Shown: positions 1-60,630 of the stretch, one piece after another
How positions within the stretch are numbered: the stretch's first letter is position 1
Layout: each line of letters opens with the position of its first letter
DNA from: an uncultured Candidatus Saccharibacteria bacterium
GTDB taxonomy: Bacteria; Patescibacteriota; Doudnabacteria; UBA920
Assembly: GCA_964521955.1 (NCBI GenBank)
Contig: CAZFTX010000006.1
Span: 1-60,630 of the forward strand
Direction: 5' to 3'
DNA: 60,630 nucleotides
The notes under the pieces: generated by a model
Databases searched by the model: none
What the model was told of the DNA's origin: nothing
Seen by the model: the letters and a program-made list of their open reading frames with translations, nothing else
Position numbers and translations under genes: made by a program

Positions 1-144
1 CATGAGCATAACGATCGCGTAAGTATAGCTCCACTTCTTCTTGGGCTTTTCCGGCTTTCGATGGGGGAAGTTGATGTCCCCGCATGTCGCTGTAGCCAGT
101 TTCTTGTCTCGTAAGGTTGAGCAGAGACAAGTCGGACAAATCAT
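1..144 (-). CDS. partial hypothetical small Cys-containing ORF (runs off left edge)
   Basis: Minus-strand ATG at 144-142 opens a frame with no stop to nt 1 (MICPTCLCSTLRDKKLATATCGDINFPH...). It lies in a visibly GC-richer ~190-nt flank. No SD and no recognisable family. Confidence 0.2.
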   Translation of the reverse strand, partial: MICPTCLCSTLRDKKLATATCGDINFPHRKPEKPKKKWSYTYAIVMLM

Positions 145-267
145 GAGGAACTGACCCTGGATCTTGGAATACGTATAGGTTACCCAATTTTGATAACCCT
201 CCTTTCTCGAATAAAATACATTATTCCCAGGTTTTTGTATAGAGCTAAAACATGGTATAATTTGGGT

Positions 268-1332
268 ATGAATCCAGCAATTATTTACGCAATATTAGGC
301 ATTTTACTCTTAGGTTTTGGCGTACTTTTATACTTTCTAATTGAACTAAAAAAGAAAACCGAAAGACCACAGGGTGAAGATTTAGCTATGAAGTTGTTAT
401 TGGAACAAATGAACGAACTTTCCCGTGTAGTGGACAGAAAAATGACTGAAACCACCCAGCACATGAGTGATTCAATGAAAACTCAATTTACGGAATCCTC
501 AAAACTCATTAAAGACGTTACTCAAGGCTTAACTAAGTTAGACGAAACCAATAAGCAAGTTATTTCTTTTGCTGACCAACTTCAAAGTCTGCAGGACATT
601 TTAAAAAACCCAAAACAGCGCGGTGTTCTGGGAGAATATTACTTAGAAACCCTGCTTAAAAACGTACTTCCACCGGGAAGTTACGAAATGCAAAAAAGTT
701 TTCCAAACGGCACAATTGTAGATGCCGCGGTTTTTGTTAAAAATAAAATCATACCAATAGATTCAAAATTTTCCCTAGAAAACTACAACCGCATGGCAGA
801 AGCCAAAGACGAAACCGAAAGAGAACGTTGGAGAAAGACATTTGAAAATGATTTAAAATTTCGAATTATTGAAACTTCCAAGTACATACAACCAAACGAA
901 GGCACTATGGACTTTGCTTTCATGTTTATTCCCCATGAAGCCATTTACTACGACCTGTTAACTAACAAAGTCGGCAGCCTGGCGGCAGAAGACGAAAACC
1001 TTATTCAAAGAGCGGCTGGAAAATACAAAGTTATTATTGTTTCGCCAACCTCATTCTTAGCCTACCTGCAAACCGTACTTCAAGGCTTAAAAGCCATGCA
1101 AATTGAAGAAACTGCAAAAGATATAATAAAAAACGTGGGTCAACTTGGCCGTCACCTAAAAAGCTACGAAGAATTTTACGGTAAACTTGGCAACGCGCTT
1201 TCAACCAGCATTAACCAATACAACCTTGCGGGTAAAGAATTTGTTAAAATTGACAAAGATATTTTAAAAATCACCGGTGAAAGTTTAGAAATTCAAAATG
1301 TTGCTTTGGAAAAACCGGAAATTGAAAAATAG
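268..1332 (+). CDS. rmuC: DNA recombination protein, RmuC family
   Basis: First ATG (268) of the 190-1332 frame lies 7 nt after an extended -10 (TGGTATAAT, 253-261). N-terminal TM helix, coiled region, then RmuC-type core (GVLGEYYLETLL, IPIDSKF, FMFIPHEAIYYDL, IIVSPTSFLAYLQ). Confidence 0.8.
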   Translation: MNPAIIYAILGILLLGFGVLLYFLIELKKKTERPQGEDLAMKLLLEQMNELSRVVDRKMTETTQHMSDSMKTQFTESSKLIKDVTQGLTKLDETNKQVISFADQLQSLQDILKNPKQRGVLGEYYLETLLKNVLPPGSYEMQKSFPNGTIVDAAVFVKNKIIPIDSKFSLENYNRMAEAKDETERERWRKTFENDLKFRIIETSKYIQPNEGTMDFAFMFIPHEAIYYDLLTNKVGSLAAEDENLIQRAAGKYKVIIVSPTSFLAYLQTVLQGLKAMQIEETAKDIIKNVGQLGRHLKSYEEFYGKLGNALSTSINQYNLAGKEFVKIDKDILKITGESLEIQNVALEKPEIEK

Positions 1333-1367
1333 TAACTTTATTTATAAATTTTTAAACTAAAATTAAT

Positions 1368-1877
1368 ATGTCCATACGCAATCCGGACCAAAGAATAGGC
1401 GTGTTTGTAGACGTACAAAATTTGTACTACTCTGCACGCAACATTTACAACGCAAGAATCAAGTTCAACGAAGTTTTAGAAACCGCGGTAGCCGGTAGAA
1501 AACTTATCCGCGCCATAGCTTACGTAGTTAAGGCAGACATGCCAGAAGAGCACACCTTTTTTGAAGCCTTAGAAAAAGCAGGTTTTGAAGTTAAAGTTAA
1601 AGAGCTCCAAACTTTTGCCGGCGGACACCAAAAAGGGGATTGGGACGTAGGCATTGCCATAGATATTATTAAAATGATGAACAAGCTGGATGTTGTAGTC
1701 TTAGCCAGCGGAGACGGGGACTATGTACCGCTTTTAGAATACTTACAAATGACAGGACAATTTACCGAAACTCTAGCTTTTGGAAAAAGCTGTAGTGCTA
1801 AAGTCAAAGAACTTACAGACTACTTTATTGACCTTGACCAGAGCCCCAGAAAATATTTAATGCCCATTAGAAAATGA
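1368..1877 (+). CDS. NYN/LabA-like (DUF88) domain protein, predicted RNase fold
   Basis: GVFVDVQNLYYSA ... DWDVGIAIDII ... VVLASGDGDYVPLLEYLQ match the NYN/LabA pattern. Confidence 0.75.
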   Translation: MSIRNPDQRIGVFVDVQNLYYSARNIYNARIKFNEVLETAVAGRKLIRAIAYVVKADMPEEHTFFEALEKAGFEVKVKELQTFAGGHQKGDWDVGIAIDIIKMMNKLDVVVLASGDGDYVPLLEYLQMTGQFTETLAFGKSCSAKVKELTDYFIDLDQSPRKYLMPIRK

Positions 1878-2323
1878 AGATTGTACTTGATACCAATGTT
1901 TTAATAAACGGATTTAAGGACGCCTATTCTTACGAAAAAAAAATTATAGATGCGGTTATTCAGGGAGAAATAGAAGCTTTTGCCAACAAACAAACTTTAA
2001 GAGAAAACCGTTTTATTTCCCAAAACTTAATTGACGACAGTTCATACCAAAAAGAGCTAAACAATTTTTTTACACAAGTAAACGACGTTATTAACCGTCG
2101 CCAAATTCGTATAGTTTCCGACCCCGAAGACAATAAAATTCTTGAAAGCGCCGTGGAAGCCAAAGCAGACTTTCTCATCTCCAGCGACAACGCACTTTTA
2201 AACATAGGGGAATACCGAAGAGTGAAAATAGTTACTCCCCAGGAATTTTGGGCAAAATATAAAGACGAAGGTATAGACCTTTGGAAACAATGGACAGGGT
2301 TTATTCGAAGCCAAAAAAGCTAA
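1874..2323 (+). CDS. PIN-domain protein (TA-toxin-like PIN family)
   Basis: MKIVLDTNVLI ... DPEDNKILESAVEAKADFLISSDNALL. Its start overlaps the NYN stop (ATGA, 1874-1877). Confidence 0.75.
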   Translation: MKIVLDTNVLINGFKDAYSYEKKIIDAVIQGEIEAFANKQTLRENRFISQNLIDDSSYQKELNNFFTQVNDVINRRQIRIVSDPEDNKILESAVEAKADFLISSDNALLNIGEYRRVKIVTPQEFWAKYKDEGIDLWKQWTGFIRSQKS

Positions 2324-5286
2324 TGTCAAAACTACTGGATAATTTAAATAAAGAGCAACAGGAGGCCGTTACCCATGTAGACGGCCCTTTGCTTATTGTA
2401 GCCGGAGCCGGAACCGGCAAGACTACGGTATTAACCAGAAGAGTTGCTTACTTAGTAGAGCAAAACCTGGCCGGTCCTCAAGAAATTTTAAGTTTAACCT
2501 TCACAGAAAAAGCTGCGGCAGAAATGAGTGAAAGAGTAGAATTACTCCTACCTTTGGGTTACTATGATTTATGGATTTCCACTTTTCACAGTTTTTGTGA
2601 ACGCATTTTAAAAAATCATTCTTTAGAAATAGGCCTACCCACTGACTTTAACCTGCTTAACGAAACCAAGCAGTGGATGTTGATTTACAAAAATTTAGAA
2701 AAGTTTAACTTAAATTACTACCGCCCCCTAGGTAACCCAAGTAAATTTATAGATGCACTCTTAAGTCATTTTTCTCGCTGCAAAGACGAACTAATCACCC
2801 CAGAAGCTTATTTGGAATACGCACAAGGTTTAAGGTCGAATTTAGATTCAGTTAATAAAGTCAAAAGTAACCTGTCTGCCGGCAAGGCAGGAAAATCAAA
2901 AGTAAAAAGTTCTTCAACCTTTCCACTTTCTGAAATTGATGAAACAGAAATCTCCCGCATAGAAGAAGTGGCAAATGCTTACAACGTTTACCAAAAACTT
3001 CTTGTAGAAAATAACAGCTTGGATTTTGGGGATTTAATAAATAAAACTTTAGAACTTTTCCTAAAACGCCCTAAAATTCTTAATTTTTACCAAAACAAAT
3101 TTAAGTTTTTCATGGTGGACGAATTTCAAGACACCAACTTTGCTCAAGCCCAACTTGTCAGCCTTTTAGCCGGGAAAAAGGCAAATTTAGTAGTGGTGGG
3201 CGACGACGATCAGTCAATTTACAAATTCAGGGGTGCTTCAGTTTCCAATATTTTAAAATTTCAAGAAATTTACCCTCAGACCAAGCAAGTCACTTTACAA
3301 GAAAATTACCGCTCTACCCAGGAAATTTTAGATCTAGCTTATAACTTTATCCAAAAAAATAACCCTGACCGACTTGAGCCTAAAATGGGAATAAACAAAA
3401 AACTCAAAAGTAACACAAAAGAAACCGGCGAGATAAAAGTTTTAGAGTCCGAAGACTTAAGCGGCGAACTAAACATGGTTGCAAAAAAAATCTTGGACTT
3501 AAAAACTACAGAAAACTCATGGAATGACTTTGCAGTTTTAATTCGCTCCAGAGCAGCTGCGGACGAACTTTTGCCGGTTTTTGCCAAAACCCATATTCCT
3601 TTTACTTTCGCTTCCAATAAAGGACTGTATAAAAAACCAATTATTTTGGACATTTTGGCTTACTTAAGACTTCTAGATAACGCCCATGAGTCCACCTTTC
3701 TTTACCGAGTCTTAACTTTACCAAGGTTCAGCTTAAAATACGAAGACCTTTCAGCGGTCATAAATGTTTCAAACAAAAAAACTTTATCACTCTATGAAAG
3801 CTTAAACTTAGGACTAACTTCAGCAGAACTTTCAGAAGAAGCAAAAAAGAAAATTAAGCTACTGAAAGAAGCACTTTCAAAACACGCCGACCAAATGAAA
3901 ACCTCAACAGCTTTAGAAATGTTTGTGTTTTTAATTGCTGACTTAGGCATTGAAGCCAAACTTAAAGAAGAAACTTTGGAAAATGCGGAAAGCAGGGAAC
4001 TTTTGGACCAATTTTACAAAAAAATTGAAGAGTTTGAAAAAGAAAATGAAAACAAAAGTCTGCACAGCTTTCTTAATAATTTAAATCTAGAACTACAAAG
4101 TGGGGAAGAGGGGGAAATCAAATTTGACCCAAATCTTGGGCCAGAGAGCTTGAAAATCTTTACCGTCCACGCCGCAAAAGGCTTGGAGTTTAAATATGTC
4201 TTTATAATTAACCTAGTTGAACAACGTTTTCCCACTAGAGAAAAAAAGGAAAGTATTGAAATTCCTGCGGCCTTAGTCAAAGACATATTGCCGGAAGGGG
4301 ATTTTCACTTGCAAGAAGAACGCAGGCTGTTTTACGTCGGCCTGACCAGAGCAAAAACCCATCTATACCTTTCCTGGGCTAAAGACTACGGTGGTGTTAA
4401 AACAAAAAAACCATCGCCTTTTTTAGTTGAAACACACTTAGTCCCCAGCGACCATGTAAGCAAAGCTACTGGTAAAGTTGTATTTAACCAAATCAAAAAC
4501 CTTCCAGAAGTTTACAAAAATCTCCCAACCAAGTTCTCTTTTTCACAACTTTCAGACTTTGAAAGCTGTCCTTTAAAATACAAGTACGCTTACTTCCTAA
4601 AACTACCTTTACCCGGTAATGCGTATTTCAGCTTTGGAAGTACTATGCATAAAGTTTTTGAGGAATTTTTAAAAATCTATAGAAATAACCAGGCACTTGT
4701 TCAAGTAGACTTGTTCGGCAAAAAACCTTCTGACTTGCCTTTGCCGGAATTTAAAGTTCTAGAACAATTTTACACTAAATATTGGATAGACGACTGGTAT
4801 GCAAGTAAAAAACAAAAAGAAGAATACAAGCAAGCTGGAACCAAAATGCTCAAAACTTTTTACGACCACTTAAACTTAAACCCCGCCATACCCAAACATA
4901 TTGAAAAGTTTTTCAAACTAAAATTAGGAACATACGACTTTGTGGGTAAAATTGACAGGGCAGACGAAACACCTAATGGGCTTGAAATTTTAGACTACAA
5001 AACAGGAAAAGTGCCAAAAACCAAAAAAGATTTAGACCAATTATATATATATCAGATGGCGGCACAAGAACACTTGGGTGAAAAAGTTTCCGGTTTAAAA
5101 TATTGGTACTTACAGGAAAATAAGTTTGTGGAAGAAGAGTTGGCGACCTTACCTGAGTTAAACGAACTAAAAGAGAAACTTTTAGCAACCATGGAAAAAA
5201 TTGTCTATGTGGTTAAACACGATTTGTTTTTAGAAGAACACAAAAAACTTAAAAATCACGATTGCGATTTTGTTCACTTTGAATAA
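2323..5286 (+). CDS. UvrD/PcrA-type SF1 helicase with C-terminal PD-(D/E)XK-like nuclease domain
   Basis: SF1 motifs AGAGTGKT, DEFQD, VGDDDQSIYKFRGA, YRS, TVHAAKGLEF and RLFYVGLTRA. C-terminal IDRADE...LEILDYKTGK block. ATG 2323 overlaps the PIN stop (TAATG); the track start 2281 is an upstream alternative. Confidence 0.85.
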   Translation: MSKLLDNLNKEQQEAVTHVDGPLLIVAGAGTGKTTVLTRRVAYLVEQNLAGPQEILSLTFTEKAAAEMSERVELLLPLGYYDLWISTFHSFCERILKNHSLEIGLPTDFNLLNETKQWMLIYKNLEKFNLNYYRPLGNPSKFIDALLSHFSRCKDELITPEAYLEYAQGLRSNLDSVNKVKSNLSAGKAGKSKVKSSSTFPLSEIDETEISRIEEVANAYNVYQKLLVENNSLDFGDLINKTLELFLKRPKILNFYQNKFKFFMVDEFQDTNFAQAQLVSLLAGKKANLVVVGDDDQSIYKFRGASVSNILKFQEIYPQTKQVTLQENYRSTQEILDLAYNFIQKNNPDRLEPKMGINKKLKSNTKETGEIKVLESEDLSGELNMVAKKILDLKTTENSWNDFAVLIRSRAAADELLPVFAKTHIPFTFASNKGLYKKPIILDILAYLRLLDNAHESTFLYRVLTLPRFSLKYEDLSAVINVSNKKTLSLYESLNLGLTSAELSEEAKKKIKLLKEALSKHADQMKTSTALEMFVFLIADLGIEAKLKEETLENAESRELLDQFYKKIEEFEKENENKSLHSFLNNLNLELQSGEEGEIKFDPNLGPESLKIFTVHAAKGLEFKYVFIINLVEQRFPTREKKESIEIPAALVKDILPEGDFHLQEERRLFYVGLTRAKTHLYLSWAKDYGGVKTKKPSPFLVETHLVPSDHVSKATGKVVFNQIKNLPEVYKNLPTKFSFSQLSDFESCPLKYKYAYFLKLPLPGNAYFSFGSTMHKVFEEFLKIYRNNQALVQVDLFGKKPSDLPLPEFKVLEQFYTKYWIDDWYASKKQKEEYKQAGTKMLKTFYDHLNLNPAIPKHIEKFFKLKLGTYDFVGKIDRADETPNGLEILDYKTGKVPKTKKDLDQLYIYQMAAQEHLGEKVSGLKYWYLQENKFVEEELATLPELNELKEKLLATMEKIVYVVKHDLFLEEHKKLKNHDCDFVHFE

Positions 5287-5473
5287 AACACTTGGAGTGA
5301 AAAACCTGTGACCACCCCCTAAAATTCTTCGAATTTTGGGGAACCCCGAATTTAGGTTTTTTCCTTCCCTGCCTTGCCGGCAGACAGGCAAACCATCGCT
5401 AACGCTCGGCCTCCCTTTTCAACAAAGAATCCTTCGGGCAGGGGAACCCTGACCCTCAGGATGAAAAAAGCTA
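5287..5473 (+). repeat. GC-rich structured intergenic element, copy R1
   Basis: Begins right after the helicase stop with ACACTTGGAG. Long hairpin (AAAACCT 5301-5307 / AGGTTTT 5354-5360 enclosing 5316-5341), box CGCTAACGCTCGGCCTCCCTTTTC, hairpin CAGGG-GAA-CCCTG (5439-5451), and tail AGCTATAAATAAA. Near-identical blocks occur at 21972-22135. Confidence 0.8.
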
Positions 5474-5514
5474 TAAATAAATTTTTATTCTACAATTTTT
5501 GTGTTATAATAAAT

Positions 5515-5889
5515 ATGTTAAGAAACATAAAAAAATCATTTTTCTTCTTAATTACGAGCACAATTCTTGCTTCGATTTCGGTTTTCTCCATACTGTTTTA
5601 CTCTGACCCGGAATCTGCAGGAAAATTAACATTTTTCCTGATATACCTAAGTATATTTTTATGCTTGTTTGGCCTGTTTACACTGCTTGGAACTTTTATT
5701 AGAAAAAAGTTTACAACCGAAATACCAGGCAATATTCTTGGGCAAAGCCTAAGGCAGGGATTACAAATCGCCCTTTTAGTAACTGTTTCCTTATTGCTCT
5801 CCGCTAAAGGATTGTTATATTGGTGGGTGGAAGCAAGTTTAATTTTATTTTTTATTTTCTTTGAAATATTTTTTCACTTAAAGGACTAA
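5515..5889 (+). CDS. small polytopic membrane protein (hypothetical)
   Basis: 124 aa with about four hydrophobic segments. ATG 5515 follows TGTTATAAT (5502-5510). The longer track frame from 5374 reads through repeat R1. Confidence 0.6.
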   Translation: MLRNIKKSFFFLITSTILASISVFSILFYSDPESAGKLTFFLIYLSIFLCLFGLFTLLGTFIRKKFTTEIPGNILGQSLRQGLQIALLVTVSLLLSAKGLLYWWVEASLILFFIFFEIFFHLKD

Positions 5890-5895
5890 TTGCTT

Positions 5896-5922
5896 TAGAA
5901 GGGGGCGTACCGCCCCCTTCTA
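5896..5922 (+). terminator. GC-rich hairpin after the 5515 gene (terminator-like, no clear U-tract)
   Basis: TAGAAGGGGGCG-TAC-CGCCCCCTTCTA, a perfect 12-bp stem. Confidence 0.5.
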
Positions 5923-5924
5923 GT

Positions 5925-5995
5925 ACCTCACCCTGCATAAGGTGTCATTCGGACAGGCAAAGCCTGATCCTCATGACACAACAGCTATAAATAAA
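5925..5995 (+). repeat. solo copy (P) of the 3' module of the R element
   Basis: GTGTCATTCGGACAGGCAAAGCCTGATCCTCATGACACAACAGCTATAAATAAA aligns with 5425-5473 and 22088-22135. Hairpin CAGGC-AAA-GCCTG at 5954-5966. Confidence 0.7.
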
Positions 5996-7516
5996 ATGGA
6001 AGAAAAAAGCGTAGAAAATTTAATTAAAAAAATGAGCGTGGCCAAACCAGGCTCTCCGCCTGTTGAATTGCCACCAACTTTGGAGGCAGAGTTAGGAAAG
6101 AAAAATTTAATATTTTTTAATGTTATGCCAAAGGTAAAATCTGAAAACGAAATCGTCCAACCAACTGTTTCAATTTCCCAACCCTCGGAAAACGAAAATA
6201 ATACCACCACTGAAACCGAAGAAAGTCATTCAACGGTGTCAAAATTAAAAAAATTTAAAATCTATATAATATTAGCCGCCTTGCTACTTATTGGCGGTCC
6301 TTTAGTTTACTTTTTAGTAAACAAATTCGGTGCCGGTTCAGGAGGAAAATCCAGTATTATCATTAATGAAAGCGCAATTAAAGACCTCGCCAATAAAAAA
6401 CCAGCTGAAAACGAAGATGGCTTTACCATAACTACACCAAATGAGTGGCAGCTTAAATATTTTAACAACAAAACTTGTCAAAGCCTTTCGCTTTGTGGAG
6501 ACCAGGCTGATCCGGACTTAGACGGCCTTAAAAACATAGAAGAACACGAATTCCAAACTGACCCCAATAACAATGATTCAGACCAAGACGGCCTTGCTGA
6601 TGGGGACGAAATATTTGTATTTCTTACAAATGCCTTAAACCCCAAAACCGCAAACGACCCTACCTATAACGACTTAGACTACGTTAAAGGTGCTTATGAC
6701 ATTTCTACTGGGAGCAAGTTAAGCGAAAAACAACTTTTAGAAATAAGTTCTAAAATGGCAGAAAAGGGGCTTCATCCTCCCACACTTTCAAACGTTGGCG
6801 ATGTGCTAATTTCCATTTATGGATTTGAAAATACCCAAACAGAAACAGTTGCGCCAAAAACTGAAAACACTGAAAACACGGACCCTTCTACAGGCACTTT
6901 AGAAGAAAAACAAGACCGCGATGCACAAAGAAGCACGACAGTTAAAAATGTCGGAATTGCTTTAATTAAGTATAAAGAAGACTATGACCAATTTCCTCCT
7001 GGTAAAAATATTGAGGAAATATACGACAAGCTCAAGCCTTATAGCAAAGTACCAATTAACCCTAAAGACCCTTTAAACATAGAACCTTTCGTTTACACCT
7101 ACGAAATCAATGCAAATGCTGATGATTTTATTTTAACTTTCAGAAGCGAAATTGCAAACGAAGTTATTCGCAAACGGTCCGAAGATTCTAGAAAAGACCT
7201 ACTAATACAAGAAGCGGCGGTTTTGGACGATCAAAGAAAAAATGACTTAAAAAACTTGCAAACTGCACTCTTGCTTTACTCGGGAAACAACATTGCGGGA
7301 GAGCAAAATTACGTATTTCCAAAAGAAGACAAATACAAAATTGATTTAGTGCCAAAATATATTCCTGCAATACCAAAAGACCCAAAAACCAAACTTGATT
7401 ACGAATACAAAGTTTCTGAAACTTTTGATACTTTTACCTTAAAAGTTGTTTTGGACAATCCAAACCCAGGCACTACGGGCTACATGTGTAATCAAGAAGA
7501 CTGTAGAGAGTATTAA
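5996..7516 (+). CDS. membrane-anchored secreted protein with TSP3-like Ca-binding repeats and two pseudopilin-like C-terminal units
   Basis: ATG 5996 directly follows repeat P. TM helix IYIILAALLLIGGPLVYFLV. DPDLDGL...DPNNNDSDQDGLADGDE. Two units ending ...INPKDP and ...IPAIPKDPKT resemble T2SS/T4P pseudopilin globular domains. Confidence 0.6.
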   Translation: MEEKSVENLIKKMSVAKPGSPPVELPPTLEAELGKKNLIFFNVMPKVKSENEIVQPTVSISQPSENENNTTTETEESHSTVSKLKKFKIYIILAALLLIGGPLVYFLVNKFGAGSGGKSSIIINESAIKDLANKKPAENEDGFTITTPNEWQLKYFNNKTCQSLSLCGDQADPDLDGLKNIEEHEFQTDPNNNDSDQDGLADGDEIFVFLTNALNPKTANDPTYNDLDYVKGAYDISTGSKLSEKQLLEISSKMAEKGLHPPTLSNVGDVLISIYGFENTQTETVAPKTENTENTDPSTGTLEEKQDRDAQRSTTVKNVGIALIKYKEDYDQFPPGKNIEEIYDKLKPYSKVPINPKDPLNIEPFVYTYEINANADDFILTFRSEIANEVIRKRSEDSRKDLLIQEAAVLDDQRKNDLKNLQTALLLYSGNNIAGEQNYVFPKEDKYKIDLVPKYIPAIPKDPKTKLDYEYKVSETFDTFTLKVVLDNPNPGTTGYMCNQEDCREY

Positions 7517-7587
7517 ACATTGACCAAGAATGATCAAGATTAAATAATTGATCATGATTTAAAAAAATTACCTAACAATTCTTACTT

Positions 7588-7608
7588 AATTTTGATCAAT
7601 CTTGGACA
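7588..7608 (+). repeat. 21-nt exact repeat AATTTTGATCAATCTTGGACA (copy 1)
   Basis: Identical 21-mer at 55818-55838. Lies 15 nt upstream of ATG 7623. An imperfect inverted partner TGACCAAGAATGATCAA is at 7521-7537. Confidence 0.85.
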
Positions 7609-7622
7609 ATCTCTTTTAATTT

Positions 7623-8039
7623 ATGATTTCTTTTTTAAAAAAACTTTTTTCTTCAACTAAGACAGTAAAAACTTTTCCAAATATTTTCACGGCAAAAGTT
7701 ATAGCAGTTGAAAAACACCCTAACGCAGACCGGCTTAGGGTTATTCGTCTTTCTTTAGGGGACAGGGAAGTCTACCCTGTGGTTTGCGGTGCCTGGAACT
7801 TTAAGGAAGGAGACATGGTGGTTTTAGCATTGCCCGGAGCGGTTATTCCTCAAAACATTCATAGCGAAAAACACGAATCATTTACTCTTAGTACGGCAAA
7901 ATTACGTGGGGTTGAAAGCCAGGGTATGATCTGTGCAAAATTTGAACTGGGTTTAGGCCCTTTAGATGACAAACCCGAAATTATCGTTTTAAATAGTTCA
8001 GTGACCCCCGGCACAACCTTTTCGTCCGAAATGCTTTAA
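7623..8039 (+). CDS. stand-alone tRNA-binding (tRNA_bind OB-fold) domain protein, PheT-N/CsaA-like
   Basis: KHPNADRLRVIRLSLG ... VVCGAWNFKEGDMVVLALPGAV ... KLRGVESQGMICAKFELGL. Confidence 0.8.
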   Translation: MISFLKKLFSSTKTVKTFPNIFTAKVIAVEKHPNADRLRVIRLSLGDREVYPVVCGAWNFKEGDMVVLALPGAVIPQNIHSEKHESFTLSTAKLRGVESQGMICAKFELGLGPLDDKPEIIVLNSSVTPGTTFSSEML

Positions 8040-8175
8040 TAATTGACAAAAATACTTGTCGCTGTCACATAAATTAGAAGCTTAAGCCAAACCACTGACA
8101 AGAAAATCTACCAATATTTTACTTTAGCTTTAATTAAGCGTATTATTGAGGTGGGAGGAGAAAATTTTTAATATC

Positions 8176-11100
8176 ATGAAAACCAAAAAACGAAAACTTT
8201 TTGAGTCAGGAGAAACTTCTCAACCTATTGATTTCACAAAATTTTTTAATGCTTTTAAAAAATCAGCGTCAATTTTGCTGATTTTTTTGTTTATTTTAAC
8301 ACCCTTAACACCAGCATTTGCACAGGAAGCTATTTTAGACAATTTAACTACAAACCCGACTACAGAAGATAATACCCCTTTGCCTGGGGTAGCTCCTACC
8401 AATGAAATTCCTAGTTCCGATATTCCAACAGAACAGGACAGTATTTCCGAAACAATAGATTCCACTGCAGGCCCTAATCCAAATGTTGATACTGTCGTTG
8501 TGCCCCAAGCTTCTAACCCTGAAGATGTTAAAGAAATATTACCGGAAGAAACTGTTCCACTTGGTGAAGAGGCATCGCTTTCAGATGAAGAGGGGTTAGA
8601 AACAGAAGACCCTCCACAGGGATTAATGGACTCCGGAGAAGGCTATGACGGTCCGGTTGACCCTAAAGCAAATGAGGTTGGACAGCGCCTTGCTCGGACT
8701 GATGAACATACCGGAGCTTTGGTTACAAATGTACCGATTGTATTACCACCGGGAAGAAACGGGATGCAACCAAATTTAGCACTTTCCTATAACTCTCAAA
8801 ACCAGGAAGATGGTAGTCCATTTGGTTATGGTTGGACACTTAACATTCCGTACATTGAGAGAGTCAATAAAATGGGGACTGAAAAATTATACAGTACCAC
8901 TAGCCCGGTTTTTTTCAGTTCGTCTTTAGACGGAGAACTTGCCACCACAACTGCTACTACAACTTATATTTCCAGGGTAGATTATGGTGACATGCGTTCC
9001 TATACCTTTTCCAATAATCAATGGACTGTTGTGGATAAATCCGGAACACAATATAAATTTGGACATGCCAGTTCCACACAACAGACCAGCACTTCTTCCG
9101 CTACACAAATCTATAAATGGATGTTAGAGGAGGTGCGTGACAAAAACGACAATTTCATTAAGTACACTTATTACAAAGATAGCGGCCAAATTTACCCCGA
9201 CACTATTTATTATACCGGCACCAGTACTGTAAACGGTATATTTAAAGTCGAATTTTTGCGGGAGAGCAGGATTGACGCTTTCCCTTCTTTCAAAACAGGT
9301 TTTTCGGTAAAGTCTTTATATCGAATATACCAAATAAAAGTTTATGTTAATAATGATGTAGTTAGAAAGTACGATTTAACTTACACGGCAGGCAACAACA
9401 CTGTTCGGTCTTTGCTCAATGTAGTCCAAGAATCCGGCTATGTGGAAGGTTCAAGTACACCGCAATCTTTGCCTTCTACAACTTTTACCTACCAAACAAG
9501 TAACGAAGGATTTGCTACAGACGCAAGTCGCAGCTTTCCAAGTGATGCGAAGCTAAATTTTGAATGGGGTGATAAACTCGCAGACGTTAACGGAGATGGT
9601 TTAGTTGATTATATGTCAAGTTATACTCATAATGGACAACAAACATATCAGAAGGTATATTTGCAGAAACCCGACGGTACTTGGGCAACTTCAACAACTT
9701 ATACTATTCCTTTTGTTTTTTATTATACTACATGGCTTTCTTTTCATTACACATACCTTTTAATAGTAGACGTTAACGCTGATGGCAGGATTGACCTTGT
9801 CCACGAGGACGGAAGTGTTTACATTAATAACGGTTCAAACTGGGTTGAAGATGTAAATTGGAATACGCCAGTTTATCTTTCTGATCCTTATCCTCCTCAT
9901 ACTGACGACGTTAACGGCGATGGGTTGCCTGATCTTGTTGCCAAGAATAACTCCGCGGTGTTCTTAAACACCGGTACTACCTGGGAGAGCGCGACTTCCA
10001 CAGTCTTTTCTGCGCCTTCAACAACGGAATTTTTTACAGACATAAATAACGATACTCTTACAGACTCGCTAATTTTAACTAGTAGCCCCAGCATAGCTCT
10101 TAGTAATGGAATAGGGGTTTGGGTAAACACAACTTCTACCCCGACCAGTTCATTACCGGGTCTTACCATCCCTTTAGATATTGACGGAGACGGTATGGCC
10201 GATCTGTTTGAAAGCAGTGTGGATTCGGGGGTTGCCCATAGGGACGCTTATCAAGGCACAGGACAAAGTTGGAACCAAAAGACCAACTGGATTCAGACTG
10301 ATGTAAATTTAAGATATAATATTCAGCCAACTGTAGACCGAGCACTGGATTGGAATGGCGACGGGTTACCGGATTTTTCAGTTGGAGGCGCCGCAAGGAT
10401 AAACCAAAACAAAAAGGCGGATTTGCTAACAAAAATAGATTATCCCACTGGCGGTTTTTCCGCAATTACTTACAAACCTTCAACCCAATATTCTACAAGT
10501 AATGTTTTAGACAACCCCTCCTTACCTTTGATTGTTTATACTGCCCAAAAGATTGAGAGTAACGACGGTACTTCCACCAGCACCAGTGACACTTATGTTT
10601 ATAAAGGTGGTAATTATTATTTTAACAACCCTTGGGACAAAAAATTTGCAGGTTTTGAACAGATTGTAAAAACTGACGCTGCCGGCAACGTTACTAAAAC
10701 TTTTTTCCACACTGCCAGCAGTACTGATTCTAGTCATGGCGAATATTTAGACAACTTGTGGAAAATAGGCAAGCCATATAGAGTCGAAAAATACGACAAT
10801 AACAGCAATCTGGTAAAAAAGACTATAAACAAATGGGATGTTGCAACTTCAACTCAAGCCGCGGGGTTTGTTAAGCTTGCTCAATCAGTTGTTTTTGACT
10901 ATGGCTCTAGCACAACACCTAAAAGCATGGCAGAAACCTATACTTATGATAATTCTACTGGCAACCTGACACAAAAAGTTGAGTATGGAGAAGTAACCGG
11001 AAGCGATGACGGTACTTTTAGCGATACAGGCACTGACGATTTTACTACCACATATACTTACGCTACAAGTTCTACCACAACGGTTATGAGTTTGCTGGCC

Positions 11101-14100
11101 AGTGACTCAACCGTTGACCATAGCAGTAACAAAGCTAAAGAAAGTAGGTATTATTATGACAACCTGGCTTTACGCATTGTTAATCTTGGAAATTTAACCA
11201 AAAGAGAAGACTGGAAAGTTAGCAGTACATACATAGACACCGAAAAAACATATAATAGTTATGGATTGGTGGTTACGGAAAAAGATCCGAGAGATAAAAC
11301 TACTACATATTCATACGACACAAACAATTTATACCCAACAAGAGTTACAAATCCAGTAAGTCATGTAAGTACTTATTCTTACGATTATTCATCCGGGAAA
11401 GTTGCAACTTCTACGGATCCAAATGGCAATATTTTTGTAAATGTCTATGACGGTCTAGACAGAGTGTTAAAACAAAAACAACCAGACCCGGCCGCAACTT
11501 CAACTCTCTTAACAGCGACGGATTTCACTTATACAGATATTGCCAGAGCAATGAGTGTTAAGAAAAGTAATTACTTGGATTCAGCAACCACTACTGACTC
11601 TTATATTTATTTGGACGGTTTGGGCAGAAAAATACAGGAACGCAAAGAAGCCACTAGCACCTATTTTTCGGTTAAAGACTTTGTCTACAACAACCGTGGG
11701 CTACTGTTAAAAGAAACACTCCCATATTTTTCTAGCGGGAGCGGTACAACCACAGCTACTAGCACTACCGCTCTTTATACTACTTATGTGTATGATGCGT
11801 TGCAGAGGGTTACGGCAACTAACAACGCAATAAGTACAAGCACAAACTCTTACTCAAATTGGAAGACCACAACTACAGATTTACGGGGTAAGGTAAAGCA
11901 CTACTATAGGGACGCTTATAATAATTTAATAAAGGTTGAGGAAGAAAATTTTGCAGCATCATCTTCAACGCCGTCTGAGTTATATAGTAATTCTTTATAT
12001 AACGATGCAAACCTTGTTGCCTATTATCGTTTGGAGGATTCCGCTGACAGTAAAGGGAGTTACACTTTAAGTGCTAATGGTAGCCCTTCTTCAGTTTCGG
12101 CCAAATTTAACAACGGCTATTCCTACAGTGCTTCTCCATACCACAATACTGGTTCGAATTTGGGTATTATCGGTGGTGCTGTAACAATTAGTGGTTGGGT
12201 TAAGATAAATGCAAATCCCTCTTCTGGGTCAACGTGGTATTTAGCTTCCCAATTTAACAGCTCAGCGAAGGTTGGCTATGATTTCTGGTATGGAAATAGT
12301 GGCGGAACTTATACATTCTCGGTAAATCGCGGAAAATCAGGAGTGTCGGATAATCCGGTAAGCGTTGCAGGTGATTTAGGCACTTCTGTTTACCATCATG
12401 TTGTTTTAACCTATGACGGTACGTCTCTTAAGGGTTATTTAGATGGCAATTTATTTGGAACACTCAGTACCAGCGGTAACGGTTCTGGAGGGTCAGTTAA
12501 CGATTTTGTTATAGGGTGTGCTTATAACGGCACTTCCTGTGGAAATATTAGTTGGGATGATATGGCGGTATTCAGTCGCGCTTTAAGTGCTACAGAAGTC
12601 ACTAGTTTGTATTCTGCAGGGTATTCTACATATATTTATACCACTAACTATGCTTATAACTATTTGGGAAATCTTACAAATATAACGGACGCTTCCGGTA
12701 ATGTCCGTAATTTTACCTATGACGGTCTGGGAAGAAGGTTAACAGCGCAAGACCTTCATGCTACAGGTGATAGTACTTATGGTACTTACACATACACATA
12801 TGACGACGCAGGGAACCTGACCTCTAAAGTTGATGCAAAAAACCAAACGATAAATTACACCTATGACAATATTAACCGCCCCCTAACAGAAGATTATACT
12901 GGTCAGGCTGGAACTGAAATTACTAATACTTACGACACGTGTACGCAAGGCAGGGGCAGAATGTGTACCGCTTCTTCCTCGGCTGTAACCTTAACTAATA
13001 CATATAATGCTTTAGGACAACTTACACAAGAAGTAAAAGTAATAAGTGGTAACAGCTATACAAGTACCTACACCTATGACAGACAGGGTAATCAACTTAT
13101 TTTAACAAATCCTGACAATTCGCAAGTTAAGTATATTTATGACAGTGCGGGCATGGTAGACCGGGTACAAAGGAAAGAGTCAACCGACGGGAGCTATACA
13201 GATGTAGTTTCAAGTATTGACTACAATCCATTAGGCCAGGAAACTGTAATCACTTTTGTTAATGGAGCCATAACTACCAACACATATGACGACAGTAAGT
13301 TATACCGCTTAGTTCGTAAAGTTACAACCATCCCTCAAGCAGAAGGGTTAATGGGAGAAATACCAGACTTTTCTGAAATTATAGACGAATTACCAGCGCC
13401 TGAAACCTCCACAAGCACTCCTTCCTCAACTTCTACCGAAGATTCTCTTGCCTCCTCAAGTCCTCTTTCTTTAAACAGTGAATCTCCGGGATTTTTTGCT
13501 AGTCTTTGGCAAACTGTTACGAATGGATTTGACAGAGTCATAAGTAGAATCGTTAAAACAGGAAGTTATATCGCCAGTTTATTTACCGTCAAAACAGCTA
13601 TGGCGGCTGCTATTGAGCTGTATTCCACTGACTTATTCAACGACGCTAACCTGACAGCGTACTACAGAATGGAAAATACAAATGACAGTAAAAATAGTTA
13701 TCATCTTACAGCAGTTAGTAGCCCCTCTTCTGTTTCCGCCAAATTTAACAACGGCTATTCCTATGGCGGTTCGCCCTACCACCATACCAATTCAAACTTA
13801 GGGATTAACGGCGGAGCAGTGACTATTAGCGGTTGGGTTAAGATTAATGCAAATCCCTCTTCTGGTACTACATGGTATATAGCTTCGCAGTTTAACAGCA
13901 CTTCAGATGTTGAATATGACATTTGGTATGGTAACAGCGGGGGAACCTATACACTTTCAGTTAACCGAGGTAAGTCAGGAGTGTCAGACAATCCTGTGAG
14001 CGTTGCGGGTGATTTAGGCACTTCTGTTTACCATCATGTAGTTCTGACTTACGACGGCACTACCTTAACTGGGTACCTAGACGGTTCTTCCTTTGGAACC

Positions 14101-15780
14101 AGCGGAACAAGTGGAAACGGATCAGGTGGGTCGGTTAATGATTTTGTCATAGGCTGTGCTTACAACGGCACTTCTTGCGGAAACATAACATGGGATGATA
14201 TAGCAGTATTTAACAGAGCTCTTACTTCAGGTGAAGTGTCGGATTTGTATAACGGGGACACTCCTACTCCTACAACCGTAATTCAGGACTTAACTTATAC
14301 TTATGACAACAACGGCAACATTACTGAAATAGCTGATGATTCGGAAACACATACTTCTAAAACTACGAATTATACTTACGACGACTTAAACCGTTTGACC
14401 GCCGCTTCAACCACCCTAGCAAGTTTTGGTAGTAATTATAACCAGACCTATACTTACGACGCTATTGGGAATATTACCAGTAAATCTGACCAAGGAACCT
14501 ATACCTATGCAGGAAATGGTTATACAAACCCTCACGCAGTTACAAGTATAGGAACCGCCACCTCTACCTATGACAACAACGGCAACCTACTTGCTATTAA
14601 AACTAACAATGCTACCACTACCCTTTACACTTGGGACTATAACAACCTCCTTATCAGAGCTTCTTCTACAACTTCCGGCTTTAGGGCCACTTCAACCTAC
14701 GACTCTTTTGGTCAAAGAGCTAAGTATGTAACAGGTACTTCTTCTCAAACAACTACTTACTATCCAAGTAAGGGGTATAATATAACAGGGTCTACTCCTA
14801 CTAAACACATCTTCCTACCAAATGGAACCATGATAGCTACAATAGTAGGTACAGGAACATCTACAACTGTAAGTTACATACATACTGAGCATTTAGGTGG
14901 AACTAACGTGGTTACCAATTCAGCAGGAGATGCCGTAACTCAGCTATTGGATTATTATCCTTATGGTACAAGGAGATTGAACGAAGGTACGGATGTTTCC
15001 CAGCGTGAATTTACTGGACATGAGTATGATGAAACTGAAGATTTAGTTTATATGGGGGCAAGGTACTATAATGCAAACATTGGTAAATTTATAACCCAAG
15101 ATCCTGTTTTTTGGGATTTTGATTATTCTAGGCTGACTGATCCGCAGATTTTTAATAGCTACACATATGCAAGGAATAATCCAATAACTTATACTGACCC
15201 AGATGGTAGAGATGCAGTATTAAAATTTGATGAGAAAAATAAAACAATAATTATTAGTTCGACGATATACATTTATGGAGAAGGTGCTACTCAGGATGTT
15301 GCAAATAGAATGCAGAAAGATATTTCTGAAGTATGGGATACGGGGTGGACATATACAGACGAAAAGACTAATACAAAGTATTCAGTAAAATTTGAGGTAG
15401 AAGTTAGAGTGACAAAGCATTCTTGGACACATGGATATAGAAATGATTCGAATGTTATACAGGTGGGTGGAGTGGATCGTTCATATGTTGACGCAAAAAA
15501 AGCCAAAAAAGGGGCTTGGAGGGAAAATGAACCAGACCCAGCACCACATGAATTTGGACACTTGTTGGGTTTAGATGATAGATACTCCGATGAGGGCGGT
15601 TCAGATGAGGGATGGGAGGGTAACATAATGGCGGAGCCTGCCATGGAAGGAAAAGTAGAACAAAAAAATATTGATTCAATAATTAAACCATACGCAGAGA
15701 GCCATAATAATAGGTGGTTTCCGAAGTGGAATAAATCCACAACCCACCACGTTGCTCCTCGTAACGGTAATTTTAGATAA
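8176..15780 (+). CDS. giant SpvB/TcB-TcC-like RHS (YD-repeat) polymorphic toxin with C-terminal Zn-metallopeptidase payload
   Basis: Signal-like N-terminus (ILLIFLFILTPLTPAFA/QEA). SpvB-like LPPGRNGMQPNLALSYNSQ..FGYGW. Five DxNGDG FG-GAP/VCBS repeats (9580-10380). Many YD repeats (YTYDxxGN/R). RHS core end YTYARNNPITYTDPDG (DPDG = 15196-15207). HEFGHLLGLDDRY (HEFGH = 15547-15561). ATG 8176 preferred over the track TTG at 8146. Confidence 0.9.
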   Translation: MKTKKRKLFESGETSQPIDFTKFFNAFKKSASILLIFLFILTPLTPAFAQEAILDNLTTNPTTEDNTPLPGVAPTNEIPSSDIPTEQDSISETIDSTAGPNPNVDTVVVPQASNPEDVKEILPEETVPLGEEASLSDEEGLETEDPPQGLMDSGEGYDGPVDPKANEVGQRLARTDEHTGALVTNVPIVLPPGRNGMQPNLALSYNSQNQEDGSPFGYGWTLNIPYIERVNKMGTEKLYSTTSPVFFSSSLDGELATTTATTTYISRVDYGDMRSYTFSNNQWTVVDKSGTQYKFGHASSTQQTSTSSATQIYKWMLEEVRDKNDNFIKYTYYKDSGQIYPDTIYYTGTSTVNGIFKVEFLRESRIDAFPSFKTGFSVKSLYRIYQIKVYVNNDVVRKYDLTYTAGNNTVRSLLNVVQESGYVEGSSTPQSLPSTTFTYQTSNEGFATDASRSFPSDAKLNFEWGDKLADVNGDGLVDYMSSYTHNGQQTYQKVYLQKPDGTWATSTTYTIPFVFYYTTWLSFHYTYLLIVDVNADGRIDLVHEDGSVYINNGSNWVEDVNWNTPVYLSDPYPPHTDDVNGDGLPDLVAKNNSAVFLNTGTTWESATSTVFSAPSTTEFFTDINNDTLTDSLILTSSPSIALSNGIGVWVNTTSTPTSSLPGLTIPLDIDGDGMADLFESSVDSGVAHRDAYQGTGQSWNQKTNWIQTDVNLRYNIQPTVDRALDWNGDGLPDFSVGGAARINQNKKADLLTKIDYPTGGFSAITYKPSTQYSTSNVLDNPSLPLIVYTAQKIESNDGTSTSTSDTYVYKGGNYYFNNPWDKKFAGFEQIVKTDAAGNVTKTFFHTASSTDSSHGEYLDNLWKIGKPYRVEKYDNNSNLVKKTINKWDVATSTQAAGFVKLAQSVVFDYGSSTTPKSMAETYTYDNSTGNLTQKVEYGEVTGSDDGTFSDTGTDDFTTTYTYATSSTTTVMSLLASDSTVDHSSNKAKESRYYYDNLALRIVNLGNLTKREDWKVSSTYIDTEKTYNSYGLVVTEKDPRDKTTTYSYDTNNLYPTRVTNPVSHVSTYSYDYSSGKVATSTDPNGNIFVNVYDGLDRVLKQKQPDPAATSTLLTATDFTYTDIARAMSVKKSNYLDSATTTDSYIYLDGLGRKIQERKEATSTYFSVKDFVYNNRGLLLKETLPYFSSGSGTTTATSTTALYTTYVYDALQRVTATNNAISTSTNSYSNWKTTTTDLRGKVKHYYRDAYNNLIKVEEENFAASSSTPSELYSNSLYNDANLVAYYRLEDSADSKGSYTLSANGSPSSVSAKFNNGYSYSASPYHNTGSNLGIIGGAVTISGWVKINANPSSGSTWYLASQFNSSAKVGYDFWYGNSGGTYTFSVNRGKSGVSDNPVSVAGDLGTSVYHHVVLTYDGTSLKGYLDGNLFGTLSTSGNGSGGSVNDFVIGCAYNGTSCGNISWDDMAVFSRALSATEVTSLYSAGYSTYIYTTNYAYNYLGNLTNITDASGNVRNFTYDGLGRRLTAQDLHATGDSTYGTYTYTYDDAGNLTSKVDAKNQTINYTYDNINRPLTEDYTGQAGTEITNTYDTCTQGRGRMCTASSSAVTLTNTYNALGQLTQEVKVISGNSYTSTYTYDRQGNQLILTNPDNSQVKYIYDSAGMVDRVQRKESTDGSYTDVVSSIDYNPLGQETVITFVNGAITTNTYDDSKLYRLVRKVTTIPQAEGLMGEIPDFSEIIDELPAPETSTSTPSSTSTEDSLASSSPLSLNSESPGFFASLWQTVTNGFDRVISRIVKTGSYIASLFTVKTAMAAAIELYSTDLFNDANLTAYYRMENTNDSKNSYHLTAVSSPSSVSAKFNNGYSYGGSPYHHTNSNLGINGGAVTISGWVKINANPSSGTTWYIASQFNSTSDVEYDIWYGNSGGTYTLSVNRGKSGVSDNPVSVAGDLGTSVYHHVVLTYDGTTLTGYLDGSSFGTSGTSGNGSGGSVNDFVIGCAYNGTSCGNITWDDIAVFNRALTSGEVSDLYNGDTPTPTTVIQDLTYTYDNNGNITEIADDSETHTSKTTNYTYDDLNRLTAASTTLASFGSNYNQTYTYDAIGNITSKSDQGTYTYAGNGYTNPHAVTSIGTATSTYDNNGNLLAIKTNNATTTLYTWDYNNLLIRASSTTSGFRATSTYDSFGQRAKYVTGTSSQTTTYYPSKGYNITGSTPTKHIFLPNGTMIATIVGTGTSTTVSYIHTEHLGGTNVVTNSAGDAVTQLLDYYPYGTRRLNEGTDVSQREFTGHEYDETEDLVYMGARYYNANIGKFITQDPVFWDFDYSRLTDPQIFNSYTYARNNPITYTDPDGRDAVLKFDEKNKTIIISSTIYIYGEGATQDVANRMQKDISEVWDTGWTYTDEKTNTKYSVKFEVEVRVTKHSWTHGYRNDSNVIQVGGVDRSYVDAKKAKKGAWRENEPDPAPHEFGHLLGLDDRYSDEGGSDEGWEGNIMAEPAMEGKVEQKNIDSIIKPYAESHNNRWFPKWNKSTTHHVAPRNGNFR
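11977..12612 (+). repeat. intragenic LamG/ConA-like unit 1 (636 nt)
   Basis: ELYSNSLYNDANLVAYYRLED...GWVKINANPSSG...VYHHVVLTYDG...NDFVIGCAYNGTSCGNISWDDMAVFSRAL. Same length as 13615-14250 and identical to it at most positions. Confidence 0.8.
13615..14250 (+). repeat. intragenic LamG/ConA-like unit 2 (636 nt)
   Basis: ELYSTDLFNDANLTAYYRMEN...GWVKINANPSSG...VYHHVVLTYDG...NDFVIGCAYNGTSCGNITWDDIAVFNRAL. Confidence 0.8.
14686..14897 (+). repeat. 212-bp handle inside the main rhs gene, identical to 16859-17070
   Basis: CCACTTCAACCTACGACTCTTTTGGTCAAAGAGC ... CATACTGAGCATTTAGG read identically at both sites; divergence starts right after. Confidence 0.9.
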
Positions 15781-15781
15781 A

Positions 15782-16204
15782 ATGCTTATGAAAAAAAATA
15801 CAAGTTTAATACTAATAGTAATAATTATTATAGGAGCAATTATTTTTATAGTATTTTATAAAAATAAGGCCTCGGAACCTATGATTGACAAGTCTCAAAA
15901 CGGCAAAGAAACACAAACTTATCAAGGGTATCTTATAAGAAACCCCGAAGCTATGTATTTTGTATATAATTACCCGCTGGAAGACAATAAAGATTCTGAG
16001 AAGTTTTGGGTTAAAGATCAAAATAACAAAGAAGTGATGAGTTGGGAAAAAAGTTTAGTCTGGAAACCTATTAGTCCAAATAGCAAATCAGAATTTGTTA
16101 AAGTTACCATAGTAGGCAAGTCTCACGGGCCTGGTGTGTATGGCGGAGTTCCCGGGTATAAGTTTGAGATCGAAGTTCATAATGTAAATCAAATTTTTGA
16201 ATAG
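15782..16204 (+). CDS. small N-terminally membrane-anchored protein; candidate immunity protein for the metallopeptidase payload
   Basis: ATG 2 nt after the rhs stop. MLMKKNTSLILIVIIIIGAIIFIVF anchor then a ~110-aa soluble domain. Position immediately 3' of a polymorphic toxin. Confidence 0.55.
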   Translation: MLMKKNTSLILIVIIIIGAIIFIVFYKNKASEPMIDKSQNGKETQTYQGYLIRNPEAMYFVYNYPLEDNKDSEKFWVKDQNNKEVMSWEKSLVWKPISPNSKSEFVKVTIVGKSHGPGVYGGVPGYKFEIEVHNVNQIFE

Positions 16205-16207
16205 GTC

Positions 16208-16828
16208 ATGGACGACAATGTAAAGTTAATAGATTATTTCCGTGCCAACATTTTTGAAGCGGAAAGTTCGTATAATGCTTGGAAGATGATATATTATGCT
16301 AGATGTACGCCTATCGTTGGGCAGAAATTAGCAGTACAATACACAAAAATTCAAAACTACCATAACCCTTTCTTTACTATTGCGGAACGTTCTCTTTTAA
16401 TTGCTTGGGTTTTGTTAAGCTGCCATGCATTTGATAAAGATAATCGCTCATGCTCTCTTTCAAAAGTTGATCCAGAATTATGTTCAAAATTTCTTGAAGA
16501 TGCAGAAAATAACAATATCATGGAGCAGTTAAAAACCACACGGGATAAACTTTTTGCACATAAGGAAAGTGGAATAGATCCAAAGTCAATTACTTTACCG
16601 AGCGTTGAAAGAATGGACGCATTTTTTACACGCTTAAAGATCTTGTATAATGAATTAAGCAAATTGGTTGATAGGTCTTTTACCGCTTTTGATTTTACGG
16701 ATGACGTCAAGCAAAGTATGGAGCATTTGTACATGAACTTAGAACGGGGAGAAACCATGCGCTTAAAAGAAATTGATATAGAATGGATGTGGAAAAAAGA
16801 CGATAGTAGAGCTTTAAAAAAAGTTTAG
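16208..16828 (+). CDS. cytoplasmic helical protein with HEPN-like Rx5H motif (AbiU2-like?)
   Basis: 206 aa with no TM segment. ...LKTTRDKLFAHKES... fits the HEPN Rx4-6H motif. The family call comes from pattern memory only. Confidence 0.5.
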   Translation: MDDNVKLIDYFRANIFEAESSYNAWKMIYYARCTPIVGQKLAVQYTKIQNYHNPFFTIAERSLLIAWVLLSCHAFDKDNRSCSLSKVDPELCSKFLEDAENNNIMEQLKTTRDKLFAHKESGIDPKSITLPSVERMDAFFTRLKILYNELSKLVDRSFTAFDFTDDVKQSMEHLYMNLERGETMRLKEIDIEWMWKKDDSRALKKV

Positions 16829-16852
16829 AATAAATAACTAGCCACAGGAGGA

Positions 16853-17944
16853 ATGAAAACCACTTCAACCTACGACTCTTTTGGTCAAAGAGCTAAGTAT
16901 GTAACAGGTACTTCTTCTCAAACAACTACTTACTATCCAAGTAAGGGGTATAATATAACAGGGTCTACTCCTACTAAACACATCTTCCTACCAAATGGAA
17001 CCATGATAGCTACAATAGTAGGTACAGGAACATCTACAACTGTAAGTTACATACATACTGAGCATTTAGGGGGTATAGGAGTTGCCACAAATGACTCTGC
17101 GGAAGTAGCCCAACTTGTAGATACCTACCCTTATGGTACTTTAAGACTAGACGAGCAGTCTGGGTTAAGTGAACAAAGGAAGGGTATAAGTGGGCATGAG
17201 TATGATACTGACACAGGACTAACATATGCTAATGCAAGGTATTATAATGGTGGTAGTGGGAGGTTTGTTAGTCAGGATCCGATGTTTTGGGAAACACCGG
17301 AAGAATATATTGAAGACCCTCAACAGTGGAATAGTTATAGCTATGCTAGGAATAATCCCTTGAATTTTGTTGATCTTCTGGGTATGTTTATTATTGAGAC
17401 TGGCAAGGTTGAGTTAAGTGATTCTTGGGATAGTATAACCACAGCCATAAATCAAGCTTACGGAGTCAATTATTCCATTGATACTGTAAAAAGCTTAAAT
17501 AATAATCCTAGCTGGATTTATGAAGGCCAGACTTTAGTTCCAAATAATAAAGTTCCCGATATCACTAATAAACTGAATTCAATAATGATTGAGCACTCCA
17601 GTGATATCCGTATTAACAACCCTTGGTGGTTCCGTGATGCAGTTAAAAAAGGAGGTGTATGGGATTTAAAAAATACCGAAGAATTTAATTCCGATAAGTA
17701 CCTAGATGGTTTTGTCTACAGCGGAAACAGAATAAGATATGATGCCCCTGGTAATATTCATTACGGGTTCGTAGGGTCAGGAGCTTTCTGGTCTTGGTCT
17801 AAACTTCTACTGAAAGAAGCCGGTAAGGCGCAGATTGCTGAAGGAAAGAGTAAAACTGAATGGAAGAAAGACTACTACGGAGATGATCCAACTGACCAGT
17901 ATTTCATAAAATTAGGTATTAGTTTATTCTACAAATTATGGTAA
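16853..17944 (+). CDS. orphan RHS C-terminal cassette: RHS core end + LysM-like segment + polymorphic-toxin type-44-like domain
   Basis: The first ~70 aa are identical to main RHS residues encoded at 14686-14897. Own core end YSYARNNPLNFVDLLG. SDSWDSITTAINQAYGVNYSIDTVKSLNNNPSWIYEGQTLVP (LysM-like). KKGGVWDLKN...APGNIHYGFVGSGAF...LLKEAGKAQ (type-44-like). Confidence 0.8.
   Translation: MKTTSTYDSFGQRAKYVTGTSSQTTTYYPSKGYNITGSTPTKHIFLPNGTMIATIVGTGTSTTVSYIHTEHLGGIGVATNDSAEVAQLVDTYPYGTLRLDEQSGLSEQRKGISGHEYDTDTGLTYANARYYNGGSGRFVSQDPMFWETPEEYIEDPQQWNSYSYARNNPLNFVDLLGMFIIETGKVELSDSWDSITTAINQAYGVNYSIDTVKSLNNNPSWIYEGQTLVPNNKVPDITNKLNSIMIEHSSDIRINNPWWFRDAVKKGGVWDLKNTEEFNSDKYLDGFVYSGNRIRYDAPGNIHYGFVGSGAFWSWSKLLLKEAGKAQIAEGKSKTEWKKDYYGDDPTDQYFIKLGISLFYKLW
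16859..17070 (+). repeat. 212-bp handle in the orphan cassette (copy 2)
   Basis: See 14686-14897. Confidence 0.9.
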
Positions 17945-17957
17945 AGCAGTGTTAAAT

Positions 17958-18383
17958 ATGAATAATAAGAAAAAAATAGCTCTGATTATAATTTTAGTAT
18001 TATTAGCTTACGGCTACTATTATTTTACATATGAATTTAATTTATTAGGTGAGTGTGGTAAGTATGATGTAAATAAAGCACAATCTTCTAATCAAAAATT
18101 TGAGTTAGAGTATTACATTCTTAATTGCGGTGCTACATCAGACTACGCAACCCAAATGAAATTAAAAGATTTAACATTAAATACTGAAGAAATAGTTGTT
18201 AATATTAGAGGAAATTTTATTAGTAATGAAAACGTAGAGTCAGTAATAGTTGAGTGGTTAAATCCAAACCAAGTTAACATAACTTACAATGGACAAGAGG
18301 ACAGAATTTATAAATACCAGAATCAATATAAGGATATATCGATTCACTTAATTAATAATGGGTCTGTTGTAATGCCCAGATAA
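17958..18383 (+). CDS. small membrane-anchored protein; candidate immunity protein for the orphan toxin
   Basis: ATG 17958 (the track uses GTG 17949). KKKIALIIILVLLAYGYYYF anchor. Lies immediately 3' of the orphan toxin. Confidence 0.55.
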   Translation: MNNKKKIALIIILVLLAYGYYYFTYEFNLLGECGKYDVNKAQSSNQKFELEYYILNCGATSDYATQMKLKDLTLNTEEIVVNIRGNFISNENVESVIVEWLNPNQVNITYNGQEDRIYKYQNQYKDISIHLINNGSVVMPR

Positions 18384-18621
18384 ATTGACTTCTGACCACA
18401 CCTTTTTTAATATAATGGGTAATTGAAAAAGTTATATCTTTTCTTATTAAAATTATGTAATGATTTGATATTCTTAAGAACTGAAAAAGATGTCAGATAC
18501 AATTATTGATATTAAAAATAATTAGTTGGGTTTTTAAATATAGTTTCTTCCTCACCTTTCTCTTTCCACAAATTTGACCGTATGTTATATTTAACATTAC
18601 TTAAACCGAATACATAAAAAC

Positions 18622-19761
18622 ATGAGTGAAATTGTTATTGATAATTCTGAAGAAATTCGTTTAAAAAAAGAGTTAGAAAAAAGGACCGACTTTGAAGCTT
18701 TAAGGATAAAGCGGTATTTAAGCATGCCTGACCTCTCAAGAAAAGAGGGGAGCCCGCTTCACCAAATGGTAAAAAACATTTTAAGTATTCCAGACTTTCA
18801 AGCTTTAGACGACATAAAAATTCCTGAAATTGTTCCAGCAGATATTAGTTTTGACTTGTTTGACTTTCCTAAAGACCACCCGGCCAGAAGCAAGTCCGAC
18901 ACTTACTATATTGATGAAAAAAACATTTTGCGCACCCACACAACAGTTATGTGGTACTATTTTTTAAATGACATCGCTGTAAAAGAAAAAATTAAAAACA
19001 ACCAAGCAGTGGGAAGTTTGTGCTACGGTAAAGTATATAGAAAAGACGAAATTGACAGGCATCACATGAATGTTTTTCACCAAATAGACGGCTGGTACCT
19101 CTCCCCAAAAGACCAAAAAATTATTGGTCAAAAAGACTTGGAAAATGTTTTGTCCAATATTGCAAAGGCAGTCTTTGGTCCAGAAATTAATTACAGATTC
19201 AACAAAGACACTTTCCCATATACGGACCCTTCCTTAGAAATGGAAATAGAAATAAACGACAAATGGGTAGAAGTTTTAGGCAGCGGAGTAGTCAAAGGAA
19301 GTGTTTTAGACAAATTAGGGGTAGACTCTTCTAAATATACAGGCTGGGCTTTTGGTTTTGGTTTAGAAAGACTAGCTATAGTTAGCATGCAACTGCCTGA
19401 CATTCGCCTGCTATGGAGCGAAGACGAAAGAGTAATTAAACAACTAAAATTAGGGCAAAAGTTTGTGGAAGTAAGCAAGTTCCCTCCAATTACTAGAGAT
19501 ATTTCTTTTATAGTTGAAAATACTTTTGTACCGAACAATTATTTTGACCTTATACGTGAAATTGGTGGGGACTTAGTTGAACAAGTTGAACTTTTAGACA
19601 AGTACGAAAATGAAGCAAAATTTGGTAAAAACAAAGTAAGTTACACCTACAGAGTTGTGTACCGAAGTCCTGAAAGGACCTTAAAATCCGAAGAGGTAGA
19701 CCCCTTGCAAAACAAGCTTTATGAACAAACAAAAACTGTTTATAACGCTGAACTTCGTTAG
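18622..19761 (+). CDS. pheS: phenylalanine--tRNA ligase, monomeric mitochondrial-type (PheS catalytic core fused to FDX-ACB domain)
   Basis: Class II motifs (FPYTDPSLEMEI, GWAFGFGLERLAI, PDIRLLWSEDERVIKQL). C-terminal SKFPPITRDISF...FDLIREIGGDLVEQVELLDKYE...YTYRVVYRSPERTL is an FDX-ACB domain (19474-19758). Confidence 0.88.
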   Translation: MSEIVIDNSEEIRLKKELEKRTDFEALRIKRYLSMPDLSRKEGSPLHQMVKNILSIPDFQALDDIKIPEIVPADISFDLFDFPKDHPARSKSDTYYIDEKNILRTHTTVMWYYFLNDIAVKEKIKNNQAVGSLCYGKVYRKDEIDRHHMNVFHQIDGWYLSPKDQKIIGQKDLENVLSNIAKAVFGPEINYRFNKDTFPYTDPSLEMEIEINDKWVEVLGSGVVKGSVLDKLGVDSSKYTGWAFGFGLERLAIVSMQLPDIRLLWSEDERVIKQLKLGQKFVEVSKFPPITRDISFIVENTFVPNNYFDLIREIGGDLVEQVELLDKYENEAKFGKNKVSYTYRVVYRSPERTLKSEEVDPLQNKLYEQTKTVYNAELR

Positions 19762-19835
19762 GGCCATTTTAACTCTTAAATAAGAGCGAAATTACTAGAA
19801 TTTTCTATGGTGTTTTTGTGTGTTTTATGCTATAA

Positions 19836-21971
<2,136 letters not shown>

Positions 21972-22135
21972 ATCACTTGGAGGGACCAACCTATGACCAC
22001 CCCTAAAATTCTTCGAATTTTGGGGAACCCCGATTTAGGTTTTTCCCTTCCAAACCCTCGCTTACGCTCGGCCTCCCTTTTCCATACTGTGTCCTGCGGC
22101 CAGGAATGAATCCTGAGCCTCCAGACAGCTATTAA
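21972..22135 (+). repeat. GC-rich structured intergenic element, copy R2
   Basis: Starts right after the gyrB stop with ATCACTTGGAGGGACCAACC. Same long hairpin (CCCCTAAAATTC-TTC-GAATTTTGGGG), box CTCGCTTACGCTCGGCCTCCCTTTTC, hairpin CAGGA-ATGAA-TCCTG (22101-22115) and tail AGCTATTAATTGAC. Confidence 0.8.
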
Positions 22136-22193
22136 TTGACTTAGCGGCTTAAATGTTCTAGACTATCACAGTATTTAAACACTAATTTATCTC

Positions 22194-22655
22194 ATGTCAA
22201 AAAAATATCTACTCACCAAGGAAGGTTTAATTAAACTTAACGAAGAACTTAAGTTTTTAATTAACGACAAGCGCAAAGAAGTCATTGAAAGAATCCGCGA
22301 AGCCGCAGCACACGGCGACTTAAGTGAAAACGCCGACTATGCCCAAGCTCGTGAAGAACAGAGTTTTATTGAAGGCCGTATTCAAGAAATTGAAGATGTT
22401 ATTAAAAACGCTGAGATTATTACTACCAGCAACCACGGCTCAACTGTAAACATTGGCAGCACTGTACATATTAAAGCCAACGGACAAGACAAAAAATACA
22501 CCATTGTCGGCTCCAACGAAGCTAACCCAAAAGAAGGCAAGATTTCTAACGAATCTTTAGTTGGAAGAGCTTTACTTGGAAAGAAAGTGGCAGAAAAGTT
22601 TAAAGTGACTACACCAGCAGGGGAAATGGATTACGAAATCGTTTCCATGGAATAA
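22194..22655 (+). CDS. greA: transcription elongation factor GreA
   Basis: 153 aa. LT.EG...L..EL..L....R.EV...I..A...GDLSENADY..A+EEQ.FIEGRI and a C-terminal FKBP-like part. Confidence 0.9.
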   Translation: MSKKYLLTKEGLIKLNEELKFLINDKRKEVIERIREAAAHGDLSENADYAQAREEQSFIEGRIQEIEDVIKNAEIITTSNHGSTVNIGSTVHIKANGQDKKYTIVGSNEANPKEGKISNESLVGRALLGKKVAEKFKVTTPAGEMDYEIVSME

Positions 22656-22672
22656 CAAATTTGTGAACATTA

Positions 22673-22702
22673 ACAGCCTTTTGCCTAAAAGGGCTGTTTT
22701 TT
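22673..22702 (+). terminator. intrinsic terminator after greA
   Basis: ACAGCCTTTT-GCCT-AAAAGGGCTGT followed by TTTTTT. It overlaps the extended -10 TGTTATAAT (22702-22710) of the lysS transcript. Confidence 0.8.
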
Positions 22703-22802
22703 GTTATAATAATACTAACTTAACAATAACAATTATTAAAACTATAGCAGGACAAAATTTAAATTTTGTTATTGTTATGGTCATAGTTATATTTACACCT
22801 CC

Positions 22803-24707
22803 ATGTCCGAACGCTTAGAAGACATTATTGCGGGTAGAAAAAATAAGTTAGAGGCAATTAAGCAGTCTGGCCTTTCTGCCTACCCTTCGGTTACCGAAAG
22901 AACCCACACAAACTCCGAAATTTTAGAGAATTTTGATTCCCTAACTTCTGCTGAAGTTACTGCAGTAGGAAGAGTTAGAAGCTTTAGAGACATGGGCAAG
23001 TTGGCTTTTATTCACATAGAAGACGGAACTGCCAAAATTCAAGCTTTGTTTAAAAAGGACGAAGTCGGAGAGAGTGAGTTTAATTTTTTAATTAAAAACA
23101 TAGATATTGGCGACTTCCTACAAGTTACCGGTGCGCTTTTTAAAACAAAAACCGAAGAAAAAACTATCCAGGTAAAAAAATTCAAGTTATTGGCTAAAAG
23201 CTTGTTACCTCTACCCAGCGAACATTTTGGACTACAAGACGAAGAAGCAAAGCTCAGAAAAAGATATTTAGACATACTCTTAGACCCAAACACCAAAGAA
23301 CTCTTTGTGAAAAAAGCTCGTTTTTGGAATTCCATGCGCAACTTTTTAGAAAGCAAAGGTTTTTTACACATGGACATGCCCATACTTGAGTCGGTTCCAG
23401 GTGGCGCTGAAGCCAGGCCGTTTGTAACCCACCACAACGCTTTAGACAAAGACTTTTTCCTGCGCATTTCTTTGGAATTACCTTTAAAGAAAATGTTAGT
23501 TGCGGGTTTTGAAAAAGTTTTTGAAATAGGCAGAATTTTTAGAAACGAAGGCATCTCCACAGAACATTTACAAGACTACACCCAAATGGAATTTTACTGG
23601 GCCTATGCAAGTTTTGACGACATGATGAACTTAGTTCGTGAAATGTATCAAAAAGTAATAATGGATACATTTGGCACTTTGGAAATCAAAAATGGTGACA
23701 TTACTGTTGATTGGTCCGGAAATTGGGAAAAAATAAGTTATATCGAAATTTTTAAAAAATATACAAGCATTGACCTTCTGTCAGCTAGTGACGATGAACT
23801 AAAAAAATACTGTAATCAAAATAGTATAAAACACGAACCTTACGCCGGTCGAGGTAGGCTTATTGACCTCATTTTCAAAAAAGTAAGAGGAAATATCCCT
23901 ACTCAAAAACCTGTGTTTTTAGTTGACCAACCGGTAGAGTTAGAACCTTTAGCCAAGCGTGACCCAAATAATCCTAAACTCGTTCAAAGAATGCAAATTT
24001 TGGCCTATGGCACAGAGCTGGGGAAAGGTTTTGGCGAGTTAAACGATCCTTTAGACCAACGCTCCCGTTTTGAAGAACAGTCAAGCTTAAGAGAAAAAGG
24101 GGATGAAGAAGCTCAAATGTTAGACGAGTCTTATGTAGAAGCCATGGAATACGGTATGCCCCCCGCAGCTGGTTTTGGACTTTCAGAAAGACTTTTTGCT
24201 ATTTTGGCCGACAAGTCAGTCAGAGAAACCGTTGTGTTCCCACCCATGAAAGAAAGTGGCTCAGTTGAACAAAAACGCAAAGAAAACCTTATGGCCGTAG
24301 CAATCATAAACAAAGCAGCCGGCATGGAGGCGTGGAAAGAACTTAACACAATGGCGCACTTAAATGCTGCCTTTGGTGCTAGACAAACAAAAAAAGGTAG
24401 AGATCTTTTTTACCAAAACGAAATTCATTCTAAAGACGGGCATGGCATAAATCTAAATATCCAGCATGCCATTATGGTTAAGACTTCAGACTCAAACGAA
24501 GAACTAAAGCATCTTGCCACCGAAGGAAAAGCAAGGGGATTAGAAGTAGCAGAATTTACTAAAGAAATGATAGAGTCCACGAGCGATAAAAAAGTTATTG
24601 AGTGGACTTCTGGTAAGAACTACTCAGAAATAGAACATTACGGCGTTTTAATTTTTGGAAAAGAATCAGTGGTAAAAGAGCTTACAGATAAATATCAACT
24701 CTACTAA
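22803..24707 (+). CDS. lysS: lysine--tRNA ligase (class II) with ~140-aa C-terminal DUF2000/PTH2-like extension
   Basis: OB-fold N-domain and class II core (FVTHHNALD, FEIGRIFRNEG, GMPPAAGFGLSERL). Extension MAVAIINKAAGMEAWKELNTMAHLNAAFG...YGVLIFGKESVVKELT (24291-24704). Confidence 0.92.
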   Translation: MSERLEDIIAGRKNKLEAIKQSGLSAYPSVTERTHTNSEILENFDSLTSAEVTAVGRVRSFRDMGKLAFIHIEDGTAKIQALFKKDEVGESEFNFLIKNIDIGDFLQVTGALFKTKTEEKTIQVKKFKLLAKSLLPLPSEHFGLQDEEAKLRKRYLDILLDPNTKELFVKKARFWNSMRNFLESKGFLHMDMPILESVPGGAEARPFVTHHNALDKDFFLRISLELPLKKMLVAGFEKVFEIGRIFRNEGISTEHLQDYTQMEFYWAYASFDDMMNLVREMYQKVIMDTFGTLEIKNGDITVDWSGNWEKISYIEIFKKYTSIDLLSASDDELKKYCNQNSIKHEPYAGRGRLIDLIFKKVRGNIPTQKPVFLVDQPVELEPLAKRDPNNPKLVQRMQILAYGTELGKGFGELNDPLDQRSRFEEQSSLREKGDEEAQMLDESYVEAMEYGMPPAAGFGLSERLFAILADKSVRETVVFPPMKESGSVEQKRKENLMAVAIINKAAGMEAWKELNTMAHLNAAFGARQTKKGRDLFYQNEIHSKDGHGINLNIQHAIMVKTSDSNEELKHLATEGKARGLEVAEFTKEMIESTSDKKVIEWTSGKNYSEIEHYGVLIFGKESVVKELTDKYQLY

Positions 24708-24745
24708 CTATACACTTAGCACTACTCACTAATAACTCAACTTCC

Positions 24746-26095
24746 ATGTTAGATATAAAATTCGTTCGTGAAAACGTAGACAAAATCAAAGAAGCGGTAA
24801 AAAACAAAAGAATCGACTTAAATGTGGAAGAGCTTTTAGACTTGGACATAAAAAGAAGAGACTTAATTACTGAATTTGAAAGTTTACAAGCCACCAAAAA
24901 TGCAGTCTCCAAAGAAATTTCCAAACTTTCTGAAACAGAAAAGAAAGCCAAGTTTTTAGAAATGAAAGAAGTGGACGAAAAAGCCAGTGAATTAAAAACT
25001 AAACTCAAAGACATTGAGTCCCAGTACGAACTGCTTCTATATTTAGTTCCAAACATTCCAAGTCCAGAAACCCCAATTGGTCCAGACGAATCCGCAAACG
25101 TACCTTGGAGTTACTGGTCTCCAAGCATTGGTCACGTGGACCCAAAAGAAAACGACAAAGTTTCCCAGGTACCAACTAGGTTTGAATTTGAACCTTTAGA
25201 CCATGCCACTCTAGGTAAAAACTTAAACCTTATTGATACCGAAGCTGGAACCAAAACTTCTGGCTTTAGAGGTTACTACCTAAAAAACGAAGCCGTGCTC
25301 ATGCAATACGGGCTTATTTGGCATGCCCTAAAGAAAATGCAAGCTAAAGGTTTTGAGCTCATGATTCCGCCAGTTTTAGACAGAGAATTTGCTTTCTACG
25401 GTAGCGGACATTTTCCTTTTGGCAAAAGCGACCAATACCAAGTTTTAACAGAAGACCAAATGGGTAAAGGTATTACTGACCCAGTCTACTTAGCTGGTAC
25501 TTCCGAACCAAGCCTTTTAGCTTATTTTGCGGACAAAACTTTAGAAGAAAAAGACTTACCAATAAAAGTTTGTGGGGTCTCCAGCTGTTTTAGAGGTGAA
25601 ATTGGTAGCTATGGCAAAGACACTAAAGGCATCTACCGCGTACATGAATTTATGAAAGTTGAACAAGTTGTGCTTTGCAAAGCTGACATTTTAGAAGGGG
25701 ACAAATGGCTAGAAGCTTTAAGAGAAATAGCTGAAGAAATGCTGCAGGAACTTAAACTGCCATACCGTGTTTTAAACATTTGCACCGGAGACATGGGAGC
25801 GGGTAAATATAAAATGTATGACATTGAAACCTGGATGCCGGCTAGAAAAGCTTTTGGTGAAACCCATTCTGACTCAAACCTAACCGACTGGCAAGCAAGA
25901 AGACTAAACATTAAATACAAAGCTGCTGACGGTAAAACCAAACATGTATTTACCTTAAATAATACGGTCATTGCCAGCCCTAGAATTCTAATTGCAATTT
26001 TAGAAAACTACCAACAAAAAGACGGCTCTGTACTAGTTCCTGATATATTAAAACCTTTGGTTGGAAAAGATGTTATTAAAGCGAGTGGAAAATAA
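24746..26095 (+). CDS. serS: serine--tRNA ligase
   Basis: N-terminal coiled coil, GFRGYYLKNE, YLAGTSEPSL, CFRGEIGSYGKDTKGIYRVHEF, TLNNTVIASPRILIAILENYQ. Confidence 0.95.
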   Translation: MLDIKFVRENVDKIKEAVKNKRIDLNVEELLDLDIKRRDLITEFESLQATKNAVSKEISKLSETEKKAKFLEMKEVDEKASELKTKLKDIESQYELLLYLVPNIPSPETPIGPDESANVPWSYWSPSIGHVDPKENDKVSQVPTRFEFEPLDHATLGKNLNLIDTEAGTKTSGFRGYYLKNEAVLMQYGLIWHALKKMQAKGFELMIPPVLDREFAFYGSGHFPFGKSDQYQVLTEDQMGKGITDPVYLAGTSEPSLLAYFADKTLEEKDLPIKVCGVSSCFRGEIGSYGKDTKGIYRVHEFMKVEQVVLCKADILEGDKWLEALREIAEEMLQELKLPYRVLNICTGDMGAGKYKMYDIETWMPARKAFGETHSDSNLTDWQARRLNIKYKAADGKTKHVFTLNNTVIASPRILIAILENYQQKDGSVLVPDILKPLVGKDVIKASGK

Positions 26096-26116
26096 AAACC
26101 AACAACCTCATCCTAA

Positions 26117-26138
26117 CCTTCTCCTCGCCAGGAGAAGG
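26117..26138 (+). terminator. hairpin after serS (no U-tract)
   Basis: CCTTCTCC-TCGCCA-GGAGAAGG. Confidence 0.4.
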
Positions 26139-26161
26139 AATCTATAAGGAATAAATTTATA

Positions 26162-27100
26162 ATGAAAGTTGATCCAAAAATTCGGTTTCAAAAAAGTGGC
26201 TTTAGAAGAAACTTAGAAGAAGCCCGCAACTACAAACGCCAAACTAAAAAAATTCCCGAAACTAGTTTGGGAATTTTTTTAAACACCGTAGGACTCGGAA
26301 CTATTTGGGCAAAAATATTTTTTGCCTTAATTTTAGTTTTTATTGTTTATTTAGTTTTTTTTCCAAACTGGTTTACAATTAAAACTGTTTCTTACACTTC
26401 CAAAACTGATAAAGCTAAAAATGAAGTTGAAACTATTATTAATGAATTATTAAAAACCAAAACACCTTACCCAAAAAATAATTGGTTACTTCTTTCCAAA
26501 AAAGCAGTTTTAAATGACATTTTACAACATGACTTGATTAGTGTGAAAAACATTATTGTTAAAAAGAATTTTCCAAATAAACTTACCTTAGAAATTGAAA
26601 CTCGAGAACCGAAATTCGTTTTAGAAAACGCTAATACATTTTATATACTCGGAGAGGATGGTTTTGTTATGGAAGCCAGCAACTCAACCAATACTGATAT
26701 TTCGCTTTTGAAAATAAACCTAAAAGAAAAAGAAGAAATAAAAGTAAAAGACAATTTTATTTATGCCCAAAAGTCTTTAGAGTTATTTAATTTTTTTAAA
26801 GATGTTCTTAAAAACCCTAGCCTAAACATGAATTTAAAAAGTATTAAAATCCCAGAATTAACTGTTAACACCCAAAACGGCTACAATGCCATTTTTAATC
26901 TAAATAACGACACTCAGGCGGCTTTAAAACAGCTCCAGCTACTTTTGTCGCACTTAGAACCCTCCCAAAAGGCTACACTTAAATACATAGACTTAACAGC
27001 TAAAGATAAAGCTTTTGTTTGCTACCAAAACACCCCTTGCGCTCAAGAATTACAAATTCCATTAGATAATGCAAGTTCAACACCAATTAATTTAGAATAG
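26162..27100 (+). CDS. FtsQ/DivIB-like cell-division protein (POTRA domain)
   Basis: Basic N-terminus, single TM helix, then a POTRA-like segment (FTIKTVSYTS...VKNIIVKKNFPNKLTLEIETREPKFVL...YILGEDGFVME). Confidence 0.6.
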   Translation: MKVDPKIRFQKSGFRRNLEEARNYKRQTKKIPETSLGIFLNTVGLGTIWAKIFFALILVFIVYLVFFPNWFTIKTVSYTSKTDKAKNEVETIINELLKTKTPYPKNNWLLLSKKAVLNDILQHDLISVKNIIVKKNFPNKLTLEIETREPKFVLENANTFYILGEDGFVMEASNSTNTDISLLKINLKEKEEIKVKDNFIYAQKSLELFNFFKDVLKNPSLNMNLKSIKIPELTVNTQNGYNAIFNLNNDTQAALKQLQLLLSHLEPSQKATLKYIDLTAKDKAFVCYQNTPCAQELQIPLDNASSTPINLE

Positions 27101-27106
27101 TATTAT

Positions 27107-27781
27107 ATGCAAATAACACCAATAGTTATTTCTTTAGGCGGTTCGTTAATTATTCCGGGGGAAATTGATACCAAGTTTTTATCTGAGTTTAAAAAACTCA
27201 TTTTAAAACACATTGCTTTAAATAAAAAGTTTATTTTAGTTGTAGGTGGCGGAACTACCGCAAGAAAATACATAACTGCCTTAAAGACCTTAAACAATAC
27301 TTCTAACGACAACCTAGACTGGATGGGCATAGAAGCCACTAGGTTAAACGCCAAACTAGTCCAAATCAGTTTTGGTAAAAAGGCTCACAAAGAAATTGCA
27401 ACTGACCCAAACAAAAAGTTAAATTTCAATGAAAGTATTTTAATCAGTGGAGGTTGGAAGCCTGGGCGAAGCACTGATGACTGTGCTGTAAGACTGGCTA
27501 AAACTTACGGGGCTAAGGTCATAATAAACTTAAGCAATATAGACTATGTTTACGACAAAGACCCGAAAAAACACAAAAACGCCAAAAAAATAGAATCAAT
27601 TTCATGGAAAAACTTTAGGAAAATAACCGGGAACAAATGGATTCCCGGAAAGAATTTACCTTTCGACCCAACCGCTGCCAAAACCGCACAAGAAAACAAA
27701 GTTAAAGTTATTATTGCGAACTTTAAAAATCTAAATAACATTTTAAACGGCCAACCCTTTAAAGGAACCGTTATACAGTAA
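27107..27781 (+). CDS. pyrH: UMP kinase, short archaeal type (amino-acid-kinase fold)
   Basis: VISLGGSLI, VVGGGTTARKY, GGWKPGRSTDDCAVRLAKTYGAKVIINLSNIDYVYDKDP. At 224 aa it fits the archaeal-type PyrH length. Confidence 0.75.
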   Translation: MQITPIVISLGGSLIIPGEIDTKFLSEFKKLILKHIALNKKFILVVGGGTTARKYITALKTLNNTSNDNLDWMGIEATRLNAKLVQISFGKKAHKEIATDPNKKLNFNESILISGGWKPGRSTDDCAVRLAKTYGAKVIINLSNIDYVYDKDPKKHKNAKKIESISWKNFRKITGNKWIPGKNLPFDPTAAKTAQENKVKVIIANFKNLNNILNGQPFKGTVIQ

Positions 27782-27789
27782 GTATTAAA

Positions 27790-27852
27790 TAAAAAATAAA
27801 AGCCGATTCCATTTACTCTTCCCCTTTGGGGAAAAGAATGGGACCGACTCTT
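27790..27852 (-). terminator. intrinsic terminator of GC-rich cassette A (hairpin also closes pyrH on the plus strand)
   Basis: Minus-strand RNA GUCGGUCCCAUUCUUUUCCCC-AAA-GGGGAAGAGUAAAUGGAAUCGGC followed by UUUUAUUUUUU. Confidence 0.7.
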
Positions 27853-27878
27853 GGATTTTTTCGGTAGTCTTGCGGACT

Positions 27879-27965
27879 TCATCGGAACAGCTTTGCTGTA
27901 AGACCTACTGAATTCCAAATGTTCTGCAACCACCTGATTAGTTGCTTTACTTTCTTCATTAGCAC
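27879..27965 (-). CDS. 28-aa amphipathic peptide ORF (cassette A, ORF2)
   Basis: GAGGAGG (27977-27971) sits 5 nt before GTG 27965. (M)LMKKVKQLIRWLQNIWNSVGLTAKLFR. The SD lies in the last codons of ORF1. Confidence 0.4.
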   Translation of the reverse strand: MLMKKVKQLIRWLQNIWNSVGLTAKLFR

Positions 27966-27967
27966 GT

Positions 27968-28087
27968 CTACCTCCTCTCTTCAGGCAACTGTGGTAGTTC
28001 CAGATCCTTACGAATCCAGAAAAACAAAACAACCAATACAAGAGAAGCTCCAAAATCGATAAACCTCTCGGACAATTTTGCCATCAT
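27968..28087 (-). CDS. 39-aa single-TM peptide ORF (cassette A, ORF1)
   Basis: GAGGAGG (28099-28093) sits 5 nt before ATG 28087. MMAKLSERFIDFGASLVLVVLFFWIRKDLELPQLPEERR. Confidence 0.5.
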   Translation of the reverse strand: MMAKLSERFIDFGASLVLVVLFFWIRKDLELPQLPEERR

Positions 28088-28122
28088 CAAATCCTCCTCG
28101 TTAAATCAATATCACACAAAAT

Positions 28123-28151
28123 ATAATATCTTTTTACCAACAAATGGTCAA
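28123..28151 (-). promoter_or_regulatory. sigma70-type promoter of cassette A
   Basis: Minus strand: TTGACC (28151-28146), 17 nt, TATTAT (28128-28123). Confidence 0.6.
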
Positions 28152-28152
28152 T

Positions 28153-28187
28153 AAAATACTCCACCCTGTACAAAGGCGGAGTATTTT
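28153..28187 (-). terminator. intrinsic terminator of the GT39 gene
   Basis: AAAATACTCC / GGAGTATTTT stem. On the minus strand it is followed by UUUUAUU. Confidence 0.7.
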
Positions 28188-28198
28188 AAAAATGAATA

Positions 28199-29785
28199 TT
28201 AATTAACTTTATACTGGCTAACGTACACGTAAGTTCCTATGTAAGGACGTATTTCTGCGTAAGCCTTCTCATCTACCAAAGTCCAATTGTTTGGAGTTTC
28301 GGGCTTTTGGCCGCCAAAACCGTTTGTCCAAACCAGCCAAACCGTATCACTGTTTTTTACAGTTTCGTTAAAGTCCGGAAGCAAGTCTTCATTGGTTAAA
28401 ATTGCCGTGCCTGCAAAGTGGGGCATGTTCTTAGTGTCCCTGTTGCCACCGGAAAAAAGCAGGGGAGTGTTAGTAAAATTTTCTTGACCGGCATAATATT
28501 TTAAATTAAAAAACATAAAACTACTGCCTACATAAAGCTTATGTTGGGGCTGCATGTTAGCTTTTAAATACTTACTAGCAGCGGACATACCGGGTTTAGT
28601 CTTTACGTCTAACTCATTCCAAAAGTTAACTAAAGCAAAAAAACTAACCAAACAGTAAACCCCAATTAAAATCCTGCTTAACCACTTAGAAGAAATTTGT
28701 TTTATCCACAAAACCAAAGCCACACTTAAAAAAGCAGCCGTATAAATAAAATACCTCACTAAATAAACTGATGAATTACTACCTTTAAGCTTGGCTAATA
28801 CATAAAACAAAACGGCTCCAGCAAAAGGGGCAAGCGTAGCTAAAAGTACCAGCCATTTTTCAAAGCTTTGGGTTTTGCGTAAAAATTTATATAGAAAAAA
28901 CAGACAAAAGAGAAAAAACACCACTAACATTTTTTGAGTAGTTGGGTTATTGACGTCATGCCCAACACCTACAAGTAACGTCCACAAAGTAGAAGGCACG
29001 CTCCACTTATCCATAGGTGGTATCCAATACCCAGCACCCACTTGCTTGTACTGAAACATAAAAGTTTTTAGCCAAGGAACATAAGCAAGAGCAATAACGA
29101 TGAATGACAAAAACAACCACTTAAATTTTTGCAAAAATTTGCCTTCGTGGTGAAAAAACAAAAAAACAACGCCATAAAAACAAATTGCCGCAACTGTAAA
29201 TAAAAGATAATAATGAGTGTAAATTAAAATAATTGAGGAAAGCGTAAAACCTAAATAATTTAAGTACATGTTTCTTTTAAGACTTAAGCTTTCAGGTAGA
29301 TGAGGCATATTCAAAGACAGCTTCTCAAAAAAAGCTTTTTGACTATGCAAAGCCTTTGTCAAAAAATATGCTGACAAAACGGCGAAAAAAGCTCCCATGG
29401 TATACATTCTAGCTTCGGTAGCATACTGAACCTGAAAAGGGTTTAACGCAACTAACAAAGCTACCCATAAAGCCCAATTTTCTTGCTTAAAGGCAGTCCT
29501 GACAAACATCCAAACAGCCCAAACTGTTCCAACTCCAAAGAAAACAGTCATACCGCGCAAAGCCAATAAAGAGTCCCCAAAAACGTAATGCCAAATTCTT
29601 AAAAACACATAGTAAGCCGGGGGATGTACATCTAACCCAATTCTGTACATCATTTCACCCCAGTTGTATTTAATGAGCAAGGCCGAAAAAGCCTCATCGT
29701 GCCACAAAGAAATGCCTAAATTATTGTAAAAACGCAAAACCAAAGCCAACAACAATATTAAACTTATCCAGAAGTATTTTTTCAT
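28199..29785 (-). CDS. GT39/ArnT-PMT-family membrane glycosyltransferase
   Basis: 528 aa, polytopic. N-terminal LWHDEAFSA loop motif typical of the ArnT/PMT-like GT-C fold. Confidence 0.75.
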   Translation of the reverse strand: MKKYFWISLILLLALVLRFYNNLGISLWHDEAFSALLIKYNWGEMMYRIGLDVHPPAYYVFLRIWHYVFGDSLLALRGMTVFFGVGTVWAVWMFVRTAFKQENWALWVALLVALNPFQVQYATEARMYTMGAFFAVLSAYFLTKALHSQKAFFEKLSLNMPHLPESLSLKRNMYLNYLGFTLSSIILIYTHYYLLFTVAAICFYGVVFLFFHHEGKFLQKFKWLFLSFIVIALAYVPWLKTFMFQYKQVGAGYWIPPMDKWSVPSTLWTLLVGVGHDVNNPTTQKMLVVFFLFCLFFLYKFLRKTQSFEKWLVLLATLAPFAGAVLFYVLAKLKGSNSSVYLVRYFIYTAAFLSVALVLWIKQISSKWLSRILIGVYCLVSFFALVNFWNELDVKTKPGMSAASKYLKANMQPQHKLYVGSSFMFFNLKYYAGQENFTNTPLLFSGGNRDTKNMPHFAGTAILTNEDLLPDFNETVKNSDTVWLVWTNGFGGQKPETPNNWTLVDEKAYAEIRPYIGTYVYVSQYKVN

Positions 29786-29854
29786 GTTGAAATTTGAAAT
29801 ATGAATTAAGTATTAAGAATCATGGGAAAAACCATAATTCATAATTCAAAATCC

Positions 29855-31567
29855 CTAATTCGAAATTCTATACACCGCCATAATTGCCTGGCCAAACTTA
29901 TTTCTATATTCTAAAACCAAAGCAGCTTCCGGATGAAACTTCTTAAACTTAGCAATGTCAAAAATACTACTTTGAGTAAAAATTACCTCGTCGCCTTGGC
30001 GTAATCCTTTTAACTCCCAAACATTTTCCGGATCCACTTGTTTATAAGGTTGATTACAAGGATTATCTAAGTTTCTTCCATCTACCATGGTTACATAGTC
30101 AGGAGTCTGCACAGAAAATTTATCTAAAACTAAGTAAGTACTGTCCTTCATGCACCGCTTAATTAAATACTCATTTACAGGAGTTAAGTCAGACCTAAAA
30201 GCATAATAATTTTCCGGACTATTGGCTGCATAAACAAAATACAAGACATAGGTTTGAGAAATTAATGCAAAAGCAAAACAAAAAACTACAAGTTTATATC
30301 CTGCCTTAACTAACTTTTGACTAAACTCCGACTGGTAGGCTTTAAACTTTTCGTAAACTTTTACAAAAAGCTCGTGAACTTTATATATCCCCAAAGCGGA
30401 AATAATAAAAACTACGGGAATAGTACCAATTGCCCTCAAGCCGTGCGGAATGCCTTCTGCTGTAGTTACCACCGGTAAAAGCATTCCCCAAAACCAACCC
30501 ACTAACAAAAAATATTTCCAATACTCACTTTTTTTACGCGGAAAAAACATGTACCAAACAGCAAGTAGTGTAATTACAAGCAAAGAAACACCAAAGAAAG
30601 GACTAACAATACTTGAAAGAAAAGGTTCACCCGAAATGTTATGTCTCCAATTCAAATCACCAACAGTAAAGTAACCCAAAATTGAAAGCTTTAAGACTTC
30701 ACCAACAACTTTAACCACAACCCCGGTGGGAGGAACTCCGGTAAAACTCTGACCGTCTATAGTGTAAAGGCTTGGGTTAAAAACACTTACTTGGCCGCTG
30801 CGGCCAATAAAAGAACCAGGATGAGTATAAAAATAATGAGCTAAAGGATAAATAAAAATTACAAAAGCTACTATAAATAGTAAAAAGTTTTTCCAAAAAC
30901 GTTTTATGTTAAAAACTAAACCATTGAACAAAAAAGGCCAAACTATAGCCATAGCTAAAATTGGCACTAAAATTCTATAAGCAATGTAAGTGTAAAAACC
31001 AAGTGCAAAAGCTGCTCCAGTCAACAAAGAAAAAATAACTCTTTTCTTATTTGTTGCTGCTTGGTACGTTGCAAGTAAAAAATAAATTGTTAGGGCGGAA
31101 AACAAGGGAATCAAATTAGCTCTAAATGCCGTTCTAGAAAGCACAGTATGCCAAGAAGAAACCACCATTATAAAGGATGCGAGAAGGGCGATGTTGGTAG
31201 CTTTAAAATATTTTTCTTGAAAACCTGTTTCTTCTTGTTCATAATTCATCGAAAACAGCCTTCTTGTAACCAAAAAACAGGTTAATACTGACAAAACCCC
31301 GACCAAAGCTGAAACAGCGTGGTGTTGCCAAGCACCTTTACCAAAAACCTCTACACTTCCCCAAAGCATGTAGAAAAACAATGCCTCCCGGCCGTTACCT
31401 CTTTCATAAAAAGGCTGTAACTGACCCTGCTGCATGGAATTTATATCTAAACCATTGGCAGCTTCATCGGGAAAAAGACCCCCGGGCATTTGGGTTATTT
31501 GAAAAAAACGAAAAAAGATGGCTAAAAAAATTACTAAAGCAAGAACTATTTTTTGATTTTGGCTCAT
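29855..31567 (-). CDS. GT39/ArnT-PMT-family membrane glycosyltransferase (paralog)
   Basis: 570 aa, polytopic. GGLFPDEAANGLD loop motif. Confidence 0.75.
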   Translation of the reverse strand: MSQNQKIVLALVIFLAIFFRFFQITQMPGGLFPDEAANGLDINSMQQGQLQPFYERGNGREALFFYMLWGSVEVFGKGAWQHHAVSALVGVLSVLTCFLVTRRLFSMNYEQEETGFQEKYFKATNIALLASFIMVVSSWHTVLSRTAFRANLIPLFSALTIYFLLATYQAATNKKRVIFSLLTGAAFALGFYTYIAYRILVPILAMAIVWPFLFNGLVFNIKRFWKNFLLFIVAFVIFIYPLAHYFYTHPGSFIGRSGQVSVFNPSLYTIDGQSFTGVPPTGVVVKVVGEVLKLSILGYFTVGDLNWRHNISGEPFLSSIVSPFFGVSLLVITLLAVWYMFFPRKKSEYWKYFLLVGWFWGMLLPVVTTAEGIPHGLRAIGTIPVVFIISALGIYKVHELFVKVYEKFKAYQSEFSQKLVKAGYKLVVFCFAFALISQTYVLYFVYAANSPENYYAFRSDLTPVNEYLIKRCMKDSTYLVLDKFSVQTPDYVTMVDGRNLDNPCNQPYKQVDPENVWELKGLRQGDEVIFTQSSIFDIAKFKKFHPEAALVLEYRNKFGQAIMAVYRISN

Positions 31568-31595
31568 TTTATTTTAAAAACTAAAATAACCTTGG

Positions 31596-31624
31596 TTGAT
31601 AGAAAACCCTGAAAAGGCTATACT
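31596..31624 (+). promoter_or_regulatory. promoter giving a leaderless mRNA for the 31631 gene
   Basis: TTGATA (31596-31601), 17 nt, TATACT (31619-31624), 6 nt, ATG 31631. Confidence 0.65.
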
Positions 31625-31630
31625 GTTTTC

Positions 31631-31972
31631 ATGAAAAACTATGTAAATACGCGGCTTTTTTTATTTCTCTGGCCTGTTTCTCTTCTGTTAAACATTATAA
31701 CAGTTTTAGTTGTGAGGTACAAACTTGGAGGGAATTCAGAGAACTCAGTTGCGCTAAAATACAACATTATTTCAGGCGTGGAATGGTTTGGGCAAGGCAA
31801 GAATCTTTATTTAATTCCTGTTGTCGGTTTTTTTATACTTGTTATTAATTTCGTTTTATTTAGATCACTTAAAAATAACGGGCCTTTCTTAGCTACACTT
31901 ACAGCATTCGCCACTTTAATTGTTCAAATTATTCTTCTTTCGGGCATTGTTTTTTTAATGCAAGTTAACTAA
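31631..31972 (+). CDS. small membrane protein (hypothetical)
   Basis: 113 aa with three to four hydrophobic helices. Immediately precedes the GT2 gene. Confidence 0.5.
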   Translation: MKNYVNTRLFLFLWPVSLLLNIITVLVVRYKLGGNSENSVALKYNIISGVEWFGQGKNLYLIPVVGFFILVINFVLFRSLKNNGPFLATLTAFATLIVQIILLSGIVFLMQVN

Positions 31973-31975
31973 TTC

Positions 31976-33628
31976 ATGTTTAGAAAAAGAACAATCCAAG
32001 AACGTTTTTGGGAAATACTTCCAGGCTTGCAATTCTGGACGGTTTTTATTGGTGCTATTTTTCTTTCTTACTTTAAACCAATCTGGGCTGCTTTGTTTAT
32101 TATTTGTTTTGACTTATATTGGGTTCTAAAAGCAGTTAATGTTGCAAGTCATTTAATCTCTAGTTATAGAAAATTCAAAGTTTTTGTCTCTTTAAATTGG
32201 CTGGATTATACACAAAGACTTTCGGAACCAAAAAAATTTATAGAATTTTTAAAAAATAAAATATCAACTACAAAAAATCGGGTTGAAAGAAAATTTTATA
32301 AAGACGAAATTGTTAAACTGGAAAAACTTATCTCAAACCCCGAAAGAAAATGGGACCCTTCCACCATGTACCACCTGGTCTTAATCCCATTTGTTGATGA
32401 AAGTTTTGAAGTCCTAGATTCCAGTCTTAGCGCCATAGCAGGGAATACTTACCCCAAAGAAAAAATTATATTAGTTTTAGCCAGAGAAGAAAGAGCTGGC
32501 CAAAAGTCAAAAGACGTAGCGGAAAAAATAAAAGTAAAATACGAAGCTTTCTTTTATAAATTTTTTGTTACCATACACCCGGACGGTTTACCTAATGAAA
32601 TTAAAGGTAAAAGCGCGAATGCAACTTGGGCAATTGAATCAATTTTACCTGAGTTAGAAAAACTTCAAATTAAAATTGACCAAGTTTTGGTCTCAAACTT
32701 TGATTCAGACACCATTATTCATCCTCAATATTTTGCCCGTGTCACTTACGCATTTCTAACAGCAGAGCATCCATACCAAACAAGCTATCAACCTATTGCT
32801 ATTTATAATAACAACATTTGGGACTCTCCAGCTCTAATCCGAGTCATTAGCGTTTCAAATTCCTTTTGGCAATTTACAGAAAGTAGTCGCCCCGACCGTC
32901 TTAGAACTTTTTCGTCACACACTATGACTTTAAAAGCCTTAGTGGAGGTAGGTTTTTACAAAAAGGACATTGTAAACGAAGATGGTTATATTTATTGGCA
33001 ATGTTATTTACATTTCAAAAGTAAATACTGGGTCGCTCCTTTATTTGTTCCAATTTCCTTGGACACTTGTTTAGCTGAGACTACCTGGCAAACTTTAAAA
33101 AATCAATACAAACAGAAAAGACGCTGGGCTTACAACGTTGAATACTACCCACATCTATTACCCAAACTTATTAAACTCCAAAGTCCTCTGTGGGATAAAT
33201 GTTTAAAAATTTTTCAATACGTTGAGGGCAACTTTAACTGGGCTACTGCAAGTATTATGATTTCAACTCTAGGCTGGCTGCCTTTGTTTATTGGCAACCA
33301 AGCTTTTCAAGAAAGCGTGCTAGCCTTTAACCTCCCGTTTATTACTAAAACACTCATGAACATTGCTTTGTTCTTTTTAATTTTCAGCGTATATATTAAC
33401 ATGGTACTGCTCCCGCCAAGACCAAAAAAGTACGGAGTCAGTCGTTCAGTCATGATGTATTTACAATGGTTTTTAGTACCTTTAGCCTCAATCATTTTTG
33501 GTAGTCTTCCGGCAATTGAAGCTCAAACCCGTTTAATGCTAGGAAAATATTTAGAATTTTGGGTTACACCAAAAGCCAGAAAAGGGGAGAACACCGGATT
33601 AACCATGAAGGAAATGAAAGGGGTATAA
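31976..33628 (+). CDS. membrane-embedded family-2 glycosyltransferase (processive-synthase-like)
   Basis: LIPFVDES..VLDSSLSAI, NFDSDT (DxD-like), QYKQKRRWAYN (QxxRW-like), flanking TM helices. Confidence 0.7.
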   Translation: MFRKRTIQERFWEILPGLQFWTVFIGAIFLSYFKPIWAALFIICFDLYWVLKAVNVASHLISSYRKFKVFVSLNWLDYTQRLSEPKKFIEFLKNKISTTKNRVERKFYKDEIVKLEKLISNPERKWDPSTMYHLVLIPFVDESFEVLDSSLSAIAGNTYPKEKIILVLAREERAGQKSKDVAEKIKVKYEAFFYKFFVTIHPDGLPNEIKGKSANATWAIESILPELEKLQIKIDQVLVSNFDSDTIIHPQYFARVTYAFLTAEHPYQTSYQPIAIYNNNIWDSPALIRVISVSNSFWQFTESSRPDRLRTFSSHTMTLKALVEVGFYKKDIVNEDGYIYWQCYLHFKSKYWVAPLFVPISLDTCLAETTWQTLKNQYKQKRRWAYNVEYYPHLLPKLIKLQSPLWDKCLKIFQYVEGNFNWATASIMISTLGWLPLFIGNQAFQESVLAFNLPFITKTLMNIALFFLIFSVYINMVLLPPRPKKYGVSRSVMMYLQWFLVPLASIIFGSLPAIEAQTRLMLGKYLEFWVTPKARKGENTGLTMKEMKGV

Positions 33629-33781
33629 CATCAGCTTGGAGGGAACAACCAGAATGAAAAGTGCGAAACCATCGAAAATTTTTTTACTGCGGAACTCGCT
33701 CGCTTACGCTTACTCAAACAGTCCTCGTTGCAAAAATTTCCAATGCTTCCGCACCACAAGCATAATAAGCTTTAACAAACA
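33629..33781 (+). repeat. diverged member (R3) of the R element family
   Basis: Starts after the GT2 stop with CATCAGCTTGGAGGGAACAACC. Shares in order the blocks CTTGGAGGGA-CAACC, TCGAA-TTT and CTCGCTTACGCT with R2. Confidence 0.55.
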
Positions 33782-34861
33782 ATGAACTACCTACTATATT
33801 TTTTACTTTCCTCGGGATTAAGTATTTTGCTAATTAAGCCGGTCATTCGCCTGGCTGCAAAATACAAAATCTACGACATACCTAACCAGCCCCGCAAAAT
33901 CCATTCTCAACCGGTGCCTTTTTTAGGTGGGGTGGCAATATATTTTTCTTTTCTTTTAACTTTACTGCTTTACATATTTTTTGAACAGCCAAACTTTCAT
34001 GTAGTACCTGTAAAGTTTTTTTGTGGAATTATCTTCGGAGGGCTTGTTCTAATAATTGGCGGTTTGTTAGACGACAAGTACAACTTACCGCCTAAAATTT
34101 TATGGATTTTTCCCGCAATTGCTTCTTTGATTGTAGTTGCTTCGGGTATTGGTGTTGGTATAAAAGAAATTAGCAATCCTTTTGGAGCACCAATTTCTTT
34201 AGACTATTCATTTGGCATTTTTCCTTTTTCAGGAATTGTCATGTGGCTTTGGCTTATGGGTATGATTTTCACTACCAAATTCTTAGACGGCTTAGACGGA
34301 CTTTGCGCGGGCATTTCTTTTATTGGAGGCATAACTTTATTTGTCCTGTCTTTAACAGAAAATGTAAATCAACCCATCACCGCCAGTTTGGCAATAATTT
34401 TTTCCGGCAGTGTTTTGGGTTTTTTGTTTTTTAACTTCAACCCGGCAAGCATATTCTTGGGGGAGTCGGGGAGTACTTTTTTGGGTTTTATGTTAGGTGT
34501 GCTTTCCATAATTTTAGGGGGAAAAATTGCCACAGCGCTTTTGGTTATGGGCATACCCATTTTAGACGTAGCCTGGGCAATTATTCGCCGCCTATGGTAC
34601 AAAACCAGCCCTTTTAAGGCCGATAGAAGCCATTTGCACCACAGGCTCATGGACATTGGCTTAAGCCAAAAACAGGCAGTTTTAGCCCTTTACGGCATTT
34701 CGGCATTCTTTGGCTTTACGGCTGTGTTTTTACAGTCCCTAGGCAAACTTATAGCTTTAATTATGCTATTTTGCGTTATGCTGGCCTTGGCTATTTCTGC
34801 GGTAATAATCTACAAAAAACAGCATCCCCATATCCCTGACCTCTTTGACAAGGTTAAATAA
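33782..34861 (+). CDS. GT4 polyprenyl-phosphate GlcNAc-1-P transferase (WecA/TagO/MraY family)
   Basis: DIPNQPRKIHSQPVPFLGGVAIY, KFLDGLDGL, NFNPASIFLGESGSTFLGF, ADRSHLHHRL. Confidence 0.85.
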   Translation: MNYLLYFLLSSGLSILLIKPVIRLAAKYKIYDIPNQPRKIHSQPVPFLGGVAIYFSFLLTLLLYIFFEQPNFHVVPVKFFCGIIFGGLVLIIGGLLDDKYNLPPKILWIFPAIASLIVVASGIGVGIKEISNPFGAPISLDYSFGIFPFSGIVMWLWLMGMIFTTKFLDGLDGLCAGISFIGGITLFVLSLTENVNQPITASLAIIFSGSVLGFLFFNFNPASIFLGESGSTFLGFMLGVLSIILGGKIATALLVMGIPILDVAWAIIRRLWYKTSPFKADRSHLHHRLMDIGLSQKQAVLALYGISAFFGFTAVFLQSLGKLIALIMLFCVMLALAISAVIIYKKQHPHIPDLFDKVK

Positions 34862-34864
34862 CCC

Positions 34865-34893
34865 TTGTCAAAGAAGGGTCTTTATGTTAAAAT
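34865..34893 (+). promoter_or_regulatory. rplU promoter
   Basis: TTGTCA (34865-34870), 17 nt, TAAAAT (34888-34893). Confidence 0.55.
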
Positions 34894-34944
34894 AGCTGAG
34901 TTGTTAATTTTAGTTTTTGATATTTAAATTTTAATTTTGTTTGT

Positions 34945-35250
34945 ATGATCGCAATATTTGAAACAGGCGGTAAACAGTACCTGGTTACCAAAGGTGAAAA
35001 AATCCAAATAGAAAAACTCGTTGGCGAACCAGGTAGCACCATAAAATTTGAAAATGTGCTTTTAACTTCCGACGGTAAGTCTGTAGAAGTTGGCAAGCCT
35101 TACTTAGCGTCTAAGTCCGTTGAAGGTAAAGTTTTAAAACAAGGCAAAGGCAAAAAAATCCACGTTTTAAAATACAAATCTAAATCTAAGTACCGCAGAA
35201 AAATCGGTCACAGACAGCAGTACACTGAAATAGAAATTACCAAAGTCTAA
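34945..35250 (+). CDS. rplU: 50S ribosomal protein L21
   Basis: MIAIFETGGKQYLVTKGEKI...KKIHVLKYKSKSKYRRKIGHRQQYTEIEI. Confidence 0.93.
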   Translation: MIAIFETGGKQYLVTKGEKIQIEKLVGEPGSTIKFENVLLTSDGKSVEVGKPYLASKSVEGKVLKQGKGKKIHVLKYKSKSKYRRKIGHRQQYTEIEITKV

Positions 35251-35253
35251 TTT

Positions 35254-35282
35254 AAAAATCCCGCCCTCGGCGGGATTTTTTC
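35254..35282 (+). terminator. intrinsic terminator after rplU
   Basis: AAAAATCCCGCC-CTC-GGCGGGATTTTT plus T-tract. Confidence 0.85.
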
Positions 35283-35465
35283 TATTTAAATTTAGGAAAG
35301 AACTTTAAGCATTGCGCCAAGTTCGAGGCAAAATATGAGGAGATTTTAAAGCCGTAGTTGAACTACGGTGAGAAAGCCTGGAATATTTTAACGAAGAAAT
35401 TGACCAAAGCTGCTTGAAAGCTCAGGCTTTGCCTGGCCAATAAGCAGCGGTGCTTAAGTTCTTAC

Positions 35466-36080
35466 TTAAAATTCTCTTCTACCTTCCATAGCTTTACTTA
35501 AAGTAATGTCGTCCGCATATTCCAAATCGCCACCCATAGGCAAACCTCTGGCAATTCTAGAAATAACCACATCTTGGTTTAAAGCTTTTATAACTTTGGC
35601 CAAATGCATGGCGGTGGTTTCACCCTCTAAAGAAGGGTTGGTCGCAATAATAATTTCTTTGATTGGCTGATTTATTGATTGGCTGATTCGCGAGACTAAA
35701 CTATCTACATTTAAATTCTCTGGACCTATTCCTTCAAGCGGGTTTAAAACTCCGCCTAAAACGTGAAAAACACCTTTATATTTTCCGCTTTTGTCTATAG
35801 CCAATGCGTCCAAAGATTCTTCTACCACACAAATTAAACTTTGATCTCTTTGCGAATCTGTACAAATATTACATGGGTCAGCTTCAGACATGTTATGACA
35901 TACTCCACAAAACACCACCCCGGTTTTTAAGTTAGAAACTGCAGACGCTAAAGAATTAATGTCTAAATTGTCTTTTTTCAACAGAAAAAAAGCTAAGCGC
36001 TGAGCGCTCTTAGGTCCAATTCCGGGCAAACGGGAAAGTTCATTAATTAATTTTTGTAGACTATTTGGAAGTTTTAACAT
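35466..36080 (-). CDS. recR: recombination protein RecR
   Basis: LPGIGPKSAQRLAF, CxxC...CxxC zinc finger (CGVCHN..CNIC), Toprim IIATNPSLEGETTA. Confidence 0.95.
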   Translation of the reverse strand: MLKLPNSLQKLINELSRLPGIGPKSAQRLAFFLLKKDNLDINSLASAVSNLKTGVVFCGVCHNMSEADPCNICTDSQRDQSLICVVEESLDALAIDKSGKYKGVFHVLGGVLNPLEGIGPENLNVDSLVSRISQSINQPIKEIIIATNPSLEGETTAMHLAKVIKALNQDVVISRIARGLPMGGDLEYADDITLSKAMEGRREF

Positions 36081-36087
36081 AAAAATT

Positions 36088-36163
36088 CAAAATTATTCTA
36101 ATTGCTCTAATTACTCTAAAATACTTTAGGATAATTTGAAATTAGGTCAATTAGGTTAATTTG
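36088..36163 (+). repeat. ~75-bp palindromic miniature element (copy 1)
   Basis: Ends AAATTATTCTAATTG (36090-36104) and CAATTAGGTTAATTT (36148-36162) are imperfect inverted repeats. Both 15-mers recur exactly at 53118-53132 and 53173-53187. Confidence 0.7.
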
Positions 36164-37613
36164 TTGATTCATCAACAACTCCTTCCATGACATTGGAAGG
36201 GGAAACGTCGAAAGTTTTATCCAAATTCTTAAAGCTGGTTTTGTCTGCGTCAAAGAACAAATCCACCTGACCAGTAGGACCGTTTCTGTGCTTTTTAATG
36301 TGAATTTCAGCCACATTTGGCCTTCTGGAATCCTTACCTTTATACATGTCTTCGCGATAAATAAACATAACCACGTCAGCATCTTGCTCAATGGAACCCG
36401 ACTCTCTAAGGTCGGCTAATTGCGGAACTTTGTCCGGCCTGTTTTCCACACCACGTGAAAGCTGGGACAAAGCTAAGACAGGAATATTTAGCTCTCTGGC
36501 CAAAATTTTCAAAGACCTGGAAATTTCTGAAACTTCCTGAACACGATTATCAGTACTGCGCCCAGACATAAGTTGTAAATAGTCAACTACTAAAAGCCCC
36601 ACACCATGCTCACTTTGCAGTCTTCTCGCCTTTGTCCTTATTTCCATAATATTACTTCCCGCCGCGTCATCTATAAAAATTGGACTTTCTGAAAGCACAC
36701 CCATTGCTTCGCCAATTTTTTCAAAATCTTGATCATTTAAATGTCCGGTTCGAATCTTCCATAAGTTAACGTCGCTTTGCGCTGAAAGCAACCTGTCTAC
36801 CAGTTGGTCTTTGCTCATTTCCAAAGAAAATATTCCAACCGGAACTTTCAAACTCACACCTACATGGCGAATAATATCTAAGGCCAAAGAAGTTTTTCCC
36901 ATGGAAGGCCTTGCAGCCAAAATTACCAAATCAGATTTTTGTAAACCACCAAGTTTTTGGTCCAAGTCAATAAATCCACTGGCCAAACCACGTAATTTTC
37001 CTTGGTCACGGTGCAGTTCATCTATTCTTTCAAAAGTTGTCGACAAAATAGTGTTAATGGAAACAAAATTTTGTTTTAAATGCTGCTGCGAAACAGCAAA
37101 CAACCTTTGTTCAGCTTTGTCTAAAATGTCTTCAATTTCGTTTTGCTCTTCATAGGCCAAGTTAGAAATATCACCGGCAGTTTGAATAAGCCTTCTTAGT
37201 GTACCTTTTTTTCTAACAATAAAAGCATAATGAACCACATTGGAAGCAGTGGGTACGGCATTTACTAGTTCGGTTAAATAGCTAGAACCGCCAATTTTAT
37301 CCAAAAGTTTTTTTTCTTCCAAAACATTCGTTAAAGTCAAAATGTCTATGGAAGTATTTTTTGCAAACAAAGACAAAATACATTCGTAAATTTGTTTATG
37401 GCGGTTTTCGTAAAAATCATCGGCCACAATTAAATCCGCAACTTTAATAATTGCGTCTTTGTCTAACATTAAACTGCCTAAAACCGAAACTTCAGCTTCA
37501 GTGTTTTGGGGGGTCAATCTTGCAATAGTAGAGTTGTCCATAGAATGATACTTGGATGGATAAACCCGAGCTGCGGAGCTATAAGAATTAAATGTTTGAA
37601 ATTCTGTAGTCAT
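36156..37613 (-). CDS. dnaB: replicative DNA helicase DnaB
   Basis: PQNTEAEVSVLGSLMLD, AARPSMGKTSLAL, LVVDYLQLM, ALSQLSR, IEQDADVVMFIYR. Confidence 0.95.
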   Translation of the reverse strand: MTTEFQTFNSYSSAARVYPSKYHSMDNSTIARLTPQNTEAEVSVLGSLMLDKDAIIKVADLIVADDFYENRHKQIYECILSLFAKNTSIDILTLTNVLEEKKLLDKIGGSSYLTELVNAVPTASNVVHYAFIVRKKGTLRRLIQTAGDISNLAYEEQNEIEDILDKAEQRLFAVSQQHLKQNFVSINTILSTTFERIDELHRDQGKLRGLASGFIDLDQKLGGLQKSDLVILAARPSMGKTSLALDIIRHVGVSLKVPVGIFSLEMSKDQLVDRLLSAQSDVNLWKIRTGHLNDQDFEKIGEAMGVLSESPIFIDDAAGSNIMEIRTKARRLQSEHGVGLLVVDYLQLMSGRSTDNRVQEVSEISRSLKILARELNIPVLALSQLSRGVENRPDKVPQLADLRESGSIEQDADVVMFIYREDMYKGKDSRRPNVAEIHIKKHRNGPTGQVDLFFDADKTSFKNLDKTFDVSPSNVMEGVVDESTN

Positions 37614-37709
37614 CTGTGGCTTATTACAGATGTTCTGTAGTCATTTTAGGTGCAATAAGTAAATTGGGCAAATCCACATCAAGGGGATAGTGGGGATAGA
37701 TCTTTAGTA

Positions 37710-37738
37710 TTGACAAAACTTACTTTTTGTGCTATAAT
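37710..37738 (+). promoter_or_regulatory. consensus sigma70 promoter of GC-rich cassette B
   Basis: TTGACA (37710-37715), 17 nt, TATAAT (37733-37738). Confidence 0.7.
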
Positions 37739-37890
37739 TATCGCCAGTTTTTACATTATTCTTTTAAAATTAAAGCGATATTTAACTTTTTTCAAATTAG
37801 GCCTTGTCTTATTCTTAAATACATGCTCTAATTCTTTTTACTGGGAAATCAAATCGCCAGTAATCTCAACCACAAACAGGGAGGTAAAAA

Positions 37891-38052
37891 GTGGAAAAAT
37901 TCTGGGAAGTTCGACCCGAAGGCTTTTTGGGAAGTAACGAAGAAAAATTCTGGATCGAGACAATAGGAGCCATCATCATGTTCACTCTGGTGAATGTGCT
38001 TCTGAAACTGGTCATTCTCGCAGCAGCTCTGGAGGCGACGTTCTTGCGATAG
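37891..38052 (+). CDS. 53-aa single-TM peptide ORF (cassette B, a)
   Basis: GGGAGG (37879-37884) sits 6 nt before GTG 37891. MEKFWEVRPEGFLGSNEEKFWIETIGAIIMFTLVNVLLKLVILAAALEATFLR. Confidence 0.5.
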   Translation: MEKFWEVRPEGFLGSNEEKFWIETIGAIIMFTLVNVLLKLVILAAALEATFLR

Positions 38053-38060
38053 GGGGTACA

Positions 38061-38207
38061 ATGCCAACAGCTAAGAAGGCCATTACCTTTATGGCAATGG
38101 CTCTGATATTGTCTTTCTTCGTATTTATCATCTGGTGGTTGGATCACCGAAATCCACACCACAAGCAACAACGGACACCAGCCCAGGCGAAGATGCGCCT
38201 GGCATGA
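38061..38207 (+). CDS. 48-aa single-TM peptide ORF (cassette B, b)
   Basis: AGGGGG (38051-38056) sits 4 nt before ATG 38061. MPTAKKAITFMAMALILSFFVFIIWWLDHRNPHHKQQRTPAQAKMRLA. Confidence 0.5.
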   Translation: MPTAKKAITFMAMALILSFFVFIIWWLDHRNPHHKQQRTPAQAKMRLA

Positions 38208-38220
38208 AAAGAGGGGGGTC

Positions 38221-38328
38221 ATGAAAATCTGGCTAACAGACATCGGTCTGCCAATTGTAGCCGTGTTGGCGTATCTAGCAACACTCGCCTGGATGGGGAC
38301 AGCAGTCTACCGCCTCTCCTGCGGCTAA
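38221..38328 (+). CDS. 35-aa single-TM peptide ORF (cassette B, c)
   Basis: GAGGGGGG (38211-38218) lies just before ATG 38221. MKIWLTDIGLPIVAVLAYLATLAWMGTAVYRLSCG. Confidence 0.5.
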   Translation: MKIWLTDIGLPIVAVLAYLATLAWMGTAVYRLSCG

Positions 38329-38357
38329 AAACCAAGCACCAATTGAAGGAGGAACGC

Positions 38358-38384
38358 ATGAAGCAAAAACGAGGGCCGCCCTAG
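38358..38384 (+). CDS. 8-codon mini-ORF ending inside the terminator stem (cassette B, d)
   Basis: GAAGGAGG sits 5 nt before ATG 38358. MKQKRGPP. The stop lies in the hairpin loop. It may be non-functional. Confidence 0.25.
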   Translation: MKQKRGPP

Positions 38385-38414
38385 CAGTACTTTAGGCGGC
38401 CCTTTGAATTTTTT
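38373..38414. terminator. bidirectional intrinsic terminator shared by cassette B (+) and cysS (-)
   Basis: GGGCCGCC (38373-38380) / GGCGGCCC (38395-38402). T-tract TTTGAATTTTTT on plus; CGTTTTT on minus. Confidence 0.8.
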
Positions 38415-39927
38415 ATATACTTATTTTCTTTTTAACTCTTTGACCTTCGGGAGTGTCCATAACTTCATATCCTAGGTCTTCTATTTCTTTTCTTAACTCA
38501 TCGGATTTTTTAAAATCCTTTTGCTGTTTAATTATCTCCCTTTCATTTAACAAATTCTGGATTTCTTCTGGTATATCTTGTTCTTTTTGTTTTGAGCTAG
38601 CTAAGTTTAAACCTAAAACTTTATCAAATTTTAAAATTGTGGCTTTTTTTATTTCTAATGATATCAACTTATTGTCTACAAATCTCCACAAAACAGCCAA
38701 CGCTTTAGGTATATTTAGATCATTATTAATTGCTTGATTAAAATCCTCATCTACATCCTCATCTACATTCCCGATAGGTACATCCGCATAAAAATCAATA
38801 TCATATAGTCTAAGCCTAGCAATTCGAGCTGACTCTAAAGCTTCCCAAGTAAAATTTAATTGGGTGCGATAGTGAGCTTGTAAACACAAATAACGAAAAT
38901 CTAAAGAATTAAATCCTTTTTCTTTTAACATATCAAGTGTGATAAATTTTCCCAAAGATTTTGACATCTTTAAATTGTCAGATTCACCACATTTTGGGCA
39001 CTTTCCATAATTATCTTCGACTTTAGCAATCTCAACCTTTACTATACTTGAGTGTGTTGAAAACAAATGACCACAATTAAAACATTTATAAGGTGGTAAA
39101 ATTAAAAATTCTCCGTGCATCCAAATGTTCGCTAGTGGAGTTTCAAAAGCAGCTTCGCTTTGAGCAATTTCATTTGTATGATGCGTACCAATATGATCTA
39201 CACCACCTGTATGAATATCAAAAGGTTGTCCAAGTAGTTTTCTAGATATTGCACTACATTCTATATGCCAGCCAGGGAACCCTTCGCCCCATGGGCTTGT
39301 CCAATGCAAAATGTGATTTTTATATCGTCCAACTAAAAAAAACCATAAAGCGAAGTCAGTTGGATTTTTTTTATCTTTATCGACAATAACATCTTCACGC
39401 GCACCTGTCTTTTTTTCCAAAAGTTTCTGACCAGAAAGTTTTCCATAATCAGGAAATTTTGAAGTATCAAAATATATTGCTTGATCACCTTTATAAGCAA
39501 ATCCCTTATCTAATAATATTTTAATAATATCAATCTGTTCGTTAATACTATCGGTTGCTCGAAGAACTTGATTAGGTTTAATTATATTTAATTCTGCCAA
39601 ATCCTTAAAAAACTTTCCCTCATATTTTTTCGCAACATCAAGAGGGGACAGACCCTCACGCTTAGCACCAACTTCCATCTTATCCTGACCTTCGTCACCA
39701 TCACCAACCAAATGACCTACGTCAGTGATATTCATGGCATGATTAACTTCATAGCCATTGTATTGCAAAGCACGATGCAAAATATCTTCAAAAATATATG
39801 TTCTTAAATTGCCAATATGAGCAAAGTCATAAACAGTCGGCCCACAAGCATATAGCTGAACAGTTTCGTTATTTATTGGAGCAAGCTCCTCAACTTTCTT
39901 AGTAAGAGTATTATATAATTTCAACAT
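38413..39927 (-). CDS. cysS: cysteine--tRNA ligase with Zn-ribbon insertion before KMSKS
   Basis: CGPTVYDFAHIGN (HIGH-like), GWHIECS, HHTNEIAQSEA, KMSKSLGKF. A ~44-aa insert with CFNCG...CPKCG (38971-39102). Confidence 0.93.
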   Translation of the reverse strand: MLKLYNTLTKKVEELAPINNETVQLYACGPTVYDFAHIGNLRTYIFEDILHRALQYNGYEVNHAMNITDVGHLVGDGDEGQDKMEVGAKREGLSPLDVAKKYEGKFFKDLAELNIIKPNQVLRATDSINEQIDIIKILLDKGFAYKGDQAIYFDTSKFPDYGKLSGQKLLEKKTGAREDVIVDKDKKNPTDFALWFFLVGRYKNHILHWTSPWGEGFPGWHIECSAISRKLLGQPFDIHTGGVDHIGTHHTNEIAQSEAAFETPLANIWMHGEFLILPPYKCFNCGHLFSTHSSIVKVEIAKVEDNYGKCPKCGESDNLKMSKSLGKFITLDMLKEKGFNSLDFRYLCLQAHYRTQLNFTWEALESARIARLRLYDIDFYADVPIGNVDEDVDEDFNQAINNDLNIPKALAVLWRFVDNKLISLEIKKATILKFDKVLGLNLASSKQKEQDIPEEIQNLLNEREIIKQQKDFKKSDELRKEIEDLGYEVMDTPEGQRVKKKISI

Positions 39928-39933
39928 GAGTGT

Positions 39934-39942
39934 ATTATATCA
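39934..39942 (-). promoter_or_regulatory. extended -10 giving leaderless cysS mRNA
   Basis: Minus strand: TGATATAAT, then 6 nt (ACACTC), then ATG 39927. Confidence 0.55.
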
Positions 39943-39971
39943 AAGACCTTAATTTTGGTATACTTTAGTTT

Positions 39972-40003
39972 TATCATATTTTGACGGCCGTCAAAATATG
40001 ATA
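39972..40003. promoter_or_regulatory. 32-nt perfect palindrome (core TTGACGGCCGTCAA) between the regulator gene and cysS
   Basis: TATCATATTTTGACGG|CCGTCAAAATATGATA. The core recurs at 40585-40598. Confidence 0.7.
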
Positions 40004-40008
40004 CTAAG

Positions 40009-40533
40009 CTATTTTAAGTTAAATCTCTTTTTCAAATCGGAATCATCATCTACCTCATCTACTCTTAAAATTCTAATAAACTTAATTAATCCGGTTTCTT
40101 TCAAATAATCAATGGCTTGCCGATTCAAAGAATAAGGGGAGATAAAAACACTGGCTTGAAGTTTGTAAAAATCATTTCTTTTTAACAAATACCGTAACTG
40201 CGCTCTTGTGTTTCTTGAATTTTCGGGGATGTCAAAAATTATCACCCTCCATTTACCATCCCAGTTCTTAGGCCTTTGTAAAACCGCTTGATGCATCAAA
40301 GTCTTAATCTCTCCTTGTTTCGTAATTTCTAAAAACAAAACCCCATTTTGCCTAACTAGTTTTAGGTAGCCACTGTTGGCAAGACGGTTAATAGCCGTCT
40401 TAAAATACTCCTTAGATAAAGTAGGGTGCTTTTGTTTTACTTTTTGATAACTCTGACCGAAGGTTTCAGAAAAAGCTTTATAAAAGTAAAGTAAAATATC
40501 TTCAGTAATTTTAAGTTTGACACTTTTTCCCAT
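40009..40533 (-). CDS. PaaX-like / Cas2-fold winged-helix regulator (hypothetical)
   Basis: N-terminal wHTH-like region (AINRLANSGYLKLV). C-terminal WDGKWRVIIFDIPE..R..R..LR..LKRNDFYKLQASVFISP resembles the PaaX C-terminal/Cas2-like pattern. Confidence 0.5.
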   Translation of the reverse strand: MGKSVKLKITEDILLYFYKAFSETFGQSYQKVKQKHPTLSKEYFKTAINRLANSGYLKLVRQNGVLFLEITKQGEIKTLMHQAVLQRPKNWDGKWRVIIFDIPENSRNTRAQLRYLLKRNDFYKLQASVFISPYSLNRQAIDYLKETGLIKFIRILRVDEVDDDSDLKKRFNLK

Positions 40534-40584
40534 AGCTTAAAATCAATCTATCTAATATTACATAAAATCTATCGGTATCACATT

Positions 40585-40598
40585 TTGACGGCCGTCAA
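40585..40598. promoter_or_regulatory. second TTGACGGCCGTCAA palindrome, ~50 nt upstream of the regulator start
   Basis: The exact 14-mer is shared with 39981-39994. Confidence 0.65.
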
Positions 40599-40628
40599 TT
40601 CATGTCGGAAAATAATTACTATTAAATT

Positions 40629-42329
40629 TTACTTCCCCAAAACCTGTAAGTGCTGCTTTTTTAGCTTTTTTAGATTATTTAAATTAAAGTCTTTTTCTAA
40701 AATATGGCTTAAATGAGTTCCGCTAATAAAGTGAGGGGAGAGGGCATAGTCAATTTCCTTTTCATACATTAACTTTGCTTCCTGTTCATTTTGCGCGGCA
40801 AAAATAAGTTTAGATTTAACTTTCCCTTTTTTAGAAAGTTTTTTAACCCCATCCAACAAAGCCAAATTGTCCTCAAAGTCCGGCACCGTAGAAATAATTA
40901 ATTTTGCGTCTTTTAAATTTGCCTGTTCTTGTATAAACGGGTCAGTTATGTCACCACAAATTGTTACAAATCCGGCTTCAGAAAACTTTTGAGCAACTTC
41001 CGGGTCAAAGTCAACAACAACCAATGAACTTTTATCTAAAGAGTTTATCAAATGCGAACCTAGACGGTTAACTCCAATAAGTACAACGTGGTTTTTTAGA
41101 ACTAAGTCACCGGACTTATGTTCGGCTGAGCCTTTTTTAAAATCAAATTTTACAAGCAAAGGCCTGAAGTACTCAAAAATCTTTCTTGTATGCAAAATCA
41201 TATAGGAAGAGGCGGTAATGGTTACCAGCCCGACTAAAGTAACCATTCCTAAAACTTCGTCGGAAACATGACCAAGTTTTCTTCCCAAAACCACAAGTAT
41301 AAAACTAAATTCTGAAATTTGTGCAACAGTGACAGATGCAAAAAAAGAAGTTCGGGGCTTATACCCTAAAAAGCTCATGACCAAAAACACGCTTAAGGGG
41401 TTTATTATTAAAACAACTGCCGAGAAAATTAATGCTGGCCAAACAAAGCTTCCTAAACTTCCCAAACCCAAATTTGCACCAAAGACTATGAAAAACAAAA
41501 TAATAAATAAATCCCTAATTGGTCTAATTTTGGCTTGAATTTCAAAATGCACCTGGCTGTTAGCTAGGGCTAAGCCAGCTAAAAAAGCCCCTATTTCTAT
41601 ACTAAAACCAACCCAAGGCAAACTTGCAAAAGCCGCAAGACCTAACGCCCATGCCATTGAAAAAATTAAAAGCAAGTCTTCTGACTTACCTAAACGTAAA
41701 AGCAACCGAGGGAAAACTTTATTGGAAAGATAAAACAAAATTAAAAACAAAAACAATGCTTTAACTAAAGTAAAAATAAATATCTGCCAGCCTGGAATTC
41801 CAAAAAAATCACCCTGCGTGCCGGCGCCACCTAAAAACAAAAGTATACCCATTGCAGCAAAGTCCTGAACTATCAAAAACCCAACGCAAATACGAGCATA
41901 CAAGCTCTGCATGTCTTTTTTTTCAGTCAGCAGTTTAACAACTATTATTGTTGAAGAAAAAGACAAAGCTACGGCAATATACAAACCGGCTATGTTGCTA
42001 AAGCCTAAAGCCTTAGCAACAAAAAAACCAACTATTACCGATACTAAAATTTGGCCTATACCTGTCAACAATGCAGTTTTACCCAATTGTTTAACCCGTT
42101 TAAAGTCTAGCTCCAAGCCGACCATAAACAAAAGCATGGCAATACCAATTTGCCCCAAAGCTTCCAAAGAATGACTTTGCTGTAAACGATAGTATCCCAA
42201 AGGGCCCACAATAACTCCGGTTAAAATATAAGCTAAAACGCTTGGCTGTTTTAACCAAGAAATTAAAATTGCTATGACACCCGCAACCAAAAGCACTAGG
42301 GCTATTTCATAAAATAAACTATATTCCAA
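40629..42329 (-). CDS. CPA2 (Kef-type) cation:proton antiporter with C-terminal TrkA-N/RCK domain
   Basis: ~12 TM helices, then VVLIGVNRLGSHL Rossmann-like RCK segment. Confidence 0.85.
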   Translation of the reverse strand: MEYSLFYEIALVLLVAGVIAILISWLKQPSVLAYILTGVIVGPLGYYRLQQSHSLEALGQIGIAMLLFMVGLELDFKRVKQLGKTALLTGIGQILVSVIVGFFVAKALGFSNIAGLYIAVALSFSSTIIVVKLLTEKKDMQSLYARICVGFLIVQDFAAMGILLFLGGAGTQGDFFGIPGWQIFIFTLVKALFLFLILFYLSNKVFPRLLLRLGKSEDLLLIFSMAWALGLAAFASLPWVGFSIEIGAFLAGLALANSQVHFEIQAKIRPIRDLFIILFFIVFGANLGLGSLGSFVWPALIFSAVVLIINPLSVFLVMSFLGYKPRTSFFASVTVAQISEFSFILVVLGRKLGHVSDEVLGMVTLVGLVTITASSYMILHTRKIFEYFRPLLVKFDFKKGSAEHKSGDLVLKNHVVLIGVNRLGSHLINSLDKSSLVVVDFDPEVAQKFSEAGFVTICGDITDPFIQEQANLKDAKLIISTVPDFEDNLALLDGVKKLSKKGKVKSKLIFAAQNEQEAKLMYEKEIDYALSPHFISGTHLSHILEKDFNLNNLKKLKKQHLQVLGK

Positions 42330-42433
42330 ATTTTTTAATTTATGTTTCTAAAAACTTTAAACTTTTTACCATTATAACAAATAATAATTAAAACTTGCAA
42401 AAAACCCATAAAATCATTATAATTTAGAAAGTT

Positions 42434-43006
42434 ATGGTAATTGATTCTATATTTTTCATTGGTCCCCAAGGTTCCGGCAAAGGCACGCAAGCCAAGCTTC
42501 TTTCAGAGCGCTTGGGTTTTTTTTATTGGGAAATGGGCGGCATACTCAGAGCAATGAGAACTGAATCCACACCATTAGCTAAAAAGGTTACCGAAACCAT
42601 TGACCAAGGCATTCTTTTAACCGACGAAGTCTTGCTTGAAGTTGTTAAACTTAAACTTTCCGAAATTCCAAGCAATAAGGGAGTAATTTTCGACGGTGTA
42701 CCCAGACGCTTGGGCCAAGCTGAATTTTTACTTAATGCTTTAAAAGATTTAGGCAGAAAAAATCTAGTTACATTTTTTGTAGATTTACCTAAAGAAGAAA
42801 GTTTAAAAAGACTTTTATTACGAGCTGAAAAAGAACACAGAGCGGACGACACTAAAGAAAAAATTGAACTTAGACTTAAGCAGTACCAGGAAGACACTGT
42901 GCCGGTTTTGGATTTTCTAAAAAACAAGACGGAATTTTTTGAAATTAACGGCAACCAAGAGGTAAATAAGGTTACCACCGATATATTTCAAAAATTAAAT
43001 ATCTAA
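42434..43006 (+). CDS. adk: adenylate kinase (short-lid)
   Basis: FIGPQGSGKGTQAKLLSERLGF, ILLTDEV, IFDGVPRRLGQAE, RADD. Confidence 0.9.
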   Translation: MVIDSIFFIGPQGSGKGTQAKLLSERLGFFYWEMGGILRAMRTESTPLAKKVTETIDQGILLTDEVLLEVVKLKLSEIPSNKGVIFDGVPRRLGQAEFLLNALKDLGRKNLVTFFVDLPKEESLKRLLLRAEKEHRADDTKEKIELRLKQYQEDTVPVLDFLKNKTEFFEINGNQEVNKVTTDIFQKLNI

Positions 43007-43020
43007 AATCAGTATTCTAA

Positions 43021-43653
43021 ATGAATTCAAATAAACCCATAAATCTCATACTTTTAGGTGACCCGGCAGCGGGCAAAGCGACCCACGCAAAATACCTTTG
43101 CGAACGTTTTAATATGTACGATTTAGACATGGGAAAAGAACTTAGAAAAATCAAAAATCAATCCGCCAGCCGACAAACAAAAGTAAAAAATATACTAAGC
43201 AAAACTCTAGACAAAGGTAAACTAACACCTACCAATGTTGTCAGAAATATTTTATTTGAGAAAATCCATGCTACTCCTAAAAGCAAAGGTATCCTTTTTG
43301 ACGGTACTCCAAAAATGATTGGGGAAGCCAAACTGGTTACCAAATGGCTAAAAAATGAAAAACGCTCCAACCCTTTAGTAGTTTACATGTCAATTCCGGC
43401 AAAAGAAACGGTAAGAAGAATGACTATGCGAAAAGAAGATTTTGCCGGCAAATTCGGCAAAAGAGCAGACGACGACGCCAAAGCCTTGCAAAACCGAGTT
43501 AAATACTACCGAAATAATATTTCCGAAGTAGTAAAGTTTTTTAGAAAAATCTACAATTTTAAAAAAATTTCTTCCAATGCTCCAGTACCAAAGGTGCGAA
43601 AAATATTAGTCAACTTAATAGAAAAACACTTGGGTAATACTGATAACAAATAA
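43021..43653 (+). CDS. adenylate/nucleoside-monophosphate kinase paralog with atypical P-loop
   Basis: LILLGDPAAGKATHAKYLCERF, LFDGTPKMIGEAK, RADDD. P-loop GDPAAGKAT versus canonical GxPGxGKGT. Confidence 0.65.
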   Translation: MNSNKPINLILLGDPAAGKATHAKYLCERFNMYDLDMGKELRKIKNQSASRQTKVKNILSKTLDKGKLTPTNVVRNILFEKIHATPKSKGILFDGTPKMIGEAKLVTKWLKNEKRSNPLVVYMSIPAKETVRRMTMRKEDFAGKFGKRADDDAKALQNRVKYYRNNISEVVKFFRKIYNFKKISSNAPVPKVRKILVNLIEKHLGNTDNK

Positions 43654-43675
43654 TTTATAACTGAGAATTTTTTTA

Positions 43676-44437
43676 ATGAAGCAAGGGTTAATTAAAACTC
43701 AAAAAGAAATTGAAACTATTGCAGAAGGTGGTCGTATTTTACACGACATTTTACGCAAAACTGCAGGACTAGTTCGTTCGGGCATTTCTACATGGGAATT
43801 AAACGAATTTGCGGAAAACGAAATTGAAAAAGCCGGAGGTGTACCAAGTTTTAAAAATTACGGGCCAAAAAAAAATCCTTTTCCTGCCGGACTTTGTACT
43901 TCGGTTAACTCAGTGGTGGTTCACGGCATACCCTCTAAATCTGTTTTTTTAAAAAACGGTGATATTATAGGGCTAGACATTGGTATGGAATATAAAGGTT
44001 TCTTTACTGACACTGCCATTACTGTACCGGTTGGAGAAATAAATTCTCAGGCACAAAAACTTATTGAAATCACTAAAAAATGTTTAGATTTGGCTTTAAA
44101 AGTAATTAAAGAGGGTGTCAAAATAGGGGACATTGGCTACATAATTCAAAAAACTGCCGAAGACGCAGGCTTTTCAGTAGTGCGCGACCTTGTTGGCCAC
44201 GGTGTTGGCTATGCAGTTCACGAAGACCCTAGTGTTCCTTGTTACGGGAAAAAAGGCCAAGGCATAGCTTTAAAAGAAAACATGGTTTTAGCTATAGAAC
44301 CCATGATTTGCTCGGGGGAGTATTTTTTAACTTACGAACCCGACGGCTGGACCATTTCCACCAAGGACCACTCCCTTTCTGCCCACTTTGAACACACTAT
44401 TGCAGTTACCAAGACAGGCTGCAAAATACTGACTTAA
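43676..44437 (+). CDS. map: type I methionine aminopeptidase
   Basis: VVHGIPS, GDIIGLDIG, FTDTAITVPVG, LVGHGVG..VHE, LAIEPM, HFEHTI. Confidence 0.95.
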   Translation: MKQGLIKTQKEIETIAEGGRILHDILRKTAGLVRSGISTWELNEFAENEIEKAGGVPSFKNYGPKKNPFPAGLCTSVNSVVVHGIPSKSVFLKNGDIIGLDIGMEYKGFFTDTAITVPVGEINSQAQKLIEITKKCLDLALKVIKEGVKIGDIGYIIQKTAEDAGFSVVRDLVGHGVGYAVHEDPSVPCYGKKGQGIALKENMVLAIEPMICSGEYFLTYEPDGWTISTKDHSLSAHFEHTIAVTKTGCKILT

Positions 44438-44457
44438 ACATTTAAACATGCTTACAT

Positions 44458-46188
44458 CTACTTTTTTTCTTTTATTTCAGTATTAATCTTTTTAAAAAGT
44501 TCTTCCACAGACATTTGACCTAAGTCTTCGCCTCCGCGGGTTCTTAAACTAACCTGTCCGGAGTCGGCTTCCTTTTGCCCTACAATTACTTGGTAGGGAA
44601 CTTTTTGCATGGAAGATTCACGAATTTTTTTACCTATAGATTCCGGCTTAGCGTTTATTTCAATTCTTAAGTCTTCGTTTTCAGCCATTAACTGCTCGTA
44701 AACTTTTTGAGCATAATCCGCCTGGTTTTCCGAAATTGGTAAAATAGAAATTTGAACAGGGGAGAGCCATAAAGGAAAAGCTCCGGCATAGTGTTCTATT
44801 AAAAGCCCGATAAATCTTTCCAAAGAACCATAAATAACTCTGTGAATAGCAACAGGGGTTTTTCTACTACCGTCTTCGGCAATGTATTCTAAATTAAATC
44901 GTAATGGTTGTTGAAAGTCTAACTGTATCGTACCCATTTGCCATTCTCTACCTAGAGCGTCTTTCATGAGAATATCCACTTTGGGTCCGTAAAAAGCCCC
45001 GTCGCCTTCGGCAACGGTAAACTCACGCCCGCTTTTTTCTAAAATTTTCTTTAAAGAATCTTCGGCTTTGTCCCAAGTCTCCTTTTCACCCATAAATTTT
45101 TCAGGCCGGGTGCCAAGTCTATAACTATACTCAAGTCCGAAAATTCCGTAAAAAAGTTTGGTAATTTCAAAAATATTTTCATATTCAGACTCAATCTGTT
45201 CTTCGCTCACAAAACAGTGAGCGTCGTCCTGCCTAAACTCTCTTACTCTCAAAAGTCCGTTCAAAGAACCGGAGCCTTCGTAGCGATGTAACATGTCTGT
45301 GTCAGAAAACCTTAAAGGCAAGTCTTTGTAGGATCTGAGCTTGTGACCAAAAACCACCATGGCATTTGGACAATTCATAGCTTTAATCCCGTACTCTTCA
45401 CCCTTACCCATGTCGGCTACAAACATATCCGGCCAATAGTGTTCAAAATGCCCCGAAGTTATGTATAACTCTTTTTTATTTAAAAGCGGAGAAACTATTT
45501 CCTGATAATTGCGAACCTTATGTTCTTTTCTCCAAAAATCAATCAATTGATTATACAAAACCATACCCTTTGGTAACCAATAAGGCATACCCGGAGAAGT
45601 ATGATGAAACATAAAAAGCTCCAATTTAGGACCCAAAACTTTATGATCCCTTTTTTCCGCTTCTTCTAACATCTTTAAATGGGCTTCTAACTCTTCCTTA
45701 GTTTCAAAAGCCAAGCCATAAACTCGGGTTAGCATTTTGTTTTTTTCGTCTCCACGCCAGTAAGCACCCGCAAGCTTGTGTAATTTAAAACTTTCAGGAT
45801 GAATTTCTTTCATACTTTCCACGTGTCCACCGCGACAAAGGTCGGTAAACTTCCCGGATTTATAAAAAGTAATTTGCTCACCTTTCTTTTCTAGTTCTTC
45901 AATAAGTTCAAGTTTATAAGGGTTACCTGCCCAATGCTCATTAGCCTCAGCGGGAGTAACTTCTATTTTTTCAAACCTATCCCAAGTTGTAAGCAATTTT
46001 TTCATCTGCTTTTCAAGCTTAAGCAAATCCATTGGGGTCAAAGATTCTTCCAATTCAAAGTCATAGTAAAACCCGTTGTCCACAGGAGGACCAATGGTAA
46101 TTTTGGCCTTAGGGTGCAAGTCTAAAAGCGCTGCAGCAAACAAATGGGCGAGAGAATGTCTTATTTTTGAAAGTTTTTCATTTTCCAT
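44458..46188 (-). CDS. thrS: threonine--tRNA ligase (no TGS domain)
   Basis: HSLAHLFAAAL (SAD HxxxH), class II core (RVREFRQDDAHCF, GTIQLDF), C-terminal anticodon-binding domain. Confidence 0.95.
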   Translation of the reverse strand: MENEKLSKIRHSLAHLFAAALLDLHPKAKITIGPPVDNGFYYDFELEESLTPMDLLKLEKQMKKLLTTWDRFEKIEVTPAEANEHWAGNPYKLELIEELEKKGEQITFYKSGKFTDLCRGGHVESMKEIHPESFKLHKLAGAYWRGDEKNKMLTRVYGLAFETKEELEAHLKMLEEAEKRDHKVLGPKLELFMFHHTSPGMPYWLPKGMVLYNQLIDFWRKEHKVRNYQEIVSPLLNKKELYITSGHFEHYWPDMFVADMGKGEEYGIKAMNCPNAMVVFGHKLRSYKDLPLRFSDTDMLHRYEGSGSLNGLLRVREFRQDDAHCFVSEEQIESEYENIFEITKLFYGIFGLEYSYRLGTRPEKFMGEKETWDKAEDSLKKILEKSGREFTVAEGDGAFYGPKVDILMKDALGREWQMGTIQLDFQQPLRFNLEYIAEDGSRKTPVAIHRVIYGSLERFIGLLIEHYAGAFPLWLSPVQISILPISENQADYAQKVYEQLMAENEDLRIEINAKPESIGKKIRESSMQKVPYQVIVGQKEADSGQVSLRTRGGEDLGQMSVEELFKKINTEIKEKK

Positions 46189-46489
46189 ATATTTTACGAG
46201 ACACTAATGTTACAAATTTCACACTAACAACACTAAATTTATTCGTGTCATTCGCGTATATTCGTAATTTTGTGTCGGTCTAAAAGGAAAACCCCAGGAT
46301 AAGATTATTAAACAAATAATAACCTAATCCTGGGGTCTCGCTCTGCGAGACGTTTCCGTCCCAGTTTTCTTGCTCGTGAAGAACAAGACTTTTCATCTGA
46401 ACAGTCTCTAGAAAAGTTCAGATTTATTGATTCACTTGTTTTCAAACTCCCTTAAGTTGGTAAGCCTAAGGTATTAGCGCTTGAAACTT
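46189..46489 (-). promoter_or_regulatory. ~300-nt structured thrS leader with terminator/antiterminator alternative (T-box-like candidate)
   Basis: On the minus strand: hairpin CCUUAGG-CUUACCAA-CUUAAGG (46450-46471); long hairpin 46382-46440; antiterminator CUGGG...CCCAG (46330-46364); terminator 46281-46335. Confidence 0.55.
46281..46335 (-). terminator. intrinsic terminator inside the thrS leader (attenuator)
   Basis: Minus RNA CCCCAGGAU...AUCCUGGGG followed by UUUUCCUUUU, about 95 nt upstream of the thrS ATG. Confidence 0.7.
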
Positions 46490-46495
46490 AAAAAT

Positions 46496-46524
46496 ATTAT
46501 AACATAGTAGTATTCCCATATCAA
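46496..46524 (-). promoter_or_regulatory. thrS promoter
   Basis: Minus strand: TTGATA (46524-46519), 17 nt, TATAAT (46501-46496). Confidence 0.65.
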
Positions 46525-46567
46525 GTATAGTTTTCCACATGGTTTTTTATAAATTCCTCTTACTTAT

Positions 46568-46596
46568 TTGACTTTTTTTACTCCCCACGCTAGTCT
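46568..46596 (+). promoter_or_regulatory. possible promoter of GC-rich cassette C
   Basis: TTGACT (46568-46573), 17 nt, TAGTCT (46591-46596). The -10 is weak. Confidence 0.35.
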
Positions 46597-46624
46597 GGGC
46601 GAGAGAGGAGACAGAGGTGACTCA

Positions 46625-46732
46625 ATGTCACAACCAATAAGCAATAAGTCATTCGCGTTGGTGATGCTTGCATCAATTGGTGTTTTTTTGATGACAATCG
46701 CCGTCAAGCATGGCTGGATCAAACTAACGTAG
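46625..46732 (+). CDS. 35-aa single-TM peptide ORF (cassette C)
   Basis: AGAGGTGA (46613-46620) sits 4 nt before ATG 46625. MSQPISNKSFALVMLASIGVFLMTIAVKHGWIKLT. Confidence 0.5.
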   Translation: MSQPISNKSFALVMLASIGVFLMTIAVKHGWIKLT

Positions 46733-46760
46733 GAGGAAACACTCCACGAAAACTAAAACA

Positions 46761-46860
46761 AACCGCATCCCCAAGAAACTACACTTGGGGAAGACCCGCA
46801 GCTATCTCATCTGCTTGGCTTAAGGCAAAGCAGAAGGGACGGTTGCGGTTCTTATTTTTT
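46761..46860 (+). terminator. branched structured 3' region ending in an intrinsic terminator (cassette C)
   Basis: Closing stem AACCGCA (46761-46767) / TGCGGTT (46844-46850) encloses hairpins CCCC...GGGG and CTGCTT...AAGCAG. Followed by CTTATTTTTT. Confidence 0.6.
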
Positions 46861-46901
46861 CATTACATCAGTGTATCTGTTTTTAATCAGTGTATCAGTG
46901 G

Positions 46902-49900
46902 CTACATGACTTCAACCTTACTTACCGTACTTACTTTTCTAAGCTCAGCCACAAGTTCAGTACTGGCGCGAACTTGGCTTTGAGTTTTTATGATTTTTGC
47001 ATTTTGCCCAATCCCGACTGACAAGTAAACCGGGGCTTGGCCTGGAAATTTTAACAAAATATTTTTTATTTCATTTAAAGCATCCATATTAGAAAGACTA
47101 GACACAAAAATAGTTAATTTAATAGTTTTTTCTTTTTCAGAAAGCGCGCTTTTATAAACCTCGTCATTTGGTAACTCCCTAACTTCGTCCGCAATGAGTT
47201 TAAACTCCTCATCTTTTTCTGAAAGCCTCCCTGTAACTTCGATTATTTTGTCATTTTCTAAAAAGGCTGAAGCTTTTTCTATAATTTTTGGAAAAACCAA
47301 AACCTCTAAACTACCCGTACGGTCTGCCAACGTAAAAAATGCCATAGGTTCGTTTTTTTTAGTCATTGTTCTTTTAAGTTTTGAAATAATTCCCCCAAGT
47401 TTTACCTGTGCGCCTATTTGACCCTCAGTTAAAGCTTTAATGTTATCCATAGCTGAAAACACGGTCATATAGCTATCCAATGGATGAGCGGAAACAAACA
47501 TACCTAAGTGCTCTTTTTCCCAAGCAAGTTTTTCTTCTTTAGTTGCCGGAGGAACTTCCCTCAAAGTTAGCCTACCAAACTGAATATCTTTACTAAAAAG
47601 CGAACTCTGACCGGCATCCTGGCTTTTGTAGTGTTCACGCACAAAAGCCAAAGCTTCTTCGGTGTTGCCTAAAAGTTTACCCCTTTCACCAAAAGCGTCC
47701 AAAGCTCCGGACTTTACTAAGGCTTCCCAAGAACGTTTGTTAAAACTTTTAACATGGCAACGAATTAGAAAGTCTTCTAAGGATTCAAAAGGTTTTAACT
47801 GGGCAGAGTCTTCAATTTTTCTGGCACTAATAATTTTTGCAATAACGTCACTGCCTAAATTTTTAACTGCATTTAAACCAAACCGAATAGTCTTTTCATT
47901 TACAACAGTAAAGTCGGAAAAAGACTCGCTAACGTCCGGCGGTAACACTTGTATTTTAAGCTGTTTACACTCTTCTACCGCTTCGTTAATTTTGTCTTCA
48001 TCACCGCTTTCCGCAGTCATTAAAGCTGCCATAAATTCCACAGGAAAGTTGGCTTTCATGTAAGCGGTTTGGTAAGAAACCACTGCGTAAGAAGCAGAGT
48101 GAGCTTTGTTAAAACCATATGCAGCAAAAGGTTCTATCCAGGCCCAAATTTCATCTGCCTTAGCATGGCTCCAGTTAGAAGTCTTCATACACCCTTGGAT
48201 AAACTTAATTTTCTGTTTAGCCATTTCTTCTGGAATTTTCTTACCAACCGCTTTTCTAAACTTGTCGACCTCTTCCCAAGTATAACCTGCCAAGTCATGA
48301 GCAATAGTTAAAAGGTCGTCTTGATATATTAAAACCCCGGAAGTACGATGTAGAATCTTTTCCAAAGCCGGATCTAGATAACGAATAGCTTTGGGATTAT
48401 GTTTTCGCTTAATATAATCCGGAATAAACTGCATTGGACCCGGACGGTAAAGGGCGATCATGGCCATAACGTCAAAAATTGAACTTGGTTTTAATTCCCT
48501 TAAGTACCTCGTCATACCTGAAGAACCCATTTGAAAAACACCAAAAGTTAATCCTTTAGACAAAAGTTCGAAAGTTTTTTTGTCAGGATGGGGGAGATTG
48601 TAAATATCCACCTCTTTTTGGTGTCTAAATCTTACCTGGTTAACCGCGGCTTCCAAAATGGAAAGGTTGCGAATACCTAACAAATCCATTTTAACCACAC
48701 CAATAGCCTTAGTGTTAGCATTCACATCTAGGGCATACATGTCGTACTGAGTTATAATTCTTTCCCCATCAGGCTCTTTTTGAAGCGGCATATAGTCAGT
48801 TAAGTCTGTTGGTGTAATTACCAAACCTGCAGCATGAACCGAGGCATGCCTGGCACAACCTTCTAATTTTTTTGCAATATCAATAACATGCTTAGTCTCC
48901 GGGTCAAACTCATAAACTTCTTTTAGTTCTTTGTTTATACCCAAAGCTTTTTCTATAGTCATCTGAAAGCCTTGTTTGCCCAAAGGAATCATTTTTGCTA
49001 TTCGGTCACATTTTGAATAAGAAACTCCCAAAGCCCGGCCAACGTCTCTAACCGCTGCCCTTGCCATCATGGTTCCGAAAGTTATAATCTGTGCCACCTT
49101 TTCTTTGCCATAGCGATTTGTTATATAAGAAATAGCTTCATCCCTGCGATTATCCGCAATGTCCAAGTCGATATCCGGGGGAGTGGGTCTATGCATGGTT
49201 AAAAAACGTTCAAAAGGCAATTCGTAATACAGCGGATCAACATTCGTAATACCCAAAATTTTTCCCACAATACTTCCGGCAGCGCTACCTCTTGTGTTAG
49301 TAATAGCACCAACTTTGTGAGCACCTTCAACAATATCTGCCACCATCAAAAAGTAAGTGTCAAAACCTTTTTGACAAATAATATTCAACTCATAGTCTAT
49401 TCGGGTCTTTATTTCCGGCGGAATGACACCGTCCTTACCATACAAAGGCAATGCCTTCTCGTAAGTTTGTTCTATTAAAAACTGCTGAGTAGTTTTACCA
49501 GTAGGAACTTCAACTTTTGGGAAATAACGTTGGTCAGTCTTTATTTCCATACTGCATAAATCGGCAATTTTTTGCGTGTTACTCACAGCTTCAGGTATGT
49601 CGGAAAAAAGTTCCAACATTCTACTTTCACTTTTCAAAGACAAGTCGTAGCCACGCATGTCTAAACGGTTGAGGTCAGTTACAGTTCTACCTGTTCCAAT
49701 ACAAACCATAACATCCTGGGCTTCCGAGTCTTCCGGGTAAATATAATGACAGTCAGATGTGGCAACAACGTCTAAATTATTATTTTTTGCTAAAACCATT
49801 AACCTCTGATTTAAAAGTTCTTCTTTTTCGTCTTTTTCTCTTGAATTGCGCTGTAATTCTATGTATAAATTTTCTTTACCAAAAATATTTAAATATTTTT

Positions 49901-50375
49901 CTAAAGTTTCTTGAAGCTTTTCGCCATTACCATTCAAAGCAGCTCTTGCAATCTCGCCTCTTTGACAGCCTGAAAGACAAATTAAGCCCTGACTATAAGT
50001 CTTTAAAGTCTCTAAATCAAAACGAGGTTTGTAATAAAAACCGTCCAAATGAGCTTTGGTGGTTAGTATTAATAAATTCTGGTAACCTTGTTCGTTTTTT
50101 GAAAGAAGTGTTAGGTGGTAATAGTCATTGTCAATTTTTGATTCTTTGTCTGCCATGGAGCGAATGGAAATATAGGCCTCTAAACCAATAATAGGCTTAA
50201 TACCTTCCTCCTTACAACGATTATAGAACTCTAAAGCCCCATACATAACCCCATGGTCGGTCATTGCTAAAGCATTCATACCTAACTCCTTAGCACGACT
50301 AACAAGCGGGTCAATCTTGGAAAGACCGTCTAAAAGAGAAAAATGAGTATGGCAATGAAGGTGGGTAAAAGGCAT
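46902..50375 (-). CDS. dnaE: DNA polymerase III alpha subunit
   Basis: PHP domain (FTHLHCHTHFSLLDG), palm/fingers (GVVKMDLLG, FGVFQ), OB-fold C-terminus. 1157 aa. Confidence 0.97.
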   Translation of the reverse strand: MPFTHLHCHTHFSLLDGLSKIDPLVSRAKELGMNALAMTDHGVMYGALEFYNRCKEEGIKPIIGLEAYISIRSMADKESKIDNDYYHLTLLSKNEQGYQNLLILTTKAHLDGFYYKPRFDLETLKTYSQGLICLSGCQRGEIARAALNGNGEKLQETLEKYLNIFGKENLYIELQRNSREKDEKEELLNQRLMVLAKNNNLDVVATSDCHYIYPEDSEAQDVMVCIGTGRTVTDLNRLDMRGYDLSLKSESRMLELFSDIPEAVSNTQKIADLCSMEIKTDQRYFPKVEVPTGKTTQQFLIEQTYEKALPLYGKDGVIPPEIKTRIDYELNIICQKGFDTYFLMVADIVEGAHKVGAITNTRGSAAGSIVGKILGITNVDPLYYELPFERFLTMHRPTPPDIDLDIADNRRDEAISYITNRYGKEKVAQIITFGTMMARAAVRDVGRALGVSYSKCDRIAKMIPLGKQGFQMTIEKALGINKELKEVYEFDPETKHVIDIAKKLEGCARHASVHAAGLVITPTDLTDYMPLQKEPDGERIITQYDMYALDVNANTKAIGVVKMDLLGIRNLSILEAAVNQVRFRHQKEVDIYNLPHPDKKTFELLSKGLTFGVFQMGSSGMTRYLRELKPSSIFDVMAMIALYRPGPMQFIPDYIKRKHNPKAIRYLDPALEKILHRTSGVLIYQDDLLTIAHDLAGYTWEEVDKFRKAVGKKIPEEMAKQKIKFIQGCMKTSNWSHAKADEIWAWIEPFAAYGFNKAHSASYAVVSYQTAYMKANFPVEFMAALMTAESGDEDKINEAVEECKQLKIQVLPPDVSESFSDFTVVNEKTIRFGLNAVKNLGSDVIAKIISARKIEDSAQLKPFESLEDFLIRCHVKSFNKRSWEALVKSGALDAFGERGKLLGNTEEALAFVREHYKSQDAGQSSLFSKDIQFGRLTLREVPPATKEEKLAWEKEHLGMFVSAHPLDSYMTVFSAMDNIKALTEGQIGAQVKLGGIISKLKRTMTKKNEPMAFFTLADRTGSLEVLVFPKIIEKASAFLENDKIIEVTGRLSEKDEEFKLIADEVRELPNDEVYKSALSEKEKTIKLTIFVSSLSNMDALNEIKNILLKFPGQAPVYLSVGIGQNAKIIKTQSQVRASTELVAELRKVSTVSKVEVM

Positions 50376-50585
50376 GACCGCAGGTACACAGATTTACGCA
50401 GATTACACTGATATAAAAGTAACTATCAGTGATTATCAGTGATTAAAGATCTGTGGATAGCATACCAAAAATAGACTGATCTTGCTATAATAAATACATA
50501 ATACGAATAATCCTAATTCTGTCCGAATGATACTAATGTTTTATTCGGAGAATTAGTATATAATTCGAATCATTAGGATTATGTC

Positions 50586-51476
50586 ATGTCGTTACTTAAA
50601 GACAAAATTGAATTAGAAGTTCAAGAAACTGAACTGAAAATCCAAAATCAGTTTATTCAATTTCCTGCTTGGATAAAAGCAGTTGTTTTAATTTGTATAT
50701 TAGGGCTTATTCCGGGATATTTTAGTGCCAAGTATATTTCTTATGCTTACTATAAAAACGAATACAAACAATATCTGGTAGAAGCCAAGCCCAGTTTTAC
50801 AGAAAGCCAAGAAGTAAAGATCTCAAAAAACCAAGTAATCATACTCGGGCAGGGTTTTTATTCTGCCTTAGCCTTTATTGAAAACCCAAACTTGGATTTA
50901 TCTATTAAAAACCTAAACTACGAATTCAAATTCTACAACTCACAAAACCAGGAAATTTTTCCGATAAGTGGTTCGGAAAAAGGAAGTCTTGAGCTTTTGC
51001 CAAACCAATCAAAATATATTATTGCTCCTAGAATTACTTCTTTAGAAAACATAGCCGTTACCAAACTAGAAATTATTGGTAAACCCTTGTGGCAAAAAAA
51101 ACTTGAGATCCCTAAAGTACAACTGACTGCCACAGCTTCTAACTTTAGTAGTCAGCTTATTCCTTTAAACTTTTCCGTTGAAGCCTCTCTCGTTAATCAA
51201 AGCCCTTATAGTTTAAAACAGGTGAGTTTAAAGTTTTTAGTTTACGACAGGTTCGGTAAAGTCATTGCAGTCAGTAGAAGAGAAGAATTTTCTATGAAAC
51301 CCTATGAAAGAAGGACTGTTAAACAAGACTGGCCGGGTTTTTACACCAATTCTGCCTTTAAAGTCGACGTTTTTGCTGAAACAGAAAGTTTAAATTCGGA
51401 AAATTTAGAAGCGCCTAAAAATAATTCCACAAACAACTCTTCCGATCTAGACAGACCTAATATTAACCCCTTCTAA
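50586..51476 (+). CDS. membrane-anchored hypothetical protein
   Basis: 296 aa with one TM helix (AVVLICILGLIPGYF). Its stop overlaps the start of the SEDS gene (ATG 51476). Confidence 0.5.
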   Translation: MSLLKDKIELEVQETELKIQNQFIQFPAWIKAVVLICILGLIPGYFSAKYISYAYYKNEYKQYLVEAKPSFTESQEVKISKNQVIILGQGFYSALAFIENPNLDLSIKNLNYEFKFYNSQNQEIFPISGSEKGSLELLPNQSKYIIAPRITSLENIAVTKLEIIGKPLWQKKLEIPKVQLTATASNFSSQLIPLNFSVEASLVNQSPYSLKQVSLKFLVYDRFGKVIAVSRREEFSMKPYERRTVKQDWPGFYTNSAFKVDVFAETESLNSENLEAPKNNSTNNSSDLDRPNINPF

Positions 51477-52576
51477 TGTTAAAACTTTTCTCAAAACTTA
51501 AGTATTTCGACTCACCTTTACTCTTAGACATTCTTTTACTTTCTTTTGCAGGCCTCGCCTTACTTTACAGTTCTTCTCTTTCAAGCGAAAACACACAACT
51601 GTTCTGGAGACAGGTTGTTTTTTTTGTCGCAGGTATTTTTGTTTACCTGTTTTTTTCTTTCTTTAACTATCACACTTTAGCTAAAACTAACCGAATCTAC
51701 TATGTATTTATGATTGGGATTTTGACCTACTTGCTAATTTTCGGGTCCCTAATCCGAGGAGGTAGAAGATGGATAGACTTAGGATTTTTTCGCTTTCAGC
51801 CGGCAGAATTTGTTAAACTTGCTATCATCCTAGGCTTAGCCAGACTACTTTACTTACGCCGAGGACAAATTAATTCCTGGAAAAATATTATTTGGTCATT
51901 TATTTATGTTGCCATCCCCGCGGGCCTGGTTTTGTTAGAACCTGACTTAGGTTCGGCTTTGATTATTTTTGGTATATGGGCAGGAGTTCTACTTATCAGC
52001 CCTATTAAAAAAAAGTTTTTAGTCATAATTTTTCTGTGTTTTGTGATAGCCAGCGGCACAACTTGGAAATTCTTTTTAAAAGACTTTCAAAAAGACCGTA
52101 TTATGGTTTTTATAAATCCGGAACTAGACCCCCGTGGTAGAGGGTACAACGTTAGACAGGCAGCTATTGCCGTAGGCAGTGGACAGTTGTTTGGAAGAGG
52201 TTTAGGAAATGGCCTTCAAAGTCAAAACAAGTTCTTACCGGAAAGACAAACTGACTTTATTTTTGCCGCCGCCAGTGAAGAAGTGGGTTTTGTTGGCAGT
52301 TTTTCTATTATATTTTTATATTTCTTTTTACTTTATAGACTTTTGGTAATAATGCGTCGAGCCAAAGACGACCTGGGTATGTACATAGCAGGAGGAGTGT
52401 TTTTCTTTTTATTTTTTCATGTTCTCATAAACATTGGCATGAATGTAGGTATCTTACCTGTGACCGGTATACCTTTGCCTTTTATGAGCGCCGGTGGTAG
52501 CTCCCTTATTTTAACCTTCGCCGCATTAGGCGTAGCCCAAAACGTAGCAATGCAATCTAAAGTTTTAAGATTTTAA
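51476..52576 (+). CDS. SEDS-family peptidoglycan polymerase (RodA/FtsW)
   Basis: QPAEFVKLA, EPDLGSAL, GRGLGNG.Q...LPE..TDFIFA, LPVTGIPLPFMSAGGSS. Confidence 0.9.
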   Translation: MLKLFSKLKYFDSPLLLDILLLSFAGLALLYSSSLSSENTQLFWRQVVFFVAGIFVYLFFSFFNYHTLAKTNRIYYVFMIGILTYLLIFGSLIRGGRRWIDLGFFRFQPAEFVKLAIILGLARLLYLRRGQINSWKNIIWSFIYVAIPAGLVLLEPDLGSALIIFGIWAGVLLISPIKKKFLVIIFLCFVIASGTTWKFFLKDFQKDRIMVFINPELDPRGRGYNVRQAAIAVGSGQLFGRGLGNGLQSQNKFLPERQTDFIFAAASEEVGFVGSFSIIFLYFFLLYRLLVIMRRAKDDLGMYIAGGVFFFLFFHVLINIGMNVGILPVTGIPLPFMSAGGSSLILTFAALGVAQNVAMQSKVLRF

Positions 52577-52600
52577 AAGCCGGCAAACAAATGGGCTTTT
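52575..52600 (+). terminator. hairpin/terminator after the SEDS gene
   Basis: AAAAGCC...GGCTTTT stem with the T run in the 3' arm. Confidence 0.5.
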
Positions 52601-52608
52601 GAAATAAA

Positions 52609-52636
52609 TTGACTACATATATAGCTCCTGTATAAT
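52609..52636 (+). promoter_or_regulatory. promoter with ~100-nt structured leader for the 52744 gene
   Basis: TTGACT (52609-52614), 16 nt, TATAAT (52631-52636). Confidence 0.55.
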
Positions 52637-52743
52637 AAATATATAATTGATCACCAATGCGTAGAGTATTATTTACGCTTGGAATGAAGGGTTTACCTAG
52701 GTAGAGCTCTTAGAGAGATTCTACACGGGTTGATATACTTAGG

Positions 52744-53112
52744 ATGATAAACGGATTTGATCTAAAAAAAGTTATGGAATGGCTAGGTTTAGTTTTAAAA
52801 TGCCCAATTTGTGGAAACAAATATAAAACCGAGCACACCAAAATAATGGAAACCGAACAAAATGAAAATTTTGGAGAAGCTCAAATTCTAATCCATTCCG
52901 ACTGTAGTAAGTGTAAAAGCTCAGTAATGTTTAACATTGAAATACGCGGTCCGGAAGTTTTCAGTGTTGGTATGGTAACGGACCTCACCCAAAAAGACAG
53001 TGCTACCTTTAAAAATAAAGCACCCATTTCTCCCAACGAAGTTATTGGTATCCACAAAGCTCTAAAAGGCTTTAAAGGAAACTTGGCAGAACTCCTTAAA
53101 GGCAAGCAATAA
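52744..53112 (+). CDS. small zinc-ribbon protein (hypothetical)
   Basis: CPICGNKY ... CSKCKSS four-Cys pattern. 122 aa. Confidence 0.5.
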   Translation: MINGFDLKKVMEWLGLVLKCPICGNKYKTEHTKIMETEQNENFGEAQILIHSDCSKCKSSVMFNIEIRGPEVFSVGMVTDLTQKDSATFKNKAPISPNEVIGIHKALKGFKGNLAELLKGKQ

Positions 53113-53116
53113 AAAA

Positions 53117-53188
53117 CAAATTATTCTAATTGACCTAATTTCTAATTGTTCTAAAGTTTAGGGTAATTAGAACAATTAGGTTAATTTC
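53117..53188 (+). repeat. ~72-bp palindromic miniature element (copy 2)
   Basis: Same terminal 15-mers as 36088-36163. Internal perfect stem TAATTGTTCTA / TAGAACAATTA. Confidence 0.7.
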
Positions 53189-53268
53189 AAGCATGCTCAC
53201 TTAAAAAAGACCTTGAATCTTCAGGGAACTTTTTTTGTTTTATCACATTTTGATTATTCAACAGCCTC

Positions 53269-53297
53269 TTGCCAAAAAACCCAAACTAATGTATAAT
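53269..53297 (+). promoter_or_regulatory. rplY promoter
   Basis: TTGCCA (53269-53274), 17 nt, TATAAT (53292-53297), with TG immediately 5' of the -10. Confidence 0.65.
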
Positions 53298-53330
53298 TTT
53301 TAAGTTAATTTATAATATTTATTCACAAAT

Positions 53331-54008
53331 ATGACAGGTTCTAAAGAAACTATTGAACTTAAAGCACAAATCAGAGAAACAACTAGCCAGGCGGATAAAC
53401 TAAGAAAGCAAGGTTTAATTCCTGCTGTACTTTACGGTCACAACATTAAAAACTTGCTTTTAACTTTAAACTTAGGTGAGTTTGAAAAAACTTATAAAAA
53501 AGCAGGCGAAAGCACCATTGTAAACCTTGAAGCTACTGACGGCAAAAAACATTCGGTACTTATCCAAGATGTTCAGTTCCACCACTTAACTTCTAAACCC
53601 ACTCACGTAGACTTTTACGAAGTTAGCATGACAGAAAAACTCAAGGCTAAAGTTGCTTTAGAGTTTATAGGTGAAGCCAAAGCTGTAAAACAACTTGGCG
53701 GTGTTTTAGTTAAAACCTTAAACGAAATAGAAGTACAGTGTTTACCAGCTGACCTCCCTCATAACATTGAAGTAGATATTTCTAAACTTGAAACTTTCCA
53801 AGACTCAATTCATGTCAAAGATTTAAGTGTTTCCTCTAAAGTGGAAATTTTAACCAAACCTGAAGAAATGATCGCCAAAATCCAGCCTCCTCGTGACGTT
53901 GAAGCTGAACTTAAGACTGAAATTAAAGAAGACGTTGAAGCTGTTATTGCCGCTTCTACCGAAAAACCGACAGAAGAAGAATCTGCTGAAGAAACAAAAA
54001 AAGAGTAA
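53331..54008 (+). CDS. rplY: 50S ribosomal protein L25 / Ctc form
   Basis: LRKQGLIPAVLYG, QDVQFHHL....HVDFYEV, acidic C-terminal tail. Confidence 0.85.
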   Translation: MTGSKETIELKAQIRETTSQADKLRKQGLIPAVLYGHNIKNLLLTLNLGEFEKTYKKAGESTIVNLEATDGKKHSVLIQDVQFHHLTSKPTHVDFYEVSMTEKLKAKVALEFIGEAKAVKQLGGVLVKTLNEIEVQCLPADLPHNIEVDISKLETFQDSIHVKDLSVSSKVEILTKPEEMIAKIQPPRDVEAELKTEIKEDVEAVIAASTEKPTEEESAEETKKE

Positions 54009-54015
54009 ACTTTTT

Positions 54016-54040
54016 ACAGCCCTAAAAAAATTAGGGCTGT
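54016..54040 (+). terminator. hairpin after rplY
   Basis: ACAGCCCTAA-AAAAA-TTAGGGCTGT. The T run is 5' rather than 3' of the stem. Confidence 0.45.
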
Positions 54041-54058
54041 ATTAAAAAACAAAATTTA

Positions 54059-54952
54059 ATGAAACGTTACAAAGTTATTTCTAACGAACTTTTACTGGGG
54101 CTTTTGGCTTTAAGCATAGTCCTAGTTTTTGTTGTATTTTGGCTTTTGTCTTCCGTTCAAAGTGAGGGTAACTGGTCAGAACTTCAAAGGCATAAGTTAA
54201 CAGTTACAAATAAACCAAACACAAGCGCGTTAGCAACCGCTCAAAAAATAGCCAGTACGGGGAAAATTAACATTCCTATTTTAACTTACCACCATATAAA
54301 TGACTTATCATTTAACAATACAGAAAGTAAAAAAAGTTTAACTGTGACTCCGGAAAATTTTGAACTACAAGTTGCCTGGCTCAAAGGCCAGGGTTATGAG
54401 TCAATAAGTTTAAACGATATTTTACTGTATTCTAAAGGTTTGGCCTTACCACCCGAAAAACCTATTGTTATTACTTTCAATGACGGTTACGAAGACGCAT
54501 TTGAAAACGCTGTGCCAATCTTGAAAAAATATGGTTTTGTGGGCAGTTTTGGAATCATAACCCAATTTCCAGGATTTAAATACGAAGAAAACTCCTATGC
54601 ATCTTGGTCAACAATTAAAAAGGCTAAGACTTTGGGCATGGAGATAATTTCCCAAACCCAAGACCATTTTGACGGCACAAGTTCAAAATACGACGACGGT
54701 TTTATTTTAAGAAATTTAAATGATTCCCAAGAAGATATTAAGAAGAACTTAGGGACAACAGTTCCAATAATTATTTATCCTTTTGGACGTTACAACGAAA
54801 AGTATTTAAAACTAGTCAAAGAAGCAGGCTTTGAGTTAGGGGTGACTACTAACATTGGTAATTTAATTGACCTTGAAAAACTTCTGGAAATACCTAGGAT
54901 TAAAATTGGGGGTAGCTACAACCTTGAAGCCTTCAAAAACGCTATACAATAA
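54059..54952 (+). CDS. polysaccharide deacetylase (NodB homology) with N-terminal anchor
   Basis: ILTYHHI, ITFNDGYED, IIYPFGRY. Confidence 0.8.
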   Translation: MKRYKVISNELLLGLLALSIVLVFVVFWLLSSVQSEGNWSELQRHKLTVTNKPNTSALATAQKIASTGKINIPILTYHHINDLSFNNTESKKSLTVTPENFELQVAWLKGQGYESISLNDILLYSKGLALPPEKPIVITFNDGYEDAFENAVPILKKYGFVGSFGIITQFPGFKYEENSYASWSTIKKAKTLGMEIISQTQDHFDGTSSKYDDGFILRNLNDSQEDIKKNLGTTVPIIIYPFGRYNEKYLKLVKEAGFELGVTTNIGNLIDLEKLLEIPRIKIGGSYNLEAFKNAIQ

Positions 54953-54979
54953 TTCCTTGCTTTAGAGTGGCTGATTTTA

Positions 54980-55807
54980 TCAGTTTAGACTAATTTCCAC
55001 AATTCTCCATTTTCCTGTTAAGTCTTTGTAAAACTTTTGCCTGCTGTTAGGCAAGGTTTTTTTAATTAGCTTACTTAGAAGTATTTTTTGCCTTGGATCA
55101 AATTCCAAAAAGACAAACTTCGGTGGTATCTTTTTATTAGCAATTTGCTCTAAAAGTTCATGGATTAAAAACAAACCTTTTTCTTTTGTAAATAATGCTA
55201 ACTTTGGTTCATGCTTTATACTCTTCGTCTTCCATTCTTTACTTAAGTAAGGCAAATTAGCTACTAAAACATCAAAGTCCATTCTCACATTCTCAAGAAT
55301 ATCAGAATGTATAAGTTTAACATTAACACCGTTTGCTTTAGCGTTTTCTTTTGCCACCTTTAAAGCTTTTTTTGAAACATCTGTTGCAAAAAATGTACTT
55401 GTTTTTTCTTGCCCCTTAGCACTTAGCCCTTTTGCAAGACTGACCATAATACACCCACTGCCAGTACCAATGTCTAATATTCTAATAGGTTTTAAATTTT
55501 TATTTTTGATTTTTAATATTTGATTTTTTACTAATTCCACCAATTCTTCCGTTTCAGGGCGGGGGATTAATGTATTTTTAGTAACCTTAAACCTTAATCC
55601 ATAAAAGTCTTTATAACCTACCAGGTAGGCAACCGGCTCACCTTTTAACCTTCTTTTTACCAAACTTGATAACTTTATAACTTGAAAACTTGATAACTTT
55701 TTCTTTGGATTAGCATACAAAAATTCCTTGGATTGACCAAGGACGTGGGCGAGCAACAACTCAATTTCAATTTTTTTGTATTTTCCTAAAGATTCTTTGA
55801 TCGTCAT
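54980..55807 (-). CDS. prmC: release-factor glutamine N5-methyltransferase PrmC/HemK
   Basis: LIPRPETE, ILDIGTGSGCI, NLPY (NPPY variant). ATG 55807 preferred over the track TTG at 55819. Lies downstream of prfA. Confidence 0.85.
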   Translation of the reverse strand: MTIKESLGKYKKIEIELLLAHVLGQSKEFLYANPKKKLSSFQVIKLSSLVKRRLKGEPVAYLVGYKDFYGLRFKVTKNTLIPRPETEELVELVKNQILKIKNKNLKPIRILDIGTGSGCIMVSLAKGLSAKGQEKTSTFFATDVSKKALKVAKENAKANGVNVKLIHSDILENVRMDFDVLVANLPYLSKEWKTKSIKHEPKLALFTKEKGLFLIHELLEQIANKKIPPKFVFLEFDPRQKILLSKLIKKTLPNSRQKFYKDLTGKWRIVEISLN

Positions 55808-55817
55808 AATTTTTGTC

Positions 55818-55838
55818 AATTTTGATCAATCTTGGACA
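55818..55838 (+). repeat. 21-nt exact repeat AATTTTGATCAATCTTGGACA (copy 2)
   Basis: See 7588-7608. Lies in the prfA-prmC spacer. Confidence 0.85.
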
Positions 55839-55845
55839 TTTTTGG

Positions 55846-56874
55846 TCAATGCTTCAAAGCTTCTTTCTTAGCCTGAACATCGGCTTTAGCAAGTGCGTCG
55901 AAAATTAAAGAAAACTCACCTTCCATAATAAGGTTAATTTGATTAAAATTTTGGTTAATTCTGTGGTCAGTCACACGATCCTGAGGAAAATTGTAAGTGC
56001 GAATTTTTTCACTCCTGTCACCGGTGCCAATTTGGCTTTTGGTTAAGTCACGAATTTTTTTACTTTCAATTTCTAAGTAGTGAGCAGCGACACGCGCGCG
56101 AATAACCGCCATGGCTTTTTCACGGTTTTGCGCCTGACTTCTTTCATCCTGACACTGAGCGGTAATCCCGGTAGGCAAGTGAGTAATGCGTATAGCTGAA
56201 TAAGTGGTGTTAACACTCTGTCCGCCATGGCCGGAAGAAGTAGTCGCTTCTATGTTTAAATCTTTAGGGTCAATAGAGTAGTCTTTCTCCTCCAGCTCCG
56301 GCAAAACCGCTACAGTTATTGTAGAAGTATGTACGCGACCGCTTTTTTCAGTTTCCGGAACCCTTTGCACCCTGTGAACACCAGACTCATATTTAAACTT
56401 GCTATAAGGACCGGGGTTTCCAGTACCGTGAACCTCAAAAATAACTTCTTTAAAACCTCCGGCGTCGCTTTTGGAACTGGAAACTATGTAAGACTTCCAC
56501 TTATTGCTTTCGGCAAATTTTGCATAAGCCCTAAACATTTCACTTACAAAAAGAGTGGCTTCGTCGCCCCCGGCACCGGCACGAATTTCCACTATGACAT
56601 TTTTCTCGTCGTTAGAATCGGTAGGAATTAATAGCTCGTCTATTTCTTCAATAGTTTTTTCGGCTTCCTTTAAAAAGGCGGTTTTATCTGAAGGAGTTGT
56701 AGTAGCGTCCGCAATCATGTGCTCTAAAAGTTCTAAATTTTCTATTTTTTCTGCAATTGGTTTTAGCTGGTTAAACCTTTTCCCTAAAACAGCATAGTCA
56801 ACAGACTCACCGCTACTCAATTGCGCGTTGATAGTTTTATATTCTTCTTGAATTCGAGTATATTCTGCTTTCAT
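55846..56874 (-). CDS. prfA: peptide chain release factor 1
   Basis: [17 protein letters not shown] (PxT-type), [11 protein letters not shown] (GGQ), [10 protein letters not shown]. prmC lies downstream. Confidence 0.93.
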
Positions 56875-56962
56875 ACCTTTAAGATTATTATAGAGTATAA
56901 ACCTAAACTAAAAAAGTACGAATTCGTATATTCGTACTAATTAGTAATTCGTAAAAAATAGG

Positions 56963-57223
56963 TTACTTTTTGTCTCTGGTTTTTCTGGCCTTTTTAGGCT
57001 TAGCTTCACTTTTAAGCTTAATGGCCAAAGCGGAACGCTTTTTAAAGCGGTCAACCGAACCGGTAGCGTCAATAAGTTTTTGTTTACCGGTGTAAAAAGG
57101 GTGACAGTTGCTGCAAATTTCAGTTTTTAAGTCTTCCAATGTGGAACCGGTCACAAAAACGTTTCCACAAGCACAGGAAACCTTAGTGTTAGTATAAAAT
57201 TTTGGGTGAATAGTTGGCTTCAT
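56963..57223 (-). CDS. rpmE: 50S ribosomal protein L31
   Basis: [10 protein letters not shown]...CACGN...[16 protein letters not shown] 57223 (the track start 57247 is an upstream extension). Confidence 0.9.
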
Positions 57224-57350
57224 TATTTCAACGACATAAATGATCAAAATTTAAAAAAATGACATAAGTGACTTTATCTTAAAACATAATCTAATTTTTG
57301 CTCAATTTTGTTCATTTTTAATTATTTTTGTCATTTCATTGTATCAGCTC

Positions 57351-57379
57351 TTGCAAAAACAGTCAAGCTTTGTTATAAT
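57351..57379 (+). promoter_or_regulatory. rpsB promoter (about 100-nt leader)
   Basis: TTGCAA (57351-57356), 17 nt, TATAAT (57374-57379). Leader pairing UUAUCCUU / AAGGAUAA next to the start. Confidence 0.65.
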
Positions 57380-57476
57380 GTTTCCTAGTAATAAATAACC
57401 TAACATACTCCTTACTTATCCTTGCTTTAATAGAGTTTTAAGGCCTATAAGGGGTAGACGAGAAAAGGATAAACAA

Positions 57477-58193
57477 ATGAAAGAGATTACTCTCTTAGAG
57501 CTCCTTAAAAGTGGAGCCCATTTTGGTCATAACACCTCCAGGTGGAACCCAAAAATGAAGCCCTATATTTTCACGGTCAGAAACAACATCCACATATTGG
57601 ATTTGGAAAAGACCAAGAAAGCCCTAACCGAAGCTCTGACTTACTTAAAAAGTGTCGTGGCTAAAGGTGGGACAGTTTTGTTCGTGGGTACTAAAAGACA
57701 AACTAAGGAAATAGTTAAAAACGCCGCTGTCAACTGTGGTATGCCTTACATTAACGTAAGGTGGTTAGGTGGTACTTTTACCAACTTTAAAACTATACAA
57801 AAGACTATCCGCAAGTTAGAGAAACTGGAAAACCTAAAAGCTACAGGCGAGTTGGAAAGCCACTACACTAAAAAAGAAAGACTTTTGGTTGAAAGAGAAA
57901 TTGAAAAAATGAAAAAGCTCTTTGAAGGTATTGTTAACATGAAAAAATTACCGGAAGCAATTTTTGTTACCGACGTAAAACATGAAGACATTGCTGTTAA
58001 AGAAGCAAAAAAAAGCCGAGTAAGCGTTGTAGGCTTAGTAGACACTAACAGCAGTCCGGAAAACGTAAACTTCGTTATCCCTTGCAACGACGATGCTACT
58101 AAAGCTGTTGAACTAATTGCGACCGCTGCCTCAGAAGCTATTGTTGAAGGTAAGTCCACAGTTAGTCCAGTCGTTGTAGCTCCAACAAATTAA
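57477..58193 (+). CDS. rpsB: 30S ribosomal protein S2
   Basis: LLKSGAHFGH...RWNPKM, LFVGTKRQ, RWLGGTFTNF, DTNSSPE. Confidence 0.95.
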   Translation: MKEITLLELLKSGAHFGHNTSRWNPKMKPYIFTVRNNIHILDLEKTKKALTEALTYLKSVVAKGGTVLFVGTKRQTKEIVKNAAVNCGMPYINVRWLGGTFTNFKTIQKTIRKLEKLENLKATGELESHYTKKERLLVEREIEKMKKLFEGIVNMKKLPEAIFVTDVKHEDIAVKEAKKSRVSVVGLVDTNSSPENVNFVIPCNDDATKAVELIATAASEAIVEGKSTVSPVVVAPTN

Positions 58194-58275
58194 TTTAGTA
58201 TTGATAGAAATTTATCAGTATTATCCGTATCATTAGTATTCAAATTCGTATATCAGTATCATAAAATATAAAAAT

Positions 58276-58875
58276 ATGAAAGATTTAATAAAAGAAATTC
58301 GCGAAGCCACCGGCACAGGAATAGTAGAAGTAAAAAAAGCATTGGAAGAGGCCGGCGGAGACAAAGAAAAAGCCATTGAGATCCTAAGAAAAAAAGGCTC
58401 CTTAAAGTTTGGCAAAAAGTCTGACCGGGCCGCTAAAGAAGGGATTGTAGAAGCTTACATTCATCCGGGCGGAAAAGTTGGAGTAATTGTTGAACTTAAC
58501 TGCGAAACCGACTTCGTAGCCAGAACCGACGACTTTAAAAGCTTAGCCAAGGACTTGGCTTTGCACATTGCCGCTTCTAACCCTTTGTATGTTTCTTCCG
58601 AACAAGTTCCGGCAGAAATAATTGAAAAAGAAAAAGAAATCTACAAAGAATCCGCCGCCGCTCAAGCTTCGGCGGACAAGCAACCTTCAGAAGAGATTTT
58701 AAATAAAATTCTTGAAGGTAAAATTGCAAAATACTTTCAAGAAATTTGCTTACTTGAACAGGCTTTTGTAAAAAACCCTGAAACTACAATTAAAGAAGTT
58801 ATTGGTCAGGCAACTGCAAAAATGGGGGAGAATATCGTAATAAAAAGATTTTCTCGCTTTGTTCTAGGTAACTAA
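58276..58875 (+). CDS. tsf: elongation factor Ts (short form)
   Basis: IKEIREATGTGIVEVKKALEEAGGD.EKAIE.LRKKG, EGIVEAYIHPGGKVGVIVELNCETDFVART. Confidence 0.93.
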   Translation: MKDLIKEIREATGTGIVEVKKALEEAGGDKEKAIEILRKKGSLKFGKKSDRAAKEGIVEAYIHPGGKVGVIVELNCETDFVARTDDFKSLAKDLALHIAASNPLYVSSEQVPAEIIEKEKEIYKESAAAQASADKQPSEEILNKILEGKIAKYFQEICLLEQAFVKNPETTIKEVIGQATAKMGENIVIKRFSRFVLGN

Positions 58876-58985
58876 CTAAGAACTAACTGACCGCTACTTT
58901 CTTATAACAAATAATTAATAACTAATAACAAACATTATGTGTTATTATTACATTAGTTAAAGTTTAATTATTTGTATTCACTCTC

Positions 58986-59741
58986 TTGTCTTACCAAATT
59001 CTGCCAAACATACTTTTCATATTGGCTGTCTTAGGAATTATTCTCATAATTCTCAGACGTCTTCCTGAAGCAACCAAGGCAGAAAGCCTGGAGCAGGAAA
59101 GTTTTAAAATGCCTGTGGAGGAAAAACTCAAAGCAAAAGGGCTTCCAACAGTCACCATCTCCAAAATTAAGTCTTTTTTAACTTTCAGAATAGGCAAACT
59201 CTGGCAGTTCATGCTGGAAGCCAAAGACTTAAAACCAGGCTTTAAGGGTAATTACCAAATTCGTAAACTTTTTAAATTTACCAAACAAACTCAAAAAGCA
59301 AACGAATCCCAAAAACCCGAAAACCCAGAAATCATTGCAAAACCCGTAATGGACGAGGCTTACTTTTTGGAAGCAATAAAAAAAGAGCCGAAGAATCTTG
59401 CTCATTACGAGTCCTTAGGCAAGCTTTATCAGGAACAAAGAAACTTCACCGACTCACGGGATATTTTTCTTTACCTAGTTAAACACGACTCTGACAACAG
59501 CGAATACCATGCCAAACTTGCCTACGCCTGCTACCAACTTAAAGAATACGAAACTTCAATTAACCATTACCAAAAATCCTTAGCTCTTGATTCCTCCCAC
59601 CCAAACCGCTATTATAACCTAGGTTTAGGTTTAAAACACTTAAAGAGATACGCGGAAAGCCGCTTGGCTTTGCAAAAAGCTGTAGAGATGGAAAGCGGAA
59701 ACGCCAAGTACAAAGAGGCTTTGGCAAGTTTAAAGAAATAA
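58986..59741 (+). CDS. membrane-anchored TPR-repeat protein
   Basis: TTG start and TM helix ILFILAVLGIILIIL. TPR-like repeats (YESLGKLYQEQRNF, AKLAYACYQLKEYETSINHYQKSLALD, YYNLGLGLKHLKRY). Confidence 0.55.
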   Translation: MSYQILPNILFILAVLGIILIILRRLPEATKAESLEQESFKMPVEEKLKAKGLPTVTISKIKSFLTFRIGKLWQFMLEAKDLKPGFKGNYQIRKLFKFTKQTQKANESQKPENPEIIAKPVMDEAYFLEAIKKEPKNLAHYESLGKLYQEQRNFTDSRDIFLYLVKHDSDNSEYHAKLAYACYQLKEYETSINHYQKSLALDSSHPNRYYNLGLGLKHLKRYAESRLALQKAVEMESGNAKYKEALASLKK

Positions 59742-59761
59742 TAAAAATCTAATTATTTTCT

Positions 59762-59837
59762 GCCGATGTAGCTCAGCTGGTAGAGCAACTCCATGGTAAG
59801 GAGTAGGTCTCCGGTTCAATTCCGGACATCGGCTCCA
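59762..59837 (+). tRNA. tRNA-Thr (anticodon GGU), CCA encoded
   Basis: Hand-folded cloverleaf: acceptor GCCGATG/CATCGGC, D arm GCTC-AGCTGGTA-GAGC, anticodon arm ACTCC-ATGGTAA-GGAGT, T arm TCCGG-TTCAATT-CCGGA, discriminator T, CCA. Confidence 0.95.
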
Positions 59838-59928
59838 GATAATTAGATTTTTGTTAAATTGTGAATAGTGAAATGGTTAAAGTTTTTAGCTATTTCAGTA
59901 TCCACAATCTTTGGTCAGGAGGATCAGG

Positions 59929-60630
59929 ATGAAAGCACTTTGCAGTTACGTAATTCTGGCATGCCTAGTCCTGCCAGCAACCGCAGACGAAATCAACGGC
60001 AAACTTGCCTCGACCCCAATGGAGTGGAAAGTGTATACAGCACCCCACATGGCTCTGTTCCAAAGAGGGGTCGAAGCCATCAAGCCGGCTCAAATTCACT
60101 CCCAAGCCTACAAACAGTGGGTGATGGTAGGGTACGAGGCACAGCCTGTACTCTTGAAAGAGGCTATGCTCTGTGTTCAGCTTTACAAGAAGAGCGGCGA
60201 TGAAGCAGAGCACTGCTTCAGGTCTGTTGACTTGAAAATCTACGCCATCTCAGAAGCCGTCAAGCAGGCTCGACTTGAAGCAGTCCTCGCCGTCAACCTA
60301 CTTGCCGTTGATGTTGCAAAGAAGATTCTCGCCGAAAGCCGGGAAGAAAGAGAAAAAGCGGAAGCGGACATGATGTGGCCGGAATACGAATCTGACGCAC
60401 GCCAAATCCTTGAGAATACGGCTGTCGACAAATCTCTGAAGGCTTTCAGACAATCGGTTCAAACTTTGCGCGCCCGTAGCGCAAAGGAACACCAAAAACT
60501 TCGCAAGCAAGCACGCTTGCACCCCGACCCGGGACGCGACACACCAGTCGCGCCCCGGATTTTCTTTTTACAAACAAATGACCTCCTCCCCGGGCTAAAG
60601 CCCGGGGTTTCCTTTTCCGGCATGAAAACC
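59929..60630 (+). CDS. partial GC-rich ORF: secreted helical protein (hypothetical), open to the window end
   Basis: AGGAGG (59918-59923) sits 5 nt before ATG 59929. Signal-like MKALCSYVILACLVLPATA/DE. 234 codons with no stop, checked codon by codon. Missing from the ORF track because no stop is reached. Confidence 0.5.
   Translation, partial: MKALCSYVILACLVLPATADEINGKLASTPMEWKVYTAPHMALFQRGVEAIKPAQIHSQAYKQWVMVGYEAQPVLLKEAMLCVQLYKKSGDEAEHCFRSVDLKIYAISEAVKQARLEAVLAVNLLAVDVAKKILAESREEREKAEADMMWPEYESDARQILENTAVDKSLKAFRQSVQTLRARSAKEHQKLRKQARLHPDPGRDTPVAPRIFFLQTNDLLPGLKPGVSFSGMKT

Follow-up and report, generated by a model that had tools for sequence, protein, structure and literature searches.

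The window that we analyzed is a stretch of DNA of 60,630 nucleotides in which an accessory island sits between the gene of a tRNA-binding-domain protein (7623-8039) and pheS (18622-19761). The surroundings had been described in an earlier note as the housekeeping context of an episymbiont-like cell, which fits what we found; the nearest named relatives of the GyrB protein belong to Candidatus Doudnabacteria and Patescibacteria, so that GyrB assigns the window to Doudnabacteria-like Patescibacteria. The island is absent from both syntenic relatives, L007 and L008, where the tRNA_bind gene is followed directly by those of PheS and GyrB, and one island-free syntenic relative is 85-89% identical to the window at the DNA level. 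In L007 only 37 bp stand in place of the island (by blastn, L007 4265-4687 corresponds to window 7620-8042 and L007 4724-5989 to window 18649-19913). The features of the island are collected in the table below.

Features of the accessory island and of the main protein encoded in it (positions in the window; aa numbering of the 2,534-aa product).
Feature	Positions	Strand	Basis
Accessory island, 10.6 kb	8043-18648	+	blastn of relative L007 against the window
Main gene: fused TcB/TcC-type RHS protein, 2,534 aa	8176-15780	+	ORF, domain libraries, profile, structure model
Sec-type signal peptide, aa 1-49	8176-8322	+	hydrophobic core aa 31-49; AFA↓QE; hydropathy and family consensus
Acidic Pro/Thr/Ser-rich linker, aa 50-169	8323-8682	+	translation
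SpvB/TcaC-type N-terminal domain and middle region, aa 170-465	8683-9570	+	Pfam, profile, Foldseek
Six-bladed FG-GAP beta-propeller	9571-10410	+	Pfam FG-GAP_3 E 6e-18, motif positions, profile match to TcdB1/YenB
RHS/YD shell block 1, aa 746-1275 (TcB half of shell)	10411-12000	+	RHS_repeat matches; within TcB-like model
LamG/ConA-like insert 1, aa 1276-1488	12001-12639	+	Laminin_G_3 (Pfam) in two stretches, E 1.2e-29
RHS/YD shell block 2, aa 1489-1735	12640-13380	+	RHS_repeat E 8e-22; PDB RhsA 7q97 E 7e-12
S/T/P-rich linker and amphipathic segment ending KTAMAA, aa 1736-1825	13381-13650	+	translation
LamG/ConA-like insert 2, aa 1826-2030	13651-14265	+	duplicate of insert 1
RHS/YD shell block 3, aa 2031-2259 (TcC half)	14266-14952	+	RHS_repeat; profile match to TccC3 and YenC2
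Recombination tract, 214 nt	14687-14900	+	local DNA alignment, 99.5% identical to 16860-17073 (orphan start)
Rhs core end with putative aspartyl autoprotease residues R2296, D2309, D2341	14953-15210	+	TIGR03696, alignment to TcdB2-TccC3
Payload, 189 aa, 21.65 kDa, probable metzincin-like zinc metallopeptidase	15211-15777	+	motif columns, profile, AF2, Foldseek
Immunity candidate 1, 140 aa, one N-terminal membrane helix	15782-16204	+	role from position only
206-aa ORF, weak HEPN/AbiU2-like match	16208-16828	+	Pfam PF18734 E 4.4e-6, 26.7 bits vs cutoff 26.8
Orphan Rhs tip, 363 aa	16853-17944	+	Pfam Ntox44 E 3.9e-13; TIGR03696 E 2.5e-17
Immunity candidate 2, 144-aa DUF5412 protein	17949-18383	+	Pfam PF17428 E 3.5e-8; N-terminal anchor (KKK, hydrophobic helix)

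The 2,534-aa ORF described before is confirmed: the main gene is intact and in a single frame, with its stop codon at 15778-15780; an open frame of ~2,540 codons in DNA of 38-40% GC cannot have arisen by chance. Upstream of the ATG at 8176 lies GGTGGGAGGAG. The public annotation places the start at TTG 8146 and thus predicts 2,544 aa, which is why an exact-sequence look-up of the 2,534-aa product returned no match. The earlier note mentioned neither the LamG inserts nor the protease character of the payload, and it left out the immunity candidates, the orphan cassette and the way the island is built.

The signal-like N-terminus noted before corresponds to the sole strongly hydrophobic segment of the protein, which also has the highest hydropathy, and the signal region is kept across the family as LLxFLF...AxE. 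The linker that follows has no match in Pfam, and its length varies among homologues, from 4 to 143 aa in relatives. The SpvB-like region is recognized by Pfam PF03534 (E 2.3e-13, aa 178-337), and the family profile matches the SpvB N-domain 6p0x (E 2e-6; Foldseek rmsd 3.5). The propeller carries six DxNxD motifs, at aa 470, 532, 578, 622, 668 and 725. Five of these are the DxNGDG repeats that had been described, all of which we found (nt 9583-10362), but the list had left out the sixth, a degenerate DINNDT at aa 622. The long YD-repeat tracts are likewise present (RHS repeats at E 4e-24 in the domain-library search), but they do not run without a break: two Laminin_G_3 domains, starting at aa ~1276 and 1826, and an S/T-rich linker interrupt them. 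The protein contains six cysteines, arranged as three close pairs, which together with the signal peptide is in keeping with export.

Single-sequence searches of the PDB were too weak to decide on membership among TcB proteins, returning only RhsA and Tse5 and then YenB at E 0.006, and we therefore relied on a profile of the family and on a structure model. The profile matched the TcdB2-TccC3 fusion at E 1e-66, TcdB1 at 1.5e-32 and YenB at 4e-27, with the TcdB1 and YenB matches covering the middle and propeller region. An AlphaFold (AF2) model of aa 170-1275 (1,106 aa, pLDDT 82.9) was compared with the PDB using Foldseek, and the 13 best matches were all TcB subunits (E 1e-52 to 1e-45, TM 0.74-0.80), whereas T6SS Rhs proteins and teneurins reached a TM of only 0.10-0.25. 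A structural comparison of this kind had been proposed in the earlier note; TcB was matched globally and the teneurins, with their FN-plug and NHL-propeller type of closure, gave only 0.10-0.19 for the N-terminal half. Profile and model together support the view that the main protein is a single-chain BC-type cocoon in which TcB is followed by TcC, as had been suggested from the order of domains.

This order is common to the main protein and to the Tc BC cocoons TcdB2-TccC3 of Photorhabdus and YenB-YenC2 of Yersinia entomophaga (PDB 4O9X, 6H6E, 4IGL): an SpvB-type domain, a six-bladed propeller, an RHS shell, an Rhs core with Arg, Asp and Asp residues, and a variable toxin tail; the pattern DPDGR↓D at the predicted cleavage site matches as well. 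The main protein differs from them in being one natural chain, in its Sec signal peptide and long acidic linker, in the two LamG domains of its shell, and in the immunity-like genes and orphan tip downstream. The host also differs, belonging to a small-genome lineage of Patescibacteria rather than being an insect pathogen.

In Tc toxins the C-terminal domain is cleaved off by the Arg/Asp/Asp residues of the Rhs core. The core end of the main protein, called canonical before, was confirmed by the Rhs_assc_core model TIGR03696 (aa 2260-2344, E 9.5e-18) and closes with YTYARNNPITYTDPDG at aa 2329-2344. The aspartyl-protease-like residues expected there are in place: R2296, D2309 and D2341 align residue by residue with RYY, SSDP and DPDG of TccC3, NPITYTDPDG aligns with TccC3 as well, and the PxxxxDxxG pattern is present. 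From this alignment the cut is predicted after Arg2345 of DPDGR↓D, a site that conforms to the rule of Arg at P-1 and Asp at P-3 tested in PMC7861908. The tail behind the predicted cut has the size that had been estimated (~190 aa and ~21 kDa), and it would be held largely unfolded inside the shell after cleavage.

The payload contains the zinc motif HEFGHLLGLDD at aa 2458-2468 (HExxHxxGxxD) and the Met-turn GNIM at aa 2482-2485. In an alignment of 23 sequences, no variation occurs at the H, E, H, G, D, W, I and M positions and hardly any at the G and N of the Met-turn (GW.GNIM). The payload profile matched snapalysin (1c7k/4hx3) at E 0.004, and the AF2 model (pLDDT 86.8) had as its best Foldseek matches fragilysin, MMP7, TACE and snake-venom metalloproteinases; the top matches were all metzincins, although the match is weak (TM 0.38-0.45, about 0.42). 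No Pfam family, the Tox-MPTase models included, reached its cutoff, Reprolysin_4 coming to 19.6 bits against a cutoff of 22. On motifs and model, the payload is probably a metzincin-like zinc protease. It shares with the small metzincins of the snapalysin (M7), fragilysin and adamalysin types the HExxHxxGxxD site and the conserved Met-turn, and with snapalysin the Asp as third zinc ligand; the payload too is small. In contrast to these enzymes, it follows an Rhs tip, is less than 16% identical to them and is accepted by no curated family. One homologue, with a signal peptide of its own, is a free secreted protease with no adjoining immunity gene. The profile had 298 matches with E <1e-30, so that the payload represents a metzincin-like toxin family that is not curated and comprises ~300 clusters (at 50% identity). 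This count rests on the E <1e-30 tier; the overall total of 69,208 matches was discarded because the Rhs tip in the alignment inflated it.

Immunity candidate 1 begins 2 nt after the stop codon of the toxin gene. It matched nothing in the family libraries searched and does not detectably resemble the small products of the genes behind payload homologues; by charge alone its membrane orientation is ambiguous. Small ORFs downstream of the toxin gene are also present in the related loci L003, L004, L005, L006 and L090, and the next genes of two payload homologues encode lipoproteins. Both immunity candidates are membrane-anchored, and candidate 1, as the small anchored protein made directly after the toxin, would protect the producer. 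The HEPN/AbiU2-like ORF, which had no match in PADLOC, may be an immunity or defense gene; searching the small ORFs of the island against PADLOC and NCBIfam yielded no matches.

The orphan Rhs tip, equipped with a separate ATG and ribosome-binding site (AGGAGG), consists of the last shell strands, an Rhs core (aa 92-178) and an Ntox44 domain (aa 259-359). It aligns to the main protein from aa 2169 on; beyond the 214-nt tract that the two genes share, similarity falls abruptly. Together with the DUF5412 protein it would form a spare toxin/immunity cassette, and recombination through the shared tract could let this cassette replace the present tail. Besides the window, 21 of 82 related loci contain short ORFs downstream that include an Rhs core. 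Across 83 family loci we found essentially no homologues of the payload, of either immunity candidate or of the HEPN-like ORF, while Ntox44 recurs in L037 and L084.

The two LamG inserts are 76% identical over 231 aa, and the duplication also shows as a DNA repeat (11976-12275 against 13614-13913, 73%). At the site of insert 1 most homologues have just 3 residues, and relatives carry variable decorations. The linker and amphipathic segment ahead of insert 2 recur in P0002, P0004 and P0005. If this segment were a transmembrane helix within the chain, or the relic of a signal peptide, two genes would have to have fused, but its hydropathy (1.2) is under the transmembrane level, and we rejected a transmembrane helix. 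We also discarded the idea of a B/C boundary here, since most homologues continue across the site without a break. The LamG inserts would project from the shell as lectin-like domains and bind surface glycans of a neighboring cell, and they point to exchangeable targeting modules.

Homologues number in the hundreds, are 1,900-3,900 aa long and are found mostly in Patescibacteria. Their tails diverge directly after the Rhs core motif, and those of ~40-50% identity carry barnase, HNH, REase, VanY/M15 (M15_4), CHAP, SLT or Ntox44 tails. The main protein is thus not unusual for its lineage and is a member of a large toxin class that is already known. The architecture was defined in 2012 as the TcdB/TcaC polymorphic toxin class (Zhang, de Souza, Anantharaman, Iyer and Aravind; PMC3482391), with a signal peptide, SpvB, an integrin-like propeller, RHS repeats and a variable C-terminal toxin, and the main protein fits it exactly. 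That survey lists metallopeptidase toxins (Tox-MPTase) with the TcdB/TcaC trafficking mode, whereas the payload matches none of the Pfam models of that name; the survey was made without Patescibacteria and does not describe LamG inserts within the repeats. Our literature search on Patescibacteria with Rhs, SpvB, Tc toxins or LamG-decorated cocoons found no dedicated description.

Other RHS toxins resemble the main protein in part. WapA of Bacillus subtilis and other monoderm Sec-dependent Rhs toxins are exported by Sec, carry a C-terminal toxin with an immunity gene and orphan cassettes downstream, and are delivered without a T6SS or TcA. WapA has wall-binding repeats instead of the TcB-type N-terminal half with SpvB and propeller, and its known toxins are cytoplasmic tRNases. 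The main protein likewise combines Sec export, RHS repeats and a C-terminal toxin, but its payload looks like an envelope-acting protease. T6SS Rhs effectors (RhsA 7Q97, Tse5 8CP6, Tse15 8UXT) share the RHS cocoon and the autoprotease motif of the core and have an antibacterial role with immunity genes, as is proposed for the main protein, but the global fold differs (TM 0.14-0.25). No PAAR, VgrG-binding or clade domain was found in the main protein with Pfam and NCBIfam, and no T6SS genes were seen in the window. Bacterial teneurin-like proteins (BiTLP, PDB 9IFO/9PT5; PMC13018210) are Sec-exported YD shells around a small polymorphic toxin, with adhesion domains and immunity genes (here candidates) and a similar core end (E 1e-6). 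Their N-terminal closure is of the teneurin type, and 9IFO compared with the N-terminal half of the main protein gives a TM of 0.13.

In Tc toxins the propeller is the gate on which TcA docks, and the TcA translocator is normally encoded in the same locus, as part of a tc gene cluster. The strong conservation of the TcB-type propeller in the family consensus could thus mean that a docking partner exists. The main protein might then be the BC part of a three-part (ABC) toxin, whose TcA pentamer, encoded elsewhere in the genome, would bind at the propeller and deliver the protease into eukaryotic cells such as those of protists or invertebrates. The likeness in fold and profile is specific to TcB-TcC and not to other Rhs classes, our analysis covers 60 kb of the genome, and natural B-C fusion genes exist in bacteria that contain TcA (PMC7861908). 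We nevertheless regard such a toxin as quite unlikely here. As the earlier note had stated, no TcA-like gene is present in the window, where the largest other ORFs encode DnaE and a UvrD/AddA-like helicase; neither did we find TcA next to the gene in 82 related loci, where the 7 largest non-BC ORFs flanking 80 genome loci lack TcA-type domains and the genes called in L003 and L004 include nothing TcA-like. The presence of a Sec signal peptide also argues against it, as do the orphan cassettes and the membrane anchors of the immunity candidates, both hallmarks of interbacterial toxins, and family tails that are peptidoglycan hydrolases (VanY, M15, CHAP, SLT) without a eukaryotic target. The homologue-bearing contigs (the largest ~1.2 Mb, such as a Doudnabacteria contig of 1.21 Mb with P0006 and P0186) are small for a ~7.5-kb tcA as common cargo.

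We consider it probable, though by no means certain, that the main protein is a Sec-exported, TcA-independent polymorphic toxin, TcB followed by TcC in one chain, that is aimed at neighboring bacteria. Bacterial targets are favored by the features that the earlier note lacked, from the LamG inserts and the protease payload to the orphan cassette, the immunity candidates and the island. These targets would be competitors or the host cell of an episymbiont, not animals; the system would work without a TcA injector, and the protease would act outside the target cytoplasm, on proteins or peptides of the cell envelope. Such a site of action is suggested by the membrane anchors of both immunity candidates, by the lipoproteins encoded next to two payload homologues and by the signal peptide of one payload homologue.

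The same lectin-like domains, and the variable decorations in relatives, would also suit a protein that is mainly a teneurin-like surface adhesin, in which LamG domains and propeller hold the episymbiont on its host and the protease serves processing or nutrient release rather than intoxication. Patescibacteria depend on attachment, the payload homologue that is a free protease lacks a neighboring immunity gene, and cell contact is a role that RHS shells can take on, as is known from teneurins and from bacterial teneurin-like proteins (PMC13018210). We find an adhesin rather unlikely in view of the intact autoproteolysis residues, the family tails swapped for nucleases and other classic toxins, and the frequency of orphan tips with immunity-like partners. 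Furthermore, the gene is missing from both syntenic relatives, including the one of 85-89% identity, and hence is not an essential attachment organelle.

It seems possible, but on balance doubtful, that Patescibacteria have turned the Tc BC cocoon into a self-sufficient contact weapon, in which lectin-like modules of the shell pick the target and the propeller gate is opened without TcA. After Sec export the target would be chosen by modules inserted at hot spots in the shell, LamG in this protein and different domains in relatives, and the gate might be opened by a component of the target envelope or by an undescribed partner from the producer. To our knowledge, the working of RHS cocoons is understood only for those opened by a delivery machine, either TcA or a T6SS, and we know of no release mechanism for cocoons that lack both. 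A contact weapon of this kind would mean that RHS cocoons can be opened by a new mechanism, and it might show how episymbionts attack or feed on host bacteria. With a complete TcB-TcC architecture and a Sec signal, no TcA nearby, very small genomes and many members, the family is a natural place to ask how a cocoon frees its cargo alone; it also bears on how ultra-small episymbionts fight neighbors or damage hosts. For this gene itself, our results are mostly a fuller annotation of an expected locus type, not the description of a one-off oddity.

It is very improbable that the locus is a leftover of horizontal transfer, decaying or silent and without a function today. The island does vary between strains, and scans for promoters and terminators at the locus did no better than on shuffled sequence, promoter-like sites being no commoner than there. 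Against a remnant, the 7.6-kb frame is fully open behind a ribosome-binding site rated strong, the catalytic motifs are all intact (R/D/D of the core; HExxH and Met-turn of the payload), and the first immunity candidate is translationally coupled to the toxin. In addition, contigs assembled from two public read sets match the downstream part of the island, from window position 17329 on, without a difference.

The longest open frame of the region spans window positions 8146-15780. Translation probably begins at ATG 8176, nine bases 3' of GGTGGGAGGAG, rather than at TTG 8146 as in the public gene call, and yields a protein of 2,534 aa (278 kDa, pI 4.7). Its sole strongly hydrophobic stretch, aa 31-49, ends in AFA|QE and constitutes a Sec-like signal, in agreement with the signal-like N-terminus described in the earlier note. 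Domain analysis recovered the rest of the order proposed there, namely an SpvB-like region, five DxNGDG FG-GAP repeats, YD/RHS tracts running into a canonical core end and a payload of about 190 aa, and added a sixth repeat copy (see the table). Two features had been missed: a pair of Laminin_G_3 domains (Pfam, E 1.2e-29) that break up the repeat region, and HEFGHLLGLDD within the tail.

Features of the RHS protein (aa) and of the genes 3' of it (window positions)
Feature	Location	Details
SpvB (Pfam)	aa 178-337	E 2.3e-13
FG-GAP repeats with DxNGDG	aa 470, 532, 578, 668, 725	
Sixth FG-GAP repeat	aa 622	degenerate
RHS repeats and Rhs-associated core	core aa 2260-2344	
Core-end motif	aa 2329-2344	YTYARNNPITYTDPDG
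Tail (payload)		189 aa, 21.65 kDa
Stop codon of main gene	15778-15780	
Immunity candidate 1	15782-16204	140 aa, one N-terminal membrane helix
ORF between candidate 1 and orphan tip	16208-16828	206 aa; borderline HEPN/AbiU2, 26.7 bits vs cutoff 26.8
Orphan tip	16853-17944	363 aa, AGGAGG upstream of start
Orphan tip, own Rhs core		TIGR03696, E 2.5e-17
Orphan tip, toxin domain		Ntox44, E 3.9e-13
Immunity candidate 2, 3' of orphan tip	17949-18383	144-aa DUF5412 protein, N-terminal anchor

Single-sequence searches with the protein gave weak matches, so we built a family profile from an alignment of its N-terminal 1,106 aa with 22 homologues and searched it against the PDB. The TcdB2-TccC3 fusion was matched in three stretches (E 1e-66), TcdB1 (E 1.5e-32) and YenB (E 4e-27) were colinear with the middle and propeller region, the SpvB N-domain matched at E 2e-6, and T6SS Rhs proteins (E 1e-38 to 1e-14) matched in the shell only. 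We also carried out two checks suggested in the earlier note, a structure comparison with TcB and teneurins and a search for aspartyl-protease-like residues at the core end. All 13 best PDB matches of an AlphaFold2 model of aa 170-1275 (mean pLDDT 82.9, pTM 0.85) were TcB chains (TcdB1, TcdB2, YenB; E 1e-52 to 1e-45, TM 0.74-0.80), whereas the next group, comprising T6SS Rhs proteins, teneurins and a bacterial teneurin-like protein, reached TM 0.10-0.25. Residue-by-residue alignment of the core end with TccC3 sets ARYY against YRYY, TQDP against SSDP and NNPITYTDPDGR opposite NNPVTLLDPDGL, and thereby places R2296, D2309 and D2341 at the positions of the Arg/Asp/Asp triad. The published catalytic aspartates of TccC3 are D651 and D674, and the same study tested a rule that pairs a positively charged P-1 with Asp at P-3 (PMC7861908), which the DPDGR|D site of our protein obeys. 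These results support a BC-type cocoon architecture, bearing out the proposal of a single chain in which TcB precedes TcC; the protein would then encapsulate its cargo and cleave itself autoproteolytically.

The architecture exactly matches the 'TcdB/TcaC' trafficking class of polymorphic toxins defined in 2012, which combines a signal peptide, SpvB, an integrin-like propeller, RHS repeats and a toxin tail and for which metallopeptidase toxins were listed (PMC3482391). Naturally occurring B-C fusion genes have also been recorded (PMC7861908). In lifestyle the protein is similar to WapA-like and to teneurin-like Sec-exported Rhs toxins (PMC13018210), although the fold of the latter is dissimilar. 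Our literature search found no paper on the Patescibacteria family, on LamG-decorated shells or on the payload family. The gene therefore adds to an established class; it merits fuller annotation and is no surprise.

A full-length alignment with 25 homologues delineated a common body of ~1,950 aa, composed of a signal peptide with a variable linker, an SpvB domain (~172 aa), a middle region (~120 aa), a propeller (~320 aa), three RHS blocks (~516, 234 and 220 aa), the core (86-102 aa) and the tail (~190 aa). Into this body our protein has received LamG1 at the junction of RHS blocks 1 and 2, and an S/T-rich linker, an amphipathic segment and LamG2 at the junction of blocks 2 and 3. The LamG copies share 76% identity over 231 aa and form a 73% repeat at the DNA level, and hence arose by internal duplication. 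Homologues P0004 and P0005 share both insertion sites, the second site is occupied by different inserts in P0008 and P0016, and P0002, P0020, P0024 and P0029 have LamG or other domains, but at other sites. The shell therefore contains hot spots for insertion that take exchangeable modules. The LamG inserts would project outward as binding domains, because the cargo-holding cavity has little space for two folded 200-aa domains. Immediately before LamG2, window 13381-13650 (aa 1736-1825) encodes an S/T/P-rich low-complexity stretch and then a ~40-aa amphipathic segment, too weakly hydrophobic for a membrane helix, that runs to KTAMAA; the same layout recurs in P0002, P0004 and P0005, ending there in KTAYA or NAAFAA.

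A protein search with the main protein scored 8,000 candidates, of which 782 matched at E < 1e-5. The top 120 are 1,900-3,900 aa long with an unchanged domain set, and their tail types include Ntox44, barnase, HNH, REase-7, VanY/M15_4, CHAP and SLT. Scanning one genome per species yielded 286 relatives, the best 80 of which are mostly from Patescibacteria of many classes, with a few from Methanoperedens, Acidobacteriota, Bacteroidota or bins labelled Proteobacteria. We listed every ORF of at least 800 aa in the loci of these 80 and obtained 86 family members and 26 others; the seven largest of the latter are RpoB, RpoC, one protein with a carbohydrate-binding module and four without a Pfam match, and none of the seven has a TcA-type domain. 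Gene calls in the surroundings of P0002 and P0005 likewise include no TcA. Thus, TcA is not encoded in cis in the window or the loci examined. The protein has all the structural features of the Tc BC subcomplex, but a neighboring TcA, the one functional criterion checked, is absent. How a complete BC cocoon acts without TcA is a question that reaches beyond this gene.

The 189-aa payload has 22 homologues by word index, each a short protein composed of an Rhs tip and the payload domain, and none of the 22 has a Pfam assignment. Residues H2458, E2459, H2462, G2465, D2468, W2480, I2484 and M2485 are invariant in their alignment; the resulting pattern, HExxHxxGxxD...GW.GNIM, is a metzincin signature whose third ligand is Asp, like in snapalysin. 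The payload profile matched two structures of snapalysin, 1C7K and 4HX3 (E 0.004). The nearest PDB structures to the AlphaFold model of the payload (pLDDT 86.8) are fragilysin, MMP7, TACE and snake-venom metalloproteinases, at a TM of only 0.38-0.45, and Pfam gave Reprolysin_4 alone, with a score under the cutoff. An exhaustive profile search found 298 representative clusters at E < 1e-30, larger counts being inflated by the Rhs tip within the profile; matches in this tier are located terminally, in proteins as long as 2,913 aa. On this combined evidence, the payload belongs to a metzincin-like toxin family that is Rhs-borne and uncurated.

A main gene followed by an orphan tip and an immunity cassette is the classic layout of Rhs loci. 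Here, the orphan tip reproduces aa 2172-2242 of the main protein exactly in its residues 4-74, and at the DNA level 14687-14900 and 16860-17073 agree at 99.5% over 214 nt, with abrupt loss of similarity beyond. Orphan tips are common in this family: besides the window, 21 of 82 related loci examined contain short Rhs-core ORFs downstream, in runs of at most three. Three successive tips (~440 aa each, except for a 711-aa one in L046) lie 3' of the main gene in L015 (18013-22822) and L046 (16815-22948), arsenals much bigger than the single orphan of the window. The 206-aa ORF, which has no PADLOC or NCBIfam match, may have a role in defence or encode the immunity protein of a toxin that has been lost.

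Both immunity candidates are N-terminally membrane-anchored; the topology of candidate 2 is clear (KKK, then a helix) and that of candidate 1 ambiguous. At two payload-homologue loci, L005 and L006, the gene 3' of the homologue encodes a 118-120-aa protein with a lipoprotein-type signal; these two proteins are alike but unlike candidate 1. Since the candidate immunity proteins appear to be exported, the protease payload would act outside the cytoplasm, on the envelope. Payload homologues P0125 and P0126 (L089 4001-4783) have a Sec signal of their own, joined to the vestige of an Rhs tip (…DPxR…VDxDGHNA), and the P0126 locus has no small co-directional gene directly downstream; both look like a toxin cassette turned free secreted protease.

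The remaining window genes are housekeeping genes, as the earlier note had described the surroundings: RmuC, a UvrD/AddA-like helicase, PheS, GyrB, GreA, DnaB, DnaE, FtsW, a release factor and five aminoacyl-tRNA synthetases besides PheS. By GyrB, the nearest named relatives are Candidatus Doudnabacteria and Patescibacteria, at 78-88% identity. Two related loci, L007 (GyrB 96%, DNA 85-89% identical) and L008 (GyrB 88%), share the gene order of the window, but in them the tRNA-binding gene directly adjoins pheS, and by blastn 37 bp in L007 replace window 8043-18648. The toxin locus thus forms an accessory island of 10.6 kb outside the conserved core. The island itself contains no integrase. Locus L003 has phage-integrase genes at 1234-2298 and 8880-9863; P0002, the closest homologue of the main protein, directly follows one, with the second further upstream, which suggests that toxin genes of this family travel on integrative elements.

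Several smaller differences and conserved features were observed elsewhere in the window. An Asp/Asn-type class II tRNA synthetase (22803-24707) has an extra C-terminal DUF2000 (aa 499-634, E 4e-15) that its orthologues in L007 and L008 (485 and 497 aa) lack, and L007 has no equivalent of window 24254-24731. Positions 1368-2323, upstream of the helicase-nuclease gene, contain overlapping ORFs for an NYN-domain protein (169 aa) and a PIN-domain protein (149 aa), which may represent a pair of nucleases or a module of toxin-antitoxin-like type; both are present in L008, with a 130-aa ORF in between. Two ORFs of 171 and 524 aa (5374-7516), without Pfam or PADLOC matches, keep their position between the helicase and tRNA-binding genes in L007 and L008. 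Also kept in both loci are two tandem PMT_2-type (dolichyl-phosphate-mannose-like) glycosyltransferases (28199-31567, reverse strand), which probably serve surface glycosylation.

Follow-up and report, generated by a model that had tools for sequence, protein, structure and literature searches.

A perfectly repeated 211-bp handle and a presence/absence toxin-tip cassette in the rhs locus of a Doudnabacteria-like Patescibacterium

Why should a long rhs gene and a short orphan reading frame downstream of it, which end in different toxins, share a stretch of DNA without a single difference, and how does recombination in that stretch bear on which toxin tip is attached? The question is raised by a window of 60,630 nucleotides (the whole stretch of DNA analysed here) from a Doudnabacteria-like Patescibacterium, a host with a tiny genome, presumably episymbiotic and without a T6SS. 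Orphan tips that have part of the core in common with the main rhs gene are familiar from Enterobacteria, and the architecture of the locus will not surprise specialists. Toxin-tip exchange by recombination is here a clear but textbook case. A literature search returned almost nothing on Rhs toxin dynamics in Doudnabacteria-like Patescibacteria. In public metagenomes the cassette is present in some genomes and missing from near-identical others; these data also include a remnant-only strain, an island-less strain and one of the tips on a foreign core, so that a model of displacement or activation could be tested on natural populations and not just through distant comparisons.

A delivery gene and its two tips

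The main gene (Table 1) is, as read from its translation, a predicted secreted polymorphic toxin of the Rhs/YD-shell type with a putative Sec signal. A hydrophobic signal-peptide-like stretch (...ILLIFLFILTPLTPAFAQEA) is followed by SpvB (Pfam, 2.6e-13), FG-GAP (FG-GAP_3, 2.5e-11) and Laminin_G_3 (1.2e-29) domains, by the RHS/YD repeats of the shell (PF05593, RHS_repeat, E=4.2e-24 in four stretches; TIGR01643 also), by the core end (Rhs_assc_core, TIGR03696, E=1.7e-18) and by the toxin. The core-end motif, NNPITYTDPDGR, departs from PxxxxDPxGL at its last position, where R replaces L. The toxin itself is predicted to work like a metzincin, yet it sits in no curated named family. We collected 39 homologues, and H113, E114, H117, G120, D123 and M140 are invariant in 33 sequences; the homologues gave no toxin-domain Pfam match, three of them having PF20041 (DUF6443) only. 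An AF2 model (pLDDT 85.5) has fragilysin, MMPs and TACE as its best Foldseek matches (probability ~1, TM 0.39-0.45). The metallopeptidase named in an earlier, sequence-only reading of this DNA therefore stands as regards the invariant HExxHxxGxxD...M signature and the metzincin-like predicted fold; it does not extend to a Pfam family, the match to Reprolysin_4 (E=7e-4, 19.7 bits) falling under the cut-off of 22.

Table 1. Features of the rhs locus (positions in the window)
Feature	Position	Strand	Remarks
rhs locus, accessory island	8043-18648	+	between tRNA_bind gene (7623-8039) and pheS (18622-19761)
Main rhs gene	8146-15780	+	2544 aa from TTG 8146; first ATG 8176
Handle copy 1	14687-14897	+	in main gene, aa 2181-2251, ATSTYD...HTEHLG
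Presence/absence unit	14687-16859	+	2173 bp: one handle, zincin tip, two genes, remnant
Main-tip core end, Rhs_assc_core	14898-15213	+	terminates ...NNPITYTDPDGRD
Main-gene C-terminal toxin, metzincin-like zincin (predicted)	15214-15780	+	HEFGHLLGLDD from 15547 (H2468/E2469), Met-turn NIM
140-aa protein, N-terminal membrane helix	15782-16204	+	candidate zincin immunity protein, by position only
206-aa HEPN_AbiU2-like protein, cassette cargo	16208-16828	+	PF18734, E=4.4e-6, 26.7 bits against a cut-off of 26.8
Remnant of other rhs allele	16841-16859	+	..A T G G M K; abuts left side of handle copy 2
Orphan ORF	16853-17944	+	363 aa: handle, own Rhs_assc_core, Ntox44 domain
Handle copy 2	16860-17070	+	identical to copy 1
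141-aa DUF5412 protein, N-terminal membrane helix	17958-18383	+	Pfam, 3.5e-8; candidate Ntox44 immunity protein, by position only

The orphan has neither signal peptide nor shell, and would not be delivered as it stands. Its own Rhs_assc_core lies at aa 92-178 (TIGR03696, 2.5e-17) and its core motif is degenerate (NNPLNFVDLLGM at 17369-17386; cleavage motif VDLLGM). The type-44-like toxin suspected from the letters is an Ntox44 domain (PF15607, E=3.9e-13, 50.1 bits against a cut-off of 24) at aa 259-359, nt 17627-17929, with 102 of the 104 model positions covered. Compared with PDB sequences, the orphan matches the ends of the Tse15, Tse5 and YenC2 shells; an exact look-up of the protein retrieved no recorded identical protein. 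The anatomy is that of the orphan modules invoked at the outset, with a full-length rhs gene, a downstream tip-plus-immunity pair without delivery part and a shared core fragment, immunity being assigned by position. The small genes 3' of the two tips (the 140-aa and DUF5412 proteins) would be the immunity genes. Domain-profile searches gave no family match for the 140-aa protein, and the HEPN-like protein may be a second immunity protein or a defence gene. DUF5412 was also considered as a conserved partner of Ntox44 and this found no support, unrelated small genes standing behind three other Ntox44 orphans.

The left end of the orphan deserves a comment. Handle copy 2 begins 7 nt past the ATG of the reading frame, and the short remnant that abuts it contains AGGAGG-A-ATG, which resembles a ribosome-binding site and a start. 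A designed orphan start was rejected: the string matches Gly-Gly-Met codons of another rhs allele, as in an X5 contig where the equivalent site of a diverged rhs reads GGC ACT GGT GGT ATG AAA GCT ACT AGT ACT (GTGGMKATST); the main gene has SGFRA at this place. It is most likely a leftover of such an allele. Salmonella offers the precedent of an orphan reported as a TA-like module (PMC7043789), and the orphan might similarly act, once translated from ATG 16853, as a toxin inside the cell that DUF5412 restrains. The in-frame ATG at the start of the fragment, the purine-rich AGGAGG before it and the interval from main gene to orphan, where the sole predicted terminator-like site is at 15750-15766, speak for this; we nonetheless hold it to be improbable, for AGGAGG ends just 1 nt from the ATG, too near for a Shine-Dalgarno sequence, the string matches the Gly-Gly-Met-Lys codons of the other allele, and the cleavage motif is degenerate.

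The shared handle, in the window and in metagenomes

Exact comparison within the window found the two copies of the handle 100% identical over 211 bp. The sequence-only reading had given 212 bp, from 14686 and 16859; the identity holds and the length does not, since G stands at 14686 and A at 16859. On the left the identity breaks off sharply, with 18 ungapped matches across the preceding 60 nt. The right edge is marked by a single mismatch (14898/17071), beyond which the 316-nt core ends are 55% identical in nucleotides and 47% in amino acids; divergence after HTEHLGG is thus as announced, and leads to different toxins, metzincin-like zincin in one case and Ntox44 in the other. As the longest exact direct repeat of the window, with runners-up of only 34, 26 and 21 bp, the handle cannot owe its identity to chance. 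Protein conservation cannot explain it either, because the copies match at synonymous sites also, while in L001, the closest related locus, paralogous copies of the segment reach just 62-78% identity. Copy 1 lies some 19 aa ahead of the Rhs_assc_core domain in the main gene, and the swapped unit likewise starts about 19 aa before that domain, so that every tip brings its own shell-closing, predicted self-cleavage module; a second recurrent breakpoint lies at a QDP motif. A single polymorphism, C/T at 14795/16968, distinguishes strains: C in the window, X1, X2 and X5, T in X3 and X4. Each strain having a single handle contig with one allele, both copies co-vary within a strain.

The metagenome comparisons (X1-X22) rest on assembled contigs with k=31, in which the phase of the two handle copies is not spanned. 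X1, X2, X3 and X5 have the handle as a 211-nt contig of its own, which four flanking contigs each overlap by 30 nt; the runs behind X1-X5 include SRR16481186, SRR16481187 and SRR31968663. Several independent metagenomes show that the arrangement with two copies is real. Assembly collapse or duplication, which the sequence-only reading had named as a possible source of the identity, fails as an explanation: all four junction contigs are present in at least four independent studies. To be sure, a repeat of 211 bp is too long for a de Bruijn graph to phase, and the present graph also formally fits a chromosome reading main-handle-Ntox44 accompanied by a circle of handle and cassette. The contig for the handle has the doubled depth of two copies in X1 (17.2 against 6-10) and X5 (8.6 against 4-6), but a depth of 1x in X3, hence ~2x in two of three runs. 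In X3 the contig of the cassette overlaps the handle on either side, as would be expected of a circle and of a tandem alike; modelled as a mixture of forms, the X4 depths (9.5, 18, 8.4, 13.8, 10.3) are mutually inconsistent. Three kinds of artefact come into question, namely a two-strain chimera, collapse or duplication of the repeat, and a free 2.2-kb circle wrongly threaded into the chromosome; against them stand the junction from downstream of the HEPN gene into the handle, seen in X1, X2, X3, X5, X6 and X13 (four studies), the 1:1 depth of zincin cassette and flank in X1, X2, X3 and X5 (in well-covered runs 8.9-10.1 against 8.6-8.9, 20.8 against 21-23 and 5.5 against 4-6) and a cassette that has no replication gene. 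An artefact of any of these kinds is hardly credible.

Genomes with an identical main gene and without the unit exist, and their junction falls exactly at the handle. In all four runs of one study, P5 (X7, X8, X9, X11), depth is zero on 14898-16859 and the main gene is covered over 8099-14793 at ~5x with 0-1 differences from the window; words of the cassette are absent from these runs and from X12. The recombined junction foreseen from the sequence was found in a 536-nt contig of X9, in which 14573-14686 runs into 16860-17281 and 2173 bp are skipped. This contig carries six listed differences (~3%) from the window orphan in 17071-17281, and the X9 joined form is therefore not a fresh deletion product of the window genome. 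Past 17281, where the QDP motif again marks the breakpoint of the variant, the P5 runs have two continuations, a third tip and an Ntox44 tip with a frameshift (a 1-nt deletion, with translation stopping at aa 198). In X12, which comes from a sixth study and a more diverged strain, a contig joins 8114 to 14622 and leaves a remnant of the main gene; the handle continues, through the junction already seen in X9, into the Ntox44 tip, DUF5412 and pheS, with the cassette missing. Of the proposed toxin swap through deletion of 2,173 bp, the joined form is thus borne out; deletion as the direction is not, for the joined form may be ancestral. Two other candidates were set aside. A long orphan in P5, with an in-branch at 13718 or 14565, was rejected, the loose ends being main-gene repeats (window 12050, 14268). 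A contig of X10 leading from the main gene through the handle into 15 nt of the Ntox44 tip was discounted: at ~4x depth, missing junction words can mimic such a path.

One of the tips also occurs beyond this locus. A groundwater metagenome (X22) has the zincin tip and the next gene at ~96% identity behind a different, diverged handle; the tip is found on another rhs core elsewhere, and is mobile. Orphan arrays are found in related loci as well, and their mosaic breakpoints lie at the motifs that mark them here: L001/L085 has a main gene with its immunity gene and, in addition, three orphans, the breaks falling at HTDHLGG and QDP. A scan of GTDB representatives and JGI contigs with the core-plus-handle peptide gave a best relative at 56% identity, and so yielded no DNA of alternative tips at this handle. 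The whole locus behaves as an accessory island: 36 nt stand in its place in the collinear L165, it is absent from L166, and an island-less strain is present at 13-16x in the P5 runs. A search for target-site duplications at the island ends found no common word of at least 11 nt.

Insertion and deletion as two senses of one reaction

The handle is a core fragment common to main rhs and orphan, and probably the place where strands cross over in a reversible Campbell-like reaction of the RecA type; we infer the mechanism itself from the identity of the copies, the anatomy of the locus and the presence/absence forms. The 2173-bp unit comprises a handle, a core end, the metzincin-like toxin, the 140-aa membrane protein, the HEPN-like gene and a 19-nt rhs remnant. 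Entering a single-tip gene of the form main-handle-Ntox44, it would attach the zincin tip to the delivery shell and push the Ntox44 tip and the DUF5412 gene downstream. Recombination of handle with handle would take the unit out again, either by deletion or in circular form, and re-attach Ntox44. Insertion of the cassette and its handle-by-handle deletion are two senses of one reaction (Jackson 2009; Koskiniemi 2014). As to the sense of the event that separates the observed forms, we favour insertion with displacement, since no observed form has a tip farther downstream than Ntox44.

The opposite sense would take the two-tip arrangement as ancestral, the P5 and X12 forms then arising by crossover in the handle with a change of the delivered toxin from zincin to Ntox44. 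This reading agrees with a junction placed exactly at the handle; RecA would find a good substrate in a perfect direct repeat of 211 bp, experiments offer a precedent with 522 bp at 95% identity (PMC3967940), and the GGMK remnant gives the left end of the orphan a history apart from the main gene. But at least two independent deletions would be needed, one in P5 and one in the more diverged X12; the Ntox44 of P5 has its 1-nt deletion and early stop, and a third tip stands behind the same core end; the zincin tip is demonstrably mobile (X22), and Ntox44 looks the oldest of the tips in all forms. Deletion is thus possible, though we doubt it. Somewhat less probable still is a gene-conversion patch, in which an orphan of the GGMK type with a diverged handle had its 211-bp tract later overwritten by main-gene sequence. 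The tract is indeed bordered by homologous, diverged rhs on both sides (the TGGMK remnant on the left, the 47%-identical core end on the right), and the sharing of the C or T allele by both copies in each strain suggests concerted evolution; yet the left remnant spans just ~6 codons, conversion would be inefficient between copies ~70-80% alike, and insertion of a circle through a single crossover accounts for these boundaries too.

Under insertion with displacement, one may tentatively see the unit as a self-contained mobile tip cassette, which could shuttle between strains as a non-replicating circle and integrate wherever the 211-bp handle is present. The setting is an ultra-small CPR genome in which the entire 10.6-kb rhs island also varies between strains.

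Comparison with known systems

[quoted passage not shown] There too, an orphan tip and its immunity gene lie behind a full-length rhs gene with which they have part of the core in common; homologous recombination through that part joins the orphan tip onto the main gene, and the main tip is lost together with its immunity gene. The shared stretch is shorter here and identical throughout. Delivery in LT2 is linked to a T6SS, whereas the gene analysed here, from a Doudnabacteria-like CPR genome, bears a putative Sec-type signal along with SpvB/FG-GAP modules; and what LT2 provides as experimental recombinants is seen here as a presence/absence polymorphism between metagenomes.

The cdiA-CT/cdiI orphan modules of CDI systems likewise form tandem toxin-tip/immunity pairs behind a large delivery gene (Poole 2011, PMC3150448), and every module opens with a segment of the conserved upstream sequence that is usable for recombination. 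CdiA, however, is a filament of the two-partner-secretion type whose boundary is VENN, in contrast to the YD-shell delivery part found here, and the unit swapped in our case carries the shell's own closing domain (Rhs_assc_core). In architecture the locus also recalls the WapA-type, Sec-dependent YD/Rhs toxins of Bacillus subtilis, reportedly described by Koskiniemi and colleagues in 2013. These Rhs/YD proteins of monoderm-type cells carry a signal peptide, end in a polymorphic C-terminal toxin and have their immunity gene downstream, in the absence of a T6SS; they are not known to carry the SpvB/FG-GAP/LamG N-terminal modules present here.

For enterobacterial rhs tips, C-terminal displacement via a circular intermediate has been proposed (Jackson 2009, PMC2935791), and the present locus resembles this model in what it displays: identical core fragments on attached and dissociated tips, one tip on different cores, and relatives with arrays of dissociated tips, where in the enterobacterial case newly recombined tips push the old ones downstream. 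Lineage and delivery type differ, and the circle has been observed in neither system. If the unit did move as a circle, the window and the P5 and X12 forms would be the first natural 'after' and 'before' of that model. The occupied and the unoccupied site, both of which Jackson inferred by comparison, are seen here in near-identical genomes.

The 211-bp handle and the two tips behind it

A direct-repeat search of the window yielded a single long repeat pair, spaced by 2173 bp; the next-longest exact repeats are 34, 26 and 21 bp. On base-by-base extension, 14687-14897, inside the main rhs gene, equals 16860-17070, at the start of an orphan ORF, exactly over 211 bp. The sequence-only reading had placed a 212-bp identity from 14686 and 16859: the identity stands, with its start and length corrected by one base, 14686 being G and 16859 A. 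Left of the two copies of this handle the flanks are unrelated (18/60 matches). To the right a mismatch follows immediately, and the core ends are then 55% identical in nucleotides and 47% in amino acids over 316 nt before leading to different toxins (a zincin and Ntox44), in agreement with the divergence that had been described there. Paralogous copies of the handle segment in the closest related locus are 62-78% identical, so that protein selection cannot account for identity at all synonymous sites; the two copies are of very recent common origin or undergo homogenisation. The handle ends about 19 aa ahead of the Rhs_assc_core domain, and each tip (core end plus toxin) therefore supplies its own shell-closing module.

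Genes of the rhs locus, with window coordinates
Feature	Coordinates	Remarks
Main rhs gene	8146-15780	2544 aa; first ATG 8176
140-aa membrane protein	15782-16204	directly after main gene
HEPN_AbiU2-like protein, 206 aa	16208-16828	26.7 bits vs cut-off 26.8
Orphan ORF	16853-17944	handle, own Rhs_assc_core and Ntox44
DUF5412 protein, 141 aa	17958-18383	last gene, after orphan

The main gene runs from a signal-like N-terminus through SpvB, FG-GAP, Laminin_G_3 and RHS repeats; its Rhs_assc_core (TIGR03696, E=1.7e-18) terminates in NNPITYTDPDGRD (15196-15213). The C-terminal 189 aa (HEFGHLLGLDD...NIM) have Reprolysin_4 as their sole, sub-threshold Pfam match, and 39 homologues in which H, E, H, G, D and M are invariant; most of these are short proteins called 'RHS repeat-associated', and one is named as from Flavobacterium. 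An AlphaFold model of this domain (pLDDT 85.5) resembles fragilysin, MMPs and TACE (probability about 1, TM 0.39-0.45). From residues and model we call this toxin a predicted metzincin-like zincin, outside curated families. The gene also holds an internal 300-nt repeat (11976-12275 vs 13614-13913, 73%) and shorter repeats at the YD-repeat level (12050/13718, 14268/14565), which split contigs and imitate junctions in read-laying output. The HEPN_AbiU2-like gene, with its borderline Pfam score, is part of the toxin cassette and lies after the putative immunity gene and before the orphan.

In the orphan, Ntox44 scores above cut-off (E=3.9e-13) and follows an Rhs_assc_core (E=2.5e-17) whose motif, NNPLNFVDLLGM, is degenerate. 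At this self-cleavage motif (17369-17386) VDLLGM stands in place of the IDPTGL/IDPLGL of homologous Ntox44 tips, which may reflect relaxed selection on a tip that is not delivered. An AGGAGG ends one base upstream of ATG 16853, too close to serve as ribosome-binding site of the orphan. A diverged rhs on a contig of metagenome run X5 reads GGC ACT GGT GGT ATG AAA GCT ACT AGT ACT (GTGGMKATST) at the equivalent place, where the window has GCC ACA GGA GGA ATG AAA ACC ACT TCA ACC (ATGGMKTTST); what looks like a binding site and start codon is thus most likely a relic of the Gly-Gly-Met-Lys codons of a different rhs allele. At that position the main gene encodes S G F R A. Diverged rhs-derived sequence would then lie on both sides of the identity tract, and its left edge would be a recombination junction.

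The two-tip form and its variants in metagenomes

The metagenome evidence comes from assembled contigs only (Logan, k=31). In runs X1, X2, X3 and X5 the handle forms a 211-nt contig of its own that overlaps four others by 30 nt, giving the junctions main gene to handle, handle to zincin tip, HEPN-downstream sequence to handle, and handle to Ntox44 tip. Its depth is about twofold in X1 (17.2 vs 6-10) and X5 (8.6 vs 4-6) and 1.3-fold in X2; in X3 it is onefold (21.3, the four joining flanks having 20.8-23), perhaps as an artefact of the way depths of contigs are recorded. That the identity might be an assembly collapse or a duplication artefact had been named as one possible refutation. Such a collapse, a chimera of strains or a free circle would have to occur at exactly 1:1 in all samples, and is very unlikely: all four junctions exist as contigs in these independent runs, the one from HEPN-downstream sequence occurs in runs from four studies, and the cassette has chromosomal depth in X1, X2, X3 and X5. 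In every two-tip strain type the two copies carry the same allele of a handle SNP (C or T), which points to exchange between copies or to repeated formation.

The four runs of study P5 (X7, X8, X9, X11) have zero depth over 14898-16859, together with the main gene (8099-14793) at about 5x with 0-1 differences. The recombined junction that had been predicted is present in X9, as one 536-nt contig running from 14573-14686 via the handle into 17071-17281 (reported 16860-17281; scored 'skips 2173, both = 211'). It differs from the window by 16968 C>T in the handle and, over 17071-17281, at six listed sites, five of them synonymous. A second core-end breakpoint in study P5 lies at 17281, immediately past ..VSQDP, where the sequence goes on in two ways. 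It runs either into Ntox44 sequence like that of the window, which in X7 and X8 carries a 1-nt deletion at 17443 that brings a stop at aa 198, ahead of the toxin domain, or into a third and unrelated tip (AVMSSPERFL...; GCAGTTATGTCTAGTCCTGAAAGATTTTTG...). Two strains, or a main gene and an orphan, are possible sources.

Run X12, an aquatic metagenome from a separate study, has a contig in which 8114 is followed immediately by 14622. This 6507-bp deletion removes the start and nearly all the rest of the main gene, and the sequence continues from 14622 through handle, Ntox44 tip and DUF5412 to pheS, without cassette. This is a remnant-only strain with the putative immunity gene still present, for which the remnant looks to be maintained. 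Cassette-specific words are confined to two-tip and low-coverage runs, and were never found in the P5 runs or X12. Groundwater run X22 also has the zincin tip and the next gene, with about 96% identity, preceded there by another handle (...PDGTLVATV...); window-like sequence starts only at 14847, and this tip is therefore mobile among rhs cores.

The rhs island and its relatives

The window's GyrB shares 88% identity with proteins named Candidatus Doudnabacteria, its other top matches being Patescibacteria. Two relatives are collinear, L165 (GyrB 96%) and L166; in both a tRNA_bind gene adjoins pheS (9 nt apart in L165), whereas in the window the rhs locus is inserted between these two genes. 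The stretch 8043-18648 (10.6 kb, the whole rhs locus) is swapped for 36 nt in L165 (4688-4723), and the P5 runs hold an island-less strain at 13-16x (8051, about 30 nt, 18596). Since the locus is missing from L165, L166 and this strain, it is a strain-variable island; its flanks have no direct repeat of at least 11 nt.

In the closest rhs relative (L001 = L085, 56% aa) a main gene and an immunity gene are accompanied by three orphans; these all begin near ...ATTTYTYAT, and their mosaic breakpoints are at HTDHLGG and QDP. At another locus, L167, the main Rhs gene has an Ntox44 orphan and more orphans behind it. Orphan arrays are thus common in the host's group; the perfect handle identity sets the window apart and indicates a recent event.

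An X3 contig (L162), compared over 17041-28682, matches the window at 99.4% in 17041-21972 (Ntox44 tip, pheS, gyrB) and at only 83-90% from 22191 on, either through a recent move of the island and its flank between diverged genomes or as a chimeric contig. The tRNA-synt_2 (class II aaRS) ORF at 22803-24707 has 634 aa in the window vs 485 in L162, L165 and L166, the stretch 24254-24731, which L165 lacks, adding about 150 aa in frame at its C-terminus. Behind the 1001-aa helicase-nuclease gene, and again behind gyrB, lies an intergenic element of about 80 bp (5295-5365 and 21980-22050; 34-bp exact core; hairpin CCCCTAAAATTC-TTCG-GAATTTTGGGG), probably a shared terminator or small repeat element. 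Several Patescibacteria proteins of 390-610 aa (P0011, P0014, P0042, P0049) have their own signal peptide and, past it, just the last ~170 aa of the YD shell, core domain and toxin; secretion of such 'mini-Rhs' proteins may take place in the absence of a complete shell.

Direction of the proposed exchange and comparison with known systems

The recombining unit would be 14687-16859. Its insertion would displace the Ntox44 tip downstream and give the window's form; a crossover between the handle copies would lose 2173 bp and place Ntox44 on the shell. That latter outcome, with Ntox44 replacing the metallopeptidase, had been anticipated: it holds by geometry, and X9 provides its product in nature. 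We favour insertion, because Ntox44 and DUF5412 form the most downstream module, beside pheS, in all forms, and because the zincin tip is demonstrably mobile. Were the single-junction forms instead derived from the two-tip form by deletion, the loss would have had to occur twice independently, and we regard this direction as less likely. That the 211-bp identity is a gene-conversion patch seems to us unlikely.

Jackson et al. proposed that recombination at core fragments frees a circle (core fragment, tip and intervening genes), which can enter the core of the gene in a different strain and displace its previous tip downstream; within any one locus, they noted, the core fragments of attached and dissociated tips have the same sequence (PMC2935791). 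Koskiniemi et al. demonstrated recombination that joins an orphan to the main gene (PMC3967940). The window's data are compatible with both models, as opposite senses of one reaction, and the predicted joined form, together with these models, supports the sequence-only reading of the handle as a tip-exchange site. The region of Koskiniemi et al. is 522 bp long and 95% identical, whereas the handle has 211 bp and is exact. A main rhs gene with an orphan is an architecture of an already known kind; what is new is a case from a CPR lineage in which the polymorphism between populations is unusually informative.

Follow-up and report, generated by a model that had tools for sequence, protein, structure and literature searches.

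A probable operon of single-pass membrane micro-proteins between cysS and dnaB in a narrow clade of Candidatus Doudnabacteria

Small membrane proteins such as KdpF, AcrZ, MgrB, MgtS and CydX are among the closest described counterparts of the cassette analysed here, which lies between cysS and dnaB (37710-38415) of a Candidatus Doudnabacteria genome, in a window (the whole stretch of DNA that was analysed) of 60,630 nucleotides. Like those proteins, the cassette peptides are 30-55 aa long and carry a single hydrophobic helix between short polar ends, and small single-pass membrane proteins, the known ones as well as those of the cassette, are routinely missed by gene callers. The arrangement of several small single-pass subunits encoded back to back in one operon is shared with psbEFLJ. 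However, the cassette peptides have no sequence match to these families in Pfam or NCBIfam, no partner complex or transporter is encoded adjacent to them, and the cassette is confined to a narrow clade in which it shows fast, mosaic evolution. Type I toxins, such as Hok, Fst, TisB and AapA1, are likewise small hydrophobic single-helix peptides that are intergenic, lineage-specific and variable. The cassette differs from type I toxin-antitoxin systems in having three or four non-homologous peptides per operon, and a consensus promoter with strong Shine-Dalgarno (SD) motifs instead of tight repression. Phenol-soluble-modulin and multi-peptide leaderless bacteriocin operons are tandem runs of SD-led micro-ORFs, and psm-alpha of S. 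aureus, aureocin A70 and garvicin KS resemble the cassette in their very short ORFs with SDs of their own, short (here predicted) transcript and strong promoter. In psm-alpha and the leaderless bacteriocins, the peptides are paralogs of one another, amphipathic and for the most part cationic, with linked ABC exporter or immunity genes; the cassette peptides, in contrast, are mutually unrelated and uniformly hydrophobic, one of them is acidic, and no exporter lies nearby. We conclude that the cassette is probably a genuine ORFan operon for single-pass membrane micro-proteins that is restricted to a narrow Doudnabacteria clade, as part of its flexible genome; the self-contained micro-protein operon proposed in the first-pass annotation is thus supported both by its anatomy and by the conservation of frames, starts and SDs.

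On the plus strand of the window, an SD motif, GGGAGG (37879-37884), stands 6 nt ahead of the GTG start of ORF1 (37891-38052, 53 aa), which has an acidic N-terminal part, one transmembrane (TM) helix and the motif N-x-LLKLV, and carries an in-frame 12-nt exact direct repeat whose copies lie 48 nt apart (37894 and 37942). The second SD, AGGGGG (38051-38056), overlaps the TAG stop of ORF1 and precedes by 4 nt ORF2 (38061-38207, 48 aa), in which one TM helix is accompanied by IWWLD-x-x-NP at the membrane edge and by a basic tail, DHRNPHHKQQRTPAQAKMRLA, with a net charge of about +4. The third SD, GAGGGGGG (38211-38218), is 2 nt ahead of ORF3 (38221-38328, 35 aa), again with one TM helix and with the C-terminus VYR[L/H]SCG. 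The best 19-residue Kyte-Doolittle means are 2.51, 2.52 and 1.92 for ORF1, ORF2 and ORF3, respectively, and all three fit the generic description of a single-pass micro-protein, at most 60 aa with one membrane-spanning hydrophobic segment, the hydrophobicity being kept across alleles. Three tiled ORFs of 53, 48 and 35 aa with one hydrophobic helix each, led by SDs at 2-6 nt, are therefore present just as first described, although the number three holds for the window as a lineage-specific state: relatives add a further ORF, ORF0, or lack ORF1. A tblastn search of the peptides against the window gave no meaningful cross-similarity among ORF1-3. ORF1 and ORF2 were independently predicted by the JGI gene caller, and Prodigal-type calls missed all real ORFs on six of eight contigs and placed a spurious antisense call on one.

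The cassette is separated from dnaB by a conserved block (37643-37702, minus strand) that is near-invariant in 4/4 aligned relatives and contains a tandem GGGGATAG repeat (37683-37690 and 37692-37699), AAATCCACA (37670-37678) and, in a promoter scan, a dnaB promoter-like site, TTGCCC-17-TAAAAT (37671 to 37643, minus strand). The DnaA-box-like character of this block was considered as a sign of a replication origin and rejected, with two mismatches per box and no skew switch at 37.7 kb. The cassette itself begins with the predicted promoter P1 (37710-37738, plus strand; TTGACA 37710-37715, TATAAT 37733-37738), whose 12/12 sigma-70 matches, 17-nt spacer and TG extension justify the earlier description of a textbook promoter; it is kept in the lineages L085, L088, L087 and L091, whereas L086 has lost it by deletion. 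The leader of about 150 nt that had been assigned to it exists as a stretch after P1, but it is partly a second predicted promoter, P2, and the relic of an ORF. P2 (37804-37832, plus strand) reads TTGTCT (37804-37809), 17 nt, then TGC-TCTAAT (37824-37832) as an extended -10 element, and its core ATG[C/G]TCTAATTC recurs in 4/4 aligned lineages, preceded at 17-18 nt by a TTGnnn hexamer; of the two promoters it is P2 that all relatives retain. Aligned pairwise with the complete ORF0 of L086, ATGTACTGGAAATCAAAT, the relic, TACTGGGAAATCAAAT... (37839-37862, plus strand), proves to be the 5' end of ORF0, of which the window has lost the SD and ATG by deletion and the frame by a shift; ORF0 is intact in L085, L086, L087, L088 and L091. 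We rejected the idea that the P1 transcript folds back from its 5' end onto the ORF1 start by long-range pairing, which is at chance level and unconserved.

Five further alleles come from other samples (L085; L088 (= L089); L086; L087 with L091; and L090), in strains of the same 90% DnaB cluster as the window; the number of effectively independent alleles is only four or five, and one narrow clade holds them all. The source samples are those behind SRR16481186/7, SRR32414321, SRR14271343, SRR5165171 and JGI 3300045392/95/98. The cassette is 100% identical across both junctions in two other, independent Logan assemblies, ruling out an assembly chimera, and the frames, starts and SDs of the peptides are kept in the five other alleles from independent samples, so that neither of these two objections foreseen in the first-pass annotation applies. 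ORF2 and ORF3 are open, with start and ribosome-binding site, in the six alleles that cover them, and ORF2, ORF3, ORF4 (described below) and the SD before every ORF are kept in 5/5 full-length alleles. ORF2 has 48-49 aa and an SD in every full-length allele, with 16 invariant columns; its identity to the window is 65-74% in L085 and L091 and 36-41% in L086, and in its N-terminal half nearly all residues differ between alleles while hydrophobicity is kept and IWWLD..NP is fixed. ORF3 has 35 codons in six alleles, with VYR[LH]SCG fixed and, in its N-terminal half, a recurrent G/S at residue 9. Such open frames with start and SD persist at 64% nucleotide identity for ORF3 and at 49% for ORF2. The SD-start block of ORF1 in the window is homologous to GGGGAGGTAAGTAATG of a 31-aa ORF1 in L085 and L091, and ORF1 is missing from L086. 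A 35-codon open frame is weak coding evidence taken alone, and a 46-aa antisense frame facing ORF3 is open, too, in 3/3 lineages checked (window, L085 and L086). In favour of the ORF3 frame, the alternative plus-strand frame through it is open in just 3/6 alleles. A 125-aa antisense ORF of the window was rejected as a real gene, being shortened and diverged in relatives. Nor do substitution patterns alone prove coding, because purifying selection is weak, with pN/pS of 0.46-0.9 and with 14/14/21 variable sites of ORF3 at the three codon positions (9/7/9 in the closer set).

Downstream of ORF3, the SD GAAGGAGG (38345-38352, plus strand) stands 5 nt ahead of ORF4, eight codons encoding MKQKRGPP-stop (38358-38384, plus strand); the SD-led ORF of eight codons previously noted is therefore there, but its start is 38358 and not 38359. 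The final four codons of ORF4 double as the 5' arm of the stem (38373-38380 with 38395-38402) of a bidirectional intrinsic terminator (38371-38415, both strands), a hairpin of GGGCCGCC/GGCGGCCC at 38373-38402 with T-runs on both strands, the stem being followed by TTTGAATTTTTT on the plus strand and TCGTTTTTG on the minus strand. With the cysS stop (38413-38415) only 8 nt from the hairpin, this agrees with the G+C-rich bidirectional terminator shared with cysS that was originally proposed. The exact 27-nt ORF4 occurs in all eight cassette-bearing loci and in no other among 91 loci. ORF4 and the terminator are invariant at 55/56 nt against flanks that differ by 12-20%, and 12/12 predicted pairs are kept in five alleles, with one loop substitution. 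An invariant Cys codon of ORF3, just upstream of ORF4, lies within a CCUCUCC stretch able to pair with the ORF4 SD. As in pyrBI- or trp-type attenuation, one arm of an intrinsic terminator is built from the codons of an SD-led mini-ORF, here ORF4, and as in C-terminal Pro-Pro-stop stalling this ORF ends in Pro-Pro-stop, a context that slows translation termination. Unlike attenuation leaders, however, ORF4 closes the operon at its 3' end, and only the antisense of cysS follows on the plus strand. Because ribosomes translating ORF4 would melt the terminator hairpin, ORF4 may tune termination or mRNA 3'-end stability.

The composition of the cassette sets it apart from the surrounding DNA. The G+C content of its body (37879-38404) is 50% against a window mean of 37.2% (sd 3.5%, windows of equal size), and in the window only an island at 59.9-60.6 kb matches it; this formal calculation extends the hand count of 28/60 G+C for positions 38041-38100, with which our recount agrees. 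In every allele, the ORF1-ORF3 cistrons have a GC3 of 0.52-0.67, compared with 0.34-0.38 for dnaB and about 0.35 for the genomes. An SD-like motif precedes just about 4 of the 40 long native ORFs in the window, consistent with the earlier remark that native genes lack SD motifs, and a strong SD precedes every cistron of the cassette in every allele. No rRNA lies in the window, and the SDs are judged here from the mRNA-side sequence alone; an anti-SD motif is reportedly missing in a subgroup of Parcubacteria (PMC9297842). Among 2000 dinucleotide-preserving shuffles of the body, none yields even a single ORF that has an SD, reaches 30 aa and encodes a hydrophobic helix, where three are observed. 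The foreign origin that the first-pass annotation envisaged as one option would fit the confirmed G+C and SD anomaly and the restriction of the cassette to one narrow clade at a hypervariable hotspot, but no donor was found. Since high GC3 persists in strongly diverged alleles, the pattern argues against a simple recent import of the cassette.

The distribution of the cassette is narrow. The tblastn search of the peptides against CPR genomes suggested at the outset, together with blastn, found no cassette at 80 species-level Doudnabacteria/Patescibacteria loci, where cysS-dnaB-recR synteny is conserved. The cysS-dnaB gap across relatives is a hypervariable hotspot of 27 to 2586 nt, whose inserts are unrelated ORFs, mostly oriented as the cassette and often SD-led. 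As to hallmarks of a mobile element or integron cassette, there are no flanking repeats beyond chance-level 10-14-mers and no recombinase ORF in the gap. ORF3 of the window shares 95% identity with that of L085, whose dnaB is 88% identical, and 64% with that of L091, whose dnaB is 94.7% identical; cassette similarity is incongruent with dnaB, which indicates that alleles have been shuffled between strains. The first-pass annotation saw no known family here, and we found no protein-family or RNA-family match in the databases searched. Pfam, NCBIfam, PHROGs and PADLOC gave just sub-threshold matches of TM composition to the cassette peptides. Neither ORF1 nor ORF2 nor the 125-aa antisense ORF is on record as an exact sequence, and there was no match in a word-indexed protein search with concatenated ORF1+2+3, in blastn of the cassette against phage and plasmid collections, or in viral contig scans with ORF1, with ORF2 and ORF3 profiles and with the terminator palindrome. 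Two matches of ORF1 among 1.84 billion representatives are artefacts, long repeat proteins summing weak repeats, and the two of ORF2 in a metagenome scan are chance WWLDHRNPH strings in large unrelated G+C-rich proteins. A JGI label of 'YsdA (DUF1294)' on P0011 is unsupported by Pfam.

Among other explanations, we consider it unlikely that the cassette is a membrane-damaging module, that is, a type I-like toxin, a holin- or viroporin-like pore former or a secreted cytolytic peptide, with the producer, a host or a competitor as its target. The peptides are small and hydrophobic, they evolve in the fast, mosaic and clade-restricted manner of conflict genes, and their tandem SD-led arrangement recalls the modulin and leaderless bacteriocin operons discussed above. 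ORF2, with one TM helix and then a strongly basic tail, is holin- or viroporin-like and has a Pfam match to Vpu (E = 0.019-0.1) that is below the cut-off; it is alone among the peptides in combining a TM domain with a charged C-terminal tail as holins do. However, the holin context is lacking: the neighbours are cysS, dnaB, recR and L21, with neither endolysin nor prophage, and the peptides gave no significant match in PHROGs or Pfam, no PADLOC match and none among viral contigs. No antisense RNA, endolysin or transporter partner lies near the cassette, and the 5 kb around it contain neither an ABC exporter nor an immunity gene. The conserved antisense sRNA and promoter of a type I antitoxin are likewise missing, with no Rfam sRNA match: the single promoter-like site on the minus strand inside the cassette (38281 to 38254) changes its -10 from TACAAT to TGCAAT in the alignments of L085 and L086. 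The peptides are also not mutually paralogous, ORF1 is acidic, and none of the helices is amphipathic, their hydrophobicity being uniform. A consensus promoter with strong SDs and no visible repression would be poorly tolerable for a self-toxin; because the promoters look strong and constitutive and an antitoxin partner is lacking, a self-poisoning toxin or holin is less likely. In our view, a toxin is a less probable role for the peptides than a small membrane complex or modulator.

That the cassette is a decaying remnant of acquired DNA, such as a multi-pass membrane-protein gene broken by a frameshift or a cassette that is dying, with promoter and terminator left, seems very improbable to us. 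The pN/pS values of up to 0.9 with little third-position excess, the loss of ORF0 in the window and of ORF1 in L086, and three TM helices in different frames would fit such decay. It is at odds with a start codon and a well-spaced SD at every ORF in every allele, with ORF lengths that are stable between alleles, with a GC3 that has not decayed towards the 0.34 of the genome and with the invariant block of ORF4 and terminator, and no homologous longer protein emerged from the search with the concatenated peptides, nor from that with ORF1 by itself among the 1.84 billion representatives. Among the least probable readings we place a structured non-coding or purely regulatory RNA, to which the ORFs and G-rich SD-like patches of the G+C-rich body would be incidental. 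G+C-rich intergenic islands of A+T-rich genomes are often structured RNAs, and folding z-scores of about -2.9 on both strands, the weak purifying selection on the peptides and the hairpin as the most conserved piece point the same way. The z-score, however, is equal on both strands and includes the terminator, Rfam 15 yields no match at the gathering score and, with E allowed up to 10, nothing beyond terminator-like noise, and the RNAalifold covariation term of +0.36 supports no helix besides the invariant terminator. The ORF2 region, at 49% nucleotide identity and with indels, keeps its length, frame, start, SD and hydrophobicity, and such coding anatomy was mimicked by none of the 2000 shuffles.

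In the preferred reading of the cassette as a micro-protein operon, the tandem sigma-70-type promoters P1 and P2 would drive one short mRNA, on which each cistron would use an SD of its own, unlike nearly all native genes of the genome. The close packing of the cistrons suggests translational coupling, in that the SD of ORF2 contains the stop of the ORF before it. We infer that the products, single-pass membrane micro-proteins that number three in the window (35-53 aa) and four in relatives (ORF0-ORF3), are expressed and insert side by side into the cytoplasmic membrane, where they might form a small hetero-oligomeric complex or modulate membrane processes. CPR/Patescibacteria are bacteria with tiny genomes that live attached to other cells. 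Because it is mosaic and rapidly diversifying, the pattern of evolution points to a role of the peptides at a conflict interface, such as phage or host contact, immunity or exclusion, and a housekeeping role seems less likely. We give very little probability to a far more specific version, a hypervariable conflict locus of an episymbiotic CPR bacterium in which recombining micro-proteins would serve phage exclusion or host contact under a private, SD-dependent and G+C-rich regime, and ribosome occupancy of ORF4 would decide the terminator and thereby control antisense transcription into cysS.

The cassette suggests that conserved micro-protein operons hide in the 'intergenic' DNA of CPR bacteria, that they occupy recombination hotspots beside core genes, and that a joint anomaly of G+C content and SD motifs can reveal them from raw sequence. 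It also offers a handle on the SD puzzle of these bacteria, in which a subgroup of Parcubacteria seems to be anti-SD-less (PMC9297842) and native genes of the present genome are SD-poor, yet the cassette is SD-rich. If the peptides are functional, they would constitute four new micro-protein families, and if sensing by ORF4 is true, it would be a new kind of regulatory link in which translation is sensed at a 3' end, connecting an accessory operon with the gene of an aminoacyl-tRNA synthetase.

The region between the two minus-strand genes dnaB (36156-37613) and cysS (38413-39927), which was read directly from 37400 to 38700, carries a plus-strand micro-protein cassette whose anatomy agrees in every detail with what the first-pass annotation had observed. 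Its first putative promoter, P1, consists of TTGACA at 37710-37715 and TATAAT at 37733-37738 with a 17-nt spacing; it is a perfect sigma-70-type site with a TG extension and the sole 12/12 site of the promoter scan, in keeping with its earlier description as a textbook promoter. An A+T-rich stretch (37739-37878, plus strand, 28.6% G+C) separates P1 from the cassette body, 526 nt of 50% G+C at 37879-38404, in which four ORFs are tiled on the plus strand. ORF1 (37891-38052) has a GTG start, encodes 53 aa and is preceded at 6 nt by the Shine-Dalgarno (SD) site GGGAGG; ORF2 (38061-38207) encodes 48 aa, and its SD, AGGGGG at 4 nt, overlaps the ORF1 stop codon TAG; ORF3 (38221-38328) encodes 35 aa behind GAGGGGGG at 2 nt; and ORF4 (38358-38384) is an 8-codon mini-ORF, MKQKRGPP-stop, behind GAAGGAGG at 5 nt. 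In each of ORF1-3 the Kyte-Doolittle mean reaches 1.9-2.5 over one stretch of 19 residues, so that coordinates and hydropathy both bear out three SD-led ORFs with one helix each. The hairpin GGGCCGCC...GGCGGCCC at 38373-38402 has TTTGAATTTTTT behind it on the plus and TCGTTTTTG on the minus strand, where it lies 8 nt past the cysS stop. Judged by these T-run-type tails and this closeness, it can terminate both convergent transcripts, as proposed from the sequence alone. The dnaB-cassette-cysS segment is 100% identical, with both junctions spanned, in two independent Logan assemblies (SRR16481187 and SRR16481186), which rules out an assembly artefact, including the chimera that the first-pass annotation had considered.

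The cassette also stands apart in composition. The window has 37.3% G+C and its 526-nt windows a mean of 37.2% (sd 3.5%), and at least 49% is reached only by the cassette body, at 50%, and by a single island from ~59.9 kb on, at the window's right end; this formal deviation accords with an earlier hand count of 28/60 G+C in line 38041-38100, which a recount reproduced. Broken down by codon position (1/2/3), G+C is 0.54/0.31/0.56 in ORF1, 0.47/0.41/0.57 in ORF2 and 0.53/0.47/0.61 in ORF3, and 0.45/0.37/0.33 in ten native genes. Native genes had been said to lack SDs, and only ~4 of 40 long native ORFs indeed have an SD-like motif before a plausible start; the anti-SD motif is reported to be absent from a subgroup of Parcubacteria (PMC9297842). 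Among 2000 dinucleotide-preserving shuffles of the cassette body, none gave even one SD-led ORF of at least 30 aa with a hydrophobic helix, while three are observed.

Five additional cassette alleles were obtained from contigs of closer strains. A 90%-identity DnaB cluster of five members led to L085 (SRR32414321), L086 (SRR14271343) and L087 (JGI 3300045392); a 64-aa gene call containing ORF0, an extra first cistron, led to L088, which equals L089 (ENA ERZ27275116 and SRR5165171); and a JGI call of ORF2 led to L090 and L091, the latter overlapping L087 at 100%. In all five alleles ORF2 has 48-49 aa, a start codon and an SD that takes in the stop of the ORF before it; ORF3 has exactly 35 codons, an SD and an ATG or GTG start; and ORF4 is kept with its SD. 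The peptide frames, whose conservation in relatives had been proposed as a check, are thus retained. Compared with the window, ORF2 is 65-74% identical in L085 and L091; in L086 it is 36-41% identical, and its nucleotide identity there is 49% with several indels. ORF2 retains the IWWLD-x-x-NP motif and a basic tail ending TPA...R-x-A, and its N-terminal helix is almost completely changed between alleles with hydrophobicity retained; ORF3 retains LATLA...G..VYR[L/H]SCG down to 64% nucleotide identity. The JGI pipeline recognized ORF1 and ORF2; the Logan calls missed all micro-ORFs. JGI labels one ORF2 homologue, P0011 (49 aa; L090 112-261, L091 469-618), 'uncharacterized membrane protein YsdA (DUF1294 family)', apparently in error, since even at E up to 10 it has no DUF1294 match in Pfam.

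The conserved starts, SDs, lengths and hydrophobicity, together with motifs kept despite heavy divergence and indels, argue for coding. The 125-aa antisense ORF of the window is lost in relatives, and only half of the alleles leave open an alternative plus-strand frame that crosses ORF3. In L086 the caller placed a 95-aa gene (2858-3145, plus strand of the locus) antisense to the cassette in place of the micro-ORFs; this is a spurious call, since its frame is not conserved in other alleles. No RNA covariation was found (term +0.36), the sole supported helix being the invariant terminator. Weak for coding, or against it, are a pN/pS of 0.46-0.9, a slight third-position excess (14/14/21 overall, 9/7/9 among closer alleles) and a 46-aa antisense frame facing ORF3 that is open in 3/3 lineages checked (window, L085 and L086). 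Frames of 35 open codons arise by chance often enough to be weak evidence of coding, and folding z-scores of ~-2.9 on both strands are uninformative. On balance the ORFs are probably translated micro-proteins; we hold the full explanation to be likely too, with somewhat less confidence because it also includes the role of the micro-proteins.

The best-supported reading is that the cassette would be a strongly transcribed, SD-translated and translationally coupled operon that would insert three (elsewhere four) unrelated single-pass micro-proteins together into the membrane. Its mode of action would resemble that of known small membrane proteins and of micro-protein operons with several subunits, yet it matches none of their families. 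The first-pass annotation had recognized no known family; neither Pfam, NCBIfam, PHROGs nor PADLOC gave a significant match for any peptide of any allele, Rfam found nothing at gathering score over the region (terminator-like noise only, at E up to 10), and ARAGORN found nothing in it. Phage and plasmid collections and viral contigs gave no match to the cassette, and the concatenated peptides had none among 5.8 billion proteins in a word-indexed search. When ORF1 was compared exhaustively by HMMER with 1.84 billion representatives, two matches came back, both repeat-protein artefacts, and the two matches of a metagenome scan with ORF2 were chance 9-mer identities within unrelated large proteins. 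A membrane-damaging role of the peptides, which their hydrophobic helices might bring to mind, appears unlikely: the cassette differs from type I toxin-antitoxin systems in having no conserved antisense RNA, from lysis cassettes in having no endolysin or prophage, and from leaderless bacteriocin or PSM operons in having no paralogy, amphipathicity or exporter. It also differs from mobile cassettes, being without terminal repeats or recombinase.

Comparison of the alleles reveals a mosaic. ORF0, of 35-42 aa, is present in L085, L088, L087/L091 and L086, with an SD of GGGAGGG or AAGGGGG and the helix motif NF-x-VRIV; the window has lost the SD and ATG of ORF0 by deletion and keeps a frameshifted relic of it, TACTGGGAAATCAAAT, at 37839-37854. 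The A+T-rich ~150-nt leader described earlier contains this relic and a second putative promoter, P2 (TTGnnn, 17-18 nt, TG[C/G]TCTAAT; 37804-37832), which all lineages keep; P1 is found in four lineages, L086 having lost it by deletion. In L085 and L091 ORF1 measures 31 aa, and L086 has none; in the window it is longer by 22 N-terminal codons, among them a 12-nt sequence repeated exactly and in frame at a distance of 48 nt. ORF3 of the window is 95% identical to that of L085, though dnaB-recR is 88% identical, and only 64% identical to that of L091, though dnaB-recR is 94.7% identical; this incongruence indicates that cassette alleles recombine with one another. In the near-identical contig pairs L085/L088 and L090/L091 (98.9% and 99.6% identical), most of the few differences within the cassette are non-synonymous and lie mainly in ORF3; residue 9 of ORF3 is Gly/Ser in both pairs, possibly a recurrent or recombining polymorphism, the numbers being small (two pairs).

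The cassette-bearing strains all have 37.5-37.9% G+C, with a dnaB third-position G+C (GC3) of 0.34-0.38, whereas GC3 is 0.52-0.67 for the ORF1-ORF3 cistrons in every allele, the most diverged included; ORF0 of L085 is lower, at 0.42. Since one old import would have drifted to the genome bias, either alleles continue to be exchanged with a G+C-richer pool (other Doudnabacteria reach 45-51%), or selection acts on G+C, which could favour, for example, a compact, structured, SD-dependent polycistronic mRNA. The earlier view of a foreign module agrees with the G+C and SD anomaly, but no donor of the cassette was found, and so its foreign origin is something we infer.

At the 3' end, 55 of 56 nt from the ORF4 start to the hairpin end are identical in five alleles, with flanks that differ by 12-20% in L086 and L091, and exact ORF4 occurs in 8/8 cassette loci and 0/83 others. 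The 5' arm of the terminator stem is made up of ORF4 codons 5-8 (CGA GGG CCG CCC), with the stop codon in the loop, so that a ribosome on ORF4 would have to melt the hairpin. A Pro-Pro-stop ending slows termination. The invariance may reflect just stacked constraints (two terminators, an SD and an ORF), or it may reflect a device sensing translation at the 3' end.

DnaB similarity retrieved 80 loci from GTDB species genomes (best 85% identical), and nearly all bear the label Candidatus Doudnabacteria or Patescibacteria. Their gene order, Na+/H+ exchanger-(PaaX-like ORF)-cysS-dnaB-recR-L21, is widely kept, and cassette-like sequence is found in none. The cysS-dnaB gap ranges from 27 to 2586 nt and is below 200 nt in about half; larger gaps (for example L003 2305-2935, L051 4826-5925, L053 4171-5922) hold mutually unrelated lineage-specific ORFs, most of them running against dnaB, as the cassette does, and often with strong SDs. 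L003, the closest species-level relative, has an unrelated SD-led 40-aa single-helix ORF (2680-2802, minus strand) and a 72-aa acidic ORF, and its gap again ends in a terminator common to cysS. L051, L053 and L055 each have an ORF of ~330-385 aa in the gap, sigma-factor-like by eye only. This gap beside core genes is a hotspot at which lineage-specific small genes are recurrently inserted. Between dnaB and the cassette, a 60-nt block (37643-37702) that hardly varies in any of the four aligned relatives contains a tandem GGGGATAG repeat and AAATCCACA, DnaA-box-like with 2 mismatches each; one copy in L086 is TGTGGATAG, with 1 mismatch. The relatives' DnaB has 461 aa and starts at MDNSTI, with stops in the upstream frame, so the true start in the window is probably M25 (37541), not 37613; a 12-nt duplication, TTCTGTAGTCAT (37602 and 37633), creates the longer dnaB ORF.

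Elsewhere in the window, the only other G+C-rich island (59868-60630, 50-54% G+C), directly after tRNA-Thr (59762-59837), carries an SD-led ORF (GGAGG, 6 nt, ATG 59929) of at least 234 aa that runs past the window end and has a signal-peptide-like N-terminus, MKALCSYVILACLVLPATA; with its cassette-like G+C and SD signature it may be another acquired segment. An SD-led 38-aa micro-ORF (MAKLSERFIDFGASLVLVVLFFWIRKDLELPQLPEERR; 27968-28084, minus strand; GAGGAGG, 8 nt, ATG) with one hydrophobic helix sits between genes ending at 27781 and starting at 28199. The G+C-rich intergenic stretch 21972-22193, with complementary segments GGAGGGACC...GGCCTCCC and an SD-led 38-aa ORF at 21993, resembles a small structured RNA more than a gene; at E up to 1, Rfam gave nothing there. 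A single 2544-aa ORF (8146-15780) has elevated internal G+C (45-47% in parts).

Taken together, the micro-protein module proposed at first sight is real, and its general kind is already known; new are four putative ORFan micro-protein families. Unusual are its use of SDs in a genome whose native genes lack them, a raised GC3 maintained across diverged alleles, and a bidirectional terminator to which an invariant mini-ORF is joined. The best-supported reading is that this operon belongs to the flexible, recombining fraction of the genome.
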